This document shows positions 1 to 64,000 of a stretch of DNA of 64,000 bases, piece by piece. The stretch lies in assembly GCA_021295915.1 (NCBI GenBank), contig JAGWBK010000005.1:23251-87250 (forward strand), written 5' to 3'. Positions within the stretch are counted from its first letter, which is position 1; the number at the start of each line of letters is the position of its first letter. The notes under the pieces were generated by a model, which was given only the letters and a program-made list of their open reading frames with translations, was not told the origin of the DNA and did no database searches. Source of the stretch: Dehalococcoidia bacterium (GTDB lineage: Bacteria > Chloroflexota > Dehalococcoidia > Lucifugimonadales > UBA1123). The position numbers and the translations under genes are program-made.

Positions 1-196
1 TGACGAGGAAGTCCAGGCCATTCGGTAGAACGATCGAGACCGCTCTGCCTCTCCCGACTCCCGCTGCTGCAAGCGTCTCTGCCGTGCGCTCGACCTCGTC
101 CGTGAGATCTGCGTAACTTGCAGTCGGCCCGTCCGGCACTACTACTGCATTGCTGCCATCCGGATGGCCATTCAATATCTCGGCAAGTGTGGACAC
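1..196 (-). CDS. AMP-dependent synthetase/ligase (acyl-CoA synthetase family), N-terminal fragment; the gene runs off the window start
   Basis: Hand translation of the minus strand from GTG at 196-194 gives VSTLAEILNGHPDGSNAVVVPDGPTASYADLTDEVERTAETLAAAGVGRGRAVSIVLPNGLDFLV with no stop before position 1. The layout (xYxxL, then GVxxGxxVxIxLPNxxxF) is typical of adenylate-forming enzyme N-termini. An AAGGGGG Shine-Dalgarno-like motif lies at 202-208 on the minus strand, a few nt upstream. Confidence 0.5.
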   Translation of the reverse strand, partial: MSTLAEILNGHPDGSNAVVVPDGPTASYADLTDEVERTAETLAAAGVGRGRAVSIVLPNGLDFLV

Positions 197-363
197 GGTT
201 GCCCCCTTTGTTGTGGTTTCTGACTGTTCGGATAATCTCGCACCCTGCATCGTCTGTGTCAACCACAGACCCTGCCGTTAGGGCAAAGGAGACATTGACA
301 CCCCATATGGCCAAACGTAAGATTCACGCACGTTCCGCTTACAAGTCAACGTGAGGCCCCAAC

Positions 364-1080
364 ATGCTCCAAGAAGAAGTCAAAGCCCTGGTGTTCGACG
401 TCTTTGGCACCGTAGTCGACTGGCGCTCCAGCATCACCCGTGAGGGTGAGAAGCTTGGAAAGCGCAAGGGGGTCACTAACGTGGACTGGGAGGAGTTCGC
501 GGACGCATGGCGAGGCGGCTACGGCCCTTCGATGAACCTGGTGCGTACCGGAGAACTCCCGTGGACCAGGATCGATGATCTTCACCGTATGGTGCTTGAT
601 GAACTCCTGGAGAAGTTCGGTATCGAGGGCCTGACCGAAAAGGAAAAGGTCGACTTCAACAAGGCGTGGCACCGGCTCGACGGCTGGCCCGACTCCGCCG
701 CCGGATTGACCCGCCTGAAGACCAAATACGTTATCGGCACGCTTTCAAACGGCAATGTCGCCCTCCTGACCAACATGGCCAAGCACGCAGGTCTGCCGTG
801 GGACTGCATTCTGTCTGCGGAACTTGCCAAGCACTACAAGCCCGATCCTGAGGCGTACCTGATGGCCGCCGATATTCTCGGACTGGAGCCCTCGCAGGTG
901 ATGATGTCCGCTGCACACAAGGGTGACCTCAAAGCTGCACGCGCGCAGGGACTCAAGACTGCGTTCATCCCGCGTCCTGGGGAGCACGGGCCACGGCGTG
1001 AAATCGATACCTCCTCTGAGGACTGGATCGACGTAGTGGCGACCGACTTCAACGACCTCGCTGCCAAGATGGGCACGTAG
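364..1080 (+). CDS. Haloacid dehalogenase type II / HAD-superfamily hydrolase
   Basis: 238-aa ORF. It has the N-terminal HAD motif I (LVFDVFGTVVDW), a later SNG motif and a C-terminal AAHxxDLxAA segment typical of L-2-haloacid dehalogenase-like HAD enzymes. Confidence 0.8.
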   Translation: MLQEEVKALVFDVFGTVVDWRSSITREGEKLGKRKGVTNVDWEEFADAWRGGYGPSMNLVRTGELPWTRIDDLHRMVLDELLEKFGIEGLTEKEKVDFNKAWHRLDGWPDSAAGLTRLKTKYVIGTLSNGNVALLTNMAKHAGLPWDCILSAELAKHYKPDPEAYLMAADILGLEPSQVMMSAAHKGDLKAARAQGLKTAFIPRPGEHGPRREIDTSSEDWIDVVATDFNDLAAKMGT

Positions 1081-1111
1081 CAGCGCGTCCGTCTCGTCGA
1101 CCCTACGACTC

Positions 1112-2296
1112 ATGGCATCCCGTCGCCGGAACGCCCTAGTAATGCAGTCCGGCGGCTGCACGAACGTCCTCAACAGGAGCCTGTACGGCCTCGCGTCGGA
1201 ATTTACCCGAACTGGCGAGGGCACCCTATACGGCGTTCCCCATGGCTTCGAGGGTCTCCTGGAAGGCAGGAGCGTCAACCTTTCGTCGGTGTCCGAGTCT
1301 CAGTGGGCGACTGTGGCAAACGCGCCTGGTGCAGCCATCGGCTCAACCCGCCGCAAGCTGCGTGACGAAGATGTAGATTCCGTCTTCGACTTCATGGACA
1401 GGGTCGACATCGGCTTCTGGTTCATCATCGGTGGCAACGACTCGGCTGAAACGGGACATACCCTTCAGACACTGTCCGGCGAGCGTGGATACGACCTCTG
1501 CGTCGTGAACGTGCCCAAGACCATCGACAACGACCTTGTACTTACTGACCACTGCCCCGGCTACGGCAGTGCCGCCAGGTTCATCGCGCTTGCCGTGATG
1601 GGATCAGGCCGCGACGCCGAGGCCATGCAGGGTGCATCCCCGATCACGATCATGGAGGTCATGGGCCGCGACGCCGGCTGGCTTGCTGCCGCGTCTGCTC
1701 TGGCAAAACGCGATGAGCGTGATGCGCCGCACGTCATCTGTGTACCGGAGGTCCCGCAAACTGAGGACGATTTCATCTCCCGCGTCGAACACGCATACGC
1801 GAAGCATGGCTTCTGCGTAGCTGTCATCTCGGAGAATACGAGAACTCCCGGCGGCAATCCAATCGGAGGACAGGACGAGCCCTGGTTCACGGATGACTTC
1901 GGCCACCAGTACTATGACGGTCCTGCGAGATACCTGGCCGGACTCGCCAGCCGTACCCTTGGCGTGAGGGCGCGATACGAGAAGCCGGGCACGATACAGC
2001 GTTCGTTCATCGAGGCGGCTTCCGAACCTGACTTGCAGGAGGCCGAGATGGCGGGAAGGGCTGCAGTCACTGCTGCACTCAATGGCAACCGCGGGGTCAT
2101 GATCACTCTGGAACGTGACGAAACCCACGGTTACAATTGTTTTACAGGTGTTGCGCTACTCGAACAGGTCGGAGGCTTGGTCAGGCCCATGCCTGATTCA
2201 TTCCTTTCGAGGGACGAGGGGTTCGTGACCCAGGACTTTATCAACTACCTGAAGCCCCTTGTGGGACCTCTACCCACCATGGGCCGCCTGATTTAA
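1112..2296 (+). CDS. pfk: 6-phosphofructokinase family protein (phosphoryl donor not assignable by eye)
   Basis: 394-aa ORF with PFK signatures: SGGCTNVLN, FIIGGNDS, PKTIDNDL and MGRDAGWLA. Confidence 0.85.
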   Translation: MASRRRNALVMQSGGCTNVLNRSLYGLASEFTRTGEGTLYGVPHGFEGLLEGRSVNLSSVSESQWATVANAPGAAIGSTRRKLRDEDVDSVFDFMDRVDIGFWFIIGGNDSAETGHTLQTLSGERGYDLCVVNVPKTIDNDLVLTDHCPGYGSAARFIALAVMGSGRDAEAMQGASPITIMEVMGRDAGWLAAASALAKRDERDAPHVICVPEVPQTEDDFISRVEHAYAKHGFCVAVISENTRTPGGNPIGGQDEPWFTDDFGHQYYDGPARYLAGLASRTLGVRARYEKPGTIQRSFIEAASEPDLQEAEMAGRAAVTAALNGNRGVMITLERDETHGYNCFTGVALLEQVGGLVRPMPDSFLSRDEGFVTQDFINYLKPLVGPLPTMGRLI

Positions 2297-2324
2297 GTCT
2301 CCCAATGGGAATCGGAGGTATATC

Positions 2325-2924
2325 GTGAGCCTTCTAACCAGGAAATCGGTTCTCATCATCTTGGTGGTCGTGGCAATTCCGGTACTTGCCTTTGCGTGGT
2401 GGCTCCTTTCTCCGCTCTTCCTGAACACCACTGTCAACGAGGAGTTCCCTCTCTCGGCTACCGCCGATATGCCTGAAGGTGTCTCCCAGGAAGAGGCAGA
2501 GGACATCATGGAGGGCATGGCCAAGATAAACATGGAAGCCGCCGAGCCTATGCCGGACACGATGACCGAGGCGCGGGTCCTGGCCTCGGGTAAGTTCAGA
2601 GATGCCGATAGCTTCCACAAGGGCAGCGGCGACGTAAATCTGTATCGGCTGCCAAGTGGAGATGCAGTGCTGAGGTTCGAGGACTTGTCCGTAACCAATG
2701 GCCCTGATCTGCACGTGTTGGTCTCGACTCATCCCGACCCTATGACTAAGGGTGAGCTCAGGGACGCCGGCTACTCAACACTGGGACAGCTCAAGGGGAA
2801 CCGTGGCGATCAGAACTACGAAATCCCGTCCAGTGTCGATCCTGACACCATCAGTTCGGTGATCATCTACTGCATGCCGTTCCACGTGATTTTCAGCGTC
2901 GCTCCTCTCTTTGATCAGGGCTAG
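2325..2924 (+). CDS. DM13 domain-containing membrane-anchored protein
   Basis: GTG start preceded by GGAGG. There is an N-terminal TM helix (VLIILVVVAIPVLAFAWWLL). The C-terminal block GKFRDADSFHKGSGDVNLYRLPSGDAVLRFEDLSVTNGPDLHVLV matches the DM13 domain pattern. Confidence 0.65.
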   Translation: MSLLTRKSVLIILVVVAIPVLAFAWWLLSPLFLNTTVNEEFPLSATADMPEGVSQEEAEDIMEGMAKINMEAAEPMPDTMTEARVLASGKFRDADSFHKGSGDVNLYRLPSGDAVLRFEDLSVTNGPDLHVLVSTHPDPMTKGELRDAGYSTLGQLKGNRGDQNYEIPSSVDPDTISSVIIYCMPFHVIFSVAPLFDQG

Positions 2925-2941
2925 GAATCCGGCTCTTCACA

Positions 2942-2973
2942 TTCGACCGAAACGTCTCTGATCGGTCGAATTT
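2942..2973 (+). terminator. Hairpin plus short T-run downstream of the DM13 gene
   Basis: A perfect 9-bp stem, TTCGACCGA (2942-2950) / TCGGTCGAA (2962-2970), has an 11-nt loop and is followed by TTT. Confidence 0.5.
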
Positions 2974-3008
2974 AGCCCCGTAAGGTGACGAATTCCGGGA
3001 CTCTTGGG

Positions 3009-3017
3009 TGCTACAAT
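3009..3017 (+). promoter_or_regulatory. Extended -10 promoter element (TGcTACAAT) upstream of dnaE
   Basis: TGCTACAAT lies 74 nt upstream of the dnaE ATG. The -35 is weak, which is consistent with extended -10 usage. Confidence 0.35.
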
Positions 3018-3090
3018 GCCGCTCGACGGACTGACAATCTTGGCTCCGTCCCGGCTGGTATATTAGCTGACCCATTGAGAGTCCGCCCGT

Positions 3091-6000
3091 ATGTTCACCC
3101 ACCTCCACACGCACACTGAATACTCCCTGCTCGACGGACTCAGCCGTCTCGAACCATTGGTCCATCGCACTAAAGAGTTGGGCATGGAGAGCCTCGCCAT
3201 CACCGATCATGGCGGCATGTACGGAGCGATCGATTTCTATCAGCTTGCCAAGTCTGAAGGCATTCGCCCGATCATTGGCTGCGAGATGTACGTCGCTCCT
3301 GGCAGCCGGCACGAGCGCAACCCTGACGAGCGCAGCCCATACCACATGACTGTACTGGCGCGGGACTACAAGGGATACCAGAACCTGGTCAAGCTAGTCA
3401 CGACTTCTCACCTCGAGGGCTTCTACTATCGTCCACGCGTGGACCGGGAGATCCTGGAACGCTACCACGAGGGGCTGATCGTGATGTCCGGGTGCGCAAG
3501 CGGCGAGGTGCCGCTTCTGATCACCCAGGGGCGACTAGATGAGGCTCGCGCAACTGCGTCCTGGTATCGAGAGGTCTTCGGGGACTACTACCTGGAGATC
3601 ATGCGTCATGGCGACGTGCCAGAGCTCCCGGCGATCAACAGTGGCCTGCTAGACATTCACCGGGACCTTGGCATCCCTATCGTCGCCACGAACGATTCAC
3701 ACTACATTCTCCAGGAGCATGCCCGGTTCCAGGACATCCTGATCTGCATTCATACAAACACTAACGTTGAAGACAGCAAGCGTCTTCGCATGGAGGAGGC
3801 GTCCTACTACCTCAAGAGTCCTCAGGAGATGGAAGACCTGTTCCACGATCTTCCTGAAGCCATAGAGAACACCCAGCTAATTGCCGACAAGTGCGACCTG
3901 GATATCGACTTCAGCCAGCTCAGGCTGCCCCAGTACCAGGTTCCTGAGGGCACAACTCCTTTCGAATACCTGTCCAACATATGCTGGGAGGGCCTGAGCG
4001 AACGCATGCCCAATGCCAGTGATTCAGAAAAGGAGCGTTTGAAGTACGAACTCGAAGTTATCAGGCAGACCAACTTCGACAACTACTTCCTGGTCGTCTG
4101 GGACATCGCCAGATTCGTCCGCGAACGCGATATATTCTTCGCCGTGAGGGGCAGCGCGGCTGCCAGCCTCGTCCTGTACTGCCTGGGTGTAACTAACGTA
4201 AATCCGTTGCCCTACAGACTGGTCTTCGAGCGCTTCCTGAACCTGGAACGCAAGGAGATGCCTGACATCGACATGGACTTCCAGGACGACCGCCGCGAGG
4301 AAGTCATCAACTACGTTGTTGACAAGTATGGACGTGAGCACGTCGCCCACATCATAACTTTCGGCACGCTTGGCGCTCGCGCAGCGATTCGCGACGTCGG
4401 GCGTGCGCTCGCCATGCCGTACGCAGACGTGGACCGTGTGGCCCGGATGATCCCGATGCGCCTTGGAATCACACTCAAGGACGCAAAGTCCGAAGCTGGA
4501 TCAGAGCTGGGCGAGGCAATAGAGGCTGACGAGTCAATTCGCGAGCTTATCCAGACTGCTGAAGGCCTCGAAGGCGTAACCCGCCATTCCAGCACACATG
4601 CTGCAGGTGTCGTCATCTCGCAGCAGCCGCTGGACGAAGTCGTGCCGCTCCAGCGACCCCAGAAGTCCGACGGCAGCGGTTCGGTCGCAACAACGACCCA
4701 GTACGCAATGGACCCTGTTGCGGCCCTCGGGCTGCTGAAGATGGACTTCCTGGGACTGGTCAATCTGACGGTGCTTGCGAAGGCCCGGGATCTCATCTCA
4801 GAGCATAGGGGAATTCACTTCGATCTGACCGAGATCCCCCTCGACGACACCAGTGCTTTCGACCTTCTCTCTCGGGGCGAGACCGTCGGCGTGTTCCAGC
4901 TTGAGGGTAGCGGGATGACCCGCTACATCAAGGAACTGAAGCCCAATACCCTTAGCGATGTTGCCGCGATGATAGCCCTCTATCGTCCCGGCCCAATGGA
5001 GCACATCTCGACTTTCATCGACGCTAAGCACGGACGTGTGCCGGTGTCGTACCTGCACCCCGATCTCGAGGACATTCTCGAAGAGACGTACGGCGTAATC
5101 GTCTATCAGGACCAGGTGCTCCACATTGCGCAGACATTCGCCGGCTACACGCTCGGCGAAGCGGACATCGTCCGCAAAGCTATGGGGAAGAAGATCCCCG
5201 CGATTATGGCCGAGGAGAGGGACAAGTTCCTTGAAGGTGCAAAAGGGCAGGGTTTCACCTCGCAGCTTTCCGAGCAGGTCTTCTCACTAGTTGAGCCGTT
5301 CGCTGGTTATGCGTTCAACAAGGCCCACTCTGTCAGCTATGGACTCATCTCCTACTGGACCGCCTATCTCAAGGCCAACTACACGCCAGAGTACATGGTC
5401 GCCCTGCTTAACTCATACGTGGGACACACCGACCGTATTACTACCGCAATAGCCGAATGCCAACGCCTGAAGATACAGGTGCTGCCTCCCAGCTTCACCA
5501 AGGGCTACACGGACTTCACGCTGGAGAGTCAGCAGGATGGGAGTATCGCCATCCGGTACGGAATGGGCGCCGTCAAGAACGTGGGGACCGCGTCAGTGGA
5601 CGCTGTCGTGGAGTCCAGGGAGCGTCTCGGCGGCTTCGAGTCAATCGAAGAAATGTGTCGCGAGTCCGAGGAGATGGCGGGTGTCAACCGTAAGACACTA
5701 GAGTGTCTCATCAAGGTGGGAGCCTTGGACGACTTTGGTGACCGAGCCGCCGTTCTCGAGTCCATGGACAGGATTATCTCACTGGCTCAGAGTGAAGCGA
5801 GACTGAGGGACTCCAACCAGTCTACGATGTTCGATCTGTTTGGCGAGTCGGTCTCAGCGCCACTCACGACTATCTCGCTACCCGACGTTCGATCGTCAGA
5901 TCGGGAGCGTGAGGAGTGGGAGAGAGAACTGATCGGAGTGTCACTGTCGAGCATCAGCGTACTCTCGTCGATTCTTACAATGGCGGACTCGGAGCATATC

Positions 6001-6756
6001 GTGTTCAGGAGCGACATCGACCAGAATCTGGCAGGTCAGAAGGTATCGGTAGTCGGCCAGGTCGCCTCTGTTACTCAGCGATTCACGAGGAACAACAAAC
6101 CATTCATAATCGCCGGACTTGGACTGATGGACGGGCAGATTGAAGTCTTCGTCTGGGAAGAGCAGATGCAGGAGTCCGAGGGTCTCTGGGAAGTTGGGCA
6201 GACCGTGGCCGTTGCCGGAACGGTGCGGGTGAGGGAAGACCAGATAAGCATCAGCTGCACTAATGCCGGACTGTTCAGTCCTGATGAACCCGAAAAACAA
6301 TCAGAAGAGCCATCTGTGACCAAGTCGCCCGCTGCGGTGGTCTCAGAGGTGCGCGATTCCGCGGCGAGGTACGACGAAGACTTGGAACAGAAACGAGACT
6401 ACAGCGAAACTTCTGCCAACGGCACGGCTAATGGTGCGTCTGACAAGAATGGCGACGTCAACGGCGAGATTCCCAGCCTCGCCCACTCAAGGCCTGTCGT
6501 GCCCAACCAGCTCAGTTTGATGATCAGGGAAACAGATAGCCCCGTCGATGACCAGATGATGCTGGATGACGTGAAGAGATTGCTCCTGGAGTACTCGGGG
6601 TCCGACCAGGTTATGCTCGAGATAGCTGCGCAGGGCCAGATCCACAGGTTGGAGTGGACTACTATCCAGGTCAACGCCTGTGATGAGTTGAGAGACCGCC
6701 TTGAGGAAGTGTTGGCCGACTCCGGTTCGGTGAGCTTACAGCCCGCTCTAACGTGA
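3091..6756 (+). CDS. dnaE: DNA polymerase III subunit alpha
   Basis: 1221-aa ORF. It has an N-terminal PHP domain (FTHLHTHTEYSLLDG, ITDHG), polymerase core motifs (DIDMDF, GLLKMDFLGL, YRPGPM, FNKAHS), an OB-fold and a C-terminal domain. Confidence 0.97.
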   Translation: MFTHLHTHTEYSLLDGLSRLEPLVHRTKELGMESLAITDHGGMYGAIDFYQLAKSEGIRPIIGCEMYVAPGSRHERNPDERSPYHMTVLARDYKGYQNLVKLVTTSHLEGFYYRPRVDREILERYHEGLIVMSGCASGEVPLLITQGRLDEARATASWYREVFGDYYLEIMRHGDVPELPAINSGLLDIHRDLGIPIVATNDSHYILQEHARFQDILICIHTNTNVEDSKRLRMEEASYYLKSPQEMEDLFHDLPEAIENTQLIADKCDLDIDFSQLRLPQYQVPEGTTPFEYLSNICWEGLSERMPNASDSEKERLKYELEVIRQTNFDNYFLVVWDIARFVRERDIFFAVRGSAAASLVLYCLGVTNVNPLPYRLVFERFLNLERKEMPDIDMDFQDDRREEVINYVVDKYGREHVAHIITFGTLGARAAIRDVGRALAMPYADVDRVARMIPMRLGITLKDAKSEAGSELGEAIEADESIRELIQTAEGLEGVTRHSSTHAAGVVISQQPLDEVVPLQRPQKSDGSGSVATTTQYAMDPVAALGLLKMDFLGLVNLTVLAKARDLISEHRGIHFDLTEIPLDDTSAFDLLSRGETVGVFQLEGSGMTRYIKELKPNTLSDVAAMIALYRPGPMEHISTFIDAKHGRVPVSYLHPDLEDILEETYGVIVYQDQVLHIAQTFAGYTLGEADIVRKAMGKKIPAIMAEERDKFLEGAKGQGFTSQLSEQVFSLVEPFAGYAFNKAHSVSYGLISYWTAYLKANYTPEYMVALLNSYVGHTDRITTAIAECQRLKIQVLPPSFTKGYTDFTLESQQDGSIAIRYGMGAVKNVGTASVDAVVESRERLGGFESIEEMCRESEEMAGVNRKTLECLIKVGALDDFGDRAAVLESMDRIISLAQSEARLRDSNQSTMFDLFGESVSAPLTTISLPDVRSSDREREEWERELIGVSLSSISVLSSILTMADSEHIVFRSDIDQNLAGQKVSVVGQVASVTQRFTRNNKPFIIAGLGLMDGQIEVFVWEEQMQESEGLWEVGQTVAVAGTVRVREDQISISCTNAGLFSPDEPEKQSEEPSVTKSPAAVVSEVRDSAARYDEDLEQKRDYSETSANGTANGASDKNGDVNGEIPSLAHSRPVVPNQLSLMIRETDSPVDDQMMLDDVKRLLLEYSGSDQVMLEIAAQGQIHRLEWTTIQVNACDELRDRLEEVLADSGSVSLQPALT

Positions 6757-6767
6757 CCTAACCCGTC

Positions 6768-7292
6768 TTAGAGCAGTCGACGTGACCCGCTCTCCATGTC
6801 CAGCAGCCACCGCTTGAGGTCAAGCCTTTCGCTGCCGCTTCCGAAGCCGCGCAGACTGCCGTCGCTTCCGACAACCCTGTGGCAGGGTACGATCAGAGGT
6901 ACCCTGTTTCTCGCCATAGTCTGGCCGGCCGCGCGTGAGGCGTTCGGATTACCGGCGCGCCTGGCGAGCCACCCATAAGTACGTGTCTCCCCCCTCGGAA
7001 TAGACCGGCAGGCGTTCCACGCATTGATGTAGAACTCCGTCGCATCGTCAATGTCGAGCTTGACGCTGTAGAGGTCGACATCTTCTCCCGACAGGTACGC
7101 TGTCAACAGGTCCGGAACATCGCCCAGTTCCGTTCTGGCTTGATTTGCACCGTCGATCTCAGGACCCAGAGAGGCAACGCTCTCGTCCGGAGTTTCGCAG
7201 GGCAGGGTACTGCGACGAATGCCTGATCTCGATGCGAGAAGGCCAACCCAGCCCTGATCGGTCTGAAATACGTGGTAGAACCTGTCGCTCAT
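6768..7292 (-). CDS. ogt: Methylated-DNA--protein-cysteine methyltransferase
   Basis: Active-site motif VPLIVPCHRVVGSDGSLRGFG. I chose the ATG at 7292-7290 (MSDRFYHVF), which forms an ATGA overlap with the stop of the upstream transglutaminase gene, instead of the longer 7373 ORF start. Confidence 0.85.
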   Translation of the reverse strand: MSDRFYHVFQTDQGWVGLLASRSGIRRSTLPCETPDESVASLGPEIDGANQARTELGDVPDLLTAYLSGEDVDLYSVKLDIDDATEFYINAWNACRSIPRGETRTYGWLARRAGNPNASRAAGQTMARNRVPLIVPCHRVVGSDGSLRGFGSGSERLDLKRWLLDMESGSRRLL

Positions 7293-9826
7293 TCCGTCTC
7301 CGGTTGCGCGCGGGCACTGCTGCCGAACTGTCCGAAGACTCGACGGAACAGGCCTAACTTTATCGAGTTCCATGCCTCTTCTGCGGCTTCCTGCCTCTCC
7401 TCATCTTCGTCGACAGAGCCGTAACGAACAGCCGCATAGGCCCATGCGATTAGTGACGCTCCGTCACTTACGCTCGGGACTAGCCTGCCCATGTGGGCGG
7501 CATACTCCAGGGGGGTCTGGTCCGCCTTCCTGCCGATTCCGCCAAGCCATCCGAGCCTGGTCATCTTCGCGTACAGCCTGGCCTCAGGTCCCAGCGATCC
7601 CAGCCCGTAGTTCCACGCGAAGTGTCCAAGGAGCCAGGCGGCGGCCACAGACGCGATCGCGATCAGCGCCCACAAACCATATTCGCCGTAACGCTGCAAC
7701 ATCTGGCTGCCTGGATTGACAGTAATGTCGGTGTCGTCAAATATCCCCTCTACGAACGGGTCCGATTCCATATCACCGAACATCGAGTCAGGATCATCCT
7801 CGATCGGGTCCGTCGATCCGGTAGCGAATCGAGGCGCTCGGAGACTCCTGTCGTGAGCTGGCCAGTTCGGCGTCGGCTCGAAATCGATCCAGCCGTATCC
7901 TGGGAAGTACACTTGGACCCAGCCATGGCTGTCGGAGTCCCTGATTACTCTCAGACTGTCTTCGTTCAGCTCGCCTGGAGCGTATCCTGCAGCAATTCTT
8001 GCTGGGACCCCAACCGATCGGAGCATCACAGCCATTGAGGAACTGAAGTAGTCTGAGTATCCGACCTTCGACTCGAACAGGAACCAGTCTACGCCGTCGG
8101 AGCCAATAGGCGGCGGTTCGATGTCCAGGGAGTAGGTGAACTCAGGCCCACGCATGTACCTCTGAATGGCTAGTGACTTGTCCAGCGGATTGTCGGCTTG
8201 GGAGGTAAGGCGTTCAGCGAGGTCCCTTACCCTGTCTGGCAGCGATGCCGGAAGCTGCAGGTAGTGGTCGGTAAGGAAGTTACCGTACTCGGTACTTGCA
8301 CCTCGAAGATCGTCATCGCTTGCTATCGAGACAAGCGATGTCATGCGGTACGCTTCGTTCTCCTCAGTACTCTCCTTGAAGTGCCACGCAACCAGGTCAG
8401 GAGTCGTAGGCGCCTTTCGCTGGAAGACAACCCACTCCGGGTCTCCGGCGCCGTCTCTGAGTACCTCGATGAATATAAGGTCGTCCGGGACTAACTGAGA
8501 GGCCAAACTATGGATGCCTCCGGGCGTCATGCCAACCGACTCGAGCCTCATCGTCTCCGCCAGTTCCCTGATGTCAGATGGCATAGTCTCATCCAGCGAG
8601 GTGTCCTCAAGGTGGACGTAGAACTTCATCGGCTCCAGAGAGTCGGCAATTCCTTCCCGGCTTACCCAGTCGTATGGCCCACCCGTCAGGAATTTGTCTG
8701 TTGAGAATCCGAGTTGGAGGATTTGTGACCTTGGAACCCGCTTCAGAGTATCGCTTTGCGGCGGGGGCAGCGTGTCGGGCCCAATCTCGAGTGGTTCTGA
8801 GGCAGTTGCCACCCACCCCTTCGACGTGTACTGGTTGTACGTCTGTGAGAGCCAGTAGGAGGGGTAATCGGTCGTCGCCCAACCGACTGCTTCACCACCG
8901 AACGAGATCTTTCCTATGAAGGGAAGCCACCTGCCGAACAGACGGCCGGGCTGATCTTTCCTGGAGGGAAGCGCGGCGAAGAGCCTGGCGAAGAAGTCCT
9001 CAGCGGTCGCGATAGGAGTACGTCCGACGTTCCAGACCTGTGCGGCCGTACTGTTCGTGTACGCGTTCATGGGAAGGATGACAGCCAGAATCAGGACCGC
9101 GATGCTGAACCACACCGTTGCGTGAAGAGTCAGCCATCCGGCGCTTGGCGTGAACTGCACATTCAGTCTCCGCCACACCTCGTGACGCTGAATTATGCTC
9201 ATCCTGACGACCAGCACCATGGCGATGAACGCAAATATAAAGAAACGGGATGCGAACGTGTCCGGGAGAAAGCTCAGGTTGGTGAGAATCGCTATTCCCA
9301 GGAGGACTACTGCTATCCACACGTTGCTCCATCTGAAAATGAACCAGGAGCTGAGGAACCCAGCAATCCAGGCTAGAGCAAGGAGCATTATCAGGAATGG
9401 GAGCAGGTCGGTGCTAATTCCGTCGCTCGTCGCAGCTTCCCACCAAACGTCCAGACGCTGGAAGGTCTCGACGAAGCGGCCGAAAGTAGAGTCGCCCTCA
9501 ACCGTGCGGGAAGCCTGCCACAATATCGCCAGCACGCCAATCAGCAGGCCCGCTGGAATGAGGATGAACCAGGGAAGTCTGACCTTGGACAGTGCCAGAC
9601 CGACGATAGCGGACCACAACAACACCGCAGTGAGTCCCGCAGACTCAACCCATCCCGCCGAGTTGATTGAATCGGCGACAATGAGGAGTGCGAGGATGAG
9701 GATGGCCAGTGTTGCCCATCCCTGGCTGGGCGAGTAGCGAGACAACCAGACCAGCGCAGGATGTCCTCGCTGTTCCTCTGGGACGCCTCTTCTGCCCAGC
9801 AGTGCACCTATGCTGGGAGTGCTCAA
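7289..9826 (-). CDS. Transglutaminase-like multi-pass membrane protein (TgpA-like, with DUF4129-like C-terminus)
   Basis: 845-aa ORF. The first ~250 aa contain several hydrophobic helices. The transglutaminase core reads YFSSSMAVMLRSVGVPARIAAGY ... DSDSHGWVQVYFPGYGWIDFEPT. A late TM helix and C-terminal domain follow. The TTG start overlaps the DUF58 stop (TTGA). Confidence 0.85.
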   Translation of the reverse strand: MSTPSIGALLGRRGVPEEQRGHPALVWLSRYSPSQGWATLAILILALLIVADSINSAGWVESAGLTAVLLWSAIVGLALSKVRLPWFILIPAGLLIGVLAILWQASRTVEGDSTFGRFVETFQRLDVWWEAATSDGISTDLLPFLIMLLALAWIAGFLSSWFIFRWSNVWIAVVLLGIAILTNLSFLPDTFASRFFIFAFIAMVLVVRMSIIQRHEVWRRLNVQFTPSAGWLTLHATVWFSIAVLILAVILPMNAYTNSTAAQVWNVGRTPIATAEDFFARLFAALPSRKDQPGRLFGRWLPFIGKISFGGEAVGWATTDYPSYWLSQTYNQYTSKGWVATASEPLEIGPDTLPPPQSDTLKRVPRSQILQLGFSTDKFLTGGPYDWVSREGIADSLEPMKFYVHLEDTSLDETMPSDIRELAETMRLESVGMTPGGIHSLASQLVPDDLIFIEVLRDGAGDPEWVVFQRKAPTTPDLVAWHFKESTEENEAYRMTSLVSIASDDDLRGASTEYGNFLTDHYLQLPASLPDRVRDLAERLTSQADNPLDKSLAIQRYMRGPEFTYSLDIEPPPIGSDGVDWFLFESKVGYSDYFSSSMAVMLRSVGVPARIAAGYAPGELNEDSLRVIRDSDSHGWVQVYFPGYGWIDFEPTPNWPAHDRSLRAPRFATGSTDPIEDDPDSMFGDMESDPFVEGIFDDTDITVNPGSQMLQRYGEYGLWALIAIASVAAAWLLGHFAWNYGLGSLGPEARLYAKMTRLGWLGGIGRKADQTPLEYAAHMGRLVPSVSDGASLIAWAYAAVRYGSVDEDEERQEAAEEAWNSIKLGLFRRVFGQFGSSARAQPETE

Positions 9827-11067
9827 TCTGCGGCCTCTGTGAGTTCTTCCATGCGGTCTGCAGTGTAGGCGTGAGACAGGGCGACGGGGATGTTGTCACC
9901 CATCTTGACCAGGAATGGCGCAATTCCAGAGTCGTAGAGCGCCGGGATTGCCTCCCTGGTCTGGAACAGCCCACCAAATGACTGCCCGTCGATGAGTACG
10001 ACAGCTATTCTCAGACGTCGCCGGACAAGTTCCCTCAGGGCAATCGTCCAGTCTTCGCGATGTGATGACGTCAAGATGATGACCTGGCTGTGAGTTCCCC
10101 AGAGCTGCTCCTCAATGGACAGCACTTCCGCGAGAGAAACATTGCCTTCAGCCTTGGTCATGGCAAGGTGTTCCATGATCCGCTCGAACTGCGCCGACCC
10201 GGTGTCCGCCGGGATGAGATAACGTTCGTCGCCATAAGCGAGCAGGCCTACCGGAAGCTGCGACTGAATATACTTTTGCGCCATCGAGGCTGCGATTGAG
10301 ACTGCATATTCGTCGGTGCTCTCATCAAGGTCGCCAGCCTGCACTTCGCGATGCAGGTCTACGAGAATCCACACGTCGCTGGCCATTCCGAGTTCAAACT
10401 CCTTGGACATGAGCCGGCCAGTTCGCGCGGTGGTCTGCCAGTGGATTCTGCTGAGGCTGTCACCGAACGAGTACTCCCTTACGGTGGCGGCATGAGGGGT
10501 AAGATCGTGAGACCTGCGCCGTGCCGAACTCTCGCCTGTCAGATAGCCTGGAGGCATTTCGAAGTCCGCGAGATCGTAGACCCTGGGATAGACAACCAGA
10601 TCGTCCTGCCCGCCGAAGTCCCTGGCACGCCTGAAGAGTCCAAACGGATCGCTGTTAGAAACTCGGACTGGGCCCAGCTTATAAACCCCTCGCTTGCGGG
10701 CAGGGGCGAGTGTTCGCCAGGATCTGAACCCCTTTGTGGGAAGACTCAGCACTCGTCCATTCGAATAGCCCGGCATGTCGGTTACGTCTTCGACTTCGAG
10801 AGTTGACTTTGGCCACGAGCTCCTGTTGCGGACGGTAATCCGCTCCTCTATGTCGTCGCCTACTCTGGCGCGCCTTGTACGTCTGTCGACGCTGACCTCC
10901 AGTCCCACCACGCTCAACCAGTTCCATATAAACGCCAGGACCGCGGTAAGGCCAAGAATGTATACCAGCCTGTAGAAGAGTCCGAATCCGGTTGCCAGGC
11001 CGGTAAACAGGGTGACTACTATCAACCCAAGAACGAGGAACAGTCGTGTCTGAAGGGAGAACTTCAC
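9823..11067 (-). CDS. DUF58 domain-containing protein
   Basis: 414-aa ORF with two N-terminal TM helices and the DUF58 signature VREYSFGDSLSRIHWQTTARTGRLMSKEFE. It lies between MoxR and the transglutaminase, as in the common MoxR-DUF58-TGase triad. Confidence 0.85.
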   Translation of the reverse strand: MKFSLQTRLFLVLGLIVVTLFTGLATGFGLFYRLVYILGLTAVLAFIWNWLSVVGLEVSVDRRTRRARVGDDIEERITVRNRSSWPKSTLEVEDVTDMPGYSNGRVLSLPTKGFRSWRTLAPARKRGVYKLGPVRVSNSDPFGLFRRARDFGGQDDLVVYPRVYDLADFEMPPGYLTGESSARRRSHDLTPHAATVREYSFGDSLSRIHWQTTARTGRLMSKEFELGMASDVWILVDLHREVQAGDLDESTDEYAVSIAASMAQKYIQSQLPVGLLAYGDERYLIPADTGSAQFERIMEHLAMTKAEGNVSLAEVLSIEEQLWGTHSQVIILTSSHREDWTIALRELVRRRLRIAVVLIDGQSFGGLFQTREAIPALYDSGIAPFLVKMGDNIPVALSHAYTADRMEELTEAAD

Positions 11068-11078
11068 CGGTGGACCAA

Positions 11079-12050
11079 CTAACCTGCTGCGCCGACCCGG
11101 GCCCCGCCGCCCGGAACAGCCGTCTGCTCGAGAATCTGCTCGACGATCTCCTCGCTGCCGACGCCCCTCATTCGGGCTCCTGCTGAAACGATCATGCGAT
11201 GACTGAGCATTGGCGCCGCCAGCTCCTTCACGTCATCAGGAAGCACGTAGTCTCTGCCACGTATGAGGGAGACTGCCTGACCGCCTCTGAATAGCGCCAA
11301 GGATGCCCTTGGCGATGCGCCCAGCGCGATATCTGGATGAGTCCTGGTCGCCTCAACCAGGTTGACTATGTACTGCTTAACGAGGTCGTCGACGTAAATC
11401 TCACGAATCTTCCTCTGAAGGTTTATGATCTCGTCCGCATCTGCGACCGATCTCAGGGTATCGATCGGGTGTGCAGATTGCTGCCTTTCCACGATCTCCA
11501 ACTCTTCCTCAATCGTCGGATAGCCAAGGCGGATAATCAGCAGAAAACGGTCCAACTGGGCCTCGGGAAGCGGGAAAGTACCTTCGTATTCGACCGGGTT
11601 CTGAGTCGCCATTACCATGAATGGACTAGGCAGCCTGTGTGTGATCCCCTCAACGGTGACCTGCCGCTCATCCATCGCTTCCAGCATCGCTGACTGCGTC
11701 TTGGGAGTTGCCCTGTTGACCTCGTCTGCGAGCACGAGCTGAGAAATGATCGGACCAGCGCGGAACTCGAACTCGCCGCTTTGCTGATTGTATATGGACA
11801 CTCCGGTAACGTCTGTCGGCAGCAGGTCGGGTGTGAACTGAATTCGCTTGAACGTGCAGCCCACCGAACGGGCGACGCTGCGAGCCAGCATCGTCTTGCC
11901 AACTCCCGGAACGTCTTCGATAAGCGCGTGTCCCTGGCACATTAGTGCCACAACTCCGAGTTCGACCGCCTCGCTCTTGCCGACAATGACGCGCTCTACG
12001 TTATCAATTATCCGCTGAGCCAGGTCTCGCTCTCTATCGAATTCCTGCAA
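11079..12050 (-). CDS. MoxR-family AAA+ ATPase
   Basis: 323-aa ORF with Walker A ([14 protein letters not shown]), Walker B ([20 protein letters not shown]) and the MoxR-typical [22 protein letters not shown] block. Confidence 0.93.
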
Positions 12051-12165
12051 GTGATTCTCCTGCCCGATGTATTAAAGCCGCGCATGTGCCGATTATACAA
12101 GAAGACTTCGCGAAAGGTGCCGCAACTCGCTCTTGGGTTACCCAACCAGCCTAGTATAAAAACCG

Positions 12166-12194
12166 TTGACTTACAAAAGTGCCGAGTGTAGCAT
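12166..12194 (+). promoter_or_regulatory. Sigma-70-like promoter for the STAS/partner-switching operon
   Basis: TTGACT (12166-12171), a 17-nt spacer ending in TG, then TAGCAT (12189-12194), about 90 nt upstream of the STAS gene start. Confidence 0.4.
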
Positions 12195-12285
12195 CATCCT
12201 AGCTTTCTCTGTGTGTTGTCCTTGAGCAACTCGCTTGTGGTCAGCCGGCCTTGCGCAATATTGATGACCTGGGGAGAGACAAATA

Positions 12286-12624
12286 ATGGCGCTCAGCATT
12301 GAACGCAATGACGGAATAATGGTCGCTGTGGCAGAAGGCCGTGTGGACGGTGCAAATGCCCAGGAGTTCCAGGGGGAACTCACTGAGGCGATTGACCCTT
12401 CAGATCGCGCAGTCATCCTGGATCTGGAGGAAATCACATACATCTCCAGTGCCGGTCTGCGCGTTATCCTGCTTACCGCCAGAGCCCTCAAGAGACAGAA
12501 CGCCGAACTGGCTGTGTGCTCTCTCTCAGACGCAATTCGCGAAGTGTTTGAAATCAGCGGATTTGACAAGATCATACCCGTCCGGGAATCACGCCCGGAT
12601 GCAATCGCCAGTTTCCAGGCCTAA
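12286..12624 (+). CDS. STAS-domain anti-sigma-factor antagonist (SpoIIAA/RsbV-like)
   Basis: 112-aa ORF with the conserved phosphorylatable serine context ITYISSAGLRVIL and a C-terminal FEISGFDKIIPV. Confidence 0.85.
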   Translation: MALSIERNDGIMVAVAEGRVDGANAQEFQGELTEAIDPSDRAVILDLEEITYISSAGLRVILLTARALKRQNAELAVCSLSDAIREVFEISGFDKIIPVRESRPDAIASFQA

Positions 12625-12674
12625 CGGACACTTAACTGGCTAGTCCGGGGTGATTTCAGGCGCCCTATCGTGAG

Positions 12675-13841
12675 ATGACGATGACTCTGCAAAAGAAATA
12701 CAAGATCCTGGTGGTAGACGACGAGCCGGATCTGGAGCCTCTTCTCCTTCAGCGTATGCGGCGTGCCATCAGGGCGGGCCGTTATGAGTTTGTCTTCGCC
12801 GGCAACGGACTGGAGGCCCTTCAGAGGTTGGACCAGGACGAAGAGATCGATATGGTCCTGTCTGACATCAATATGCCTCAAATGGACGGACTCACTCTCC
12901 TCGAACAGATACCGGACGTCAACCCTAATATCCGGTCAGTAATTATCTCCGCATACGGGGATATGAAGAATATCCGGACCGCCATGAACAGGGGCGCGTT
13001 CGACTTCGTCACGAAACCGATAGATTTCAAGGACCTGCAGGTCACGATCGACCGTACGCTTATTCACGTCGAAGAGCTGAAAGAAGCTCTGATGGCGCGC
13101 GACAAGTTGGTAACTCTTCAAAACGAGTTGGACGTCGCGAGCAACATACAGCAGTCGATTCTGCCCACTGAGCTCCCAAGGGAGCTCGACTATCAGATGT
13201 TCGGCAGTATGAAGAGTGCCCGAAATGTTGGCGGTGACTTCTTCGATGTCGTGCGCCTCCCTGACAGGCGCGTAGGGCTGGCGATCGCCGATGTTTCCGA
13301 CAAGGGCGTGCCGGCAGCACTTTTCATGATGTCCACCCGCACGCTCCTGAAGGGCGCTGCGATTGGGGCAATTAACCCTGGCGACGTCATGGATACGGTA
13401 AACCAGCTTCTTTGCGAAGACAATGAAGCTGCGATGTTCGTTACCCTCCTCTATGCTGTCTACGACCCTGAGACCGGGCGACTCACGTACGCCAACGGTG
13501 GTCATAACCCGCCGTTGATTATCCACCAGGACAATACCTCCACCCTGCTGCCGTCGACTGAGGGCCTTGCGCTCGGTCTGCTCCCCGACTATGAGTACCA
13601 GCAGAAAACAGTGACTGTGGAACCGGGCGAGACGCTCGTTCTCTACACTGACGGGGTCACTGAGGCAATGAATGCCAATGAGGAAGAGTTCGGAGTGGAG
13701 CGGCTGCAGGATATCTTTACAGAATCGTATCCTCGCGAGGCTCACGCCATCACGCAATTGATATTCGATGCTGTCGACGAATTTGCAGGTGATACACCTC
13801 AATCGGACGATGTTACCTGCCTGACCCTATGTAGAGGCTAA
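12675..13841 (+). CDS. Response-regulator receiver fused to a PP2C/SpoIIE-type serine phosphatase (RsbU-like)
   Basis: REC motifs KILVVDDEPD and DMVLSDINMPQMDG. PP2C motifs GGDFFDV, ADVSDKGVPAALFM, YTDGVTEA and DDVTCL. Confidence 0.9.
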   Translation: MTMTLQKKYKILVVDDEPDLEPLLLQRMRRAIRAGRYEFVFAGNGLEALQRLDQDEEIDMVLSDINMPQMDGLTLLEQIPDVNPNIRSVIISAYGDMKNIRTAMNRGAFDFVTKPIDFKDLQVTIDRTLIHVEELKEALMARDKLVTLQNELDVASNIQQSILPTELPRELDYQMFGSMKSARNVGGDFFDVVRLPDRRVGLAIADVSDKGVPAALFMMSTRTLLKGAAIGAINPGDVMDTVNQLLCEDNEAAMFVTLLYAVYDPETGRLTYANGGHNPPLIIHQDNTSTLLPSTEGLALGLLPDYEYQQKTVTVEPGETLVLYTDGVTEAMNANEEEFGVERLQDIFTESYPREAHAITQLIFDAVDEFAGDTPQSDDVTCLTLCRG

Positions 13842-13844
13842 CCG

Positions 13845-14282
13845 TTGGTCGCTAAACTAACTCTCAAGCTCAAGAACGACCGAGAAGAGCTGGAACGCAT
13901 CGTCACTGCTGTTGAGGAATTCGCTGCGCAGGATGAGTGGCCGGAAGACCTGCTCTTCAAGATCAACTTGGTTCTGGAAGAGATTGGCCTGAACATCATC
14001 GACTATGCGTTCGAGAGTGGTAGTCACGAGTTTGAAATCAACCTGACGTCAGATGCAGAGGCGATTACCATCGAGGCTATCGATAGTGGACGACCTTTTG
14101 ATCCGCTTAGCGAGACCCCCTTGCCGGATCTTGACGCGCCACTGGACTGCCGCCCCGTTGGTGGCCTGGGAGTCTACCTGGTACGTACACTGATGGACCA
14201 ATCTGACTATCAGAGAGTTGACGGCAAGAACTGCCTCACTGTGGTCAAGTACAGAACCGAGACCCCGACTTGTCCTGAATGA
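13845..14282 (+). CDS. Anti-sigma regulatory factor-type serine kinase (RsbW/SpoIIAB-like, HATPase_c_2)
   Basis: 145-aa ORF with a TTG start 3 nt after the preceding stop. It has an N-box-like EEIGLNIIDYA, then DSGRPFDP and GGLGVYLV glycine boxes. Confidence 0.75.
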   Translation: MVAKLTLKLKNDREELERIVTAVEEFAAQDEWPEDLLFKINLVLEEIGLNIIDYAFESGSHEFEINLTSDAEAITIEAIDSGRPFDPLSETPLPDLDAPLDCRPVGGLGVYLVRTLMDQSDYQRVDGKNCLTVVKYRTETPTCPE

Positions 14283-15571
14283 CCTCGTCAATCCCCCGGC
14301 GTACATCCCGGATCCTACTGTTCGGCTTGGGGGGACTGTTAATCCTGCTGGGCGCGGTTATCGCCGGTGTTATTCTCTTCATTAGTGCCCCTTGGGACGA
14401 CAATATCAACGAGCCGACAGTGACGGTAGTCGCCTCCGAAGTCACGGAGGATGAAGTCGAACTGGGGACTCCTGGAGTCTTTCCAACCCAGATTCTGTTT
14501 GGGCAGTCTGCAGCACTGAGCGGTCCCGCCAGCGGCCTTGGTGTGAACATGCGCATCGGAATTGAGGCTGCATTTTACGAGGCTAACCAGAATGGTGGCG
14601 TCAATGGCCGGCAATTTGCCCTGATCTCCATGGACGATGCATATGAACCTGGCATAGCAATCACAAACACCAGCACGCTGATCGAGGAACAGCAGGTCTT
14701 CGCACTCATCGGCGCTGTTGGGACTCCTACTTCGCGCTCTGCCGCTCCCATAGCCAACGAGGCTGGCATCCCATACTTGACGCCGTTTACTGGTGCGGAC
14801 TTTCTACGAGATGTCTCGAGGCTCCGCACCGTGGTGAATCTGAGGGCCAGTTACTTTCAGGAAACTGAAGAGATGGTTGAACGGCTCACTACGGATCTCG
14901 GCGTCCGGCGTATCGCCCTGATGTACCAGGACGACTCCTTTGGTCGGGCAGGGTTGAGAGGGGTCATTGCCGCATTGGACCGCAGAGACATGGACCTGGT
15001 CTCCACCGGTGTCTATCCGCGCAACACAACGGCTGTTAAGACTGCTCTCCTGGATGTCTGGGAGGGCAGGCCTGAGGCCGTGATACTCATCGGAGCCTAC
15101 GAACCAATCGCTAACATGATTTCGTGGGCCAAGAGAACCGGTATGGAGAGTATCTATATGACACTGTCCTTCTCCGGAGGACTCGCACTTGCGCAGGAAC
15201 TGGGTTCATTCGGGAAAGGCGTGTACGTTACACAGGTTGTCCCCTTCCCTCGGGACAGGTCACATCCCGTTGTGTCGGCATACCTGGAGGCCCTGTCTGT
15301 ATACGATCCCAGCGCGCAGCCTGACTTCGTGTCTCTCGAAGGATACCTGGCAGGCCGGCTGGCCATAGAGGCCGTACGAAATTGTGGTGAGCAGGTGGAC
15401 CACGATTGCTTCTTTACAGGCATTCAAGAGTCTGATGAAATTGACATCGATGGTTTCAGGCTCAGTTTCGGACCTGATGATAATCAGGGTTCCGATGCCG
15501 TCTTTCTGAGCGTTATCGGAAGTGACGGCCAATTCCACTCCGTTAATTCTCTAGAGGACGAAGTGCCTTGA
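14279..15571 (+). CDS. Membrane-anchored periplasmic-binding-protein type I (LivK/amide-binding-like) solute-binding protein
   Basis: 430-aa ORF with an N-terminal TM anchor (ILLFGLGGLLILLGAVIAGVILFI). The motifs FGQSAALSGPASGLG and ALIGAVGTPT are typical of Leu/Ile/Val-binding-type SBPs. It has 4-nt overlaps with both neighbours. Confidence 0.8.
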   Translation: MTSSIPRRTSRILLFGLGGLLILLGAVIAGVILFISAPWDDNINEPTVTVVASEVTEDEVELGTPGVFPTQILFGQSAALSGPASGLGVNMRIGIEAAFYEANQNGGVNGRQFALISMDDAYEPGIAITNTSTLIEEQQVFALIGAVGTPTSRSAAPIANEAGIPYLTPFTGADFLRDVSRLRTVVNLRASYFQETEEMVERLTTDLGVRRIALMYQDDSFGRAGLRGVIAALDRRDMDLVSTGVYPRNTTAVKTALLDVWEGRPEAVILIGAYEPIANMISWAKRTGMESIYMTLSFSGGLALAQELGSFGKGVYVTQVVPFPRDRSHPVVSAYLEALSVYDPSAQPDFVSLEGYLAGRLAIEAVRNCGEQVDHDCFFTGIQESDEIDIDGFRLSFGPDDNQGSDAVFLSVIGSDGQFHSVNSLEDEVP

Positions 15572-17934
15572 GTGAGCGATCAGACAATCCACTCCGCAGT
15601 GAAGAACCAGAAGTCCGTACTGATGCCCCTGAAGTTCATGGGTTAGAATCCGAAGTCGATTCAGACGGTTCTGCGAATCGCGAAAGAACCTCTGCAGGTG
15701 ATCGGTCTCGGTCTGGTATGGGCCCCGCGGCTGAGTTTCAACGACTATTCAAACTCCTTCTGGAAAGCCGACATCGGATCTCAACACAGATCTACCTTGC
15801 CTTTGGCGGCGCGGTACTCCTGACGATTGCCGCTAGCCTTGTCGGCTGGTTTTCCTTTGACAGAGTGGGTATCCAGCAGGCACGCGTTAACGAGGGCAGC
15901 GTTCCTGAGATGACTGCCGCGTTCGGGATCGCTCAGTTAGCCAATGAACTAGTAGACGCCGGCCCACGACTCGCAGCAACTACCAACACGACAGACTTTC
16001 AGGCTGTTGCGGCCGACATCTCCGCTGCAAACGTTGCGCTTGTAGGTCAGCTTGCCCTGCTGCAGGGTCAGCACACCAGTGAAGCACGCTTTAACCGTAT
16101 GAGGTCGTACCTGGACGAACTGACGTCCAATAACTACGAAATCCAAACGGGCATGGTCGAATCTTTCTTGAGAGACGTTCTGCTGGAGCAACTCAGGGCC
16201 GATATTGCTGATGTGGACCGTCAACTCAGGTCAATTCTGGCTCCGGCCGCTGACGACCAGTGGTTCTACATGATGACGGGGTATCGCGACCCCGATGAAC
16301 CGCCAGTGGCTGCGGTAGGCCGCCTCAATGAGAGCGAACTGTCTCAGTACCGGCACCTGGCTGCCCTGGTTGCCGACACTGACTATGCCCGGCAGACTCT
16401 GGAAAGTGGATTTGGCGTATCAGACCCGTCAACGCTCGAACCACTGCGCGAGAGTTTTGAGTCAGCCATAAGCCGCATGAACCATAACCTTGAGGCTATC
16501 CGAGGACTGGACCTGGGAGAGGAGATTGAACCGCTCATTGGCGAGTTGTCTGAACTTGGCTTGGGATCGCAAGGGTCCCTCGAACTGCTGGACCGCCACT
16601 TTCGAGTACTGGAACGCCGCGGTGAGTTGCTGGCCCAAAACCGAAGTATAGCGGTCGAGCTCCTTAAAGAAGTAGACGGCTTTGTTGGCCTAGCTAACGC
16701 AAGCGTTGAGGATGCTGCAGTTGCATCTGATCAGGCCGTCTTCGCAGGCAAGATAATCCTCGCCGCACTCAGCGTTGTCAGCGTAGGTGGAGCCGCCCTG
16801 ATTGCCTGGCTTTTCATTGGGAGAATCCTGTTGAGCCGGCTTCAGATCCTGCTCGGCTCCATGCGGCAGATGGCCGATGGAGACCTTGATGTTGAGGTGG
16901 ACACGAGTGGACGTGACGAGGTGTCTGAGATGGCAAACGCTCTCGAGGTGTTCCGTAAGGCCTCTCTCGATGCCATTGAACTCGACGAAGTCAGAAGGCT
17001 CAACGACCAGTTGGAGCAGACTAACGAAGAACTGACGGAGACCGTCGGGCAGCGCGACAGCGCTCTGGATGACCTCCAGAGAGCCCAGAATCAGATAGTG
17101 GAGCGCGACAAGCTGGCGGCAATCGGTGAGTTGACCGCAGGCGTAGCCCACGAAATTAGAAATCCGTTGAACTTCATTAAGAACTTCGCTGAGGGATCTG
17201 AAGAGATTCTCGAAGAGTTGACGGAAGTCATCGATGAGGCGGCAGAGGAGATGGAGGAAACCCAGCGAGACCTCGTAATGGAGATCTCAGGGGAGTTGAA
17301 AGACAGCCTCAACCGAATCCAGAGCAACACGAATCGCGCTGAGCGAATTGTCCGGGACATGCTCCTGATGAGCAGGGGCGCTTCTGAGCCTCAGCTTACT
17401 GATATCAATAGTCTTGTTGAAGAGAACGCACGGCTCTCGTTCCACAGTGCAAGGGCAACAAATTCCGATTTCCAACTCGATCTGGTCACAGACTTCGACC
17501 CTGAAGCTGGACGGGTTGAAGTCATTCCCCAGGATATGGGCCGAGTCATCATCAACATGGTCACCAATGCTGGCTTTGCTACAAACGAGAGGCGTATGGA
17601 AATCGGAGACGAGTCCTTCGATGCAGAGTCCTACATGCCGACCGTATATCTTGCGACCAAGAGGCTCGATGAAGAGGTCGAGATTCGTGTTAAAGACAAC
17701 GGGACTGGCATTCCCTCCGAAGTGATCGACAGCATTTTCAACCCGTTCTTCACGACGAAAGATCCCAATCAGGGTACAGGTCTCGGCCTCGCGCTCTGCG
17801 CCGACATAATTCGACAGCACGGTGGGTCGATCAGCGTAGAAACTGAGCCCGGGGAGTTTACTGAGATGACCATTTTGATCCCGATCACGCAGCCGGTGAT
17901 CGAGGAGGCTGAGTCAGACTTGGTCGGAGTCTAA
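15568..17934 (+). CDS. Sensor histidine kinase (two TM helices, extracytoplasmic helical domain, HAMP, coiled coil, HisKA, HATPase_c)
   Basis: 788-aa ORF. The H-box is LTAGVAHEIRNPLNFI, the N-box is INMVTNAGFA, and the G-boxes are DNGTGIP and GTGLGLALC. A HAMP-like segment follows TM2. The TTG start overlaps the SBP stop (TTGA). Confidence 0.9.
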   Translation: MSERSDNPLRSEEPEVRTDAPEVHGLESEVDSDGSANRERTSAGDRSRSGMGPAAEFQRLFKLLLESRHRISTQIYLAFGGAVLLTIAASLVGWFSFDRVGIQQARVNEGSVPEMTAAFGIAQLANELVDAGPRLAATTNTTDFQAVAADISAANVALVGQLALLQGQHTSEARFNRMRSYLDELTSNNYEIQTGMVESFLRDVLLEQLRADIADVDRQLRSILAPAADDQWFYMMTGYRDPDEPPVAAVGRLNESELSQYRHLAALVADTDYARQTLESGFGVSDPSTLEPLRESFESAISRMNHNLEAIRGLDLGEEIEPLIGELSELGLGSQGSLELLDRHFRVLERRGELLAQNRSIAVELLKEVDGFVGLANASVEDAAVASDQAVFAGKIILAALSVVSVGGAALIAWLFIGRILLSRLQILLGSMRQMADGDLDVEVDTSGRDEVSEMANALEVFRKASLDAIELDEVRRLNDQLEQTNEELTETVGQRDSALDDLQRAQNQIVERDKLAAIGELTAGVAHEIRNPLNFIKNFAEGSEEILEELTEVIDEAAEEMEETQRDLVMEISGELKDSLNRIQSNTNRAERIVRDMLLMSRGASEPQLTDINSLVEENARLSFHSARATNSDFQLDLVTDFDPEAGRVEVIPQDMGRVIINMVTNAGFATNERRMEIGDESFDAESYMPTVYLATKRLDEEVEIRVKDNGTGIPSEVIDSIFNPFFTTKDPNQGTGLGLALCADIIRQHGGSISVETEPGEFTEMTILIPITQPVIEEAESDLVGV

Positions 17935-17940
17935 TAGCAG

Positions 17941-18678
17941 CTAGCGATCGGTATCAAACCGCCCGACAATCTCGGAGTTGACGCGGTACTCCAGGGGAAT
18001 GCGCCCCAGTGAGATTGAGTCTGGTGGTACGATACCTCCGGAGAACACCAGCTTCATCGCGTCCTCCACGGTGATGTCAGTTTCGAACAACTCGTCCTCA
18101 GAGACCACTGCCATGTTTCCGGACGTTGGGTTGGGGACTGTTGGTATGTAGACGATTGCGAGAGATAGCTCCGAATCGGCCTTTAGGATCCGGGCGGTTA
18201 CGAATCCCAATGCAATCATTCCCTCCCTGGGCCACTCGAGGAAAACGACGCGGCTGAAATTGAACTGGGAGGTCATTACCGTGGTTGCCTGGCGTGTCAC
18301 CCCGAGTATCCCTTTGACAACAGGGATGCTGCCCATCACGTCCGTCACAAATCCCATAACTGCCTTACCGGCCCTCGTGGATGTCATGAGACCTACGAGA
18401 TAGAAGAGCACGATCGCAACTATCAGCCCTGTACCCCAAAAGTTGGGAAAGTCTCTTGTCCCGCCTGACAGCTCCCTTGTTATCGTGTTCAGCATCGGTA
18501 TGATCGCGGAGTCAGCCAGATTCACGACATACACGATGACCACGATTGGGACTAGGATCGGCAGGAGTTCCAGCAACCCGGAAACTGTCTTTCCTTGAAA
18601 GTGTCCGCCAGCTCGCTGCAACAGGTTCGATCCCTGGTTCTGGGTACCATCGCCCTGAACTCCGTTAGGTTCAGCCAT
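17941..18678 (-). CDS. DUF502 domain-containing membrane protein
   Basis: 245-aa ORF with two TM helices and the characteristic YIPTVPNPTSGNMAVV motif. Confidence 0.75.
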   Translation of the reverse strand: MAEPNGVQGDGTQNQGSNLLQRAGGHFQGKTVSGLLELLPILVPIVVIVYVVNLADSAIIPMLNTITRELSGGTRDFPNFWGTGLIVAIVLFYLVGLMTSTRAGKAVMGFVTDVMGSIPVVKGILGVTRQATTVMTSQFNFSRVVFLEWPREGMIALGFVTARILKADSELSLAIVYIPTVPNPTSGNMAVVSEDELFETDITVEDAMKLVFSGGIVPPDSISLGRIPLEYRVNSEIVGRFDTDR

Positions 18679-18821
18679 GGTTGCTACTCCTGAAATGGCG
18701 GTATCTGCCGAGTCGGCCTCTAGGGAGATCTAAAGAGAGTCCGACCCCCATAACTCGAAGCAATTCTGAGCGACACGCTCGCTTTATGCGAGTATTATCT
18801 GCAATTATCTTAGCCTGTGGC

Positions 18822-19175
18822 CTACTCGTCTGGGGAGAACCAAGGCCTTTCTGCGGCCTCGTCTGGCCAAAGAAACTCGAACCCTGCCCGGAGAGCATTC
18901 TGCCTGTCGAGGTCTTCTCGATCACCGATGTGAAAGTACCTCTCCGCATCGAATTTCGCTTTGACGTCTGCCAGCATGTGCTTGGGGATGACGAAGTCTG
19001 CAGCGATGTTCGCCTGTTCCCAGATTGCCCTCTGGGCACTTGGTGGCCGATCTGAACAGCTCCCAATGAGGAATCCTTTATTCTGGGCGATTCGCGCCAT
19101 TTCCATAGTCAAGGGTCCGGGAGGGTCGCCTACCTCCATGGTCCCGTCGATGTCAAAGCTGATCAGTATCGCCAA
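18822..19175 (-). CDS. Small HAD-like hydrolase-fold protein
   Basis: 117-aa ORF that starts with the HAD motif I-like ILISFDIDGT and also contains GSCSDR and IGDRxxD elements. The assignment is tentative. Confidence 0.5.
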   Translation of the reverse strand: MAILISFDIDGTMEVGDPPGPLTMEMARIAQNKGFLIGSCSDRPPSAQRAIWEQANIAADFVIPKHMLADVKAKFDAERYFHIGDREDLDRQNALRAGFEFLWPDEAAERPWFSPDE

Positions 19176-19299
19176 ATGTGTTCCTCTTCTTACCCACAGT
19201 GCGTAGCGCCACTGAGAACCTGTTGGTTCGCGGTGTGGGACTTCGCATCACTTGTCAAGGCTCGGTACTTGTTGAACTAAACTGAAAGATGTTTCTTAG

Positions 19300-20631
19300 C
19301 TAGTCAGGAGTAGCGCTCCAGACGGTGAAGTTGCCTCCGAGTGGCATGGGGCCTCCGGAGACTGTCACCTCTGGCTTGACACCCGTGACCTGCCGCGCTC
19401 CGGCGCGTCCCTGCAGCTGCTGGATGGAGTCTGTGTGCATCCAGAACCGGCTGCGTCCGCTGCCTATGTTGCCTCCGCTGGGCAGAATCGGATTTGGCCC
19501 CTCGATCGATATGTCGGTCTGGTAGAAGTCCAGGGCGTCTCCGAATCCCATTCCTCGGTAACCAAGACCTTCAACGTGGAACTGGTGGAACTGGGCAAAG
19601 CCGTCGTACATGTTCTCGAAGGAGAGATCGTCGGCGGTGATTCCCGCGCTCTCGTAAATCTTCCGACCCGTGCTGGCGGTTTCCGCTTCGACCTCTTCCA
19701 GGGTCGGCGTGAGACTTCTCGGCCTGCCGCGGCTGGAGGCGTGTCCAAGTATGTACACGGGCTTCTGCTTCATGTCCTGGGCCCGTTCTGCCGTCGTGAA
19801 CAGGTAGGCAGCCGTGCACATGATGGGAATGTCGTTGTCGAACAGGTTCGCAGGCTTCGCTATCCAGCGCGAAGTCAGGTAGTCCTCCGCAGGAAGTTCC
19901 TCTGGCCTGTGCTGGGCCCAGTATCCCTCGGGGAACATCAGCCCGTTGCGCCTGGAATTCTCCATGAAGGGGGCCATCATGTCATGATGTTTACCATACT
20001 TCGTGCAGTACTGGGCGAACTGCAGGGCAGTGCCGTAGCAGCCAGGAGGTCCCCACAGGGACCGGCCAACGCCAAGAGCATAGTTGCCGGGTACTTCGTC
20101 GGCCGCACTGATGCCGCCGTGGTTATATCGGCCCTCGTAGTTATGCCAGCCCTTCACCACCAGGCACGTGTTGGCGAGGCCGTCACCGATTGCCTGAGCG
20201 GCCACAGTGATGGCAGCCGACATACAGCCCGGCGCGTGCATTTTGAACTTGACGTTAGTCAGTTCCGGCATGTTCTCCTCAAGCCAGTCGGCGCTGAGCT
20301 GACCGATGCCGTCTAGCGGGTCGTCCGTCTGGTTAAAGGCGTTGACCACATCCATGGGCAAGGGCGTACCTTCCGGCCAGGGAGCTCCAGTCGTAGTGAC
20401 AGGGACTATAACGAGTCCATCTACCTGGTCAGGGCTGACACCGGCGTCTTCAATAGCCTGGCGCATCGACTGGATGCTGCCCGCGCCAACGGTTGTTTCT
20501 GGCCTGCCGTCCCAACGGCGGGCGGTTGGCGAGTGGCCGACGCCGACTGCCGCAACCTTTCCTCGGTGTTCCCACACGCCGAGTCCCTCGACTGATCTGT
20601 ACATAGATTCAGGGGCATCTATCGTGGTCAT
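19300..20631 (-). CDS. Thiolase-like (SCP-x/lipid-transfer type) protein
   Basis: 443-aa ORF with a thiolase-fold-like layout. It sits immediately downstream of a DUF35 OB-fold/zinc-ribbon gene, which is the classical thiolase-DUF35 pair. An AAGGGAG RBS precedes the ATG. Confidence 0.75.
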   Translation of the reverse strand: MTTIDAPESMYRSVEGLGVWEHRGKVAAVGVGHSPTARRWDGRPETTVGAGSIQSMRQAIEDAGVSPDQVDGLVIVPVTTTGAPWPEGTPLPMDVVNAFNQTDDPLDGIGQLSADWLEENMPELTNVKFKMHAPGCMSAAITVAAQAIGDGLANTCLVVKGWHNYEGRYNHGGISAADEVPGNYALGVGRSLWGPPGCYGTALQFAQYCTKYGKHHDMMAPFMENSRRNGLMFPEGYWAQHRPEELPAEDYLTSRWIAKPANLFDNDIPIMCTAAYLFTTAERAQDMKQKPVYILGHASSRGRPRSLTPTLEEVEAETASTGRKIYESAGITADDLSFENMYDGFAQFHQFHVEGLGYRGMGFGDALDFYQTDISIEGPNPILPSGGNIGSGRSRFWMHTDSIQQLQGRAGARQVTGVKPEVTVSGGPMPLGGNFTVWSATPD

Positions 20632-20713
20632 CTCATTACTCCCTTGCGGTTTCGAGTGTCAGCTTGATTGTGTTGTGGGACAGATGGCTTCAGTGACGCT
20701 TAGATGCTCGCGT

Positions 20714-21142
20714 TCAGCCTACAACCTGCCACTCGGGCACCTTCTGGCCGTTGGCGGTCGCTTCGAAGATGACCTTCACGGCACCACCAACGGGCACTTC
20801 GTCGATTGGTGTGCCTGGCAGTGAGGAATACATCTGGACGCCAGGATCTTCCTCCAGCGTGATGACAGCCAGGTTGTACGGCTGGTCCTCCTGAAGAAGC
20901 CTGATCGGACAGTCATACACGACACAGTAATTGTATATCGTGCCCCGACCGCTCATCTGCTTCCACTCGAGATTGTCACCCGAGCCGCATCCACCGCAGT
21001 CCGGCAGTGGAGGGTTTTGGAGCCGGTCGCAGGCGGTGCAATTCTGTATTACCAGTCTGCCTTCGTTCGCAGCTTCCCAGAATGGTCCAGTCAGCTCATC
21101 TGGAACCACACCCTGCTTAACCATGTTCTCCTCCCAATGCAA
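20714..21142 (-). CDS. Zn-ribbon/OB-fold DUF35 protein (partner of thiolase-like enzymes)
   Basis: 142-aa ORF with a rubredoxin-like zinc ribbon (CTACDRLQNPPLPDCGGCGS) followed by an OB-fold segment. Confidence 0.85.
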   Translation of the reverse strand: MHWEENMVKQGVVPDELTGPFWEAANEGRLVIQNCTACDRLQNPPLPDCGGCGSGDNLEWKQMSGRGTIYNYCVVYDCPIRLLQEDQPYNLAVITLEEDPGVQMYSSLPGTPIDEVPVGGAVKVIFEATANGQKVPEWQVVG

Positions 21143-21286
21143 ATTGTCGAATACCGAAAGTCGGTCTTGCGACCCTCACAGATAATAATGCAGTCAGGCG
21201 GAGATGCCAACCGCACCCCCCAGCCGAAGTCTCATGCCCTAATCTTCGGTTAGAGGATCTCAAGGGCCACTGGGGCCACTGACTGC

Positions 21287-23296
21287 TTACTCTTCAAATG
21301 TGAACTGGGCTGTACGCCGCCAGAGGTCCACGCCATGCAGGCGAAGTGTGACCTCGGAACCTGCCGACACAGAGCCCGGAAGCGCGGCAAGGGTACGGAA
21401 GGGCCACTCTGAAAGTTCCAGGAGAGCGGAGCGACGGCCAGCGTTCTCCAGGACGAAGGCCTGGTGGACAGCATCTCCGTTCTCTGCCACCGTGTTCATC
21501 CTGCGGCTGTCCAGCCACTTAAGGAAGAAGTAACTGCGCCGGTTGTTCTCAATCCGGGAGATCTGCCTGATCTGCATGTCGGCCCGGTGCGCCACGGAGG
21601 TAACCGCCTCCTCATCGTAGAGTGTTCCTGACTCTCGCAGGTGATGTGAGATCTGACGCTGGACCAGCAGGTCCGGATAACGTCTCAGAGGAGACGTCGC
21701 CTGTGTGTACGCGTCGACGCCCAGCCCTCCGTGTCGTCCGGGCTTCACGCTGACGGTGGCTGCTGTCAGTCGTCTGGTCATCAGGAATGCCCGAAGTGGC
21801 CCCTCTGGAACCTGAGAGATTATGTCGGACATATCCGGCAGCGCCTGAGACCGAAACGGTGCGGGCAGCTCGTTTTCGACGCAATACCGTGCGAGCAGTG
21901 AGTTGCACAGGACCATGCACTCCTCGATCAGGCCGCGAGCGGGCGCGAGCCGGGGCACCACTCGTACGCTGATTGTACCGCAACTATTCACCTTCACCGA
22001 TAGCTCGTCTCTGTCCAGGCTCAACGCACCGCCGGCGTCTCGCGCAGCCCTCAGTGATCTCGCCAGCCGGTGCAGGGTGTGCAGTTCAGCGTGAAGCGGG
22101 TGAGATGAGTCTTGAATAGCGGAGTCGGCTTCCTGGTATGACAGCGCATGGTCGCTGCGAATGACTGATTTCACAACATTCCAGGTGTTCACGTCCCCGT
22201 CTTCAGTCATGTCGACCAGAACACTGACCGCGGCTCTTGACTCTCCGGGGTTTAGACTTCCCGAGCCTGCGGACACTGCAGCGGGCAGCATGCTGATGGT
22301 CTGCTCGGGTAGGTACAGCGACGACATCCTGCGATCTGCCTCGACATCGAGGGCTGACCCCGCATCGATAAGGGCGCCCGCGTCCGTGATGTGAATGCCG
22401 ATTCGGTACAGGCCTGTTTCAATAGTCTCAACAGAGAGAGCGTCGTCCCTGTCTCGCGTGTCTGCGTCGTCAATCGTGATCGTCAGCAGGCCCGTTAAGT
22501 CGCTCCGGTCACGGTCTGCCAGCAGCTGGGCCTGGTCAGTACGTCCTGCCTCCTCGAGTGCCTGTTCAGCAAACTCGGTTGGGATGTCGTTCCGACCCAG
22601 GTCCAGGTGCTCGTCGGCATCCACGACCTCAAGTGCAACAAGCTTATCGAATGCCGCGCGCTGAAGGTCGCGACCGCGCACTCCTGCGTTCTCAAGGAAT
22701 CGCTTAACGAAACCAGCCCTCGAGTAGTCGTCCCCGTGCAGAACGAAGTCCCTGATCTGTCCGAGGACTTGGGACTGAAATTCAGTCAGTGACTCCGGTA
22801 AGTGACCGTCCCGGAACGCGCCTGTCAACTCGTCAGCGTCTGCCGTACGTTGCTGCTGCCGCTGCCTTCGATCGGTCATTGCCTCGACGGTTTCTCGGTC
22901 CCTGGGAATGAAGTGAGTGCCGTCACGGACGAACAGCAGGTCGTCGTCGAGAACGTAGAGAAGAATCGCGACCGACTGCTGCGCTGAAGGCTCTTGGCCG
23001 AGGTAGAGCTCTCCGATATCGGAAAGCGTCAGGGCATCGCCGTCGTCGCAGACAACGTCCCAGACTTCCCCCAGGTCAAGGTCACTGAGTGCCGACTCCG
23101 ACTGAAGTCCGAAGTCCTCTACTGCCTCAAACCCAGCCGCCGTTACCCCTGTCTCGTAGATTACTCGCGACTGACTAAGTCTGGCCTCCCGGTTGCGGCC
23201 AATGGCAAGTCGGAGGCGATTTCCAACCGGTTCGATAACCCGGACCAGGCGCGGACCGGCGTCTAGCTGGACTAGGATGATTTCCCCTGGCTGCAT
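21287..23296 (-). CDS. RNB-domain 3'-5' exoribonuclease (RNase II/R family)
   Basis: 669-aa ORF with RNB catalytic motifs ITIDDADTRDRDDALSVE and YTQATSPLRRYPDLLVQRQI. Confidence 0.9.
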   Translation of the reverse strand: MQPGEIILVQLDAGPRLVRVIEPVGNRLRLAIGRNREARLSQSRVIYETGVTAAGFEAVEDFGLQSESALSDLDLGEVWDVVCDDGDALTLSDIGELYLGQEPSAQQSVAILLYVLDDDLLFVRDGTHFIPRDRETVEAMTDRRQRQQQRTADADELTGAFRDGHLPESLTEFQSQVLGQIRDFVLHGDDYSRAGFVKRFLENAGVRGRDLQRAAFDKLVALEVVDADEHLDLGRNDIPTEFAEQALEEAGRTDQAQLLADRDRSDLTGLLTITIDDADTRDRDDALSVETIETGLYRIGIHITDAGALIDAGSALDVEADRRMSSLYLPEQTISMLPAAVSAGSGSLNPGESRAAVSVLVDMTEDGDVNTWNVVKSVIRSDHALSYQEADSAIQDSSHPLHAELHTLHRLARSLRAARDAGGALSLDRDELSVKVNSCGTISVRVVPRLAPARGLIEECMVLCNSLLARYCVENELPAPFRSQALPDMSDIISQVPEGPLRAFLMTRRLTAATVSVKPGRHGGLGVDAYTQATSPLRRYPDLLVQRQISHHLRESGTLYDEEAVTSVAHRADMQIRQISRIENNRRSYFFLKWLDSRRMNTVAENGDAVHQAFVLENAGRRSALLELSEWPFRTLAALPGSVSAGSEVTLRLHGVDLWRRTAQFTFEE

Positions 23297-23377
23297 AGGA
23301 GCTATTCCCTGGGCGGCTGACTGGTTCCGAGGCGCTCGCCGGAGTGCATTAGTGGCGAAACGGAACTTGACTCGACG

Positions 23378-24460
23378 TTATGCCGGGGTCGGCAGCCTGG
23401 GAACTACCTCCTTGACCAGGAGCTCCATGGAGCGCACCCAGCTATCGTATGGCTGCCATTCGTGGCCCATCGCAAGCAGTACGCCGAAACCTCCCACGTC
23501 GTCGTAGAGCGTGCCCAATTTCTCAGTCACTTCGTCTGGGCTTCCAACGACGAACACATTGTCTATGAGGTATTCTGCGTCGACGTCCGAGTCAGGCATG
23601 TCAGGATCGACCTTGAACAGGTCCGTCATCCCCAATTTAGGCATGAGCTTCAGGAAGTACTGCTCGAAGTCGCGCCTGAGCACACCGTTCAATGCCTCCT
23701 CACGGGCTTGTTCGGACGTCTCGGCCACGTAGATCTCTCTCGCGATCCGCCAGTCTGCCCGGTTAGGAGTCTGCCCCGTGTTTTCGGCCCCCTTTTCAAC
23801 CGCGTCCCAGTGGGTACTGAGAATTCGCGACGGCACGAGGTTGATGCTCATGGGAATCCATCCCCGTTCGCCAGCCAGTATCAGCGTATCCGAGTTGGGT
23901 GACACGCCGGCGACTCCGATAGGAGGGTGAGGCTTCTGGTAGGGAGTAACGTGAAAACGTAGACCGAAGTCATCCACAGGTTCCGGGATGGTGAACTTCC
24001 AGAACTCGTTCTCATAGGTGCCGGGCTTTGGGTCATTCCAGATTTCCAGGATTAAGTCGATGGAGTCGCGCGTCATCCTCCTGTGCCCATCACCGCGAGG
24101 GTCGAAACCGAACACCTCGAAGTCACCAGGGAATCCACCGGACCCGACTCCCCACTGGAACCGCCCCTTGGCCATGTGGTCTAGCTGGGCAATCCGGTGT
24201 GCAATCATGAACGGGTTGTGGTTGGGCATACAGGTCACGCCGGTCCCGAGCTTGATGTTACTCGTGCGCGCCAGCGCATTGGCGATGAACATGTCAGGGG
24301 CCGGGATGTTCTCCCACACTGTCGTGAAGTGCTCGCCAATCCACGCCTCTGAATAGCCCAGGCTGTCGAGGACCTCGATCTGGTGGAGGTCGTCCTCAAG
24401 GGTCTGCGTGATGTCAGACCCCGGAGGGTGCAGCGGCATAGTGAAGAATCCGACCTGCAT
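23378..24460 (-). CDS. LLM-class (luciferase-like) flavin-dependent oxidoreductase
   Basis: 360-aa ORF with an LLM-type N-terminus (MQVGFFTMPLHPP ... LDSLGYSEAWIGEHF) and TIM-barrel-like periodicity. Confidence 0.85.
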   Translation of the reverse strand: MQVGFFTMPLHPPGSDITQTLEDDLHQIEVLDSLGYSEAWIGEHFTTVWENIPAPDMFIANALARTSNIKLGTGVTCMPNHNPFMIAHRIAQLDHMAKGRFQWGVGSGGFPGDFEVFGFDPRGDGHRRMTRDSIDLILEIWNDPKPGTYENEFWKFTIPEPVDDFGLRFHVTPYQKPHPPIGVAGVSPNSDTLILAGERGWIPMSINLVPSRILSTHWDAVEKGAENTGQTPNRADWRIAREIYVAETSEQAREEALNGVLRRDFEQYFLKLMPKLGMTDLFKVDPDMPDSDVDAEYLIDNVFVVGSPDEVTEKLGTLYDDVGGFGVLLAMGHEWQPYDSWVRSMELLVKEVVPRLPTPA

Positions 24461-24613
24461 CTCGCATCTCCATGTCGTGACTGCGGTTTCTCGGTGAGAG
24501 TCGCCCTGCGCTGACCAACTCTCCCGAATTGCTGCCTGAATGTTATCAGATGCCTTGCTTCTAAACGATCCGGTGTAGACTCTAGCGGATTGAAAATCAC
24601 AGTGGAGTAATCA

Positions 24614-25726
24614 ATGAACAGCAAAGACCAGAGCGCCCTGGATATTCTGAAAGACCTCGGAGAACGTCCTGCTGCGCCATTTCACGAGGAGCCAGTCGCG
24701 ACATACATCTTTAGTCGGCTAGCAGATCTCGGCTTGTCCCCACTCAGGGACGAGTTCGGCAACGTCATCGTCCACTACTCTAACTCCGATGCAGATGACC
24801 CTCCGATCGCCTTCGTCGCACACATGGACCATCCGGGTTTCGAAGTTGACGGGGTGGACGAAGTTGGCCCGGTCGGTGTCGCGCTAGGTGGAGTCCCGGA
24901 GGTCTCCCTTTCAAACCCGGCAGAGGTACTTGCGCTGATGCCGGATGGCCGGAGAGTACGAGGACGAACGGCTGAACTAGACGTAGAGTCCAGGAGAGTC
25001 CGTTTCGACCTCGACGAGGCCGTTGAGATCGTTCCCCCGGTTCCAGTGGTCTTCGATCTGCCGGACTTCGAATTGGACGGCAACTTCATCAGGATGCGGG
25101 CCGCTGACGACCTCGCCGGATGTGCCGCGGCGCTTTCCGCGATCGAACGACTTGTCGCGGTCGGCGCCGAGGCCAGCGTGTATGGCGTATTCACCCGAGC
25201 AGAAGAAGGTGGACTGTTCGGCGCGCGGTTGATGGCAGAGGCGCGGACTCTCCCAATGGAGACCTTTGTGGTATCCATTGAGTCCAGCCCGCTGATCCCA
25301 GGAATAGAGCAGGGCGGAGGTCCTGTTATTCGCACGGGTGATGCACTCTTCACGTTCGACGCGGATGCAGAGCAGGTGATGATTGTCGCCCGCGAGTCTA
25401 TCCGCGCCAGGAATCCCGACTTCAAGTCCCAGCGCCAGCTTATGAGTGGTGGAGTGTGTGAAGGGACCGCCTTCGCGGTCTGGGGCTACCGGGCTACGGG
25501 GATGGCGTTCCCGCTTGGAAACTACCACAACGCTACAACGGGAATTCGAGATCCCAACTCAGGCATAGGTGCTGAGTTCATTCGCGTGGAGGACTTCCTT
25601 GGTGGCGTCGAGTTGCTTGCTGAGGCCGCGGTCAGCGTCTCGAAACGCCACGACTCGCCTGCGCGGGAGAGAGTGCGGGAAGTCCCAGCCGATGTGCGTG
25701 CTCGTATGACGCGCCCTACGACTTGA
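24614..25726 (+). CDS. M42-like (M20/M28-related) metallopeptidase
   Basis: 370-aa ORF with FVAHMDHPGF, ADDLAGCAA and TRAEEGGLFGA motifs that resemble the metal ligand blocks of M42 aminopeptidases. Confidence 0.6.
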   Translation: MNSKDQSALDILKDLGERPAAPFHEEPVATYIFSRLADLGLSPLRDEFGNVIVHYSNSDADDPPIAFVAHMDHPGFEVDGVDEVGPVGVALGGVPEVSLSNPAEVLALMPDGRRVRGRTAELDVESRRVRFDLDEAVEIVPPVPVVFDLPDFELDGNFIRMRAADDLAGCAAALSAIERLVAVGAEASVYGVFTRAEEGGLFGARLMAEARTLPMETFVVSIESSPLIPGIEQGGGPVIRTGDALFTFDADAEQVMIVARESIRARNPDFKSQRQLMSGGVCEGTAFAVWGYRATGMAFPLGNYHNATTGIRDPNSGIGAEFIRVEDFLGGVELLAEAAVSVSKRHDSPARERVREVPADVRARMTRPTT

Positions 25727-25740
25727 GTGTCTGGACGGAG

Positions 25741-26400
25741 TTAGTCCGCCTCGCTGACGTCCCAGCCGTCGAGTACCCAGTAACCCACCCTGGGCAGATC
25801 AGAAACAGTCGACAGTCCCTGGGCCCTCTTGAGTCGCTGGATATTGAACAGGTGGGTGATCTCCTCGAAGTAGACGTGACGAATCGATCCTTCCATCTGC
25901 ATGTTCACCGTGCTGGGATCCTCCGTGGGAGTGACGGCAGTTGGATGAGCCTTGATCATCAGCCCCCAACTTTCGTTGAGTGTCACAGTGACTGAGTGTG
26001 CCCTGAGGAAGCCGACGTTGCGCTCGCTGAGCACCCGGCGAGTCAGGTCGATTCCCTCTTGCAGCTTGCTGAGGATGACCGGCAGGTCGTAATACTTCGT
26101 TTCGTCCATACGCCGGTCGAAAGGAGAAGCTGCCAGCCCGTCGACGTCCTCGACTCCGTGTTCGCCATCAGGGAAAGTCACGTCTCCCCAGCGAAGAATC
26201 AGCCACCGGTATATCAGGGATGCCATGTGACTTAGCTGTACACGGATGCTCCACTCTGCCCAGCCGTAGTCGTCGGATGTCCAGTTGAGCTGCTCATCGG
26301 TCAGACTTTCGACCTCGTTTGCGATCAGCTCGTAGAGAGCGTCGTACTCGGGAAAGAGCGCAGATGCTGGTGACTCGTCTGTGATCGGCTGGTTGGTCAT
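25741..26400 (-). CDS. DinB-family (DinB_2-like) four-helix-bundle protein
   Basis: 219-aa ORF. The N-terminal LTDEQLNWTS ... WSIRVQLSHMASLIYRW pattern resembles DinB-like metal-binding helices. The assignment is tentative. Confidence 0.45.
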   Translation of the reverse strand: MTNQPITDESPASALFPEYDALYELIANEVESLTDEQLNWTSDDYGWAEWSIRVQLSHMASLIYRWLILRWGDVTFPDGEHGVEDVDGLAASPFDRRMDETKYYDLPVILSKLQEGIDLTRRVLSERNVGFLRAHSVTVTLNESWGLMIKAHPTAVTPTEDPSTVNMQMEGSIRHVYFEEITHLFNIQRLKRAQGLSTVSDLPRVGYWVLDGWDVSEAD

Positions 26401-26402
26401 GA

Positions 26403-27383
26403 CTAGATTCCCTTCAGGGCGATCTTGAGATGTTCCATTGAGAGGTTTCCTCCGCTCAGGACAATCGCGACCTTCTTGCCCTCGAGGCGGTCCTTTATCT
26501 TGATCGCTCCCGCGAGTGACGCGGCGCCAGCATGTTCCACCAGGTTGTGAGTCTGCTCGAGGTGCGTGACGATCGCCTGGTTCATCTCGTCTTCTGTCAC
26601 AAGGATGAAGTCGTCCAGATGTTCACGCAGAATGCTGAGGGGGAGTTCGTACCCGGTACCCGTGGCCAGTCCCTCGGCTGATGACCTCATGGGAGCTTCG
26701 ACTATGTGCCCCTCTCTCCACGACAGGTACACGGCGGGCGCCTGCTCGGCCTGAACGCCGATTACCTGTATGTCAGGATTTATCGACTTCGCAACGATGC
26801 AAACGCCGCTCGCACCACTGCCACCGCCAACCGGGACGACGATGACGTCCACGTCTGGCAGGTCTTCCAGGATCTCCAGGCTATACGTGCCCACACCAGC
26901 GATCAGGTTTGGCTCATTGACGGCGTGGACGTAGCGGTATCCCTCTTCTTTCGACAGACGCTCGATGTACTCCCGTGATTCGTCGAAGTATTCACCATGA
27001 TGGATCACCTTGGCGCCTAGATTGCGCATCGAGGCGACCTTTCCGGGGTTGGCGTTCATTGGGACGGCTACGTACGCCTTCGAACCGAACACGCTCGCAG
27101 CATATGCGATTGACTGGCCGTGGTTGCCGCTGGATGCCGTCGCGACCCCGCGTTCCAACTCGGACTCAGAGAGCTGAGACAGCAGGTTGATCCCGCCTCG
27201 CATCTTGAATGCGCCCAGACGCTGGTGGTTCTCATGCTTGACATGGACCTCCTCCGCGCCGATCAGCTTCTCAAGTCCGATATAGCGGTGGAGCGGAGTC
27301 CGGGTTACGTAACCTTCTATGCGCCCTTTGGCCTGGATAACGTCATGAAGTGTGGGTGCGTTCAACTGATACCTCTGGTTCAT
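26403..27383 (-). CDS. PLP-dependent threonine/serine dehydratase (threonine ammonia-lyase family)
   Basis: The PLP lysine motif is HENHQRLGAFKMRGG. Also present are SSGNHGQS and the glycine loop PVGGGSGASG. I chose the ATG at 27383 (MNQRYQL). The ORF track extends to a TTG at 27443 that has no RBS. Confidence 0.8.
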   Translation of the reverse strand: MNQRYQLNAPTLHDVIQAKGRIEGYVTRTPLHRYIGLEKLIGAEEVHVKHENHQRLGAFKMRGGINLLSQLSESELERGVATASSGNHGQSIAYAASVFGSKAYVAVPMNANPGKVASMRNLGAKVIHHGEYFDESREYIERLSKEEGYRYVHAVNEPNLIAGVGTYSLEILEDLPDVDVIVVPVGGGSGASGVCIVAKSINPDIQVIGVQAEQAPAVYLSWREGHIVEAPMRSSAEGLATGTGYELPLSILREHLDDFILVTEDEMNQAIVTHLEQTHNLVEHAGAASLAGAIKIKDRLEGKKVAIVLSGGNLSMEHLKIALKGI

Positions 27384-27584
27384 CGACCAGCTTAAGGCTG
27401 GCTTGGTTACAGGAGGCAGACTGTGAGGTTCTGCCCCGTTCAATTTCTGATGAGTCCAGCTTCAAACTGGACCGAAATCAGCATAAGGGTTTGCACTTAC
27501 TCAATGGAAGTTTAGTAACCCATTGAGTGATTCTCTCTGTGATAGGATTGGCCCAGGCTCGAATCCGGTTCAGGGGAGGCGAAT

Positions 27585-29240
27585 GTGGCTACTGCAGCAC
27601 CATCAAGACCACAGATCGATACTGGCAGAAGCACGGTGTATTCCAGCGGTGGCGTGGTGGTTTCGATTTCGCCGTTCGCAGCCTCAGCCGGAGCAAAGGT
27701 CTTGGCAGATGGCGGAAACGCATTCGACGCCGCCGTGGCCGTGGCCGCTGTAGAAGCGGTCACCGTACCACCGGCATGTGGAGTGGGCGGCGAGCCGTTC
27801 GTCATCATGCATGATGCGAAAACGGGCAAGGTCCACGGTCTGACAGGGAGCGGACGCGCACCCCTGGCGGCCAATCGCGACTTCTTCGTCGAACGCGGTC
27901 ACAACTTCATGCCTCTTCAAGGTCCTCTTGCGGCAGCGATCCCGGGGGAAGTTCTCGCATGGGAGGAGATCGTCGAGCGTCATGGCTCACGATCACTGGC
28001 ACAGTTGCTGGGACCAGCCATCGGTTATGCCGAGGAGGGCTTTCCCATCAGTGACCAGCTTGGCGGTGGCTTCGACGTCCTGAACGCCAAGCTGGCTCAG
28101 TTCCCAGACTCAAGGGACATCTTCACGAATGACGGCAGCCCCCTGCTGGCAGGTCAGTTACTCGTGCAGAAGAACCTCGCCAAGACCCTGCGTACCGTCG
28201 CTTCTGGCGGTGCTGAGGCTTTCTACAAGGGCGATATCGGTAGAGAAATGGCGCGCGCCATCCAGGCCGCCGGTGGACTGTACACCGCCGAGGAGATAGC
28301 CGATCACCAGAATATCTGGTACGAGCCGCCTATCTCCACGACATATCGCGGCAACACTGTTTACGAGACGGCCCCGCCATCTCAGGGCCTCGTGCTGCTG
28401 GAAATGCTCAACATCCTGGAGGGTTACGACGTCTCAAGTCTCGGTTTCTATAACGCCGAGGCGGTGCACACTATGGTCGAGGCGAAAAAGCTGGCCTTCG
28501 CTGACCGCAATCGCTACGCGGGCGATCCAGAGTTCGTATCAACGCCCGTGGACGAACTCATCTCGAAGAGGTTCGCCACCCAGCGCAGGCAGCTGATAAC
28601 TTCACAATCAGGCTCGTACGAAGCTGGCCCAATCGCCACGCCGATACCTGGCGACGGCAATACCAGCTACTTCTGCGTCGTGGACGCAGAGGGCAACGCT
28701 CTCTCATTCATTCACAGCCTGTCTATGGGATTCGGAAGCGGCTTCGTCGCAGGTAACACCGGCGTCCTGCTGAACAACCGAATTGGTCGTGGTTTCAGCC
28801 TTGTGGATGGACACCCCAACGTCATCGAAGGCGGCAAGCGCACCATGCACACGCTGAACGCGTACATGGTCATGCGCGACGACAGGCCCTACCTCGTGGG
28901 AGGGACGCCTGGTGGCGACAGGCAGATTGCGTGGAATGCGCAGGTCATCACCAATGTGCTCGACCATGGCATGTCGGCGCAGGAAGCTGTGGAGGCCCCC
29001 AGGTGGGCCTCATTCCCCAGCACCGACCCTCACGACGTAGACAAGCCGTTCGTGATCGAGCTGGAAGAGGGAATGGAGCAGGCCGACATCGACGAGTTGG
29101 AGGCCAGGGGCCACACTGTTGAGGTCAATCAGGGCCGCGCCTTCGGCGGTTCCGCGAAGCTGATAGTAATCGACCCCGCCACCGGCATCCGGACCGCAGG
29201 CTCCGACCCCAGAACCGACGGCCACGCCGCACCTGTGTAA
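27585..29240 (+). CDS. ggt: Gamma-glutamyltransferase family protein (no signal peptide visible)
   Basis: 551-aa ORF preceded by GGGGAGG. It has the autoprocessing/nucleophile motif GDGNTSYFCVVD, plus GGTPGGDRQ and AEAPRW motifs. Confidence 0.9.
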   Translation: MATAAPSRPQIDTGRSTVYSSGGVVVSISPFAASAGAKVLADGGNAFDAAVAVAAVEAVTVPPACGVGGEPFVIMHDAKTGKVHGLTGSGRAPLAANRDFFVERGHNFMPLQGPLAAAIPGEVLAWEEIVERHGSRSLAQLLGPAIGYAEEGFPISDQLGGGFDVLNAKLAQFPDSRDIFTNDGSPLLAGQLLVQKNLAKTLRTVASGGAEAFYKGDIGREMARAIQAAGGLYTAEEIADHQNIWYEPPISTTYRGNTVYETAPPSQGLVLLEMLNILEGYDVSSLGFYNAEAVHTMVEAKKLAFADRNRYAGDPEFVSTPVDELISKRFATQRRQLITSQSGSYEAGPIATPIPGDGNTSYFCVVDAEGNALSFIHSLSMGFGSGFVAGNTGVLLNNRIGRGFSLVDGHPNVIEGGKRTMHTLNAYMVMRDDRPYLVGGTPGGDRQIAWNAQVITNVLDHGMSAQEAVEAPRWASFPSTDPHDVDKPFVIELEEGMEQADIDELEARGHTVEVNQGRAFGGSAKLIVIDPATGIRTAGSDPRTDGHAAPV

Positions 29241-29298
29241 AGCTCAAGAGGGCATTCCAGTAGGCTTCAGTTCACGGCTCTCTTTATGCACCGGTCAG

Positions 29299-29314
29299 AT
29301 GTTTCATGAAACAT
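29299..29314. promoter_or_regulatory. Perfect 16-bp palindrome ATGTTTCATGAAACAT (candidate operator)
   Basis: The sequence is exactly self-complementary and lies immediately 5' of the -35 hexamer below. A related half-site, ATGTTCAT, occurs at 29331-29338 inside the promoter spacer. Confidence 0.5.
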
Positions 29315-29343
29315 TTGACAGACCCAAGGAATGTTCATATAGT
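29315..29343 (+). promoter_or_regulatory. Near-consensus sigma-70 promoter of the ABC importer operon
   Basis: TTGACA (29315-29320), a 17-nt spacer, then TATAGT (29338-29343), about 90 nt upstream of the SBP start. Confidence 0.6.
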
Positions 29344-29435
29344 TCGGCAACATAAGACAAACCCCGGAGGATTTCGCAACACCAAGAAGTAACGTAAGCC
29401 GATACTCATTGAGATCTCCAGCAGAGAGGTAGCCG

Positions 29436-31334
29436 ATGCAGTCAGCCCGACTATGCTTGAAGACCTTGGCACTTTTGGGAGTGACAGCCGCGATAATGCT
29501 GTCGGTCGCCGCCTGTGGAGCAGCGGAATCACCTTCGGCTCCTCAGCAGCCAGCGCAGCCCGCGGCCGCAGCACCAGCACAGCCTGCAGCCGCAGGTGCT
29601 CAGACTTCACCTGCCTCCCCAGTGCAGCCAGCGCAGCCAGCCGCTGCCATGCCCGCCGCGACAGCTGCCCCTGCAGCGACTCCGGAATTTATCCAACCAG
29701 GTGCGATCCCAAAGAGAGCCGTCCCCACCCCTGCGGCTGCCATGGCTACCATGGGACCCGAGGGCTCCCTCGTCTTTGCGGACGAGGATATCGACTTCCC
29801 AGCGAGGGTCCCCAAGAAGACCGGCTGCACGGACCACGACAATAACATCCGTTGGGGCGTAGACGAAGGCGCCATATTCTGGAGCGCTGAAGAGGTCGCT
29901 TACGAGCCTGGCCTCGCGACTGGTTGGGAGTTCAGCGACGACCTCCTCCAGTTGACCTTCGACATCAGAAGAGGTGTCCAGTACCATGACGGCTGGGGAG
30001 AGGTGACAGGCCACGACTGGAAGTGGGCCTGGGAGACCACAATGGAGCAGGACTCCGTATTCCCAATCTTCCTGGGTCGAGACCACATAGACCGGATTGA
30101 AGTCCCTGATGACTACACCGTGTCCATGCACTTGACTAAGCCCAACATCTTCTTCCTGGACACCAACATACCCAGCGCAGGTTGTGGCAGCGTCCCATTC
30201 GCTAGCAAGAGGCGTGTGGACGAACTGGGTGAAGAGGAAGCCCACACCAACCTCACCGGAGGGACCGGACCCTTCAAGTACACGAGATTCGATTCGGGCG
30301 ACCGCGCGGAGCTTGAAGCTGTGCCCGGTCACTGGAGGAACGACTCCAACTACGCGAATGTGACGATGGTGGAGATTCAGGAGTCAGCTACACAGGTAGC
30401 CGCGCTGCTTGTTGGAGAGATTGATGCAGCCATTGTTCCAGTAACGCAGGCGGAGCGCTTCGAAGGCTCGAAAGTGGAACTGCGGCGGCAGCGAGGTGGC
30501 GGCTACCAGCGCCTCTATGCACAGGGCCGCTTCTGCATGAAGGTGTCTCTCGACGGTACTGTGCCGGTCGACCCGTATCCGAGGCCCGGCTATGATCCCA
30601 CCAAACCCTGGGTCGGTGATTGCGAGAGCCCCGAGGAGCAGGAGAACGCCAGGAAGGTACGCTGGGCCGTTTCGATGTCAATCGACCGGCAGGGAATCGT
30701 TGACAACATCCTGGGCGGGTTCGGACGGCAGCCTGGACCAGCCGAAATGGTGGGTGTGACCTATGACAAGTACTACCTGGACAAGTGGGCCGTCCCATAC
30801 GACCCCGACATGGCCAGGCAGTATCTGGTTGAAGCGGGTTACCCTGACGGGTTCGAAATGGAGATGCGCTGCACGACCGGTCACCCGCTCATGGTTGAGA
30901 TGTGCGAGGCGATCGCGAAGGGGATTACCGACATCGGGATCGATGTCAACGTCGTGACGATGGCCTACTCGGCGAACCGACCGTGTGTCGTCGCTCGTGA
31001 GTGCGGCAACTGGTGGTTCCGCACCGGGGGCGAGGGTCTAGGTCTGAACCCCGAGATCGCGTTGCTGCGCCGCAACTCTGTTCGCACGTTCAACCCCGGT
31101 TTCGAAATCCGCGAGCAGCTTGAGATCCTGGCCAAGATCGACGCTTGCAAGAACACCGAGTGCCTGGACGAGTTCCGAGACGTCCACTGGGACTGGTGGC
31201 ACCACAACCAGCAGATTATCGGGGTTGTCGAGACATTCGGACTCATCGGTGTTAACACTGAGAAGATCGGAGAGTGGGAGATCCCGTTCGGTATGGGTGG
31301 ACTTGCCGCCTTTGACAGGATCCAGAAGCCCTAG
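29436..31334 (+). CDS. ABC transporter substrate-binding lipoprotein, family 5 (peptide/nickel/glutathione type) with a long Pro/Ala-rich tether
   Basis: 632-aa ORF with a signal peptide and lipobox (LSVAAC, Cys27), a Pro/Ala/Gln-rich linker of about 75 aa, and then an SBP_bac_5-like body. Confidence 0.88.
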   Translation: MQSARLCLKTLALLGVTAAIMLSVAACGAAESPSAPQQPAQPAAAAPAQPAAAGAQTSPASPVQPAQPAAAMPAATAAPAATPEFIQPGAIPKRAVPTPAAAMATMGPEGSLVFADEDIDFPARVPKKTGCTDHDNNIRWGVDEGAIFWSAEEVAYEPGLATGWEFSDDLLQLTFDIRRGVQYHDGWGEVTGHDWKWAWETTMEQDSVFPIFLGRDHIDRIEVPDDYTVSMHLTKPNIFFLDTNIPSAGCGSVPFASKRRVDELGEEEAHTNLTGGTGPFKYTRFDSGDRAELEAVPGHWRNDSNYANVTMVEIQESATQVAALLVGEIDAAIVPVTQAERFEGSKVELRRQRGGGYQRLYAQGRFCMKVSLDGTVPVDPYPRPGYDPTKPWVGDCESPEEQENARKVRWAVSMSIDRQGIVDNILGGFGRQPGPAEMVGVTYDKYYLDKWAVPYDPDMARQYLVEAGYPDGFEMEMRCTTGHPLMVEMCEAIAKGITDIGIDVNVVTMAYSANRPCVVARECGNWWFRTGGEGLGLNPEIALLRRNSVRTFNPGFEIREQLEILAKIDACKNTECLDEFRDVHWDWWHHNQQIIGVVETFGLIGVNTEKIGEWEIPFGMGGLAAFDRIQKP

Positions 31335-31343
31335 GACCCCTCA

Positions 31344-32264
31344 ATGAAAGCCTTCCTGGTTAGAAGGGCAGGGATGTCCCTGGTCACCCTGCTGGCGGTC
31401 AGCATGTTGGTATTCATGCTGGCGCGCCTGCAGGGTGACCCTCGAGCTGTGATGCTCTCGGACTACACCACGAACGAGCAGTACGAGGCTTGGGGTCGCG
31501 AGATGGGCCTCGATAAGCCTATTGCGGTCCAGTATGTGGTCTATATCGGAAAGGTAATGAAGGGTGACCTCGGGGATTCACTGCTGCAGGACGGTACCTC
31601 CGTGGCCACTCTTCTCTGGCGCAGGATTCCCAACACCGTTCAACTTGCAATGGCCGCCTTTGCAGTCGCCCTCATCCTGGGCATCCCCCTGGGTGTGCTA
31701 GCGGCGGTCACGAGGGGTAGCGTGTGGGACTACGGAGCCCGCAGCTTTGCGATATTCGGACACTCCGCCCCGTCGTTCTGGGTAGGACTTATTTTCATTG
31801 TTGTATTCGCCGTCGAGTTAGGTTGGTTTCCGACGTCTCGCAAGGTGGACTGGGACAGCATTGTGCTCCCGGCTATGGCGCTCGGATGGGGTGCGGCCGG
31901 AGGCATTTTGCGCTTGATGCGCTCTTCCATGTTGGAAGTTCTCGACTCAGAGTACGTGAAGTTGGCCAAAGCAAAGGGAATGTCATCGGTGCAGGTAGTT
32001 TGGAAGCATGCCTTCCGCAACGCACTGATCGCGCCCATCACTGCCGCCGGTCTCCTTTTTGCGGGTCTGATAACGGGTACAGTAGTGACTGAATCTGTGT
32101 TCGCATGGCCGGGACTTGGCCTGCTCGCCATACAGGCTGTCAACAAGTCCGACTATCCAGTGCTGCAGGGAGTGATCCTGCTGGTGACGTTCATCTATGT
32201 GCTCACTGCGCTCGCTGTCGACCTCCTGTACGCATACATAGACCCGAGAATCAAGTACAACTAG
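31344..32264 (+). CDS. ABC transporter permease (DppB/OppB-like)
   Basis: 306-aa ORF with six hydrophobic segments and the EAA-like loop SEYVKLAKAKGMS ... FRNALIP. Confidence 0.9.
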   Translation: MKAFLVRRAGMSLVTLLAVSMLVFMLARLQGDPRAVMLSDYTTNEQYEAWGREMGLDKPIAVQYVVYIGKVMKGDLGDSLLQDGTSVATLLWRRIPNTVQLAMAAFAVALILGIPLGVLAAVTRGSVWDYGARSFAIFGHSAPSFWVGLIFIVVFAVELGWFPTSRKVDWDSIVLPAMALGWGAAGGILRLMRSSMLEVLDSEYVKLAKAKGMSSVQVVWKHAFRNALIAPITAAGLLFAGLITGTVVTESVFAWPGLGLLAIQAVNKSDYPVLQGVILLVTFIYVLTALAVDLLYAYIDPRIKYN

Positions 32265-32270
32265 ACCGAA

Positions 32271-33182
32271 ATGTTTAGCAGAAGCGCACAGACACTCACT
32301 CCGGAACAGGCGCTCACCAGGCGCTCTGGTCCGCGTCTGTTTGGATTACCGATGCCTGAACTGCGTAGGTGGCCGGTGTCCTCGATCATCATCCTCGGAC
32401 TGTTCGTTATCGCTGCAGGTGGCGCGGACTGGATATCTCCATACGAACTCAATGAAGGGGAACTGGGAGACCGGCACATTCCACCAATGTTCTTCGGCGG
32501 CACCGCCGAGCATGTCCTGGGCACGGACTATCTGGGTCGGGACATTCTGACCCGCACGATTTACGGCGCTCGAATATCGCTGATGGTGGCTGCCGTGGTA
32601 TTAGGAGTAGGGGGGCTATTCGGAACCGTAGTAGGAATGATCTCCGGCTACTTCGGAGGCTGGGTGGACGAGATCATCATGCGCGTCGTGGACATCAAGT
32701 TCTCACTGCCGTTCATCCTCATTGCGCTGGCCCTTGCGCTCATCTTAGGCCCGAGTCTGCCTCTACTTCTCGGACTTCTGGCCTTCCTGATATGGGGAGG
32801 ATTCGCGCGTCAGGTTCGCGGCGAGGTGCTTGTGCTGAAAGAGATGGACTATGTCGCCTTGGCCAAGGTCACCGGCGCATCTACCCCGCGCATACTCTAC
32901 AAGCACATACTCCCCGGCGTGCTTAACACGATCGTCGTTGTGGCGACGATCCAGGTTGGCAACATCATCCTAGCTGAGGCGTCGCTGAGCTTCCTCGGCG
33001 CCGGAGTGCCTCCACCGACACCAGCGTGGGGCTCTATGGTCGCTCTTGGCCGGCTGTACGTCGTAGATGCATGGTGGGACAGCCTCGCGCCCGGCATGGT
33101 CATCGCCCTGGTCGTCATCGCCTTCACTCTGCTCGGCGACTGGGTTCGCGACAGGATGGACCCCCGTCTCAGGCAGACGTAG
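32271..33182 (+). CDS. ABC transporter permease (DppC/OppC-like)
   Basis: 303-aa ORF with GTDYLGRDILTR and the EAA-like loop MDYVALAKVTGAS ... HILPG. Confidence 0.9.
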   Translation: MFSRSAQTLTPEQALTRRSGPRLFGLPMPELRRWPVSSIIILGLFVIAAGGADWISPYELNEGELGDRHIPPMFFGGTAEHVLGTDYLGRDILTRTIYGARISLMVAAVVLGVGGLFGTVVGMISGYFGGWVDEIIMRVVDIKFSLPFILIALALALILGPSLPLLLGLLAFLIWGGFARQVRGEVLVLKEMDYVALAKVTGASTPRILYKHILPGVLNTIVVVATIQVGNIILAEASLSFLGAGVPPPTPAWGSMVALGRLYVVDAWWDSLAPGMVIALVVIAFTLLGDWVRDRMDPRLRQT

Positions 33183-33284
33183 TCCTGTCAACCTGACCCA
33201 TTGCACGCTGTCCTATGCACTAGTAGGATTGCCCTGTCGAGGGTTGCGTACACCAGATGAAGTGCATCCCCCAGGAGAGACGCT

Positions 33285-34487
33285 ATGAACTTCGGTCTGC
33301 TATTTGAGATGCAGCGCCCGTACGAGGGCACCGAGATCGACTGGAACACCCTGTACAAGGAGACTCTTGACCAGTGTGAGCTTGCCGACAACGTCGGCTT
33401 CGACAGGGTATGGTTCGTTGAGCACCACTTCCTGCTTGGATTCTCAGGCTCCCCGTGCCCCGAGGTGATCTTCGGCGCTCTCAGCCAGCGCACCAAAAAC
33501 ATCAGGATTGGGTTCGGAGTGTCGATACTACCTCACGCGCATCCAGTGCGGATAGCTGAGCGTGTGGCGATGGTTGACCAGCTCACCGATGGACGAGTCG
33601 AGTTTGGTACCGGCCGCTCCAACGCCTATGAGCAGATGGGCCTCGGCGTGGATCCTCGGGACACCCGCGAAATGTGGAACGAGTCCATCTCCATGCTGCC
33701 ACAGATCTGGCAGTCCGATGAGTTTGAGTGGGATGGTAAGTTCTGGAATGTGCCGTCTCGCCGCGTGCTGCCCAAGCTGGTACAGAAACCTCATCCGAAC
33801 ATGTACCTGGCCTGCACTCAGTCATCCAGCTTCGACCTGGCGGCAGAAAAGGGCATAGGCGTGCTTTCATCCGCCTCGTACGCGACGTCTGTCCTGGAGT
33901 CGCACGTCAAGACATACAAAGAGAAGATCAAGAATGCCAATTCCGTTGGCGCGTTCACGACCAACTACTGGGCTAACAACGTCCACGCCTTCTGCGGTCC
34001 TGACAACCAGGCGGCTCGTGAGCTCGCCGCGGATTCTATGAAGACCTTCTTCGGGCCTGACAAGCCGTACATTGCCGGTCGGGTCGGCGCCTACGAAGAG
34101 CTGCTGGAGGCATGGGGCGGCGTTCCCGAGCACCTTGAAGCCGACTTCGGACGCTGGCTACGTCAGTCTGATGAGGCTCACAAGCAGCAGGCCGAAGAGG
34201 TGGGAATCTCGCTGGACTCAGGGCCGGGTGCTGCACGTGCAGCCATAGCCGAGCTTGACCCGAACACGCTTGCCGACCGTGCCGTCACCATCGCCGGAGA
34301 TCCCGATAGCTGCATCCGAGCCATCCAGCAATACCAGGAGATCGGCGTCGACGAAGTCATGATGATTATCCAGACTGAGACCATTCCGCACGAGAAGGTC
34401 ATGAGCTCCATCGAACTATTCGGCAAGGAGGTCTTCCCCGTCATCCGAGAGATGGAGAAGTCCAAAGCCGTAGCAACCGCGGACTAG
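33285..34487 (+). CDS. LLM-class flavin-dependent oxidoreductase
   Basis: 400-aa ORF with the N-terminus MNFGLLFEMQRP ... FDRVWFVEHHF, typical of luciferase-like monooxygenases. Confidence 0.85.
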   Translation: MNFGLLFEMQRPYEGTEIDWNTLYKETLDQCELADNVGFDRVWFVEHHFLLGFSGSPCPEVIFGALSQRTKNIRIGFGVSILPHAHPVRIAERVAMVDQLTDGRVEFGTGRSNAYEQMGLGVDPRDTREMWNESISMLPQIWQSDEFEWDGKFWNVPSRRVLPKLVQKPHPNMYLACTQSSSFDLAAEKGIGVLSSASYATSVLESHVKTYKEKIKNANSVGAFTTNYWANNVHAFCGPDNQAARELAADSMKTFFGPDKPYIAGRVGAYEELLEAWGGVPEHLEADFGRWLRQSDEAHKQQAEEVGISLDSGPGAARAAIAELDPNTLADRAVTIAGDPDSCIRAIQQYQEIGVDEVMMIIQTETIPHEKVMSSIELFGKEVFPVIREMEKSKAVATAD

Positions 34488-34739
34488 CATTCAGTGAGCA
34501 CGATAATCGTTCTGGCCGCCGTTCTATTACTCATCGTGGTATGCAGTGCCGCATATCGACTCTTCCTACTGAAGCCGTCTCAACGTGGGCTGTCGAAAAA
34601 AGCACGTCATCAAGCTGAACGGCAGATAGACTTGCACGGGCAAACGTACTGCAACCATTGGACCATTCACTAGGTTGGCATGTGGCGGCTTGATGAGACA
34701 GATGCCTGCCCTAATTCAGGACACCCCAACTAACTGACT

Positions 34740-36884
34740 ATGGACTTCTGGTCGGAGGCGCAGCTCGCCTCCATTCACAAGATGCTAAATCCTCGCTCGA
34801 TCGCCGTCGTTGGCGCGACCGAGCGACCACAGTACGGCGGCAGGTTCCTGCGTGCGGCGCTCCAGGCCGGTGACCGGGTGAGCGTATATCCGGTCAACCC
34901 CCGCTACGACGAACTACTTGGCCTGAAGTGCTACGCAAGCGTACTGGACCTGCCTGAGGCGCCAGATGCCGTCGGCATCATAGTCCCGTATCACAGGGTG
35001 ATACCCGTGCTGCGAGAGAGCGCCGAGCGCGGCGCAGGCTCTGCAATTGTCATATCCGCAGGCTTCTCAGAGCGCGGAGTGGATGACCGGCGAGAGCTCC
35101 AGGCTGAACTTGGGGATGTTGCTAAGGAGACCGGAGTCCGTATCTCCGGCCCGAACTGCCTGGGCCTCGCGAACATAAAGGACGACATCTGGGCGTGTTC
35201 ATCGTCACGACTCGAGGGCGTTGAACTCAGGAGTGGAAACGTCGGGCTCGTATGTCAGAGCGGCGCGTCGGCTTTCGGGCCGTTCATGTCGAGGGCCATC
35301 GGACGTGGCGTAGGTTACTCCTACATCGTCTCGACGGGAAACGAAGCAGACCTGGAAGCTCCGGACTTCGGCAGGTACCTGCTCGATGACGACGATACCA
35401 GCGTCATCGCCATGTTTATCGAGGGCTTCAAGGACGCTCGAAAATTCCTCGAAGTCGCCAGGCTGGCAGCAGAGCGTGGCAAGCCTATTGTGGCCGTCAA
35501 GATTGGTCGGTCCGACCTCGGAATGAGGGCCGCACGCTCGCACACCGCCGCGCTCACAGGCGTCGACGAGGTGTACGATGCCGCGTTCGAACAGTACGGT
35601 GTCATTCGCGTCCACGACTGGGACAAGCTGCTTGAGATCGCACAGCTCTTGTCAGTGGGCAAGTCGCCGGCCAATCGCGGAATCTCCCTGGTCTCACACT
35701 CAGGGGGTGTCTGCTCCCTAACCGCAGACAATCTCGGCGACGCTGGCCTCGAACTGCCCGAACTCACCGACCCTGCCAGAGATGCCATTAATAACATACT
35801 CGAGGGGTTCGGATGGGCCGCAAACCCTGCCGACATTACCGGACACGCCAGCCGTGACACGGTGCTGCCCATCATGGAGCACATGATCAGCGAGCCGGAG
35901 GTTGGAACGCTGGTCGTCGCGAGTTCAGCCTCGGACGCCCAGGCGCAGCACGTGATCGACGTTCGGGATAGACACGACGAGCTCGTGACGTTCCTGTACA
36001 CCGGCAACGAGCTGGGGGCCTCCACAGGACTAGACCGGCTGAAGGATGCGGGCGTGCCCGTGTTCCACAGTCCCGAAAACCTCGCTTCTGCGCTGAAGCA
36101 GTTCCACGACTACCATTCGTGGCGACAGTCGAGGCATGGGTCCGACTTCGGAAGCGTGGCTCCAATGGACGACACTCAGAGTGCCTTTGCCGCTCGGATC
36201 AAGTCCGGGGGAGAAACAACCCTGTCCGAGCACGAGGCCAAACAGCTCATCCAGCAATGGGATGTTACAGTCGCGACTGAGCGGGTAGCCAATTCTGAGG
36301 ACGAAGCCTTGGCTGCTGCCCGGGAGATAGGCTACCCGGTCGTGGTAAAGGTCAACTCTCCCGACATCCTGCACAAGACCGAGGCTGGAGCCCTGAGAGT
36401 AGGCCTGACCTCTGACTATGCAGTGCGAGCAGCCTATGAGGAGGTTGTGGCCAACTCCAAGTCCTACTCACCCGGTGCTCGCCTCGAAGGCGTGCTGGTG
36501 GGAGAGATGGTCCGCGATGCTGCCGAAGTCATAGTCGGCGTGACTTACGACTCTCAGCTGGGTCCAGTACTGCTATTCGGAATGGGTGGCGTTCTCGTAG
36601 AGGTAATGCGCGATGTCGCGCTGAGGGTGTGCCCAATCTCGCGCCAGGATGCCGAAGAGATGGTCGCCCAGGTACGTGGTAGTCGCCTGCTGCACGGATT
36701 CCGAGGTCAGCCAAAAGGCGATGTCGATGCGCTGGTCGATACGCTCGTGCGGGTCTCAGACCTCGCGGTCCACCTTGATGGCGTCATAGAGGAGTTGGAC
36801 ATCAACCCTCTCGCGGTGCTTCCCGAAGGCAGCGGCGTGAAGGCGTTGGATGCTCTGGTAACCCTGAAACAGGACAAGTCATGA
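34740..36884 (+). CDS. ADP-forming acyl-CoA synthetase (acetate--CoA ligase family; fused CoA-binding, ligase-CoA and ATP-grasp domains)
   Basis: 714-aa ORF with a CoA-binding N-terminus (PRSIAVVGATERP), GPNCLGL, a phosphohistidine-loop-like ARSHTAALTG, and a C-terminal ATP-grasp (EHEAKQLI ... GYPVVVKV). Confidence 0.85.
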   Translation: MDFWSEAQLASIHKMLNPRSIAVVGATERPQYGGRFLRAALQAGDRVSVYPVNPRYDELLGLKCYASVLDLPEAPDAVGIIVPYHRVIPVLRESAERGAGSAIVISAGFSERGVDDRRELQAELGDVAKETGVRISGPNCLGLANIKDDIWACSSSRLEGVELRSGNVGLVCQSGASAFGPFMSRAIGRGVGYSYIVSTGNEADLEAPDFGRYLLDDDDTSVIAMFIEGFKDARKFLEVARLAAERGKPIVAVKIGRSDLGMRAARSHTAALTGVDEVYDAAFEQYGVIRVHDWDKLLEIAQLLSVGKSPANRGISLVSHSGGVCSLTADNLGDAGLELPELTDPARDAINNILEGFGWAANPADITGHASRDTVLPIMEHMISEPEVGTLVVASSASDAQAQHVIDVRDRHDELVTFLYTGNELGASTGLDRLKDAGVPVFHSPENLASALKQFHDYHSWRQSRHGSDFGSVAPMDDTQSAFAARIKSGGETTLSEHEAKQLIQQWDVTVATERVANSEDEALAAAREIGYPVVVKVNSPDILHKTEAGALRVGLTSDYAVRAAYEEVVANSKSYSPGARLEGVLVGEMVRDAAEVIVGVTYDSQLGPVLLFGMGGVLVEVMRDVALRVCPISRQDAEEMVAQVRGSRLLHGFRGQPKGDVDALVDTLVRVSDLAVHLDGVIEELDINPLAVLPEGSGVKALDALVTLKQDKS

Positions 36885-37795
36885 CGTACACTGTCCGCCG
36901 CTCCTGGCTCATTGTGCCTGCCCACGACGATAAGGCTCTGTTTGAGGCTGCCGAGTCAGGTGCCGACGTGGTTGTTCTTGACCTGCAGGACACTGTACAC
37001 GAGAGTCGCAAGCACAACGCGCGTGCCAACGTGCCCGGCGCCATAGAAACGATGCGAGACGCCGGAGCCGAGGTCTTCGTGCGCTCCGACATCGAGTTGA
37101 TGTACGCCGACCTCGATGCGTCCGTCTGGCGCGGACTGTCGGGCGTGGTGCTGCCCGGCGTGAAGAGCGTTGAGCAGGTCCAGGAGGCCGACGAGATTCT
37201 CTCTCACTTCGAAGCTGAGCGCGGAGTGGTCAAACCTCCACCGGTCGGTCACGTTAGAGAGGCTGACGATCCACGTGGACCAGAACAAGCTCTCGAGATC
37301 CACCTTTCGCTCGATACCGGTCCAGGCAACTGGCACGCGGAGGATCTGATCCGAGCCAGCGACCGCGTCAAATCCGTCAGCCTTGGACGCGCCGACCTCG
37401 TCATGGACCTCCGTGAGGACCCTGCCGGAGATCTCCACTTGCTCCCGTATCTCATGCAGAGACTAATCATCATCGCAAACGCGACCGGAGTAGAACCTGT
37501 CGGAGCGTGGTGGCGCGCGACGTCCCGGGGGCTGGCAGCAGGTTACGGTGATACGCTCCAGGCCGCGCTGACCGGGAGACAGGCTGGTTTCCGAGGCGCA
37601 CTCTGTATGAGGGCAAACCAGGTCGAGGCGCTAAACAGGGGCTTTACCCCTTCCGGATCGGAGGTGGAGAGCCACACGGCGATGTCTTCTGATTCGGAAA
37701 TATCGTCCAATGTCATTGCATGGGCAGACGCTTGCGCAGCACGCGATCAGGCGAGAGAACTTGTGCGCGGCCAGTCACAGTCCGGCCCTGTTTAG
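36881..37795 (+). CDS. HpcH/HpaI aldolase / citrate lyase beta (CitE)-like protein, paralog 1
   Basis: 304-aa ORF with an ATGA overlap with the synthetase stop. CitE-like blocks are RRSWLIVPA ... SGADVVVLDLQDTV, VVLPGVKS, LSLDTGPG and SLGRADLVMDL. Substitutions occur at canonical acidic positions. Confidence 0.75.
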   Translation: MTYTVRRSWLIVPAHDDKALFEAAESGADVVVLDLQDTVHESRKHNARANVPGAIETMRDAGAEVFVRSDIELMYADLDASVWRGLSGVVLPGVKSVEQVQEADEILSHFEAERGVVKPPPVGHVREADDPRGPEQALEIHLSLDTGPGNWHAEDLIRASDRVKSVSLGRADLVMDLREDPAGDLHLLPYLMQRLIIIANATGVEPVGAWWRATSRGLAAGYGDTLQAALTGRQAGFRGALCMRANQVEALNRGFTPSGSEVESHTAMSSDSEISSNVIAWADACAARDQARELVRGQSQSGPV

Positions 37796-37807
37796 AGAGA
37801 ACAAGCT

Positions 37808-38752
37808 ATGACCAGAAGAGTAAGACGCTCCGGGCTGACAATGCCCATCAACAACCCTCGTTTCGTGGGGCGGTCATGGACTCGTGACTGCGACTATCTC
37901 AACTTCGATTTCGAAGACTCCGTGCCCCAATCGCAAAAGGAGCACGCCCGTACCCTGGTCCGGGACGCCATTGTGCAGGGCCAGAATGGCGCAGCCGAGA
38001 TTAATATCAGGATTAACTGCGCCTATCCCGAGGTCGACGTTCCCGCAGCCGTGTGGCCCGGAGTCACGCAGATCAACTTCCCAAAGGCGGAGACGGCCGA
38101 GCAGATCAAGAACCTCGACGAACTCATCACCAGGATGGAGAGAGTCCGGGGAATCCGGCCCGGCACCGTTCGCATTGGCGCGACAGTCGAGACCACCCTG
38201 GGAGTGGCGAACTCGTACGAGATAGCATCTGCCAGCCGCCGCATCGATTCGTTTGGGCCTGGTACAGGCTATGACATGTCGATGGACATGGGCGTCGAGA
38301 TGTTTGTGGGGTTCGATCAGTTCTTCTATAACCGCGGCGAGGGCGAGCTTGTAGCTCTTGCGCTCGGACTGGAGCGTGACGGCGGCGTATACATGCCGGA
38401 CACGACCGGCGATGTGGGAAACGCCGACCTCGCTATCAATCGGGCGCGGGCCAATAGGAAGGCAGGCCTGAGGTCAGGCGGCGGCCTCCACCCAAACGTC
38501 GTAGCCCCTCAGAACGAGGGCCTCACTCCCACAGCCGAAGAGGTCGACCACGCCCACAGGATCCTCGACTTCTTTGCAGAGCTTGATGAAGCTGGAGAGG
38601 TTGAGGGAGATCTCGACGGCCAGATCGTCGACGTCTACGAGGCTGGGCGCGCGCTTGAGCTGATCGAGTGGGCTGACCTCTGCGCTCAGCGAGACGCGGA
38701 GAAGGCCGCTGCCCGCGCGCAGACCGAGGCCACCGAGGAGTCTTCAGCATGA
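37808..38752 (+). CDS. HpcH/HpaI aldolase / CitE-like lyase, paralog 2 (canonical motifs retained)
   Basis: 314-aa ORF with RRSGLTMP ... NFDFEDSV, IRIN, INFPKAET, ATVETTLGV and FGPGTGYDMSMDMG. These match the CitE/malyl-CoA-lyase motif order. Confidence 0.8.
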   Translation: MTRRVRRSGLTMPINNPRFVGRSWTRDCDYLNFDFEDSVPQSQKEHARTLVRDAIVQGQNGAAEINIRINCAYPEVDVPAAVWPGVTQINFPKAETAEQIKNLDELITRMERVRGIRPGTVRIGATVETTLGVANSYEIASASRRIDSFGPGTGYDMSMDMGVEMFVGFDQFFYNRGEGELVALALGLERDGGVYMPDTTGDVGNADLAINRARANRKAGLRSGGGLHPNVVAPQNEGLTPTAEEVDHAHRILDFFAELDEAGEVEGDLDGQIVDVYEAGRALELIEWADLCAQRDAEKAAARAQTEATEESSA

Positions 38753-39681
38753 AGCCATTCGTCAGAAGGTCTCATCTGCTGGTCGACCTCCTCAACCGTG
38801 AATCAGTCAACTCCTCCTGGACGCACAATGCGGACGCAATCATTCTGGCGATGCCGACAGGTGCACTGGAAAGGTCTTCACTTCGCGCAAACCTGCGACA
38901 GACCGTCAACTCGGCTGCACTGGGCGGCGCAGAGGTGTTTGTTCTGACGAATAGGGACCTCGCATTTGCAGACCTGGGGGCCGCTTCCGGTCCAGGTCTG
39001 AAGGGAATCGTGTATGCGGGCGCCGAGTCAGGAACTGAGCTTGAACGGCTTGACGAGTGGCTTGACGAGTTCGAAAAGAAGAGTGGTACCCCCGAGAACA
39101 CGCTCCACATAATCGTGTTGCTCACGTCAGGCGCGGGGGTGTGGAACATCCGCGAGATAGTTCGCGCGTCAGACAGGGTAAGCTCGGTAGGAATCGATGA
39201 GCTAGCCCTGTGTAAGAGCTTGGGAATCGTGCCGACCACTGACTTTGACCCATTCGAGTACGCAAAGGGTCGGGTCATAATTGAAGCGCGCGCCTCGAGA
39301 GTCCAGCCAATTGGCATGAGTCATCCGTACGGAGTGCTCCCTGAGTTTGGCGATGAAGGTGAGATCGCTCGCCTTGCCCTCAGGTCGAAGAACCTCGGAT
39401 TCGCCGGCGCTATCTGTCCTGACCCATCCTGGGTCGATCATTGCAACAGGGCATTCGCTCCGCCCGAAGACAGGTTGGAGTTCTACCGGGAGACGAGACG
39501 ACTATTCGCTGAAGGCGTGGCGCGTGGCACCGCTGCGATTCCCTATCCCGGCACCACAATGATGATCGACGTCCCTGTAGATGAGAACGCCCGCGTCAAC
39601 TTGGAGCTCTGGGAGCGCTGTGCGGCTCGCGAGGCCGAAAAGGCGACCGCCGTTGCAGAGTCGCTGGCTCGTCTGGCCTGA
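38749..39681 (+). CDS. CitE-like protein, paralog 3 (degenerate motifs; possible non-catalytic subunit)
   Basis: 310-aa ORF with an ATGA overlap with paralog 2. Length and block order resemble CitE (RRSHLLV ..., SDRVSSVGIDELA), but the DLED, LPK and ET motifs are replaced (LAMPTG, YAGAES, LLTS). Confidence 0.6.
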   Translation: MKPFVRRSHLLVDLLNRESVNSSWTHNADAIILAMPTGALERSSLRANLRQTVNSAALGGAEVFVLTNRDLAFADLGAASGPGLKGIVYAGAESGTELERLDEWLDEFEKKSGTPENTLHIIVLLTSGAGVWNIREIVRASDRVSSVGIDELALCKSLGIVPTTDFDPFEYAKGRVIIEARASRVQPIGMSHPYGVLPEFGDEGEIARLALRSKNLGFAGAICPDPSWVDHCNRAFAPPEDRLEFYRETRRLFAEGVARGTAAIPYPGTTMMIDVPVDENARVNLELWERCAAREAEKATAVAESLARLA

Positions 39682-39713
39682 CAGCGTAGGCCGCGCGCCT
39701 TCGACGCCAGAAT

Positions 39714-40508
39714 TCAGTCGCTCACCAGGTGCCGCAGCACCATGCCCGAGAATTCCCCCGGCTTCTCCACGTGTGGCAGGTGACCGCACCCGGGAACGAC
39801 TTCAAGAACCGATCCGGCAATTGCCTCGTGAATTCGATTACCTGCGCTAGGCGGGATGATCCTGTCCTCGGCTCCCCATACAACTGTTGTCGGTACGTCG
39901 ACCCTCTGTAGGAGCCATTCAAGGCTACGGTCATACATATAGGGCTTCCAGCACAGTCTCGTCGTCATCTCCCGACCGCGAATCTTAAGCTCCCGCTCTT
40001 CAGTGCTCAGCTCGCGTTCGAATAGATCCGAGTACTCAGGCACACTTGGTGCATCGTGGAACGAGAGCCGAGTCGTCTCGTCCTCTCCCAACAGGAAGAC
40101 GTCGGCGATCTCGCCAGTGTCCGGCCTGACACCCGCGGCATCCACCAGGACCAGGCCGCCCAGGCTGCCCGGACTCATGGTCGCCATCTCAGCAGCAATC
40201 CATCCGCCAAGGAAGTGCCCGACGAGTGTCACGGCGTCGAGCTTCAGCTCCTGGATCATCCACAGGTAGAAGCGCGCCATGTCCGAGACCGACTCGAGGA
40301 ACTTGGGCCGCTCCGAACGCCCGAAGCCCGTATGCGTCGGCGCGTACACTGTTGCGGACTTCGAGACTTCTTCCATCCACGGGAGCCAGCCCAGGTTGCC
40401 ATCGATGCTGTGCAGAAAGAGCAGGGGAGGACCGTCACCACCTTTCAGGAGATGGATCTTAGCTCCGCCGACTTCAATGAACTCCTCGACAAAGGATGTC
40501 GTGGTCAT
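39714..40508 (-). CDS. Alpha/beta-fold hydrolase
   Basis: HSIDG oxyanion region, nucleophile elbow GHFLGG and a C-terminal GCGHLPHVE. I chose the ATG at 40508 (MTTTSFVEEF), which forms an ATGA overlap with the upstream LLM stop. The longer ORF to 40640 would overlap that gene by 130 nt. Confidence 0.85.
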   Translation of the reverse strand: MTTTSFVEEFIEVGGAKIHLLKGGDGPPLLFLHSIDGNLGWLPWMEEVSKSATVYAPTHTGFGRSERPKFLESVSDMARFYLWMIQELKLDAVTLVGHFLGGWIAAEMATMSPGSLGGLVLVDAAGVRPDTGEIADVFLLGEDETTRLSFHDAPSVPEYSDLFERELSTEERELKIRGREMTTRLCWKPYMYDRSLEWLLQRVDVPTTVVWGAEDRIIPPSAGNRIHEAIAGSVLEVVPGCGHLPHVEKPGEFSGMVLRHLVSD

Positions 40509-41707
40509 GGCGCCACCTCGAACGGCCCCGGAAGCTCCAGCTCTTCGCCGATCTCTCTCAGCGCTGGCAGCACGTCCGAGTCCATCAGTTCCAGGCACCT
40601 CATGGAGTCTTCGTGGCTGATACTGCCATCGTTGGTCCACACGGCGAGGATTCCCGGCCGGATGACCGACAGCACCTCTCGAAGCTTTCTGATTACTGTG
40701 TCGGGGTTGCCTACTACTATCCGGTTCATTCCGACAACCCTGTCGTAGCCTGCGGCGTCGACACCCCCCACCAGCCGGTCGGGACGGAGGTTGATCTGCG
40801 AACTGCGCCGCCTACCCTCGATAGATGTATAGCCAGGAGGGTTCATGTATTCCGGCGGCATGGGGACGCGCCCGACACCGGCATTGCCAGACAGGAACCC
40901 TTTGCCCACCTCGTAGGCCTTCTCGTCTGTGTCCTGCACGTGTACTCGGAACAGATATCCGAAGTTCTGCGGACCTGGTTCGTACCCAACCTCGTTCGCA
41001 GCCTCGGCGTAGATAGCCTTTGCGTCGCCAACGACCTCTGGGTCCGCCTCCAGGAATACGTAAGGGTAGTGGTGCTGCGCCGCCCAGATCATCGTCTCAG
41101 GACTCGCGCTGCCGGGCACCCACACCGGAGGGTGCGGGTCCTGGAGAGGCCGTACGAACGGGTTAACCACCCTGTACTCGAAGTGACGTCCCTCCCACCT
41201 GAACGGGCCGGGAGTTGTCCAAGTCTTGATTATCAGATCGTGCGCCTCCTGGAAACGCTCGCGGTTGTGGACAGGGTTCGTGTTCGTGGCCCACGACTCG
41301 ACTCCGGTGCCGCGCACGAATCCTGATACGAGTCTGCCCCGTGAGATCAGGTCTATCTCCGCTAGCTCCTCGGCCATCCTGACTGGATTGTCCGAGATAG
41401 GCAGCGGGTTTCCGAGAAGCACGATCTTCGCGTTCTTCGTCGCGCGTGCAAGGATCGCCGCCTCCAGGTTCATCGCCGCTCCCATGCACGTCGGCGTGTT
41501 GTGATGCTCGTTGAGCATCAGCCCGTCGAACCCCATCTCCTCGCAGTACTCGTACTCATCGAGGTAATAGTTGTACATGTCCGCTGCGGTCTCTGGATCG
41601 AAGTGGGAGTTTGGGAACGTAAGCCTCACCGCGCTGCGGTAGCTGTTCCTCACGTCCTCCTCGGTGTAGTGGAAGTAGGCTCGCTCTGTGAAGCGCATCA
41701 GAAACAT
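40505..41707 (-). CDS. LLM-class flavin-dependent oxidoreductase
   Basis: Luciferase-like pattern (EEMGFDGLMLNEHH ...). I chose the ATG at 41707 (MFLMRF), which is preceded by GGGGG. The ORF track starts at a GTG at 41746. Confidence 0.85.
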   Translation of the reverse strand: MFLMRFTERAYFHYTEEDVRNSYRSAVRLTFPNSHFDPETAADMYNYYLDEYEYCEEMGFDGLMLNEHHNTPTCMGAAMNLEAAILARATKNAKIVLLGNPLPISDNPVRMAEELAEIDLISRGRLVSGFVRGTGVESWATNTNPVHNRERFQEAHDLIIKTWTTPGPFRWEGRHFEYRVVNPFVRPLQDPHPPVWVPGSASPETMIWAAQHHYPYVFLEADPEVVGDAKAIYAEAANEVGYEPGPQNFGYLFRVHVQDTDEKAYEVGKGFLSGNAGVGRVPMPPEYMNPPGYTSIEGRRRSSQINLRPDRLVGGVDAAGYDRVVGMNRIVVGNPDTVIRKLREVLSVIRPGILAVWTNDGSISHEDSMRCLELMDSDVLPALREIGEELELPGPFEVAP

Positions 41708-41829
41708 GGTCTGCACCCCCGTGTGTCCGGCTGATACTATTCGCACGTCCGTCTACGGTCAAGCTGACGTTGACGATGTCCCTCCCCACAAATAAGCTGG
41801 GGCGAACCACCCGCAGAAAGGACTTACCC

Positions 41830-42726
41830 ATGCCTATCGAACAGAACTCATCGGAACTCTCTCAGGTTCTCGACACCGACCAGCAGATTGAGTGGCACGG
41901 AAGCGGCTACGGAGGCGTCGGCGGCCCCGCCGAAGGTCCGCTCTGGTGGCATGAAGGTGGCTACCTGCTCTTCAGCGATATTCACAACAACCGTAGGATG
42001 AAGCTGATTCCCGGCGAAGGGGTGTCTGTCTACCAGCAGCCCACCAACCACGCCAACGGACTGACCCGCGACCTCAGGGGCAGGCTCGTAGCCTGTGAGC
42101 ACAGCTCCCGCCGGGTGACGCGACAGGACTCCGATGGGGAAGTAACCGTCATTGCCTGGAGCTACCGAGGCCGAAGGCTGAACCGCCCCAACGACGCGGT
42201 GGTGAAGTCTGACGGAAGCATCTACTTCACCGATCCCGGCGCGCCCGGTCCCGGTCTCGACCTCGACTTCGCAGGGGTCTACATGGTCCCTCCAGACCTC
42301 GGTGACATAACCATGATCGTGGGTGATTTCCTGACTCCCAACGGCCTCGCATTCTCCCCGGACGAGAGCATCCTGTACGTGAATGACACACGCAGGCAGC
42401 ACATCCGTGCATTCGATGTTCAACCCAACAACACGATCGCGTTGGCCTCCGATCGGGTCCTGTGCGACCTCAGCGGGGATCGGCCTGGCGTGCCCGACGG
42501 CATGAAGGTCGACGTCGAAGGCAATATGTACTGCGGAGGGGCAGGCGGAGTCTGGGTGATCGACTCTGATGGCAACCACCTAGGCACGGTCGCTCACGGC
42601 GAGGGCGCGACTACCAACGTCGCCTTCGGCGGCGATGACTGGAAGACGCTCTACTTCACTACTTGGAACATGGTCGGAAGTGTCCGTGTGAACATACCCG
42701 GCATCCCGGTGCCGACGGACCGCTAG
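41830..42726 (+). CDS. SMP-30/gluconolactonase/LRE-family beta-propeller protein
   Basis: The motifs GPLWWHEGGYLLFSDI, NGLTRD, PNDAVVKSDGSIYFTDP, PNGLAFSPDE, PDGMKVDVEGN and TNVAFGG are typical of the family. I chose the ATG at 41830, preceded by GAAAGGA. Confidence 0.85.
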   Translation: MPIEQNSSELSQVLDTDQQIEWHGSGYGGVGGPAEGPLWWHEGGYLLFSDIHNNRRMKLIPGEGVSVYQQPTNHANGLTRDLRGRLVACEHSSRRVTRQDSDGEVTVIAWSYRGRRLNRPNDAVVKSDGSIYFTDPGAPGPGLDLDFAGVYMVPPDLGDITMIVGDFLTPNGLAFSPDESILYVNDTRRQHIRAFDVQPNNTIALASDRVLCDLSGDRPGVPDGMKVDVEGNMYCGGAGGVWVIDSDGNHLGTVAHGEGATTNVAFGGDDWKTLYFTTWNMVGSVRVNIPGIPVPTDR

Positions 42727-42791
42727 CGGGATACGAACCCAGTGACTCTCTGCCCAGGTAGTCGAGTCGCTGGTGGGTGCACCGATGGGCG

Positions 42792-44183
42792 CTAAGTTGA
42801 CGTTCGAGTCGTCGCAGGCTCGGTTGGCACTGTACCCAGGGGAGCTTGCGGTCTTCTTACGAATATCATCAACACGCCGCCCGCGAACGTTAGCCCAGCA
42901 AATATTGTGAAAGGCACGATGTACGTACCGGTAGTGTCGAACATGTAGCCCGCAAACAGAGGTGCAAAGATCATCGCGATGTTCATTGGGAACTGCGAGA
43001 TCCCCATTATCGTGGCGAATGCTTTTCTCCCAAAGTATTCGCCACGGATCGCAGTCGTCAGCGGACTCCTACCTCCAAAGCCAATCCCATATAGCACCGC
43101 AAATACGTATGCCATCACTACGCCATCGAACAGGGCGATGATCAAAATGCCCGCTCCCTGCACGAACATGAAGAAGGCAATCATCAGGGTCTTGGGGAGT
43201 CTGTCGGCGTAGTATCCGGATATGAACTGCGCTGGCAGAGCAATGATGGTGTAGGTCGTGTGGACCGAAGCTGCCGCGGTGAGGGACATCCCTGTGTCCG
43301 TCAGCTTTGGCACGAGATGCAGCGCCAATGAAACGATAGCCACGCTGGACGCAACCTGGGCGATTGTCAGCATCCAGAAAGCTGGCGTCTTCAGCGCCTG
43401 TTTGACGGTGAATTCGGGTTCAACGTCCACTATTGGTTCTGATGTGGCGCCCTCAGTGCTTGCTACCTGAGCATGCTGAGTGTCCCCGTCTGGATGGAGC
43501 CCCATATCCTCGGGGTGGTTCCGAATGGCCTTCGTTGCCGGCCCCACGATGGCCAGCAGGACGATGCCTATTCCAAGCGCAGTGCTTTCGAATCCGTATG
43601 TGTCGATTGCCAGCGCGAATGGTGTAACTAGCAACCCGCCGAGGTGTATGCCAGACATCGCGGTCGCCATTGCGAACGACCGACGCCTGCTGAACCAGTT
43701 GTTCACAAGCGCGATGAGCGCCAGCCAGCCCCCCAGTCCCGACCCTAGCGTAATGAAAATGTACGCCATGTAAAACTGGATGAGACTCTCGTCGAGGGAG
43801 TCGAATGGCGTGAATTTAGCTATTAGCCGAAGGTTCCCCAGTGTCTCAATCTGGGACAGCCATATGAATCCCACCCCCATGATCGTGTAACCGATCATTA
43901 CCATGCGCCTGGTGCCAATGCGGTCGATCAGCACGCCCTCTAACGGCCCTAGTACCGCCCCTTCGACCCGTGCGAGTGAGAATGCGCCGGAGAGTGCCGT
44001 GCGGCTCCATTGGAACTGGCGCTCCAGTGCTACCAGCATCGTGCCGAGTCCCTGGAAGACTGTAAGGGACATCAGCGTCAGCATGATGGAGGAGATGCCG
44101 ACCAGCCACCAGCCGTAGAAGACACCACGCACGCCTGCTACGGCCTCTCTGGCCGACGCGGGTCTGAATACGCCTTTACGCAA
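42792..44183 (-). CDS. MFS transporter
   Basis: 463-aa ORF with about 12 hydrophobic segments, a central hydrophilic loop and an MFS motif-A-like GVLIDRIGTRR. Confidence 0.85.
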   Translation of the reverse strand: MRKGVFRPASAREAVAGVRGVFYGWWLVGISSIMLTLMSLTVFQGLGTMLVALERQFQWSRTALSGAFSLARVEGAVLGPLEGVLIDRIGTRRMVMIGYTIMGVGFIWLSQIETLGNLRLIAKFTPFDSLDESLIQFYMAYIFITLGSGLGGWLALIALVNNWFSRRRSFAMATAMSGIHLGGLLVTPFALAIDTYGFESTALGIGIVLLAIVGPATKAIRNHPEDMGLHPDGDTQHAQVASTEGATSEPIVDVEPEFTVKQALKTPAFWMLTIAQVASSVAIVSLALHLVPKLTDTGMSLTAAASVHTTYTIIALPAQFISGYYADRLPKTLMIAFFMFVQGAGILIIALFDGVVMAYVFAVLYGIGFGGRSPLTTAIRGEYFGRKAFATIMGISQFPMNIAMIFAPLFAGYMFDTTGTYIVPFTIFAGLTFAGGVLMIFVRRPQAPLGTVPTEPATTRTST

Positions 44184-44410
44184 CGAGGAGTAAGTCCAGT
44201 TAAGGGATTCGGGGCCGAAATTCCCCGTCCGAGATTAACACATCGGTGTGTCCCGTGACAGAGTCAATGGTTAATGGACTCATGGGCCTACAGGCATCTG
44301 CTCCTGATTCAGATTATGGGAGCAGACCAAACGCAGTATTATGTTCCCACTGAATCTGAGATGAGTCTGTGCCAGTGAAGGCACAACTCAACGCCTTCAA
44401 GGAGTCGAAC

Positions 44411-44944
44411 ATGCCGCTGGGAGACATTCTGATTTCGGAAGCCGAAATTGCCAGCGAAATTCCACGGCTGGCTGGCAGGATCTCAGAGGACTACCGCGAC
44501 GCCGATCCACTGTTCGTTGGCGTGATGGATGGCGCCATGTGTTTTCTTGTGGACCTGATCCGGGCGTTCCCGCATTCCGTAGACGTTGCCACCGCTCGGG
44601 TCCAAAGCTACAGCGGGACTGAACCGGGCAAGATCACAGTGGAGTGGCTGCCGACTCAGCAGTCTCTTGAGGGTCGGCATGTTCTCCTGGTGGAGGACAT
44701 AGTGGACACGGGAGCGACCCTGACTGCGCTTTCCCGGCACGTGATCGACCTAGGAGCCAGGTCTGTCAATGTGTGTTCTCTGTTGGACAAACCATCGAAG
44801 AGGACACACATCTTGGAAGTAGCGTACGTAGGCTTCGAGATTCCCGACGTCTTCGTAGTCGGCTGCGGCCTGGACTACAACGGTGCGTACAGGAACCTGA
44901 GAGACGTGCGTGCGCTGGAAATTGGCCAGTTAAAAGAGTCATGA
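44411..44944 (+). CDS. hpt: Hypoxanthine(-guanine) phosphoribosyltransferase
   Basis: PRPP-binding motif VLLVEDIVDTGATLT and C-terminal VVGCGLDYNGAYRNL. The ATG at 44411 is preceded by AAGGAG at the proper spacing. Confidence 0.92.
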   Translation: MPLGDILISEAEIASEIPRLAGRISEDYRDADPLFVGVMDGAMCFLVDLIRAFPHSVDVATARVQSYSGTEPGKITVEWLPTQQSLEGRHVLLVEDIVDTGATLTALSRHVIDLGARSVNVCSLLDKPSKRTHILEVAYVGFEIPDVFVVGCGLDYNGAYRNLRDVRALEIGQLKES

Positions 44945-45334
44945 CCTGAGCGCGTGCAACTGGCGTGGTGAGAAGGGGAACGAAGGGAAATGCAAACGCC
45001 CCAAGTGACCTCACCCTCGAGACCAGCGTCCGCGCCTGCGATGCGCCACCGACGCTACTAGCCTCTAGGATCCAATTCCCGTGAACCTGCGACGCACCGC
45101 CTGTTCGTTCGGGATTTGGACCTTCCGACCCTGCCAGCGCAACCTGCGGCGTCCCGCCTGCTGTAACCGCTTTGCTGAGTCGTAAGCCTCAACCACTTGG
45201 GGCATAATGAAGATTATACTCATATTGGCCATTTGTCAATACTTTTTCTGAGAATTTTCTGAAATTACTCGAAATTGAGTATCCTGGCAGCCTGTTCAGC
45301 AGTCCCAGTTCAGATCTGGTTCCTGTAAGTCAGG

Positions 45335-45363
45335 TTGACCAGGCACCGGGTGCAAAATACAAT
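45335..45363 (+). promoter_or_regulatory. Sigma-70-like promoter upstream of the NHL-repeat gene
   Basis: TTGACC (45335-45340), a 17-nt spacer, then TACAAT (45358-45363), 43 nt upstream of the ATG. Confidence 0.45.
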
Positions 45364-45405
45364 CGCCCTGCTTCCAAGGCTATTCCACAAGAGAGGTGAA
45401 ACGAG

Positions 45406-46272
45406 ATGGCAGTCGTAGGATCTGGAGACTTTCAATACGAGCGCGTTCCAGAGTGGCCGAACATGCCGAAGTACTGGGAATTTGGAGCAGCGTCAGACGG
45501 CGCAGTCAACTCCAGGGACGAGGTCTACATCTTCAGCCGTGGACTCCATCCACTGACGATCTGGGACACCGACGGCAACTTCATTAGCTCCTGGGGTGAG
45601 GGAACTTTCTCTGCCAACCCGCACGGTATATACATTGCGCCGAATGACAATGTCTGGCTTGTCGACCGCGACTACCACATCGCCACCGAGTACACACCGG
45701 GCGGTGAGGCACTCAGGACTCTGGGGGAGAAGCTCGCGCCGTCTCCGTCATTCCAGGGCATGCCATTCAATATGCCGTCAGGACTGGCCATCGCACCGGA
45801 CGGCCACATGTTTGTCTCCGATGGATACGGAGGGCACCGCGTCCACAAGTTCACCGCCGATGGAGAACTGGTCAAGTCGTGGGGCAAGCAGGGTACCGGG
45901 CCCGGCGAGTTTGCGCTCCTGCACAACGTCTGGGTGGACAAGAACAGTAGGGTCTTCATCGCCGACCGCGAGAACAACCGCATACAGACCTTCGATGACG
46001 AAGGAAACTTCCTCGAAGAGTGGACCGATATGGTCGCTCCCGGGGATCTCTGGATTCACGACGACATCATCTACGTCATCGAGCAGGGCGGCGGCAATGG
46101 CGTCAGCATCTGGACCATGGACGGCGAGCTGATAACCCGCTGGCGAGGCAACGAAGGCGCCGGATTGGGAACGCTCATCGGCGGTCACGGCATCTGCGTC
46201 GACTCCCAGGGCAGCATCTACGTCACTGAGATCGGCCAGGGCGAGCGAGTCTCCAAGTTCGTCCGGGTGTAA
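45406..46272 (+). CDS. NHL-repeat six-bladed beta-propeller protein (peptidyl-alpha-hydroxyglycine alpha-amidating lyase-like)
   Basis: 288-aa ORF with repeated blades (e.g. PSGLAIAPDGHMFVSD, RVFIADRENNRIQ, GSIYVTE) and an N-terminal YERVPEWP pattern seen in PAL-like bacterial proteins. Confidence 0.8.
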   Translation: MAVVGSGDFQYERVPEWPNMPKYWEFGAASDGAVNSRDEVYIFSRGLHPLTIWDTDGNFISSWGEGTFSANPHGIYIAPNDNVWLVDRDYHIATEYTPGGEALRTLGEKLAPSPSFQGMPFNMPSGLAIAPDGHMFVSDGYGGHRVHKFTADGELVKSWGKQGTGPGEFALLHNVWVDKNSRVFIADRENNRIQTFDDEGNFLEEWTDMVAPGDLWIHDDIIYVIEQGGGNGVSIWTMDGELITRWRGNEGAGLGTLIGGHGICVDSQGSIYVTEIGQGERVSKFVRV

Positions 46273-46273
46273 C

Positions 46274-47089
46274 CTAGGGCGCTCTCGCGAGCGATAAGCC
46301 TACGACTCTGTGTGCGCCTGCCATCTTCAGCGCGGCGGCGCACGCAGAGGCCGTTGATCCAGTGGTAACAAGGTCGTCAACCAGGAGTACCCTCGCGCCA
46401 TCAACATGAGACCGTGACCTGAAGCCGCCCTGCACGTTGGACCAGCGGTCCTCGCGTGATTCGGTTTCGAGTTGGGACGGCGCGTTCTTTACTCTCAACA
46501 ACGTGTCAGTACTGACGGACACATTCATTCTGCGGCCCAGTTCTGCGGCTATCAGAGACGCCTGAGAGTACCCTCGCTGCCTGACCCGCGACGGGTGACT
46601 TGGGACCGGCACGATGATGTCCGGGTCTGCCGTGCGTCGTGTCCCCCAAAAGGCGTACAGTAGCTCGGCCAACTCGGGAGCAATGCTCCGCATTCCACCG
46701 TACTTCAGCGACGTGATTGCCCTATATATCGGGCTGCTCGGCACATAAAGATACGGAGAGCGAATCGCGTCGATTGAGGGCGCATGTGCCTGGCACCACG
46801 AGCAGATCCCGGCCACGCCGGGGTTGGCGCACACTGTGCAGAATGGTCGCTCGAGCTTCGGCATCCTGTCCACGCAGGAGGGACACACGAACCGGCCTCT
46901 ACTGCCGCACCCCAGGCAGTCGATTGGAAACACGACATCCAACGCCGCCTTCCAGAGACGATCTACGACAGTGACCGACGTTGTCTTGTCGGATGATCGG
47001 TTGGGCCGCGAGGCCTCGGAATCAACCTCCTGGTGCAGTTCTATGCCACCAGCCAACGTTCCAGGTCTTCGCGATTCTTGTCCATCCAT
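46274..47089 (-). CDS. ComF-family phosphoribosyltransferase-like protein
   Basis: N-terminal zinc-finger (CLGCGSRGRFVCPSC ... CTVC) and PRTase motif VLLVDDLVTTGSTA. The 5' end is uncertain because the ORF as listed overlaps the pepN 3' end by 49 nt. Confidence 0.8.
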   Translation of the reverse strand: MDGQESRRPGTLAGGIELHQEVDSEASRPNRSSDKTTSVTVVDRLWKAALDVVFPIDCLGCGSRGRFVCPSCVDRMPKLERPFCTVCANPGVAGICSWCQAHAPSIDAIRSPYLYVPSSPIYRAITSLKYGGMRSIAPELAELLYAFWGTRRTADPDIIVPVPSHPSRVRQRGYSQASLIAAELGRRMNVSVSTDTLLRVKNAPSQLETESREDRWSNVQGGFRSRSHVDGARVLLVDDLVTTGSTASACAAALKMAGAHRVVGLSLARAP

Positions 47090-49644
47090 GCGATGTTGAT
47101 GGCCATGCGCTCCAGACCCTGCCGGATCGTCCGCTCCGCTGAAGGTACGGGATTGGAGGCGAAGAACTCCTCGACCTCCTGGCGCTTTTCCTCGGTTGTG
47201 AACAGCGATGAGATGCCGACGAGTCTCATTATGGCGAAGCCGCCCTCACCGTAGCGACGGTCGAACTCATCCCAGTTGTCCTTGAGGAACTGCCAGGCAA
47301 GTTCGCGGCCCTGTCGGTTGGACGCCACCGCAACCATCACCCGGATGGTGTCCTGGCTCCGGACGTAGTCGTCGTCGAGCGACCGATTCAGCGTCTGTCC
47401 GAGCATATCCTGGTCGTTGAAGTTGCAAAGCGCGCCGAGCAGGCGCATCTTCTCTTCTTGGAGCGTCGCCCCCTGCTCCAACTCCCACAGCGTGTCGTAC
47501 AGGTCGCGGTCACCCTGTTTGGCAGCCATCGAGAAAGTCGCCGATCTGAGATCTGCAGGTACCGATGCCGGATCTTCCCTGTAACTCTGGAATCGCCTGC
47601 CTGCTTCGTCGAGAGTCTCGGCATCATCGAATCGACCAAGTTGGCCGAGCGCTGTCGACCTGAGCAGCACGTCCCTGTGGCCCTCGTCGGGTCTCGCATC
47701 CCAGCCCACACGTTCGCCGATTGGCTTGAAGATGCTCCGACCAAACGCCTGGTAAGCCGTGTAAAAGGCTTCGTCAGACAGCAGGTTGTCGAGGGCGTTC
47801 AGCGATGCTGCAAGGTCGCTGGCTACTGAAGGATCAATCTCGTTGGAGTAGGCCTCGGCCAGGTTCAGGTACGCCGATGCCGGTATGTGCCCGGCCTTGG
47901 CCAGCGCGTAGGCGTCGGAATTCATTCCGAGCCTGTCCTGCGCTGGAAGCGTTAGACTCCTGATCGGAGCCTTGAGCCTTTCAATCTCGTCGTCTGAGTA
48001 CTTGACCCGGTAGAAGCCAGACTGCCCGGGGTTGACCTTGATCCACTCGTCGCCTTGGCCGAAGGACGCGGGCTTCAGGTTAAGTGTTGCGTCCGGCGCA
48101 TCCATTAGTTCTCGCACCGGCTCGGCATTGGACGCGGTTCGAGCAGTTATGGGCACCTTCCAGGTAGTTTCGTCCTCTTCACCTTCACCCAGCACGTCGT
48201 CGTACAGGAACCTGGACTGCGAAAGACCGACGTCAATAGTGTCATCGGAGCGGGAGATACTAGTCTCGAGCACCGGGTAACCCGTCTGCGAGGTCCATGT
48301 GTCCATGATCTCCGCGACCGGTTGGCCCGAGGCTTCCCCAAGTGCGTTCCACAGATCGCGTGTCCGGGCGTTCGCATACTCGTGCCGCTTGATGTATATC
48401 TGGAGTCCCTGCTGGAAGTCGTCCTCTCCAAGGTAGTGCTCCAGCATCCTCAGAATGGAACCGCCCTTCGAGTAGCTGATGGCGTCGAACAGCTGACCGA
48501 TCTCCGCCGGGTTGCCCACTTCCTGTTCAATAGGGTGTGAATTTCGAAGCCCATCGAGGTTGAGGGCTGATCCTGTGTCGTGCGTTAGGAACTGGGTCCA
48601 CATCTCCCACTCTGGATGCAGGTAGTCGACGGCCTTGTCTCCCATCCAGGACGCGAAGCTCTCGTTGAGCCACAGATCGTCCCACCACTCCATTGTCACG
48701 AGATTTCCGAACCACTGGTGCGCCATCTCGTGCGAGACGATAGCAGCGACAATCTCCCGGGTTCCTGCCGAACTGTTTTCGGGGTCCACCAGGAGTGCTA
48801 CTTCTCTGTAAGTAATCGCTCCCCAGTTCTCCATCGCGCCGGCTGCAAAGTCCGGGATAGCGATGTGATCCAACTTGGACAGCGGGTAGGGGACACCGAA
48901 GTACTGGTGGAAGTAGTCCAGCAGGTCCATCGATGTCTCGAGCGCGAACTGGCCCTTGTCCTCATTGCCGCGAGTCGCCCACACCCGCATCAGGACTCCA
49001 TCCTCAGTCCTGTCCTCGACACATTCTAGGTCGCCGACGATGAACGCGAGCAGGTAGGTGGACATGACTGGCGTCTCAGCAAAGCGCACGGACTTCTTTC
49101 CGCTCGCTCCCACGGTGGTAGTGACCGGCTCCGTGTTCGAAATGACCTCAAGCTCCTCAGGCACAATGAGTGTGACATCGAACGTCGCCTTAACCGCGGG
49201 CTCGTCCCAGCATGGGAACGCCCTGCGCGCGTCAGTCGACTCGAACTGGGTTGTGGCCATCCAGCGCTGGTTGCCGTCCACGTCCGTGTACGACGACCGG
49301 TAGAAGCCGCGCAGCTTGTCGTTGAGCTCACCTGTGAAGTCGATGCCGAGCTGAGCTGTGCCTGCCGGAATCGGACTGTCGAACGAAACGGTAAGCGTCT
49401 CGCGCTCCTCGTCTAACGAGATTCCGGTCGCTCGATATGATGATCCGCTCGCTAGAGTAATGCGAGCGTAGTGGATGTCGAGCTCTGAGCTGTTGAGCAC
49501 GATCTCAGACGTCGCTTCCTCCACTTCAACATCGATCGACACGTAGCCGTCGAACTTGAAAGTGTCCAGATTGGGCTCCAGGTTCAGGGCGTATCGCGTG
49601 GGCCGCACGCCGGTTGGTAGCTGCCACTCGTTTGATGATGCCAT
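47041..49644 (-). CDS. pepN: M1-family aminopeptidase (aminopeptidase N type)
   Basis: 867-aa ORF with the exopeptidase motif GAMENWG and the zinc motif HEMAHQWFGNLVTMEWWDDLWLNESFA. Confidence 0.95.
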   Translation of the reverse strand: MASSNEWQLPTGVRPTRYALNLEPNLDTFKFDGYVSIDVEVEEATSEIVLNSSELDIHYARITLASGSSYRATGISLDEERETLTVSFDSPIPAGTAQLGIDFTGELNDKLRGFYRSSYTDVDGNQRWMATTQFESTDARRAFPCWDEPAVKATFDVTLIVPEELEVISNTEPVTTTVGASGKKSVRFAETPVMSTYLLAFIVGDLECVEDRTEDGVLMRVWATRGNEDKGQFALETSMDLLDYFHQYFGVPYPLSKLDHIAIPDFAAGAMENWGAITYREVALLVDPENSSAGTREIVAAIVSHEMAHQWFGNLVTMEWWDDLWLNESFASWMGDKAVDYLHPEWEMWTQFLTHDTGSALNLDGLRNSHPIEQEVGNPAEIGQLFDAISYSKGGSILRMLEHYLGEDDFQQGLQIYIKRHEYANARTRDLWNALGEASGQPVAEIMDTWTSQTGYPVLETSISRSDDTIDVGLSQSRFLYDDVLGEGEEDETTWKVPITARTASNAEPVRELMDAPDATLNLKPASFGQGDEWIKVNPGQSGFYRVKYSDDEIERLKAPIRSLTLPAQDRLGMNSDAYALAKAGHIPASAYLNLAEAYSNEIDPSVASDLAASLNALDNLLSDEAFYTAYQAFGRSIFKPIGERVGWDARPDEGHRDVLLRSTALGQLGRFDDAETLDEAGRRFQSYREDPASVPADLRSATFSMAAKQGDRDLYDTLWELEQGATLQEEKMRLLGALCNFNDQDMLGQTLNRSLDDDYVRSQDTIRVMVAVASNRQGRELAWQFLKDNWDEFDRRYGEGGFAIMRLVGISSLFTTEEKRQEVEEFFASNPVPSAERTIRQGLERMAINIAWMDKNREDLERWLVA

Positions 49645-49689
49645 TCCGGGTCCTTTGCTTGTCTGTTACTCAGGTTGTCGGGAGGATCG

Positions 49690-50490
49690 TCAGGAGGCCG
49701 TCCAGTTGGGCTGCCGCTTCTCGGAGAATGCACGAGGTCCTTCGATCCTGTCCGCCGAGGAGTTGTGCTTCTGAGCCTCGCTGTAGTTACGAGACATGGC
49801 CACGTCGAGGGGCCAGTCCAGACCCATGTACCCCATCTGCTTGCTCGCCCGTATTGATAGGGGAGCGCACTCCAGTATCTCGTTTGCCCATCTCTCCGCC
49901 GTCGGCATGAGGTCAGCTAGGGGCACGACCTCGTTTACGAGGCCTATTCGGTACGCCTCCTGCGCGCTGATGCGTCGCGCAGTGAGCATCATTCCCATCG
50001 CAATCTTCGTGGGCAGGTGACGGGGAAGCCTGAACACTCCTCCGGCTCCAGCGTACAGTCCTACGCGAGGCTCAGGCAGACCGACCTGCGCGTGATCGGC
50101 CGCGATGATGATGTCGCAGGCCATAGCGGTCTCCAGCCCGCCTCCGAGTGCGTACCCGTTTACGGCCGCAATCATCGGCTTCCAGCACTCAAAGTTCGAC
50201 GTGATGCCGCCAAACGGCGCGCGAGCATATCGTACGTTTGGGTCCTGATCGCCGTGCTGGCCCTGGTCCCGCTCCGCTGTATATCGCAGATCGTTGCCCG
50301 CGCTGAATGCCCTCTCTCCGGCTCCGGTGAGGATGGCTACCCACGCGTCGGGGTCATCGTTGAACCTCGTGAAAGCGTCGTGCAGCTCAGCGTTTGCCGG
50401 AGGGTGAAGCGCGTTCATACGCTCGGGCCGGTTAATCGTCACATATGTGATCCGGTCCTTCTGCTCGTAGGTAATGAACTCGTAAGACAT
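49690..50490 (-). CDS. Enoyl-CoA hydratase/isomerase (crotonase) family protein
   Basis: 266-aa ORF with RPERMNAL, ILTGAGERAFSAGNDL, AAVNGYALGGGLE and a crotonase fold pattern. Confidence 0.9.
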   Translation of the reverse strand: MSYEFITYEQKDRITYVTINRPERMNALHPPANAELHDAFTRFNDDPDAWVAILTGAGERAFSAGNDLRYTAERDQGQHGDQDPNVRYARAPFGGITSNFECWKPMIAAVNGYALGGGLETAMACDIIIAADHAQVGLPEPRVGLYAGAGGVFRLPRHLPTKIAMGMMLTARRISAQEAYRIGLVNEVVPLADLMPTAERWANEILECAPLSIRASKQMGYMGLDWPLDVAMSRNYSEAQKHNSSADRIEGPRAFSEKRQPNWTAS

Positions 50491-50546
50491 GGGTGACTCC
50501 TCAGAGTGGTTGCTTCAGAACGTGCAGAGTATATCAGAGGCCCTAA

Positions 50547-51164
50547 CTACCAACCCTCGCCCCATTTCTCCCTGTAAGCGACCTCTTCGACAGGCTGGCG
50601 ACGGGTCGGACCGTAGCGGTTGTTGTCAGCGGGGAACCCGATTGGCAGCAGCGCAGCCGTCTCTACGTTCTCAGGTATTCCGAGGAGTTCCTTGATCTCA
50701 TCTTCATACCGTTTGTGAAGACTGGTCAGGCAGCTGCCGAGTCCGAGCCCACGCGCTGTCAGCAGGATGTTCTGCACGGAAGGAAAGATCGAACCTCCCC
50801 GACCCATCGTCGATGGACCTCCGTCGTGCTCGATGCACGCCATCAGGAGGACCGGGGCCTGGCCTATCGTCCTTGCCAGGTGGTCTGCCGACCTTCGAAC
50901 GTGAGACTGGATGTCCGGCGGATTCGGGTTGGCGGAGCCATATGCGTGCTCCCAGCCCTGCTCGTAGTATTCGCCGATCTTCTTCTTAGTCTCAGCATCT
51001 GTGATAACCAGGAACTTCCAGCCCTGCCTGTTGCCGCCGCTGGGAGCCTTCGTACCCGCCTCGATCAGCTTGTGGATAAGCTCGTCCGGAACCGGGTCGG
51101 ACTTGAAGTAGCGTATCGCGCGTTGTGAGTAGATGGCCTCGAACAGGCCGATGTCTTCTGCCAT
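50547..51164 (-). CDS. Nitroreductase-family flavoprotein
   Basis: 205-aa ORF with RAIRYF ... KAPSGGNRQGWKF, typical of the nitroreductase fold. AAGGAG precedes the ATG. Confidence 0.85.
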   Translation of the reverse strand: MAEDIGLFEAIYSQRAIRYFKSDPVPDELIHKLIEAGTKAPSGGNRQGWKFLVITDAETKKKIGEYYEQGWEHAYGSANPNPPDIQSHVRRSADHLARTIGQAPVLLMACIEHDGGPSTMGRGGSIFPSVQNILLTARGLGLGSCLTSLHKRYEDEIKELLGIPENVETAALLPIGFPADNNRYGPTRRQPVEEVAYREKWGEGW

Positions 51165-51351
51165 GGATGTCTCCTTGTGTTGCCTGGGCGGTCTCTCCCG
51201 CCCTTTATGCCACTAGTTGTATCGAACATGCGGTACCCTTGCCAACCTGTTTCGATGGTACAGGGTCATTCAGACCTGCTGGTGCGACTGAATTACCTGT
51301 CTGCTATCATGTGCCCGCAATTTGCCACGATGTGAACAGGGAGGCCTAGCT

Positions 51352-52371
51352 TTGAAAGTCGGATCAAGATTGGATGGAAGGACACCACAGCAGATTGCGG
51401 CGTCGGCTCGTCGTGCGGAAAGGCTGGGCTTTGATGCCTACTCCTCCTCGGAGACAAACCATAACCCGTTTCTTCCGCTGTCCATAGCCGCGGAACACAC
51501 GGAACGCATCAACCTGCGCACTTCCATAGCACTGGCTTTTGCAAGAAGTCCCATGGATGTCGCTTACATCGGCTGGGACCTCCAGGCAATGTCCAACGGC
51601 AGGTTCACACTAGGTCTGGGCAGCCAGGTCCGCGGACACATCGTCCGACGCTTCGGCATGAACTGGTCCGCACCGGCTCCCAGGATGAGGGAGTACATTC
51701 AGGCGCTTCGACATATCTGGAATGCCTGGCAGACACAGGAGCCGGTCAAGTTCCACGGCGATCACTTCGACTTCAACCTCATGCCCCCGTTCTTCAATCC
51801 TGGTCCCATCGAAAAGCCGGACGTGAAGGTGTTTGTGTCCGCGGTGAATCCATACATGCTCCGTGTGGCAGGGGAGGTCTGCGACGGGGTGCTGCTCCAC
51901 GGTTTCTGCACTCCCAAGTACACCCGAGAGGTGATCATTCCAAACCTGGAAATCGGCGCCAAAAGAGCGGGCAGATCCCTGGACGATTTCGAGATCAACG
52001 CCGGCGGGTTCATCATTACCGGAGCCACGGAAGAAGAAGTGGAGTCCAAGAAGGCTGGAGTGAAAGGGCAGATTTCATTCTACGCTTCGACCAGGAGCTA
52101 TGAGTCGGTTATGAGCACGCACGGCTGGGAAGACACCGCCGCGAGACTGTACCGGATGTCCGTCGACAACAAGTGGGGAGAGATGCCCAACCAGGTTACT
52201 GACGACATGCTCGAGACCTTCGCTGTGATCGGCACCCACGATGAGATCGTGGACAAGCTCAAGGAGGCCCATGGCGACTACGCCACGTCTATCAGCTTCG
52301 ACATCCCGACACCCACGGGCGAGGACGAAGAGATGATGGCAGGTATGGTTGCCGAGCTGCAGTCGGAGTAA
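51352..52371 (+). CDS. LLM-class, probably F420-dependent, oxidoreductase
   Basis: Luciferase-like family pattern (AERLGFDAYSSSETNHNPF ... LGLGSQV). I chose the TTG at 51352 (MKVGSRLDG), 8 nt after GGGAGG. The ORF track starts at a TTG at 51322. Confidence 0.8.
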   Translation: MKVGSRLDGRTPQQIAASARRAERLGFDAYSSSETNHNPFLPLSIAAEHTERINLRTSIALAFARSPMDVAYIGWDLQAMSNGRFTLGLGSQVRGHIVRRFGMNWSAPAPRMREYIQALRHIWNAWQTQEPVKFHGDHFDFNLMPPFFNPGPIEKPDVKVFVSAVNPYMLRVAGEVCDGVLLHGFCTPKYTREVIIPNLEIGAKRAGRSLDDFEINAGGFIITGATEEEVESKKAGVKGQISFYASTRSYESVMSTHGWEDTAARLYRMSVDNKWGEMPNQVTDDMLETFAVIGTHDEIVDKLKEAHGDYATSISFDIPTPTGEDEEMMAGMVAELQSE

Positions 52372-52428
52372 AGCTCAGGGGCCTTACGGTCCGGTGATTC
52401 ACAGATCCTGGTTCATCCGGAGGAAGAG

Positions 52429-53613
52429 TTGAACATAAAGAGCATCCGAGCATTCCCTGTAAACCTGAGGCCGCCGATTGTGACTGAGCCGCGAGTGCCA
52501 GCCATACCTGGCGCAGGACACTTCACTAGCCCCATGGCCCGGTACGAGGGCGAATTCCCCGATAGAGGCTGGAGCTCTGACTGGGGCCGCGTCGCATGTG
52601 TGGTGACTGCCGACGACGGCACATGGGGTCTTGGCATTACTACGAATAGCGGCCCCGTCGTCTCCATCATCAACGACCACTTCTCGCCGCTGCTCGAAGG
52701 CCAGAACGCGATGTCGATCGAAAAGCACTGGGACCTGATGCGGCGAGCGTCGTCTCCATACGGCACGCACGGCCTGACCAGCTACGCGATCAGTGCGGTC
52801 GACAACGCCCTCTGGGACCTAAAAGGCAAACTGCTAGGCCTGCCGGTGTATGAGTTGCTCGGCGGCCCGGTCAAGGACCGCATCTTCTGCTACGCCTCTA
52901 ACACGATGCTGACTTACGGCACTGAGAATTACATTGACTGGTTCCTGGAACTGGGCTTCAAGGCCGTTAAGTTGTTCGTCCGTCACGGCCCTGAGCACGA
53001 CCTCGAAGGCCTGCGTAAGAACGAGGAACTCGTCGCACGCACCCGCGAGCAGGTTGGGCCCGACGTAGAGATCGCGGTCGACTCATGGATGTCCCTGAAC
53101 ACCGAGTACATAGTCCGGCTGGTAGAGGCGCTCAAGCCATACAGGATTAAGTGGCTCGAAGACTATCTTCTTCCGGAAGACCTCGACAGCTACATGAAAG
53201 TCCGTCAGCGCGTTCCGGGACAGACGCTCGCTACCGGCGAACACTGGTACACGATCCACCCATTCGCGTTGGCTGCCGGACAGGGACTCGTGGACATACT
53301 CCAGCCCGACATTGCGTGGGTAGGTGGAATGACCGCCAGCATACGGATATGCCACATCGCCGAAGCACACGGCGTTACCGTTATCGGACACGGCGGGATG
53401 AACTACCCGTACGGCCAGCACCTTGCATACGCGATGCCTGTAATCCCGTGGGGAGAGAGGTCCGAGGGTGTTGCCCCTCCAGGTGTGCCACTGGAGGAGA
53501 TGGTCCTGCTGCCGGGCACGCCTGCTATCAAGGACGGCTACGTTAAGCCCAGCGATGCTCCCGGCTTCGGCTTTGAGTTCGACCTCGACTGGCTGGAGGA
53601 ACGCACCGCCTGA
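52429..53613 (+). CDS. Enolase-superfamily enzyme (mandelate racemase/muconate lactonizing family; acid-sugar dehydratase-like)
   Basis: 394-aa ORF with a TTG start after GGAGGAAG. It has a capping domain followed by a barrel with acidic metal-ligand positions in AVDSWMS, WLEDYL and ILQPDI. Confidence 0.85.
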   Translation: MNIKSIRAFPVNLRPPIVTEPRVPAIPGAGHFTSPMARYEGEFPDRGWSSDWGRVACVVTADDGTWGLGITTNSGPVVSIINDHFSPLLEGQNAMSIEKHWDLMRRASSPYGTHGLTSYAISAVDNALWDLKGKLLGLPVYELLGGPVKDRIFCYASNTMLTYGTENYIDWFLELGFKAVKLFVRHGPEHDLEGLRKNEELVARTREQVGPDVEIAVDSWMSLNTEYIVRLVEALKPYRIKWLEDYLLPEDLDSYMKVRQRVPGQTLATGEHWYTIHPFALAAGQGLVDILQPDIAWVGGMTASIRICHIAEAHGVTVIGHGGMNYPYGQHLAYAMPVIPWGERSEGVAPPGVPLEEMVLLPGTPAIKDGYVKPSDAPGFGFEFDLDWLEERTA

Positions 53614-53616
53614 TAG

Positions 53617-54813
53617 TCAGACGATTACCCCCTGCTTTCGCAGTTCATCAACGTCTTCAGGTGAGCAGCCTAGTACTGTCGTTAAGACCTCATCTGTGTG
53701 CTCGGAGTATCGAGGCGCCTTCGTTACGGCGTTTTCCTCATCTGAGAGTTTGACTGGTATGCCGACCATCTTGTAGTCGCCCCGTACCGGATCGTCTACA
53801 TTGACGATCATCTCCCTCGCGATAAGGTGCTCGTTTTCGAGTACCTCAGCCGCTCCGATCGTCGCTCCCGCGAGCACACCAGACTCCGCCAGAATCTTCA
53901 TGGCTTCCCACTTGGTGTGTTTCGACGTCCACTCGGTGATCACGCGTTCCGCTTCATCGCTGTTCTTCACACGCTCTTCTTCGTCGTCGAAACGGGGATC
54001 GCCTATGAGGTCAGACCTGTCCATCGCCGCCAGCATCAGGTCCCAGCCGTCACCACGAGGATGGATCATCACATAGTCGTTTGGACCGCCCGGTTCGCAC
54101 GGGAACACCATGGGGAGGCCACGTGTCCCACTGTGACCCTGTCGGGTGTGGTCGATGCCGTGCCCAAGTGTCCTTGTGAGAAACATCCGCATCAGGTTCA
54201 CCACAGAGTCCTGCATCGACACTTCGACCATCTGCCCCACACCTGTGCGATCTCGCTTGTGGAGCGCGGCAAGTATGCCGATGGCAGCGTGAAGCCCGCT
54301 TCCCGAGTCTCCGACTCCGGGCGTGATCATCACTGGTGGTCTGTCTTCGTATCCGGTGGTCGCCATCGCTCCGCCAACGGCCTGCGCGACGAACTCGTAA
54401 CCCTTGTAGTCCGCATATGGCCCGTAGGTGCCAAAGCCCTTGATGGTCGCGTAGATCAGTCTCGGATTCAGACAGTGCAGCACGTCCCATCCCAGGCCCA
54501 GCCTGTCCAGCATCCCCGGCGAGAAGTTCTCGACCAGCACATCGGCCCACTGCGCCAGCCGGATGAACAGCTCCTTGCCCCTTTCCGTCTTGAGGTCGAG
54601 AGTCACCGCCCTCTTGTTGTTGTTGAAAATCAGGAAGTAGACGCTGTCTGAGTCTTCGCGGTGTGCGAGATCAGTGCGTGTGCTGTCTCCGCCCCTGGTA
54701 TCTTCGACCTTTATGACGTCCGCGCCCAGGAATCCCAGCATCTGGGCACATGACGGTCCGGCCTGAACGTGAGTGAGGTCCAGTACCTTGATGTTGGATA
54801 GCGCCTGGTCCAT
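53617..54813 (-). CDS. Family III (CaiB/BaiF) CoA-transferase, formyl-CoA-transferase-like
   Basis: The N-terminus IKVLDLTHVQAGPSCAQMLGFLGADVIKVE closely resembles the Frc-type N-terminus as I recall it. Also present are VENFSPG and the catalytic Asp context GVGDSGSG. The ATG at 54813 is preceded by AGGGGGA. Confidence 0.85.
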   Translation of the reverse strand: MDQALSNIKVLDLTHVQAGPSCAQMLGFLGADVIKVEDTRGGDSTRTDLAHREDSDSVYFLIFNNNKRAVTLDLKTERGKELFIRLAQWADVLVENFSPGMLDRLGLGWDVLHCLNPRLIYATIKGFGTYGPYADYKGYEFVAQAVGGAMATTGYEDRPPVMITPGVGDSGSGLHAAIGILAALHKRDRTGVGQMVEVSMQDSVVNLMRMFLTRTLGHGIDHTRQGHSGTRGLPMVFPCEPGGPNDYVMIHPRGDGWDLMLAAMDRSDLIGDPRFDDEEERVKNSDEAERVITEWTSKHTKWEAMKILAESGVLAGATIGAAEVLENEHLIAREMIVNVDDPVRGDYKMVGIPVKLSDEENAVTKAPRYSEHTDEVLTTVLGCSPEDVDELRKQGVIV

Positions 54814-54856
54814 CCGATTTCCCCCTAGTGTATTTTGTGCCTGCTGTCCGGAAACC

Positions 54857-55453
54857 CTATTTCGGAGTTGTCTCCTGGGCAACGATCCTGGCTATGTCCG
54901 ACACGGCTTCGTCGAGCCTGCCGTCATGGTTCACTACCCTGTGGTCGAACCAGTCAGCTGCCTTCATTTCCTCGCGCGCCGTCTCCAACTTGATCCTTAG
55001 CGCCTCGCCTTGCTCTGTGCCGCGATCCGTAAGTCGCCTGTCCAGCGACTCCATGCTTGGCGGCTCGAGAAATATCAGCACCGCGTCAGAGTACAGCCTC
55101 TTGACCGTTGCTGCGCCCTGGACGTCCACTTTCAGAAGCACATTGCGACCAGCCTCAAGGGCATCAGTCACCTGCGACTTTGGGACCCCATACAGGTTGC
55201 CGTACACTTCAGCCCACTCCAGCAGGCCGTCTTCATCTATCATGCGCTGAAATTCACCGCGTGCCATGAAGAGGTAGTCGACGTCGTCGCGCTCGCCCGG
55301 TCTCTTTGGACGGGTAGTCGCCGTAGTCGTAAAGTAGAAATCCTCGCGCTGCTGCTTCATAACAGAGAGCAGGGCGTCCTTCCCGACCCCTGAGGGCCCG
55401 GACAGGACAAACAGGCGGCCGTCAGATTTGCTGTCCACGGACCGGTTGGTCAA
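54857..55453 (-). CDS. gmk: Guanylate kinase
   Basis: P-loop LSGPSGVGKDAL, TTRPKRPGE, and a length of 198 aa. Confidence 0.93.
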   Translation of the reverse strand: MTNRSVDSKSDGRLFVLSGPSGVGKDALLSVMKQQREDFYFTTTATTRPKRPGERDDVDYLFMARGEFQRMIDEDGLLEWAEVYGNLYGVPKSQVTDALEAGRNVLLKVDVQGAATVKRLYSDAVLIFLEPPSMESLDRRLTDRGTEQGEALRIKLETAREEMKAADWFDHRVVNHDGRLDEAVSDIARIVAQETTPK

Positions 55454-55460
55454 CCGTACG

Positions 55461-56765
55461 TCAGGACCTCAGGCCTTCCAGTGTCTCCCAGAAAGATGGG
55501 TAGGAGACATCCGCGGCCTCTGAATCACCAATGTGAGTCTCACCGCCGGCAACGAGTCCTGCTACCGCCATGGACATGGCTATTCGATGGTCTCCGTGGC
55601 TGACGACTTCCGCGCCTGTGAGCTTAGAGCCACCCTCGATGATCATGCCGTCGTCGATCTCTCGTATCGAGGCTCCAAGGGCGTGTAGACCCTCGGCGGT
55701 CGCCGAGATCCGATCCGATTCCTTGACCCTTAGTTCCGCGGCGTCCCTTATGACAGTTTGGCCCGAGGCCTGCGAGGCAGCCATTGCCAGCACCGGAAGC
55801 TCATCGACTACGCGCGGGATGATATCTCCACCAATTTCGATGCCCTTCAGGTCGCTTGATTCGACGACAAGGTCTGCAGCCGGCTCATTGCCGTCCTCGC
55901 GAACATTCTCCATCCGAATGTTCGCGCCCATCTCGGCCAGGACATCGAGCACGCCGGTGCGGGACGGGTTGACCCCGACCCCTTTGACGGTAATCCGGGC
56001 GTTAGGGTGTGCTGCTCCAGCGACAAGCCAGAAGGCGGCCCCGCTGATGTCAGAGGGCACCTGGATGTTGATCGACTTCAGTTCAGACGGTCTTACGGTC
56101 ACCCTGAGTCCGTCCTTTTCGATGTCGGCCCCCATGGCGGCCATCATCCTCTCGGTATGGTCACGGGATTCGGCGGGCTGGATCACAGTGGTCTCGCCCT
56201 CTGCGTACAGACCCGCAATCAGAATGCACGACTTGAGCTGAGCGCTCGCGACGGGCATATCGTATTCGATTCCTTGAATTTCACCACCGCTGAAGGCTAG
56301 GGGCGCAAGCGAGCCGCCATTTCGGCCCATCACTTCGGCTCCCATCATCGAAAGTGGTGTCAGGATTCTCTTCATGGGTCGACGTCTCAGGGACGAGTCT
56401 CCAGTGATGACGCTGAAGAACGATTGTGCCGCGAGCAGACCAGAGACCAGTCGCATCGTAGTGCCGCTGTTCCCGGAAAAGAGGACATCGTTCGGCTCGA
56501 CCAGGCCGGACTTGCCCCTGCCCGAGATGTTGAAGTACTCCCTGTCGGCAGTAGCTCCATCCTCTGCCGCGCGTTCGATCTCCACGCCCAGGCCCCTCAG
56601 GCAGCCAAGCATCGAGGTCCGGTCGTCGCCAACGCAGAAGTTGGAGACCACAGCGTCGCCGTCAGAAATGGCATTCAACAGCGCCGCCCGGTGCGAGATG
56701 GACTTATCGCCGGGAGGAACGACCGTTCCTTCGAGGCGGGGACTGTGCTCGACTGTTCGGTTCAC
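55461..56765 (-). CDS. aroA: 3-phosphoshikimate 1-carboxyvinyltransferase (EPSP synthase)
   Basis: 434-aa ORF with PGDKSISHRA, GNSGTTMRL and DHRIAMS motifs. Confidence 0.95.
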   Translation of the reverse strand: MNRTVEHSPRLEGTVVPPGDKSISHRAALLNAISDGDAVVSNFCVGDDRTSMLGCLRGLGVEIERAAEDGATADREYFNISGRGKSGLVEPNDVLFSGNSGTTMRLVSGLLAAQSFFSVITGDSSLRRRPMKRILTPLSMMGAEVMGRNGGSLAPLAFSGGEIQGIEYDMPVASAQLKSCILIAGLYAEGETTVIQPAESRDHTERMMAAMGADIEKDGLRVTVRPSELKSINIQVPSDISGAAFWLVAGAAHPNARITVKGVGVNPSRTGVLDVLAEMGANIRMENVREDGNEPAADLVVESSDLKGIEIGGDIIPRVVDELPVLAMAASQASGQTVIRDAAELRVKESDRISATAEGLHALGASIREIDDGMIIEGGSKLTGAEVVSHGDHRIAMSMAVAGLVAGGETHIGDSEAADVSYPSFWETLEGLRS

Positions 56766-56770
56766 TGACC

Positions 56771-57769
56771 CTATCTCCTGGATCTGTACGTGGTGTTTTG
56801 CTCTTCTTCCTTCTGTCGAAGCGCGCCAAGCCTTTGGGCGAGTTTCTCACCCAGCATCGCGCTCGCTATGGATTCACCTGCGCTGGGTATCCGTACGCCT
56901 TCCTGTGGGACGACAGCGTCCGCCTCCCACCTCGCCCTGTGTTCCCAGGCGCTTACAAACCGCTCGATTAGCTCTTCGCTCCCGTCCTTGATCTCGTTTC
57001 TGAACTCGTACAACTCGAGGATTAACTGGTCTATCCAGTGTGCCAGCGCCTCCGGATCTGCCAGGGACATAGCCTCATTGTCCAGTGGATCGTTGGAGGC
57101 ATGCCTCCCAAACACCTCGAACTGAGACTCCGCAAGCATGTGCATCTCACGCCAACCGTCACTACCCGCGGTCGAGTTGACGAACGCTGACGACATAATG
57201 ACCGGAAGGTGGTGCATTGCCGCGGCATATGAATCATGCTCTGCGGGATCGAGGAACACCGGCTTGGCGCCGAGTGCCTCGATCAGTCCCACGACGGTCC
57301 TGATCGACTGCTCGTCCGAAGTCTCTGAGGGAGTGACAGTGTACCTTGCGCCGTTGAAGATCGACGGATCGGCCTCTTCGAGAGAATATGGAGTCGCCTT
57401 CAACAGTGGATGACCACCAACGAAGCTAGCGTCTGATGGCAGGTACTCGCTGGCCCACTTAATCACAGGGCCCTTGACGCTGACCGTATCGGTCACGACC
57501 GCACCAGGCTCAATTGATGGTCCGACCGCTTCCATCAGCTCATGTAGCTCGCCGAGCGGTGCGTCGAGTATCACGAGTTGGGCGGTCTCCACCGCTTGCC
57601 GAAGGCCGCCAATAGTCTTGTGAGCTGCATCCATCTTTGATACAGCAGACATGACAGCGCGGTCTCCTGACGTAATCACGACCTCGGTGTTGCTGAGTTT
57701 GCGCTTCATAAGGGACTGCCCGATTGAAACTCCAATCGGTCCGACTCCCACAATTGTTATTCGTTCCAA
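56771..57769 (-). CDS. tyrA: Prephenate (arogenate) dehydrogenase
   Basis: Rossmann N-terminus ITIVGVGPIGVSIG, DTVSVKG and GGHPL motifs. It is adjacent to aroA. Confidence 0.85.
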   Translation of the reverse strand: MERITIVGVGPIGVSIGQSLMKRKLSNTEVVITSGDRAVMSAVSKMDAAHKTIGGLRQAVETAQLVILDAPLGELHELMEAVGPSIEPGAVVTDTVSVKGPVIKWASEYLPSDASFVGGHPLLKATPYSLEEADPSIFNGARYTVTPSETSDEQSIRTVVGLIEALGAKPVFLDPAEHDSYAAAMHHLPVIMSSAFVNSTAGSDGWREMHMLAESQFEVFGRHASNDPLDNEAMSLADPEALAHWIDQLILELYEFRNEIKDGSEELIERFVSAWEHRARWEADAVVPQEGVRIPSAGESIASAMLGEKLAQRLGALRQKEEEQNTTYRSRR

Positions 57770-57819
57770 GATGACACCTCAACGTTCCGGTGTTAGCGTC
57801 CATCGTCGCTGATAGACTA

Positions 57820-58521
57820 TCACAGAAGGCTCGAACCTAGGATTATGTCTCCGAAGAGGTTTACTACTGGCCATATCACTGTTGAGAAGACGGGAATGCC
57901 GAAAACGATCCCGGCCAGAATCAGGATCAACAGAATTCCCGGACCGTACCTTTCGGTCTTGGCGTAGGCACTAGCCGCATCCTTCGGTAGCACCCCCAGC
58001 GCCACCTTGAATCCATCTAGCGGAGCGATGGGGAGCAGGTTGAATACGGCGAGTACCAGGTTCCATCTCACTAGAGATACGAGGGCGAACTCAATCAGGG
58101 CTCTGCCTTCGAACCTGCCGACAGTAAACTCCGGACCTGCCAGCCCCGCAACGTCAGCCCTAACTGCGATACCGAACACGGCGGCAGCTATGATGTTCGA
58201 TAGCGGCCCGGCCAGTGATACCATCGCCAGCCCAATTCGCTGCCCGATTCGCAGGAAGGTCGGACTGACCGGCACGGGCTTGCCCCAGCCGAAACCGGCT
58301 AGAAGGATAAGCACGCTGCCCAACGGGTCCAGGTGCCGTATAGGATTGAGCGAGAGTCGCCCCAGGTTGGCGGCTGTGCGGTCGCCGAGTGACGTCGCCA
58401 CATACGCATGGCTGAACTCGTGGACGGTAATCCCTATTACGAGCGAAGCGCACAGTGTAACGACCGTTATCAGACCCAGGAGCGGGTCTCTCTCGAACAG
58501 ATCGATCGACGAGATTAGCAA
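57820..58521 (-). CDS. M50-family site-2 protease-like membrane metalloprotease
   Basis: 233-aa polytopic ORF with the HExxH motif HEFSHAY and the second metal motif NLLPIAPLDG. Confidence 0.85.
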   Translation of the reverse strand: MLISSIDLFERDPLLGLITVVTLCASLVIGITVHEFSHAYVATSLGDRTAANLGRLSLNPIRHLDPLGSVLILLAGFGWGKPVPVSPTFLRIGQRIGLAMVSLAGPLSNIIAAAVFGIAVRADVAGLAGPEFTVGRFEGRALIEFALVSLVRWNLVLAVFNLLPIAPLDGFKVALGVLPKDAASAYAKTERYGPGILLILILAGIVFGIPVFSTVIWPVVNLFGDIILGSSLL

Positions 58522-58534
58522 CGTTTATCGAAAT

Positions 58535-58570
58535 CAAAAAAACGGAGCGAGTTGACCGCTCCGTTTTTCT
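58535..58570 (-). terminator. Rho-independent terminator (bidirectional geometry) after the IscA-like gene
   Basis: An 8-bp stem, ACGGAGCG (58542-58549) / CGCTCCGT (58557-58564), has a 7-nt loop and is flanked by A7 on one side and T5 on the other. Confidence 0.7.
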
Positions 58571-58596
58571 TTACTTGGTCTTAGTGGTATTTGGCC

Positions 58597-59016
58597 TTAG
58601 TGACCGCCGCATCCGCATCCGCCGCCACCTCCACCGCCGCAGCCACATCCGCCGCCGCCGCCGCCGCAAGCGCATCCGCCGCCGCCGCCACCGCAGCCGC
58701 ATCCGGCCTGGAAGTTCGGGTTACTGATCACGAACCCGCTCCTCATCAGCCCTTCCATATAGTCTATGGTCGAGCCGTCGAGCAGGGGTGCGCTGTCTGC
58801 GTCAACCAGCACCTGGATTTCGTGGGTGTCGATAACGAAGTCATTCTCAGCGGCCTCAGCTTCGACGCTGAGCATGTACTGAACGCCGCCTTGAGGACCG
58901 GGCATCACCATTACGCGGAGCAGCCCGTCGCCCTCACCCTCCTCCTGGAGGATATCCTGGAACTTCTGGGCGGCCAGTTCGCTGACCTCTAGTAGCTGAG
59001 TTGTCGCCACGTGCAT
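58597..59016 (-). CDS. HesB/IscA-family iron-sulfur cluster insertion-like protein with a Gly/Cys-repeat C-terminal tail
   Basis: The IscA fold pattern is LLRVMVMPG ... IDYMEGLMRSGFVISNPN followed by CGCG. The ATG at 59016 is preceded by GGAGG. The tail reads GCGCGGGGGGCACGGGGGGCGCGGGGGGGCGCGGH. Confidence 0.8.
   Translation of the reverse strand: MHVATTQLLEVSELAAQKFQDILQEEGEGDGLLRVMVMPGPQGGVQYMLSVEAEAAENDFVIDTHEIQVLVDADSAPLLDGSTIDYMEGLMRSGFVISNPNFQAGCGCGGGGGGCACGGGGGGCGCGGGGGGGCGCGGH
58600..58704 (-). repeat. GC-rich 27-nt-period codon repeat encoding (C-x-C-G6)n
   Basis: About 3.5 imperfect tandem units of GGC/GGT/GGA/TGC codons within the 3' end of the IscA-like CDS. Confidence 0.8.
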
Positions 59017-59099
59017 TACCTCCGCAATCCTAGCTCTTACGAGGAGTCTCCAATTGGCCGCAATGCTAGCATGGGCCCCCAAACCAGTCAAGGAAATCG

Positions 59100-59129
59100 T
59101 TGACTCCGGAATTTCTACTCCGCTATAAT
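59100..59129 (+). promoter_or_regulatory. Near-consensus sigma-70 promoter driving the 5S-like RNA
   Basis: TTGACT (59100-59105), an 18-nt spacer, then TATAAT (59124-59129). The predicted start site is a few nt before the first 5S-like base at 59141. Confidence 0.6.
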
Positions 59130-59140
59130 TTCGCCAACTA

Positions 59141-59237
59141 TCCTTGGTGGTTTGAGCGAGGCGGACCCACCCGTTCCCATCCCGAACACGGAAGTGAAAC
59201 GCTTCAGCGCCGACGATACTAGGCCACTGCCAGGGTG
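59141..59237 (+). rRNA. rrf: 5S rRNA-like gene, about 97 nt, apparently lacking helix IV/loop D
   Basis: The first 80 nt align without gaps to bacterial 5S (..CCCACCCGUUCCCAUCCCGAACACGGAAGUGAAACGC..AGCGCCGA.GAUACU). The 3' end, AGGCCACUGCCAGGG, matches the 5S 3' strand and pairs with the 5' CCUUGGUGG to form helix I. The roughly 24 nt normally between these segments are absent. Confidence 0.6.
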
Positions 59238-59459
59238 TTCCTCAAAAAAGGTCGGAGTTGACCGAAGACCTTGCGAAAATGGCAGTTCATACGTCGCTTT
59301 GCGCTGCCTGTTGCCCTCCAAAAATGGGTTTTCAGCCCATTCCCGCCATGATACAATCACGTCACTATTACTAAGAGGGGGAAAGTCGGGGCGGCGACTT
59401 CTACCAGATACTCACTGTCCAAGGGCCCTGCTCAGGGCGTTTTGTGCGATGGGCGCGGC

Positions 59460-59488
59460 TTTACCAGTCGAAAATCATTACATATAAT
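59460..59488 (+). promoter_or_regulatory. Candidate sigma-70 promoter for rpsA
   Basis: TTTACC (59460-59465), a 17-nt spacer, then TATAAT (59483-59488), 37 nt upstream of the rpsA ATG. Confidence 0.4.
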
Positions 59489-59524
59489 GAACCTACCTGA
59501 CTCTTTTACCGGAAAGTTGAACGA

Positions 59525-60700
59525 ATGACTACTGAACAAGAGCGAGAGCAAGTGGCCCCTGAAGAAGAAGATATGGGCCAGCTGCTCGATCAGATGATGG
59601 GGGAGATCAAGAATGTCCGCCGGGGCGACGTCGTTGAGGGCGTCGTGATGCGGGCAGACACCTCCGACGGCCTGTTTGTCAACATCGGACAGAAGGCCGA
59701 AGCCCATGTTCCCGCGAATGAGATGCGCACCATTGATACCACCGATATCGAAGGACTGGTGGGAGGGTCCATAATCGCAATGGTTGTTCGCCCTGAATCG
59801 GGCGACAATCCCGCGATACTGTCCGTGGATCGAGCTATTGGCGAGCAGGGCTGGCGCTACCTCGAGAAGGCGATGGATGCCGGAGAGGTTATCGAAGGCA
59901 GTATCGCCGGTTTCAACAGGGGTGGCTCAATCGTCGAAGTCGAAGGAGTCCAGGGCTTCGTACCCATGTCTCAGTTGGTTTCGGTACCCCGTGAGCGCTT
60001 CCGTATCTACCAGGAAGGCGGCGATGGCCTCTCCGAAGGAGAGACCGAGACCATTCAGGAGGCCCAGAACGCCGAAATCGGGCGCCAGATTCAGATGAAG
60101 GTTCTTGAAGTGAACCGGAGCCGGAATCGGGCCATCTTCTCCGAGCGGCAGGCCGTTCAGGAGTCGCGTGATGCTCGCAAGGCCAAGCTGATAGAAGAGC
60201 TTGAAGAAGGTCAGACCAGAAACGGTACCGTAACTGGCATCAGCAGCTTCGGCGCATTCGTCGACATTGGCGGCGCTGATGGGTTGATTCATATCTCAGA
60301 ACTCTCGTGGAGCATGGTCAACTCCCCCGAAGAAGTGGTGAGCGTCGGCCAGAAGGTCGACGTATACGTACTGCGGGTAGACGCCGAAAACATGAAGATC
60401 GCTCTCAGCCTCAGGCGGCTCCAGCCCGAGCCGTGGGAGACCATCCACGAGCGTCACAACATCGGCGATGTCGTAAATGCAACTGTGACCAAGTTGACCA
60501 ACTTCGGAGCCTTCGCGAGAGTTGAGGACTCCATTGAAGGTCTGATTCACATTTCCGAACTCTCAGCAAGGATGATTAATCACCCTCGGGAAGTTGTGAG
60601 GGAAGGTGAACAGGTAGAAGTCAAAATTCTGCGGATCGAGCCAGAACGTAGAAGGCTTGGACTCAGCCTCAAGCAGGCGAGTGAAGAGCGGTTCTTCTAA
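59525..60700 (+). CDS. rpsA: 30S ribosomal protein S1 (four S1 domains)
   Basis: 391-aa ORF with repeated S1-domain signatures (GDVVEGVV, G.IAGFNRGG, GTVTGISSFGAFVDIGGADGLIHISEL, ATVTKLTNFGAFARVEDSIEGLIHISEL). Confidence 0.93.
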   Translation: MTTEQEREQVAPEEEDMGQLLDQMMGEIKNVRRGDVVEGVVMRADTSDGLFVNIGQKAEAHVPANEMRTIDTTDIEGLVGGSIIAMVVRPESGDNPAILSVDRAIGEQGWRYLEKAMDAGEVIEGSIAGFNRGGSIVEVEGVQGFVPMSQLVSVPRERFRIYQEGGDGLSEGETETIQEAQNAEIGRQIQMKVLEVNRSRNRAIFSERQAVQESRDARKAKLIEELEEGQTRNGTVTGISSFGAFVDIGGADGLIHISELSWSMVNSPEEVVSVGQKVDVYVLRVDAENMKIALSLRRLQPEPWETIHERHNIGDVVNATVTKLTNFGAFARVEDSIEGLIHISELSARMINHPREVVREGEQVEVKILRIEPERRRLGLSLKQASEERFF

Positions 60701-60750
60701 CCCTGTACCCTTATCTGTCGAACTGACTTTCCCGACGAGGAGACGCTTCC

Positions 60751-63228
60751 ATGGCCAGCAGGTTTGAGAAATTCTCGGAAAAGGCACGTCGAGTCCTTTC
60801 CCTGGCACAAGAAGAGGCACAGCGGTTTAACCATACTTACATTGGTACCGAGCATATTCTTCTTGGCCTTGTCCGCGAGACAGATGGAGTCGCTGCCAAG
60901 GTGCTCAACAACCTTGGTGTGGAGCTCAGCAAGGTCCGATCTGCAGTCGAGTTCATCATCGGCAGGGGAGAGCGAACCCCTTCCGGTGAGATTGGACTCA
61001 CACCCAGGGCCAAGAAAGTCATTGAGCTGGCTGTCGACGAGGCCCGAAGGCTCAATCACAACTACATCGGCACCGAACACCTGTTGATCGGCCTGATGCG
61101 TGAGGGCGAGGGCGTCCCCGCAGGCGTGCTTGAGAGTCTCGGAGTCACCCTGGACAAGATTCGCGCCGAGACGAGTCGGATACTCAGTCAGAACGTCCAG
61201 CAGTCACAGAGCAGCGGCAGTGGAAGAGCAACTTCAAGAACGCCGACGCTCGACCAGCTCGGCATAGACCTCACCCAGGCTGCCCGCTCAGGCAAGCTTG
61301 ATGAGACCGTGGGTCGCGAGCGGGAGATTCAGCGCGTAACCCAGATTCTCAGCCGCAGGACGAAGAACAACCCGGTGCTCGTCGGCGAGCCTGGAGTTGG
61401 CAAGACTGCAATTGTCGAGGCGCTCGCACAGAGAATATCGAATAATGACGTTCCCAGCACACTTCAGGGCAGGCGACTCGTGACACTCGACATGGGTGCG
61501 CTGGTGGCGGGCACGAAGTATAGGGGCGAATTCGAAGAACGCCTAAAGAAGGTCGTTGAAGAGATCCGCAATGCAGGCAACTGCATCCTTTTCATAGACG
61601 AAGTCCATACTATGGTGGGTGCCGGGGCTGCCGAGGGCGCGGTCGACGCCGCGAACATCCTGAAGCCGTCGCTGGCACGCGGAGAGTTGCAGACAATCGG
61701 TGCAACGACCCTCGATGACTACCGGAAGTACGTGGAACGAGACCCCGCTCTCGAAAGACGATTCCAGCCCGTCAGGGTGGAAGAGCCTACTACTGAAGAG
61801 ACTGTCGACATCCTGCGCGGAGTCAAAAAGCACTACGAAGAGCACCATCAGCTCACAATAACCGATGAGGCTCTTCAGCAGGCGGCAGTACTGGCGTCCA
61901 GGTACATCTCAGATCGCTTCCTGCCCGATAAGGCTATCGACCTCATCGACGAGGCGTCCTCTCGTGTTCGCATCAATTTCAGCACCGCGCCACTGTCCGT
62001 GCAGGAAGTGACGAAGATGCTGGAGAGTGTCCGCAATGAGAAAGACGAGGCCATCGCGAGCAGGCAGTATGAGTACGCTGCCGAACTCCGGGACAGAGAG
62101 GCGAGCATCGCCGATAAACTCGATGAGCTCGAACAATCCTGGAAGGACGAGCAGTCCGATGAAGCTCCGAAGGTCACAGAGGAGGACATCGCCGAAGTAG
62201 TGAGCATGTGGACCTCAATCCCGGTCACTGGACTGGCTGCTGATGAGACCGAAAGACTCATCAACATGGAGGAAGTCCTCCATCAGAAGGTCATTGGGCA
62301 GGATGAGCCTATTACGATGATCTCCAAGGCGGTCCGCAGGGGACGCGCTGGTCTCAAGAACCCGAGACGCCCCACTGGCATATTCATGTTCCTGGGGCCG
62401 ACTGGCGTGGGTAAGACCCTGCTTGTCCGCAAACTCGCCGAGTTCCTGTTCGGTTCTGAGGATGCCCTTATTCGAATCGACATGTCTGAATTCATGGAGC
62501 GGCACTCGGTCGCCCGTCTGGTCGGTGCACCTCCGGGATACATCGGCTACGACGACGGCGGTCAGCTCACCGAGGCAGTCAGGCGCAAGTCTTATTGCGT
62601 CATTCTGCTCGACGAGATCGAGAAGGCGCACCCTGAGGTCTTCAACATCCTGCTCCAGATTTTCGACGACGGGCACCTGACCGACTCCAAGGGTCGCAAG
62701 GTGGACTTCCGCAACACTATCGTCGCCATGACCTCAAACATAGGCTCAGACTTAATCCGGCAGGACAGGTCCATCGGCTTCGCCGCCAGGTCAGGTCAGG
62801 GTCAGTCAGAGGACGAAGCCTACAATCGAATGAAGAACAACGTGCTGGACGAGGTAAAGCGGTTCTTCCGCCCTGAGTTCCTCAACAGGATCGACGGGAG
62901 CGTCGTGTTCCACTCCCTTAACCAGGACCACATGCACCAGATCATTCCAATCGAGCTTAGGGACGTAACGTCCAACCTGATCGAGAAGGGAATTAGCCTT
63001 GTCGTAACCGATGCGGCTAAGAACTGGCTGGTCGAGAAGGGTTATGATCCCGTTTTCGGCGCCCGCCCACTTCGCCGCGTTATCCAGGACCACGTTGAGG
63101 ACAAACTCTCTGACTCGATATTGGGTGGACGGCTGGGACCCGCTGATACTGCCATCATCGATGTTGATGACGAGGGAGAGATCGTCGTCAGGGCTGAGTC
63201 TCCAGCCTCGGTGGCGTCTCCGACCTAA
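60751..63228 (+). CDS. clpC: ATP-dependent Clp protease ATP-binding subunit ClpC
   Basis: 825-aa ORF with duplicated Clp_N repeats ([15 protein letters not shown] / [15 protein letters not shown]), two AAA+ modules ([17 protein letters not shown]), a UVR-like motif ([11 protein letters not shown]) and the ClpP-loop region. Confidence 0.95.
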
Positions 63229-63252
63229 GTCCGGCTACAACCGCAATCTGCT

Positions 63253-63285
63253 GAAGGTCTGGGAAGGAACTCCTCCCAGACCTTC
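63253..63285 (+). terminator. Strong hairpin downstream of clpC (no clear U-tract)
   Basis: A perfect 12-bp stem, GAAGGTCTGGGA (63253-63264) / TCCCAGACCTTC (63274-63285), has a 9-nt loop. The following sequence is not T-rich, so terminator function is uncertain. Confidence 0.4.
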
Positions 63286-63302
63286 ACTGTGTTAAGGGGA
63301 CA

Positions 63303-64000
63303 ATGGCAAGAAAGGCCAGATCGGTATTCGTGTGCTCTGCCTGCGGTGGCGAGTCCTCCCGTTGGGAGGGTCGCTGTTCGGCCTGCGGCGACTGGAATAC
63401 TCTGAATGAGGTAGCGCAGCCAGCAGCTCCCAGGCGTGGGACTTGGGCTGGTTCAACAGGAAGCGAACCTGTGCCTCTGCGTGAAGTGACGCTCCAGGAT
63501 CATCCAAGAACGACGTTCCAGTCATCGGAAGTAAATCGAGTCCTCGGTGGTGGACTGGTCCCGGGATCTGTGACTCTGGTTGCTGGCGACCCCGGTATCG
63601 GCAAGTCCACTCTGCTACTGGACGCCGCTGCCTACGCATCCGGGGAGTGCCCGGTCCTTTACGTCACCGGTGAAGAGTCCGCTCATCAGGTAAAGCTGCG
63701 TGCGGACCGACTCAAGATCGATGTTCCTGGTCTCTATCTTCTACCTGCGACTGGTCTGGCTGAGATCATGACGCACATGGACGGCCTGAAGCCTTCACTG
63801 GTCGTCATAGACTCTATCCAGACTGTCTTCGATGAAGAACTGCCGTCCGAAGCCGGGAGCATGGCGCAGATCAGGGAGTGCGCTCGCCGCCTCACACAGT
63901 GGGCCAAGGCGACTGCGACCTCAGTCATTATGACCGGGCATGTGACCAAGGGGGGAGAGATAGCCGGTCCGAGAGTCCTCGAACACGTCGTTGATGTCGT
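63303..64000 (+). CDS. radA: DNA repair protein RadA (5' part; runs off the window end)
   Basis: Hand translation from the ATG at 63303 gives MARKARSVFVCSACGGESSRWEGRCSACGDWNTLNE (RadA zinc finger), then Walker A (GDPGIGKSTLLL). No stop occurs before 64000. The ORF is absent from the track because it is open-ended. Confidence 0.9.
   Translation, partial: MARKARSVFVCSACGGESSRWEGRCSACGDWNTLNEVAQPAAPRRGTWAGSTGSEPVPLREVTLQDHPRTTFQSSEVNRVLGGGLVPGSVTLVAGDPGIGKSTLLLDAAAYASGECPVLYVTGEESAHQVKLRADRLKIDVPGLYLLPATGLAEIMTHMDGLKPSLVVIDSIQTVFDEELPSEAGSMAQIRECARRLTQWAKATATSVIMTGHVTKGGEIAGPRVLEHVVDV

Follow-up and report, generated by a model that had tools for sequence, protein, structure and literature searches.

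Three tandem CitE-like paralogs beside an ADP-forming acyl-CoA synthetase in a Dehalococcoidia bacterium: candidate subunits of one hetero-oligomeric CoA-ester lyase

Gene organization

The window, a 64,000 nucleotide stretch of a Dehalococcoidia bacterium contig, has four closely spaced genes on the plus strand: an acyl-CoA synthetase (ACD) followed by three CitE-like paralogs designated P1, P2 and P3 (Table 1). The junctions were read from the DNA. ACD and P1 share an ATGA overlap (36881-36884), P1 ends in a TAG codon (37793-37795) that is separated by a 12 nt gap from the ATG of P2 at 37808, and P2 and P3 share another ATGA overlap (38749-38752). A sequence-only reading of this DNA had described four same-strand genes with ATGA, 12-nt and ATGA spacing, and its coordinates were exact. 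Gene callers place the start of P2 11 codons later on identical metagenome contigs, which results in a product of 303 aa; the longer start retains an N-terminal RRS motif common to all three paralogs.

The luciferase-like monooxygenase lies directly upstream in 13 loci, with at least 80% identity, and is possibly part of the same pathway as the trio. Downstream, the alpha/beta hydrolase has a weak NCBIfam similarity to PcaD, and its product is shorter (264-270 aa) according to gene callers on identical contigs. Of 48 loci, 24 have the SMP-30/gluconolactonase-family gene close to the trio and 22 have the MFS transporter. The transporter matches NF049980 and TIGR00890, both below the cut-off.

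Table 1. Genes of the CitE-like trio locus and its neighbours, in window coordinates
Feature	Position	Strand	Evidence and remarks
Luciferase-like (flavin or F420) monooxygenase	33285..34487	+	PF00296 1.5e-48; upstream neighbour
ACD, fused alpha-beta NDP(ADP)-forming acyl-CoA synthetase, 714 aa	34740..36884	+	PF13380, PF13607, PF13549
P1, CitE-like paralog, 304 aa	36881..37795	+	PF03328 1.2e-20
P2, CitE-like paralog, 314 aa	37808..38752	+	PF03328 4.9e-21
P3, CitE-like paralog, 310 aa	38749..39681	+	PF03328 1.1e-10
Alpha/beta hydrolase, 3-oxoadipate enol-lactonase-like	39714..40640	-	PF00561 2e-22; convergent with P3
SMP-30/gluconolactonase-family protein	41770..42726	+	PF08450 7e-50; downstream neighbour
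MFS transporter, lactate / oxalate-formate type	42792..44183	-	PF07690; downstream neighbour

Family membership and catalytic residues

The three paralogs match the HpcH_HpaI profile (PF03328) with bit scores of 74.2 (P1), 75.5 (P2) and 41.7 (P3), all above the gathering score of 25, in agreement with the HpcH/CitE assignment made from sequence alone. They are 25-31% identical to each other, and all are under strong purifying selection (dN/dS about 0.06-0.11; 0.07-0.08 for P1 and 0.07-0.11 for P3). The fold of a TIM barrel with a C-terminal lid is supported by the AF2 model of P3 and, minus the lid hairpin, by that of P1. Every equivalog model scores far below its cut-off on the trio. The CitE model (TIGR01588) gives 64.2, 112.7 and 52.9 bits for P1, P2 and P3 against a cut-off of 443.4, RipC/Ccl (NF038242) gives 54.2, 63.8 and 27.0 bits against 375, and the L-malyl-CoA/beta-methylmalyl-CoA lyase model (NF041626) gives 26.8 bits for P2 against 500. 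None of citD, citF, citC, citG and citX turned up in the genes scanned between 12.7 and 57.8 kb.

The catalytic reference set, in R. sphaeroides Mcl numbering, consists of D42/E44/D45, R76, E141 and D168 in the barrel and D299 in the lid (PMC3832036). In malyl-CoA lyase structures the lid Asp comes from the neighbouring subunit and completes the active site (PMC3832036), a principle that is invoked below for the trio. More generally, known CitE-like enzymes assemble every active site from the TIM barrel of one subunit, with its Mg ligands and Arg, and the lid Asp of the next.

P2 is the only paralog with the complete set (D34, E36, D37, R68, K93, E128, D156 and lid D275), and each of these columns is kept in 42-43 of 43 orthologs. 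Across loci it also varies least among the three (64-98% identity), and its best solved relatives are the malyl-CoA lyases 5ugr (7e-21) and 4l9y (5e-15). The motifs of P2 had been described as canonical; this applies to the catalytic residues, all of which are kept, but not to the last motif, GPGTGYDMSMD, in which one extra residue precedes the Mg-ligand Asp. This Asp, D156, is invariant (43/43).

The barrel site of P1 is modified yet invariant in 41 of 41 orthologs (D34, Q36, D37, R68, G93, D145 and D172), with substitutions at three catalytic positions (E to Q36, E to D145 and K to G93). P1 also has a conserved 17-residue insertion (about 117-135). The C-terminal lid beta-hairpin, which bears the catalytic Asp, is lost, and only 5 of 41 orthologs have this Asp. 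In the AF2 model (pLDDT 88.5, pTM 0.89; Foldseek TM 0.75 against CLYBL 5vxc) helices 259-267 and 273-300 are linked by a 5-residue loop, without the hairpin. The conservative changes at acidic positions noticed earlier are present (Q36 and D145), but that account was incomplete, as it missed G93, the loss of the lid and the insertion.

P3 shows the opposite pattern. Its barrel catalytic positions are lost in the clade of the window (A34, P36, T37, L66 and T126), which leaves it without the barrel Arg and the Mg site, while the lid hairpin with D274 (GTTMMIDVPVDE; lid motif MMIDVPVDE) is invariant. Among 45 orthologs the E44 position is kept in none, D45 in 7, R76 in 14 and the lid Asp in all 45. 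The earlier statement that P3 had lost almost all motifs holds for the barrel in this clade, but the lid Asp is kept. The AF2 model (pLDDT 95.4, pTM 0.92) places the lid hairpin at residues 264-273 and aligns with 4l9y and 5vxc at Foldseek TM 0.80-0.85 over 305-311 columns. P3 is probably more than a mere scaffold: its catalytic lid Asp is likely supplied in trans. In some clades P3 retains the Arg and the Mg position still holds an acidic residue, so it may be active there.

Alignment, proposed by the sequence-only reading as a check and here including profile alignments to solved chains, leaves P2 alone with the full CitE-like catalytic set. The missing lid Asp of P1 and the missing barrel site of P3 would each leave the respective homo-oligomer catalytically incomplete.

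Acyl-CoA synthetase and other CoA partners

ACD contains CoA_binding_2 (7e-22), Succ_CoA_lig (3e-49) and ATP-grasp_5 (8e-73) domains and the phosphohistidine motif ARSHTAALTG with His268. The CoA-binding, flavodoxin-like ligase and ATP-grasp domains together with the phosphohistidine loop identify an NDP-forming acyl-CoA synthetase, and the earlier description as a fused alpha/beta ADP-forming enzyme holds. The best NCBIfam match, 4-hydroxybutyrate-CoA ligase (NF045493), scores 482.3 bits against a cut-off of 1300; since this is far below the cut-off, the similarity is at family level only and gives no substrate assignment.

ACD is presumed to be the CoA-activating (or ATP-yielding) partner of the trio. 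It is adjacent to the trio in 16 of 48 loci. One of these is the distant locus L052, where the ortholog is 56% identical over 708 aa and conserves the SHTAA motif with His268. Family III CoA-transferases replace ACD in 12 other loci, so that a ligase or transferase accompanies the trio in 28 of 48; in the other 20, neither was found within 10 kb. The link to a ligase that had been proposed is therefore real, but not every locus has it.

The partners also bear on the nature of the substrate. PF03328 spans both CoA-ester lyases and free 2-oxoacid aldolases of the HpcH/HpaI type, so a heteromer might cleave a non-CoA substrate, with the ligase acting on the product. This is very improbable, since each of the closest relatives in sequence and structure is a CoA-ester lyase (malyl-CoA lyases, CLYBL or citramalyl-CoA lyase), a C-terminal lid domain is characteristic of CitE-like proteins (PMC3832036), and the partner, in each of the 28 loci that have one, is a CoA ligase or CoA-transferase.

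Recurrence of the trio and natural fusions

Among 44 related loci from Dehalococcoidia/SAR202 and Entotheonella, 40 have the genes in the order P1-P2-P3, so the cassette is conserved in relatives, another point that had been put forward for checking. The checks suggested by the sequence-only reading that were carried out in silico all favoured its interpretation. Start/stop codon overlaps occur both in the window and in L049. Orthologous trios are also found in a Gaiellaceae MAG and in a Betaproteobacteria MAG, where the order is P1-P3-P2 and P1 is cut before the lid domain. The trio, sometimes with two copies fused, recurs in at least four bacterial lineages. P3-like genes are solitary in two loci (L024 and L027), and L030 has P2-P3 without an adjacent P1.

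Three distinct clusters of natural P1-P2 fusion proteins were found (P0141, P0149 and P0175), and a P3-like gene comes after each. In L052 the Arg is lost from the P1 domain and the P3 barrel is canonical. Judged by such residue patterns, the degenerate member is P1 or P3 depending on the lineage, and the L052 pattern leaves the P2 barrel and P3 lid as the only universal combination.

These observations bear on whether the paralogs act separately. Three homo-oligomers could carry out different steps on related CoA esters and be clustered only through a shared pathway; one might be a lyase, another a thioesterase resembling R. sphaeroides Mcl2 and the third a non-catalytic binding protein, for example. 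Every solved CitE-like protein matched is a single-protein entry, one CitE-like paralog with an altered lid residue is known to be a thioesterase (PMC3832036), the invariant barrel residues of P1 imply some site-dependent function, and P3 can stand alone, as in the two loci above. However, the lid Asp would be absent from a P1 homo-oligomer, and a P3 homo-oligomer in the clade of the window would have neither Arg nor Mg site, although selection on both is as strong as on P2. The P1-P2 fusions argue for physical association, and distant lineages have all three orthogroups together, with overlapping start and stop codons in the window and L049. The presence of three genes, the fusions and the complementary losses appear to argue against homo-oligomers, and separate enzymes are considered quite unlikely.

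Proposed heteromeric enzyme

Since the paralogs are strongly diverged, with different catalytic losses, and the trio recurs in at least four lineages, they most likely belong to one mixed-subunit enzyme. On balance, the three genes probably encode the subunits of a pseudo-symmetric hetero-oligomeric Mg2+-dependent CoA-ester C-C lyase/synthase. From the observed gene structure, family membership, residue patterns, conservation, fusions and selection we infer complex formation, the lid-to-barrel pairing and cyclic order of the subunits, and the chemistry, substrate and direction. The simplest assembly would be a P1:P2:P3 heterotrimer, or two of these joined as a dimer, and the substrate would be a beta-hydroxyacyl-CoA of the malyl-/citramalyl-CoA type, acted on by a Mg2+-dependent C-C lyase or synthase.

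The essential site would be formed by the P2 barrel and the P3 lid D274, since in every lineage the P2 barrel alone is complete and the P3 lid alone, besides that of P2 itself, is invariant. In the P2 barrel, E128 and D156 would bind Mg, E36 and D37 would hold the Mg waters, and R68 would complete the site. The P2 lid D275 would close the modified P1 barrel, giving a possible second site that is altered or regulatory, and the C-terminus of P1, which has no lid, would cover the P3 barrel, which is degenerate and would be dispensable. The P2 lid Asp is still invariant in P0149, where the P1 barrel has lost its Arg, and the proposed geometry leaves this invariance unexplained. The CoA thioester would be supplied by the co-transcribed ADP-forming ligase from acid, ATP and CoA via His268, and by family III CoA-transferases in other lineages.

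The module could equally run in reverse. The same heteromer would then condense acetyl- or propionyl-CoA with a 2-oxoacid (glyoxylate or pyruvate) to a hydroxyacyl-CoA; the reversible ligase would free the acid and make ATP, the CoA-transferase would recycle CoA in other lineages, and the result would amount to an ATP-conserving malate-synthase-type route. Synthetases of the NDP-forming acyl-CoA type work in both directions, and archaeal fermentations use them to make ATP. As partners, both the ligase and the CoA-transferases are direction-neutral, and malyl-CoA lyases catalyse reversible reactions (PMC3832036). The sequence itself does not set the direction, however, the transporter, binding-protein, lactonase-like and monooxygenase neighbours look catabolic, and no glyoxylate-forming enzyme was identified. 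A primarily condensing role is therefore rather unlikely.

A more elaborate form of the mixed-subunit enzyme, a heterotrimer with a trans P2-P3 site, a second P1-P2 site for a different step and a ligase that makes it an ATP-coupled lyase/synthase, is doubtful and somewhat less likely still.

Relation to known systems

No precedent for a mixed-subunit CitE-like lyase was found in the literature and solved structures searched. The malyl-CoA lyases (Mcl) of R. sphaeroides (4L9Y/4L9Z), M. extorquens (5UGR) and C. aurantiacus (4L7Z/4L80) are the best sequence and structure match of the trio and have the same TIM barrel and C-terminal lid. P2 has all Mcl catalytic residues, although it is only about 20-30% identical and carries the extra residue before the Mg-ligand Asp. 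Mcl is a one-gene homo-hexamer in which each subunit is complete, whereas the trio consists of three paralogs with complementary losses. The homologous beta-hydroxyacyl-CoA lyases (S)-citramalyl-CoA lyase, RipC, CLYBL and M. tuberculosis CitE (Rv2498c; TM 0.7-0.85) are single-gene homotrimers, unlike the trio, and these lyases pair with CoA-transferases in itaconate and leucine catabolism.

Two known pathways combine a CitE-like lyase with such partners. In the serine cycle, the ADP-forming ligase malate thiokinase (MtkAB) makes the hydroxyacyl-CoA that Mcl cleaves; in the 3-hydroxypropionate bi-cycle, a two-subunit family III CoA-transferase, succinyl-CoA:malate CoA-transferase (SmtAB), makes it for Mcl. 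The trio is found with the same two kinds of partner, but its ligase is a single-chain NDP-forming ACD rather than the succinyl-CoA-synthetase-type MtkAB, and its lyase is encoded by three genes. Citrate lyase (CitDEF) likewise places a homolog of the trio, CitE, within a hetero-oligomeric complex; its partners, the CitF transferase and CitD acyl carrier protein, are unrelated to CitE, whereas the proposed subunits here are paralogs.

Implications

If the more elaborate form is correct, a family of which only homo-oligomers are known would include a pseudo-symmetric heterotrimer. For sponge Chloroflexi, a reductive TCA cycle has been reported in which ATP-citrate lyase is the one missing enzyme (10.1101/328013). 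In that form, the ATP-coupled module would be at work in SAR202, Entotheonella and further uncultured lineages. Its candidate roles would be an ATP-conserving route of the malate-synthase type or another ATP-dependent way of cleaving citrate or a citramalate-like acid.

Gene layout and family assignment

The cassette consists of four same-strand genes, a fused ADP-forming acyl-CoA synthetase (the ligase) and three CitE-like paralogs (P1, P2 and P3, together the trio). Their ORFs and translations agree exactly with the sequence-only reading. The three Pfam domains of the first gene match the fused synthetase that had been proposed, and all three downstream genes match PF03328, as expected for the HpcH/CitE family. 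The junctions, read earlier as ATGA, 12 nt and ATGA, are confirmed on the DNA: ATGA at 36881-36884 joins the ligase to P1, TAG at 37793-37795 is separated by 12 nt from the ATG of P2 at 37808, and ATGA at 38749-38752 joins P2 to P3. P1, P2 and P3 share 25-31% pairwise identity and are old paralogs, with no fourth CitE-like copy elsewhere in the window. An identical cassette is present on two metagenome contigs, where the P2 start is called 11 codons later. Promoter and terminator scans of 33000-42000 gave none above shuffled expectation, and the 252-nt leader upstream of the ligase has no riboswitch match in Rfam.

Features of the window
Feature	Position	Strand	Remarks
Fused ADP-forming acyl-CoA synthetase	34740-36884	+	714 aa; Pfam CoA_binding_2, Succ_CoA_lig, ATP-grasp_5
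P1	36881-37795	+	304 aa; PF03328 HpcH/CitE, E = 1.2e-20
P2	37808-38752	+	314 aa; PF03328 HpcH/CitE, E = 4.9e-21
P3	38749-39681	+	310 aa; PF03328 HpcH/CitE, E = 1.1e-10
Luciferase-like monooxygenase	23378-24460	-	one of four paralogs
Luciferase-like monooxygenase	33285-34487	+	one of four paralogs
Luciferase-like monooxygenase	40505-41746	-	one of four paralogs
Luciferase-like monooxygenase	51322-52371	+	one of four paralogs
Small ORF	34494-34673	+	59 codons, GTG start
Hydrolase	39714-40640	-	longest ORF
Enoyl-CoA hydratase	49690-50490	-
MR/MLE enolase-superfamily gene	52429-53613	+
Family III CoA-transferase	53617-54882	-
5S rRNA gene	59143-59235	+	Rfam RF00001, 68 bits
ORF overlapping the 5S rRNA gene	59152-59487		111 aa; probably spurious

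Catalytic residues

In malyl-CoA lyase (Mcl, R. sphaeroides numbering) the Mg ligands are E141 and D168, the Mg-bound waters are held by E44 and D45, D42 orients the proposed base R76, and D299 lies on a beta-hairpin of the neighbouring subunit's C-terminal lid (PMC3832036). These positions were compared in aligned orthologs from the related loci (41 of P1, 43 of P2 and 45 of P3), and profile alignments to solved chains concur with the mapping.

Catalytic positions in the three paralogs (counts are orthologs)
Reference position	P1	P2	P3
Mcl D42	D34, 41/41	D34, kept	33/45 kept, A34 in window
Mcl E44	Q36 (Q in 32, E in 9)	E36, kept	0/45 kept, P36 in window
Mcl D45	D37, 41/41	D37, kept	7/45 kept, T37 in window
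Mcl R76	R68, 41/41	R68, kept	14/45 kept, L66 in window
Lys of PK motif	G93	K93, kept	mostly Gly
Mcl E141	D145, 41/41	E128, kept	E 11, D 22, other 12 (n=45), T126 in window
Mcl D168	D172, 41/41	D156, 43/43, after 1-residue insertion	acidic pair D150/E151, one and two positions before the column
Mcl D299 (lid)	5/41	D275, 43/43	D274, 45/45

P2 retains every catalytic position in 42-43 of its 43 sequences; the set is incomplete in both P1 and P3, which bears out the earlier claim that P2 is the only paralog to keep it whole. The description of the P2 motifs as canonical holds for these positions, except for the inserted residue before D156 (GTGYD). P1 had been credited with conservative changes at acidic positions. 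Q36 and D145 fit this description, but P1 also carries G93, has a conserved 17-residue insertion (PPPVG..DDPRGPEQ) and in most members has lost the lid hairpin of about 25 residues. The five sequences that keep the lid Asp are all of the Entotheonella type, as read by eye. P3 was said to have lost almost all of its motifs, which is correct for the barrel of the window copy but not for the lid, whose invariant Asp sits in the invariant motif GTTMMIDVPVDE.

The AF2 model of P3 (pLDDT 95.4, pTM 0.92) places the lid hairpin at residues 264-273. In the P1 model (pLDDT 88.5) the last two helices are joined by a 5-residue loop, and the insertion loop is of low confidence. Both models match malyl-CoA lyase and CLYBL with TM scores of 0.75-0.85. 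The dN/dS is 0.06-0.11 across all three genes (dS about 1), indicating strong purifying selection; therefore, P1 and P3 are functional proteins and not decaying copies. A reading of P3 as a decaying pseudogene was rejected: its frame is intact in 45 genomes, its dN/dS is 0.07-0.11 and its model has a pLDDT of 95.

Conservation, fusions and lineage variation

When GTDB species representatives were scanned with P3, 46 loci were obtained. The related ones number 44 (L003-L046), and their hosts are Dehalococcoidia/SAR202 MAGs and four Candidatus Entotheonella assemblies. P1, P2 and P3 occur in the same order and strand in 40 of the 44. Among the exceptions, L042 ends at a contig edge, L030 has an alpha/beta hydrolase where P1 is expected, and P3 is by itself in L024 and L027. 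With trios in distant lineages as well, the three-paralog cassette is conserved in relatives. Relatives in a metagenome protein collection (E<=1e-5) number 1464 for P1 and 444 for P3, and an exhaustive HMMER search with P3 matched 1952 cluster representatives at E<=1e-3, 32 of them at E<=1e-30.

Three of the P3 HMMER matches are two-domain proteins, P0141 (645 aa, Gaiellaceae MAG), P0149 (638 aa) and P0175 (612 aa), in which the N-terminal half is P1-like and the C-terminal half is P2-like. The MAFFT alignment for P0149 puts all single-domain homologs on the C-terminal half and leaves the N-terminal half with 3 sequences. A P3-like gene follows each fusion; its start overlaps the fusion's stop in L049, and in L052 the two genes abut. 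A clear orthologous trio is also found in a Betaproteobacteria MAG (L050), where the genes run P1-P3-P2 and P1 (239 aa) ends short of the lid domain. Since trios and fusions occur in distant lineages, the three orthogroups are old or widely transferred. The recurring theme is a complete P2, a lidless P1 and a P3 with its lid intact. Which barrel decays varies with lineage: P3 of L052 is canonical (DLED, R, E) and the fused P1 domain lacks the Arg, and P3 of a CoA-transferase-associated clade retains D, D and R, and its Mg position is acidic.

Several loci have further peculiarities. In a Dehalococcoidia subgroup (L010, L012-L016, L018, L020, L043 and L046) P2 is 348-363 aa long (gene about 8913-10004), with 35-50 extra C-terminal residues running into the P3 start, and no ligase or CoA-transferase is found within 10 kb. 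L026 and L029 are on the same closed MAG chromosome (OZ245405.1), which has two trios about 300 kb apart across the record start, each with CoA-transferases. Insertions of roughly 1.7-3.8 kb occur on the 3' side at L006, L007 and L009 (P3-hydrolase gap), L010 (10882-11520) and L045 (P2-P3 gap). L010 has a Uma2-family putative restriction endonuclease gene after P3, and in L045 3.8 kb separates P2 from P3, whose match covers residues 123-305 only. Upstream of the Gaiellaceae fused trio and on the opposite strand to it, L049 1-5391 (-) contains a YcaO, DUF2268, PP-binding, PRTase_2/TRSP, PRTase_3 and HAD hydrolase cluster. P0298 (763 aa) joins an HpcH domain with cytochrome c domains (PF13442, PF00034) in one protein, and P0303-P0313, P0315 and P0316 (about 370-430 aa) are CitD (acyl carrier, PF06857)-CitE fusions.

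CoA-activating partners and neighbours

The ligase had been proposed as a dedicated partner of the trio. It is adjacent in 16 of 48 loci, the distant L052 among them, but 12 have one or two family III CoA-transferases before or after the trio instead, and 20 have neither enzyme within 10 kb. Over 708 aa the L052 ligase is 56% identical to that of the window, and its SHTAA phosphohistidine loop is conserved. The best NCBIfam matches of the CoA-transferases, all sub-threshold, are of dicarboxylate type (succinate-glutarate, succinyl-CoA:mesaconate and formyl-CoA:oxalate). This exchange between two non-homologous CoA-activating enzymes is good evidence for a CoA thioester as the substrate of the trio.

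Recurrent neighbouring genes encode SMP-30/gluconolactonase-family proteins (24 loci), MFS carboxylate-type transporters (22 loci) and luciferase-like monooxygenases (13 loci). An alpha/beta hydrolase resembling enol-lactonases joins them in the window's own clade, and in distant lineages the trio is accompanied by TctC binding proteins, Amidohydro_2 and a PrpD/MmgE protein. L052 is flanked by a thiamine-diphosphate enzyme of acetolactate-synthase/oxalyl-CoA-decarboxylase type (5264-6943, +), a PrpD/MmgE-family protein (12237-13613, +), TctC and Amidohydro_2, which may be clues to a hydroxy-tricarboxylate-like substrate. Overall, the neighbours are a weak pointer to a hydroxy-di- or tricarboxylic acid that lactone hydrolysis may set free. 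No NCBIfam equivalog model reaches its cut-off for the trio, ligase or neighbours, so the names are at family level only and support no substrate assignment.

Other features of the window

In the product of the small ORF in the 252-nt monooxygenase-ligase gap, a hydrophobic helix precedes a basic tail (VSTIIVLAAVLLLIVVCSAAYRLFLLKPSQRGLSKKAR...). Seven related loci (L003-L009) have a matching ORF in the same place, with 36-88% identity; in L003 it is 54% identical, compared with 96-97% for the flanking genes. Either this is a small, rapidly evolving membrane protein, or the stretch is a non-coding leader. The 5S rRNA gene stands alone; no 16S or 23S rRNA match was reported in any part of the window (64 kb). 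The longest ORFs of the hydrolase and the adjacent monooxygenase share 136 nt. On identical contigs the called genes have shorter products (264 and 400 aa, respectively) and overlap by 4 nt; therefore, the true starts of both are probably downstream of the first start codons. SAR202 genomes are reported to be enriched in luciferase-family monooxygenases and CaiB/BaiF-type proteins (10.1101/328013), and the monooxygenase and CoA-transferase content of the window agrees with the Dehalococcoidia/SAR202 labels that its closest loci carry.

Proposed assembly

A CitE-like site combines one subunit's barrel with its neighbour's lid. A P3 homo-oligomer of the window clade would have neither the Arg nor the Mg site, and a P1 homo-oligomer would be missing the catalytic Asp. 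The P2 barrel with the P3 lid is the only pairing complete in every lineage examined, and because of this the parsimonious ring, with each lid over the next barrel, would be P1 to P3 to P2 to P1. The lidless tail of P1 would lie over the dispensable P3 barrel, P3 D274 would complete the P2 site, and P2 D275 would close the P1 barrel, remodelled but invariant and possibly a second site. The opposite ring order would leave the P2 barrel, the best conserved, without a lid Asp in most lineages. Against the proposed ring, the P2 lid Asp is invariant even where the P1 barrel has no Arg. The ring also predicts that the P1 lid Asp should track the P3 barrel Arg, but sequences read by eye give no clean correlation; in the CoA-transferase clade the P3 Arg is present and the P1 lid is absent. 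The ligase would convert acid, ATP and CoA to the CoA ester, with the ATP-yielding reverse equally possible. The initial interpretation of the trio, a possible heteromeric lyase with one catalytic and one or two pseudo-enzyme subunits, is supported with amendments.

Comparison with known systems and significance

By sequence and fold the nearest relatives of the trio are malyl-CoA lyases, CLYBL and citramalyl-CoA lyase, which P2 on paper resembles in mechanism. Pairing the trio with an activating partner follows the same modular logic as malate thiokinase with Mcl or SmtAB with Mcl. The trio differs from known CitE-like lyases in having three paralogs with complementary losses. Malyl-CoA lyase is a single-gene homo-oligomer (PMC3832036), and the solved structures matched (malyl-, citramalyl- and citryl-CoA lyases, CLYBL and M. 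tuberculosis CitE) are all single-gene homo-oligomers, each entry a single protein. No heteromeric or three-gene CitE-like lyase was found in the literature searched, but its coverage is incomplete and the result counts only as absence of evidence.

The trio is common, and its hosts include Entotheonella and SAR202, an abundant deep-ocean group whose carbon metabolism has mostly been deduced from genomes. All three genes are currently annotated as 'citrate lyase subunit beta', and this uniform label masks the architecture as well as an uncharacterised CoA-dependent step, either C-C cleavage or condensation. If the proposal is true, the trio would be an obligate three-paralog CitE-like lyase in which the labour of barrel and lid is divided, and a clean natural case of a symmetric enzyme becoming an asymmetric one with pseudo-enzyme subunits.

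Follow-up and report, generated by a model that had tools for sequence, protein, structure and literature searches.

The short 5S rRNA gene described here is a known kind of gene, a bacterial 5S in the unlinked arrangement that is normal for Dehalococcoidia, and it lies in a 64,000-nt stretch of DNA that was analyzed whole (hereafter, the window). By comparison with related loci, the deletion that shortens it is private to one sequence record, and the gap most likely reflects faulty assembly or a very recent mutation instead of marking a new type of minimal 5S. We favor the first of these: with a probability of roughly 0.55, the deletion is not a property of the living population and would be a fault of consensus calling or assembly within a conserved rRNA region, a cause that we infer.

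We scanned the whole 64-kb window with Rfam cmscan and found a match to the 5S rRNA family (RF00001) of 68.0 bits (E = 3.4e-12), which clears the curated gathering score of 38 bits. As the sole Rfam match above threshold, it leaves the window with no second 5S and with no other rRNA match anywhere in the 64 kb, beside the 5S or elsewhere; no tRNA gene is present within the 64 kb either. Hence, the 5S-like gene without an adjacent 16S or 23S, which the sequence-only reading had proposed, was recovered by the covariance model. The element had been given a length of 97 nt; the 5S itself is real, and the model sets its length at 93 nt.

The RF00001 model aligned at both ends (model positions 1-120), with 33 internal consensus positions replaced by 6 nt, so the absence of helix IV and loop D, seen by eye before, is confirmed by the cmscan alignment. 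In this alignment the gene keeps helices I-III, loop C and a helix V of 3-4 bp. Helix I has 9 pairs joining the 5' and 3' ends, just as had been claimed, both in the covariance-model alignment and in the minimum free energy (MFE) fold. The same two analyses show an intact β domain (helices II-III and loop C, where uL5 and uL18 bind) with the loop C motif CCCAUCCCGAAC.

The window 5S is without helix IV and loop D and has lost most of the 3' strand of loop E; in the relatives, helix IV is present and capped by loop D. The MFE fold of the deleted allele has a 3-bp helix V around a 10-nt hairpin loop, and the 5' strand of loop E (GACGAUA) is left inside that loop. Beyond its 3-bp helix V, the full-length allele folds into a symmetric 7x7 internal loop (GACGAUA/GAAAAUA, loop E), followed by an 8-bp helix IV that a GCAA loop D closes. 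Stepanov and Fox (2021, PMC7812874) take the U77-A99 and A78-G98 interactions of loop E to be universal 5S landmarks; this landmark is lost in the window 5S, where GAAAA (corresponding to E. coli 98-102) is deleted, and is intact in all relatives. Compared with a canonical RF00001 5S of the unlinked Dehalococcoidia type, the window copy shares helices I-III, loop C, helix V, its own promoter and the stand-alone position, and the record differs by the 24 missing nt (helix IV, loop D and the loop E 3' strand). Positions of the features are collected in Table 1.

Table 1. Features of the 5S rRNA locus, in window coordinates, and example metagenome loci
Feature	Position or locus	Strand	Details and evidence
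Fe-S cluster biosynthesis (IscA-like) gene, divergent upstream neighbor	58597..59091	-	Pfam PF01521, E = 4e-13
Minus-strand promoter-like site TTGACT-17-TAGCAT	59063..59091	-	Consensus match only
Sigma-70-type 5S promoter	59100..59129	+	-35 TTGACT 59100-59105, 18-nt spacer, -10 TATAAT 59124-59129
5S rRNA gene, 93-nt deleted allele	59143..59235	+	RF00001, MFE fold, identity to 117-nt relatives
Deletion junction	59219..59220	+	GACGATAC before, TAGGCC after; pairwise/multiple alignments, full-length fold
Second window-private change, A (T in L001-L004 and L175)	59245	+	Alignments
rpsA (ribosomal protein S1)	59525..60700	+	Pfam PF00575 x4 (four S1 domains)
Metagenome loci with 5S-rpsA linkage, examples	L055, L066, L086, L148		

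The sequence-only reading had given the gene its own TTGACT-N18-TATAAT promoter about 12 nt upstream. We found the promoter to be present and to match 11 of 12 consensus positions, and the distance from the -10 hexamer to the 5' end of the 5S to be 13 nt. A 1.5-kb region holds 5 promoter-like sites, compared with 0.7 expected from shuffles. A multiple alignment shows TTGAC (-35) and TATAMT (-10) unchanged in 27/27 relatives, with a spacer sequence between them that drifts freely. Hence, this site has the pattern of a working promoter.

We searched species-representative genomes with rpsA, which identified the source as an uncultured bacterium of the Dehalococcoidia (Chloroflexota), and found 24 Dehalococcoidia loci (L004-L027, rpsA identity 83-99%), every one of which carries a full-length 5S directly upstream of rpsA (24/24). 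The best rpsA match (L004) was OY762210.1, a complete 3.7-Mb MAG chromosome with about 95% DNA identity to the window. Eleven related loci were scanned with Rfam; their 5S genes score 81-86 bits, and no 16S or 23S lies within 6 kb of the 5S in any of these 11 genomes. On this comparison, the orphan position and the separate promoter are the normal state of the clade's 5S and no peculiarity of the window copy. The clade-wide stand-alone 5S fits the rRNA unlinking published for Dehalococcoidia, which form a coherent clade with unlinked rRNA genes (bioRxiv 10.1101/705046). Across the relatives, down to an rpsA identity of 83%, the 24 nt that the window lacks hardly vary, with only Y/R changes at two positions. 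The related chromosomes measure 3.2-4.3 Mb, which argues against genome reduction in the lineage. Among the Pfam matches in the 64-kb window there is no L25 gene.

In 24/24 Dehalococcoidia genomes the 5S, with its own promoter, stands 150-400 nt upstream of rpsA on the same strand. The same order occurs in 29 of the 84 metagenome contigs that have enough downstream sequence, at rpsA identities down to about 37%. The linkage between a stand-alone 5S and the S1 gene is old and conserved. We know of no earlier description of it, and a 5S with its own promoter just upstream of rpsA, in Dehalococcoidia and in lineages related to them, may interest those who study the break-up of rRNA operons or the regulation of ribosomal genes. 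One long-read MAG (isolate b4c8b7c9-...) has the 5S-rpsA pair on two contigs (L015 on contig_8 and L016 on contig_3) with identical 5S genes, and one of these copies is at a contig end; the duplication is probably a haplotig or an unresolved duplication of that assembly.

We used the exact rpsA protein to find contigs in public assemblies and obtained three from three different samples (L001, L002 and L003), with DNA identities to the window of 99.5%, 98.9% and 98.9%, respectively. At this locus each of the three has a 5S of the full 117 nt, which scores 83.8 bits (vs 68 in the window) and aligns with the model through helix IV and loop D. Contigs of the identical strain were also sought via the Fe-S, M50-like and ClpC proteins, and only one of those found was both new and spanned the deletion site. 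This fourth independent contig (L175), found via the Fe-S protein, has 2 mismatches to the window in 2.2 kb (99.9% identical), and its 5S is intact. Hence, an intact 5S is present in four independent metagenome assemblies, from four samples, of the same strain or species (98.9-99.9% identical). A further contig from an independent assembly (L174, Logan SRR35761419_185304) is 100% identical to window positions 56615-59170 over 2556 nt; it stops at 59170, which is 28 nt inside the 5S and short of the deletion. The conserved 5S gene tangles assembly graphs, and L174 breaks inside it.

We compared the window with its relatives in pairwise and multiple alignments and found that exactly 24 nt (TGCACTTGCAAGGGTGTGGGAAAA) are missing after 59219, which makes the earlier estimate of roughly 24 nt accurate. 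They take in all of loop D (GCAA) and of the 3' strand of helix IV, 7 of the 8 nt on the 5' side of that helix, and GAAAA from the loop E 3' strand. The deletion is asymmetric: on the 5' side it spares loop E completely and one base of helix IV, the first, and on the 3' side it takes 5 of the 7 nt of loop E. Precise excision of a hairpin is ruled out by this asymmetry. Replication slippage between direct repeats is ruled out as an obvious mechanism, given that the microhomology at the breakpoints amounts to 1 nt (T).

Outside the deletion, the 93 nt of the window 5S match the 117-nt genes of L001-L004 and L175 at every base, the promoter carries no substitution, and there is no compensating change anywhere in the window 5S gene. 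The sole other window-private change in 2.2 kb is the T-to-A change at 59245, which lies 10 nt past the 3' end of the 5S and 26 nt from the deletion and creates an A6 run. With two private changes inside 27 nt, the consensus may be unreliable here, and their clustering is only weakly significant, arising by chance at a rate of roughly 5%.

We searched a metagenome contig collection for the exact deletion junction, with degenerate flanks, and found 0 matches. The same flanks searched with a free gap of 0-30 nt matched at least 120 metagenome contigs, and it is only together with these intact matches that the 0 junction matches are informative. The insert between the flanks is 24 or 25 nt in all of the at least 120 matches, with none shorter among the matches listed; the inserts among the matches listed comprise at least 63 distinct sequences. 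We then aligned 72 distinct γ-domain sequences from all loci collected and found that five pairs of helix IV show 4-7 pair types each, with 70-71 of the 72 sequences staying paired around the GNRA loop. By this covariation, the helix IV/loop D element is under strong structural selection in every relative examined. For close 5S relatives in metagenomes, rpsA is downstream in 6 of 8 contigs, and no other context is seen in any of the 8.

The locus is best read as an ordinary stand-alone 5S gene. In this clade the 5S stands apart from the 23S, between a divergent IscA-like gene and rpsA; its own conserved sigma-70-type promoter would give a transcript with a leader of only a few nt and a canonical 117-nt 5S, in which loop E is 7x7 and the 8-bp helix IV ends in a GNRA loop D. 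A consensus or assembly error would have arisen where the reads of many related Chloroflexota have identical 5S flanks and different helix IV sequences. An artefact is favored because the deleted segment looks essential and is invariant in relatives, because nothing else has changed in the 5S gene or its promoter, and because the private change at 59245 is only 26 nt from the deletion. It is favored, too, by the 1-nt microhomology, which does not indicate simple slippage, and by the break of the L174 assembly in the same gene, where dozens of helix IV variants between identical flanks can confuse a consensus. A fixed loss would also be costly, since the lost part binds L25 and docks on the 23S helices H39, H42 and H89 (PMC4267664, PMC3614586): L25 binds the γ domain, which consists of loop E and helix IV (PMC4267664), and the 'toe' of helix IV and loop D touches 23S helices 39, 42 and 89 in the region between the peptidyl-transferase center and the GTPase-associated center (PMC3614586).

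An artefact is made less convincing by the rest of the window, which looks well assembled. The window genes give full-length Pfam domain matches without frameshifts, and all other indels against the relatives either fall in spacers or keep the frame (21+3 nt and 3 nt in the Fe-S gene); on these same grounds, a generally error-prone assembly is not supported. An artefact is further weakened by the weak significance of the clustering with 59245 and by the gap itself, since neither short-read nor HiFi assemblers typically make a clean 24-nt gap, and assembly on a de Bruijn graph requires reads that cross the junction. The case resembles metagenome rRNA consensus and assembly errors in that the deletion is record-private, the flanks are common to many co-occurring taxa and a second private change is nearby. 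Unlike in these, the rest of the window contig has no sign of indel-type errors. The record is best taken as a quality-control flag, in that one sequence has a defective copy of an essential, otherwise invariant RNA gene, and annotators and surveys of 5S or other rRNA should not report the window 5S as a minimal 5S.

The 24 nt may alternatively have been lost in life, through a very recent mutation, strain-level or confined to a minority variant, that cripples or inactivates the window 5S. We regard this as possible and short of probable, and that standing is shared jointly by its two forms, a fresh pseudogene with a backup 5S elsewhere and a deleterious allele caught in a low-coverage or long-read assembly. 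The otherwise clean assembly, with no frameshifts and only in-frame or spacer indels, speaks for a real event, as does a clean 24-nt gap, atypical of assembler error. With 0 substitutions in the remaining 93 nt and the promoter, such an event would be too recent for decay, and with L175 differing by 2 mismatches in 2.2 kb, it would postdate a very shallow split. However, purifying and structural selection act strongly on the segment wherever else it occurs, and the deleted allele is in no other assembly. A backup gene is not suggested by the close metagenome relatives, none of the 8 having a second 5S context (6 have rpsA downstream), nor by the window, which is without a second copy; and the breakpoints have no direct repeat to explain slippage. 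The sequence-only reading had considered a decaying pseudogene, and decay is what we did not find, the 93 nt and the promoter being identical to those of functional orthologues. If the window 5S is a pseudogene, then it would, by this identity, have to be brand new.

The sequence-only reading had also raised a genuinely minimised 5S and a 5S-derived decoy keeping only the L5/L18 domain, and it had named a normal-length 5S in relatives at this locus as an outcome that would count against it. The comparison with orthologous loci gave that outcome: the 5S is of normal length in the 4 near-identical assemblies, in the 24 species genomes and in at least 120 metagenome contigs, which leaves both the minimised gene and the decoy without support. 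At the level of the lineage, minimisation or a decoy RNA is ruled out by the intact 5S of the 4 near-identical assemblies and the 24 species genomes.

It is accordingly very improbable that the 93-nt RNA has evolved as a functional molecule, whether as a minimised ribosomal 5S or as a decoy or regulator with only the uL5/uL18-binding β domain, made from the strong promoter. In its favor, the promoter, helix I and the β domain are intact and helix I can still close, and there are precedents in CPR 5S with a short or missing helix IV/loop D (PMC9297842) and in a plastid 5S without loop E and helix IV (PMC4267664). However, no relative shares the state, even at 99.9% identity, which leaves no time for selection to shape a function; the gene sits at the clade's only observed 5S locus and is not an extra copy; the 3.2-4.3 Mb chromosomes of the relatives are not those of a reduced-genome lineage; and the gene has no compensating change.

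The precedents also differ from the window in kind. In CPR (Parcubacteria) and parasitic bacteria, the 5S is 105-110 nt long ('5Gap1'), with helix IV/loop D shortened or lost and the loop E region retained (Tsurumaki et al. 2022, PMC9297842). The same region is affected there as in the window, helix IV and loop D, but their loss is lineage-wide, keeps loop E and occurs in small genomes, whereas that of the window is private to one record, has removed the loop E partners, leaves 93 nt and falls in a 3-4 Mb lineage. In the Bigelowiella plastid 5S the γ domain is shortened, and both loop E and helix IV are absent (Valach et al. 2014, PMC4267664). Like the window copy, this plastid 5S has lost loop E and helix IV together and kept the α and β domains, but it is organellar, fast-evolving and fixed, whereas the window gene is bacterial and its closest relatives are all intact. 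Hence, to call a 5S without helix IV/loop D highly unusual, as had been done, was something of an overstatement, given the loss or shortening known in CPR and parasitic bacteria (PMC9297842); the description stands to the extent that loss of the loop E 3' strand is more extreme. A 93-nt 5S in a free-living-type genome of 3-4 Mb would be extreme.

It is similarly hard to credit that the deletion is real and affects the sole 5S of the strain, so that its ribosomes carry a 93-nt 5S without helix IV, loop D and the loop E 3' strand. If this were true, it would be the shortest and most γ-domain-depleted 5S known in a free-living bacterium with a normal-sized genome, and a natural experiment on the dispensability of the L25 site and of the H39/H42/H89 clamp. 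It would also be a surprising test of how much of the γ domain a bacterial ribosome could do without.

The genes beside the 5S are those that had been named from the letters, an IscA-like gene on the opposite strand (found as Fe-S_biosyn, -) and rpsA (a four-domain S1 gene, +). Within the 164-aa IscA-like ORF, PF01521 covers residues 34-134. As called, this ORF begins with TTG at 59091, and a GGAGG followed by ATG/GTG occurs at about 59010-59023; the ORF is probably over-extended, with its true start predicted near 59010-59016, after the GGAGG. The minus-strand TTGACT-17-TAGCAT site is inside the 5' extension of this ORF, back to back with the 5S promoter, and it probably serves the Fe-S gene. 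On the other side, rpsA has its own promoter-like site (59460-59488), a terminator-like hairpin (59425-59438) lies upstream of that site, and a ClpC-type ATPase gene comes after rpsA.

The spacer from the 5S to the rpsA promoter (59279-59438) is far more variable than its surroundings, with about 14 of the window's 37 mismatches to L002 in these 160 nt. More distant relatives have a T-run straight after helix I (CCAGGGTTTTTTTG), which is terminator-like; the subclade of the window is without that T-run. A 111-aa ORF (59152-59487, +) that overlaps both the 5S gene and the spacer is almost certainly spurious, and automatic annotation could mis-call it as a gene.

Elsewhere, the window encodes four paralogues of luciferase-like (flavin/F420-dependent) monooxygenases (23378-24460, 33285-34487, 40505-41746 and 51322-52371). 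Three tandem HpcH/HpaI aldolase/citrate-lyase-like genes (36881-39681) adjoin an acyl-CoA synthetase (ATP-grasp/CoA-binding) gene (34740-36884), and a CoA-transferase III, an enoyl-CoA hydratase and an enolase-superfamily protein are also encoded. We take this catabolic repertoire to be reminiscent of SAR202-type Chloroflexota. An operon for a MoxR-type AAA ATPase, a DUF58 protein and a transglutaminase-like/DUF4129 membrane protein (7289-12050, -) is adjoined by a partner-switching-like pair (12675-14282, +), a response-regulator-SpoIIE phosphatase and an HATPase_c_2 kinase; both the operon and the pair are ordinary.
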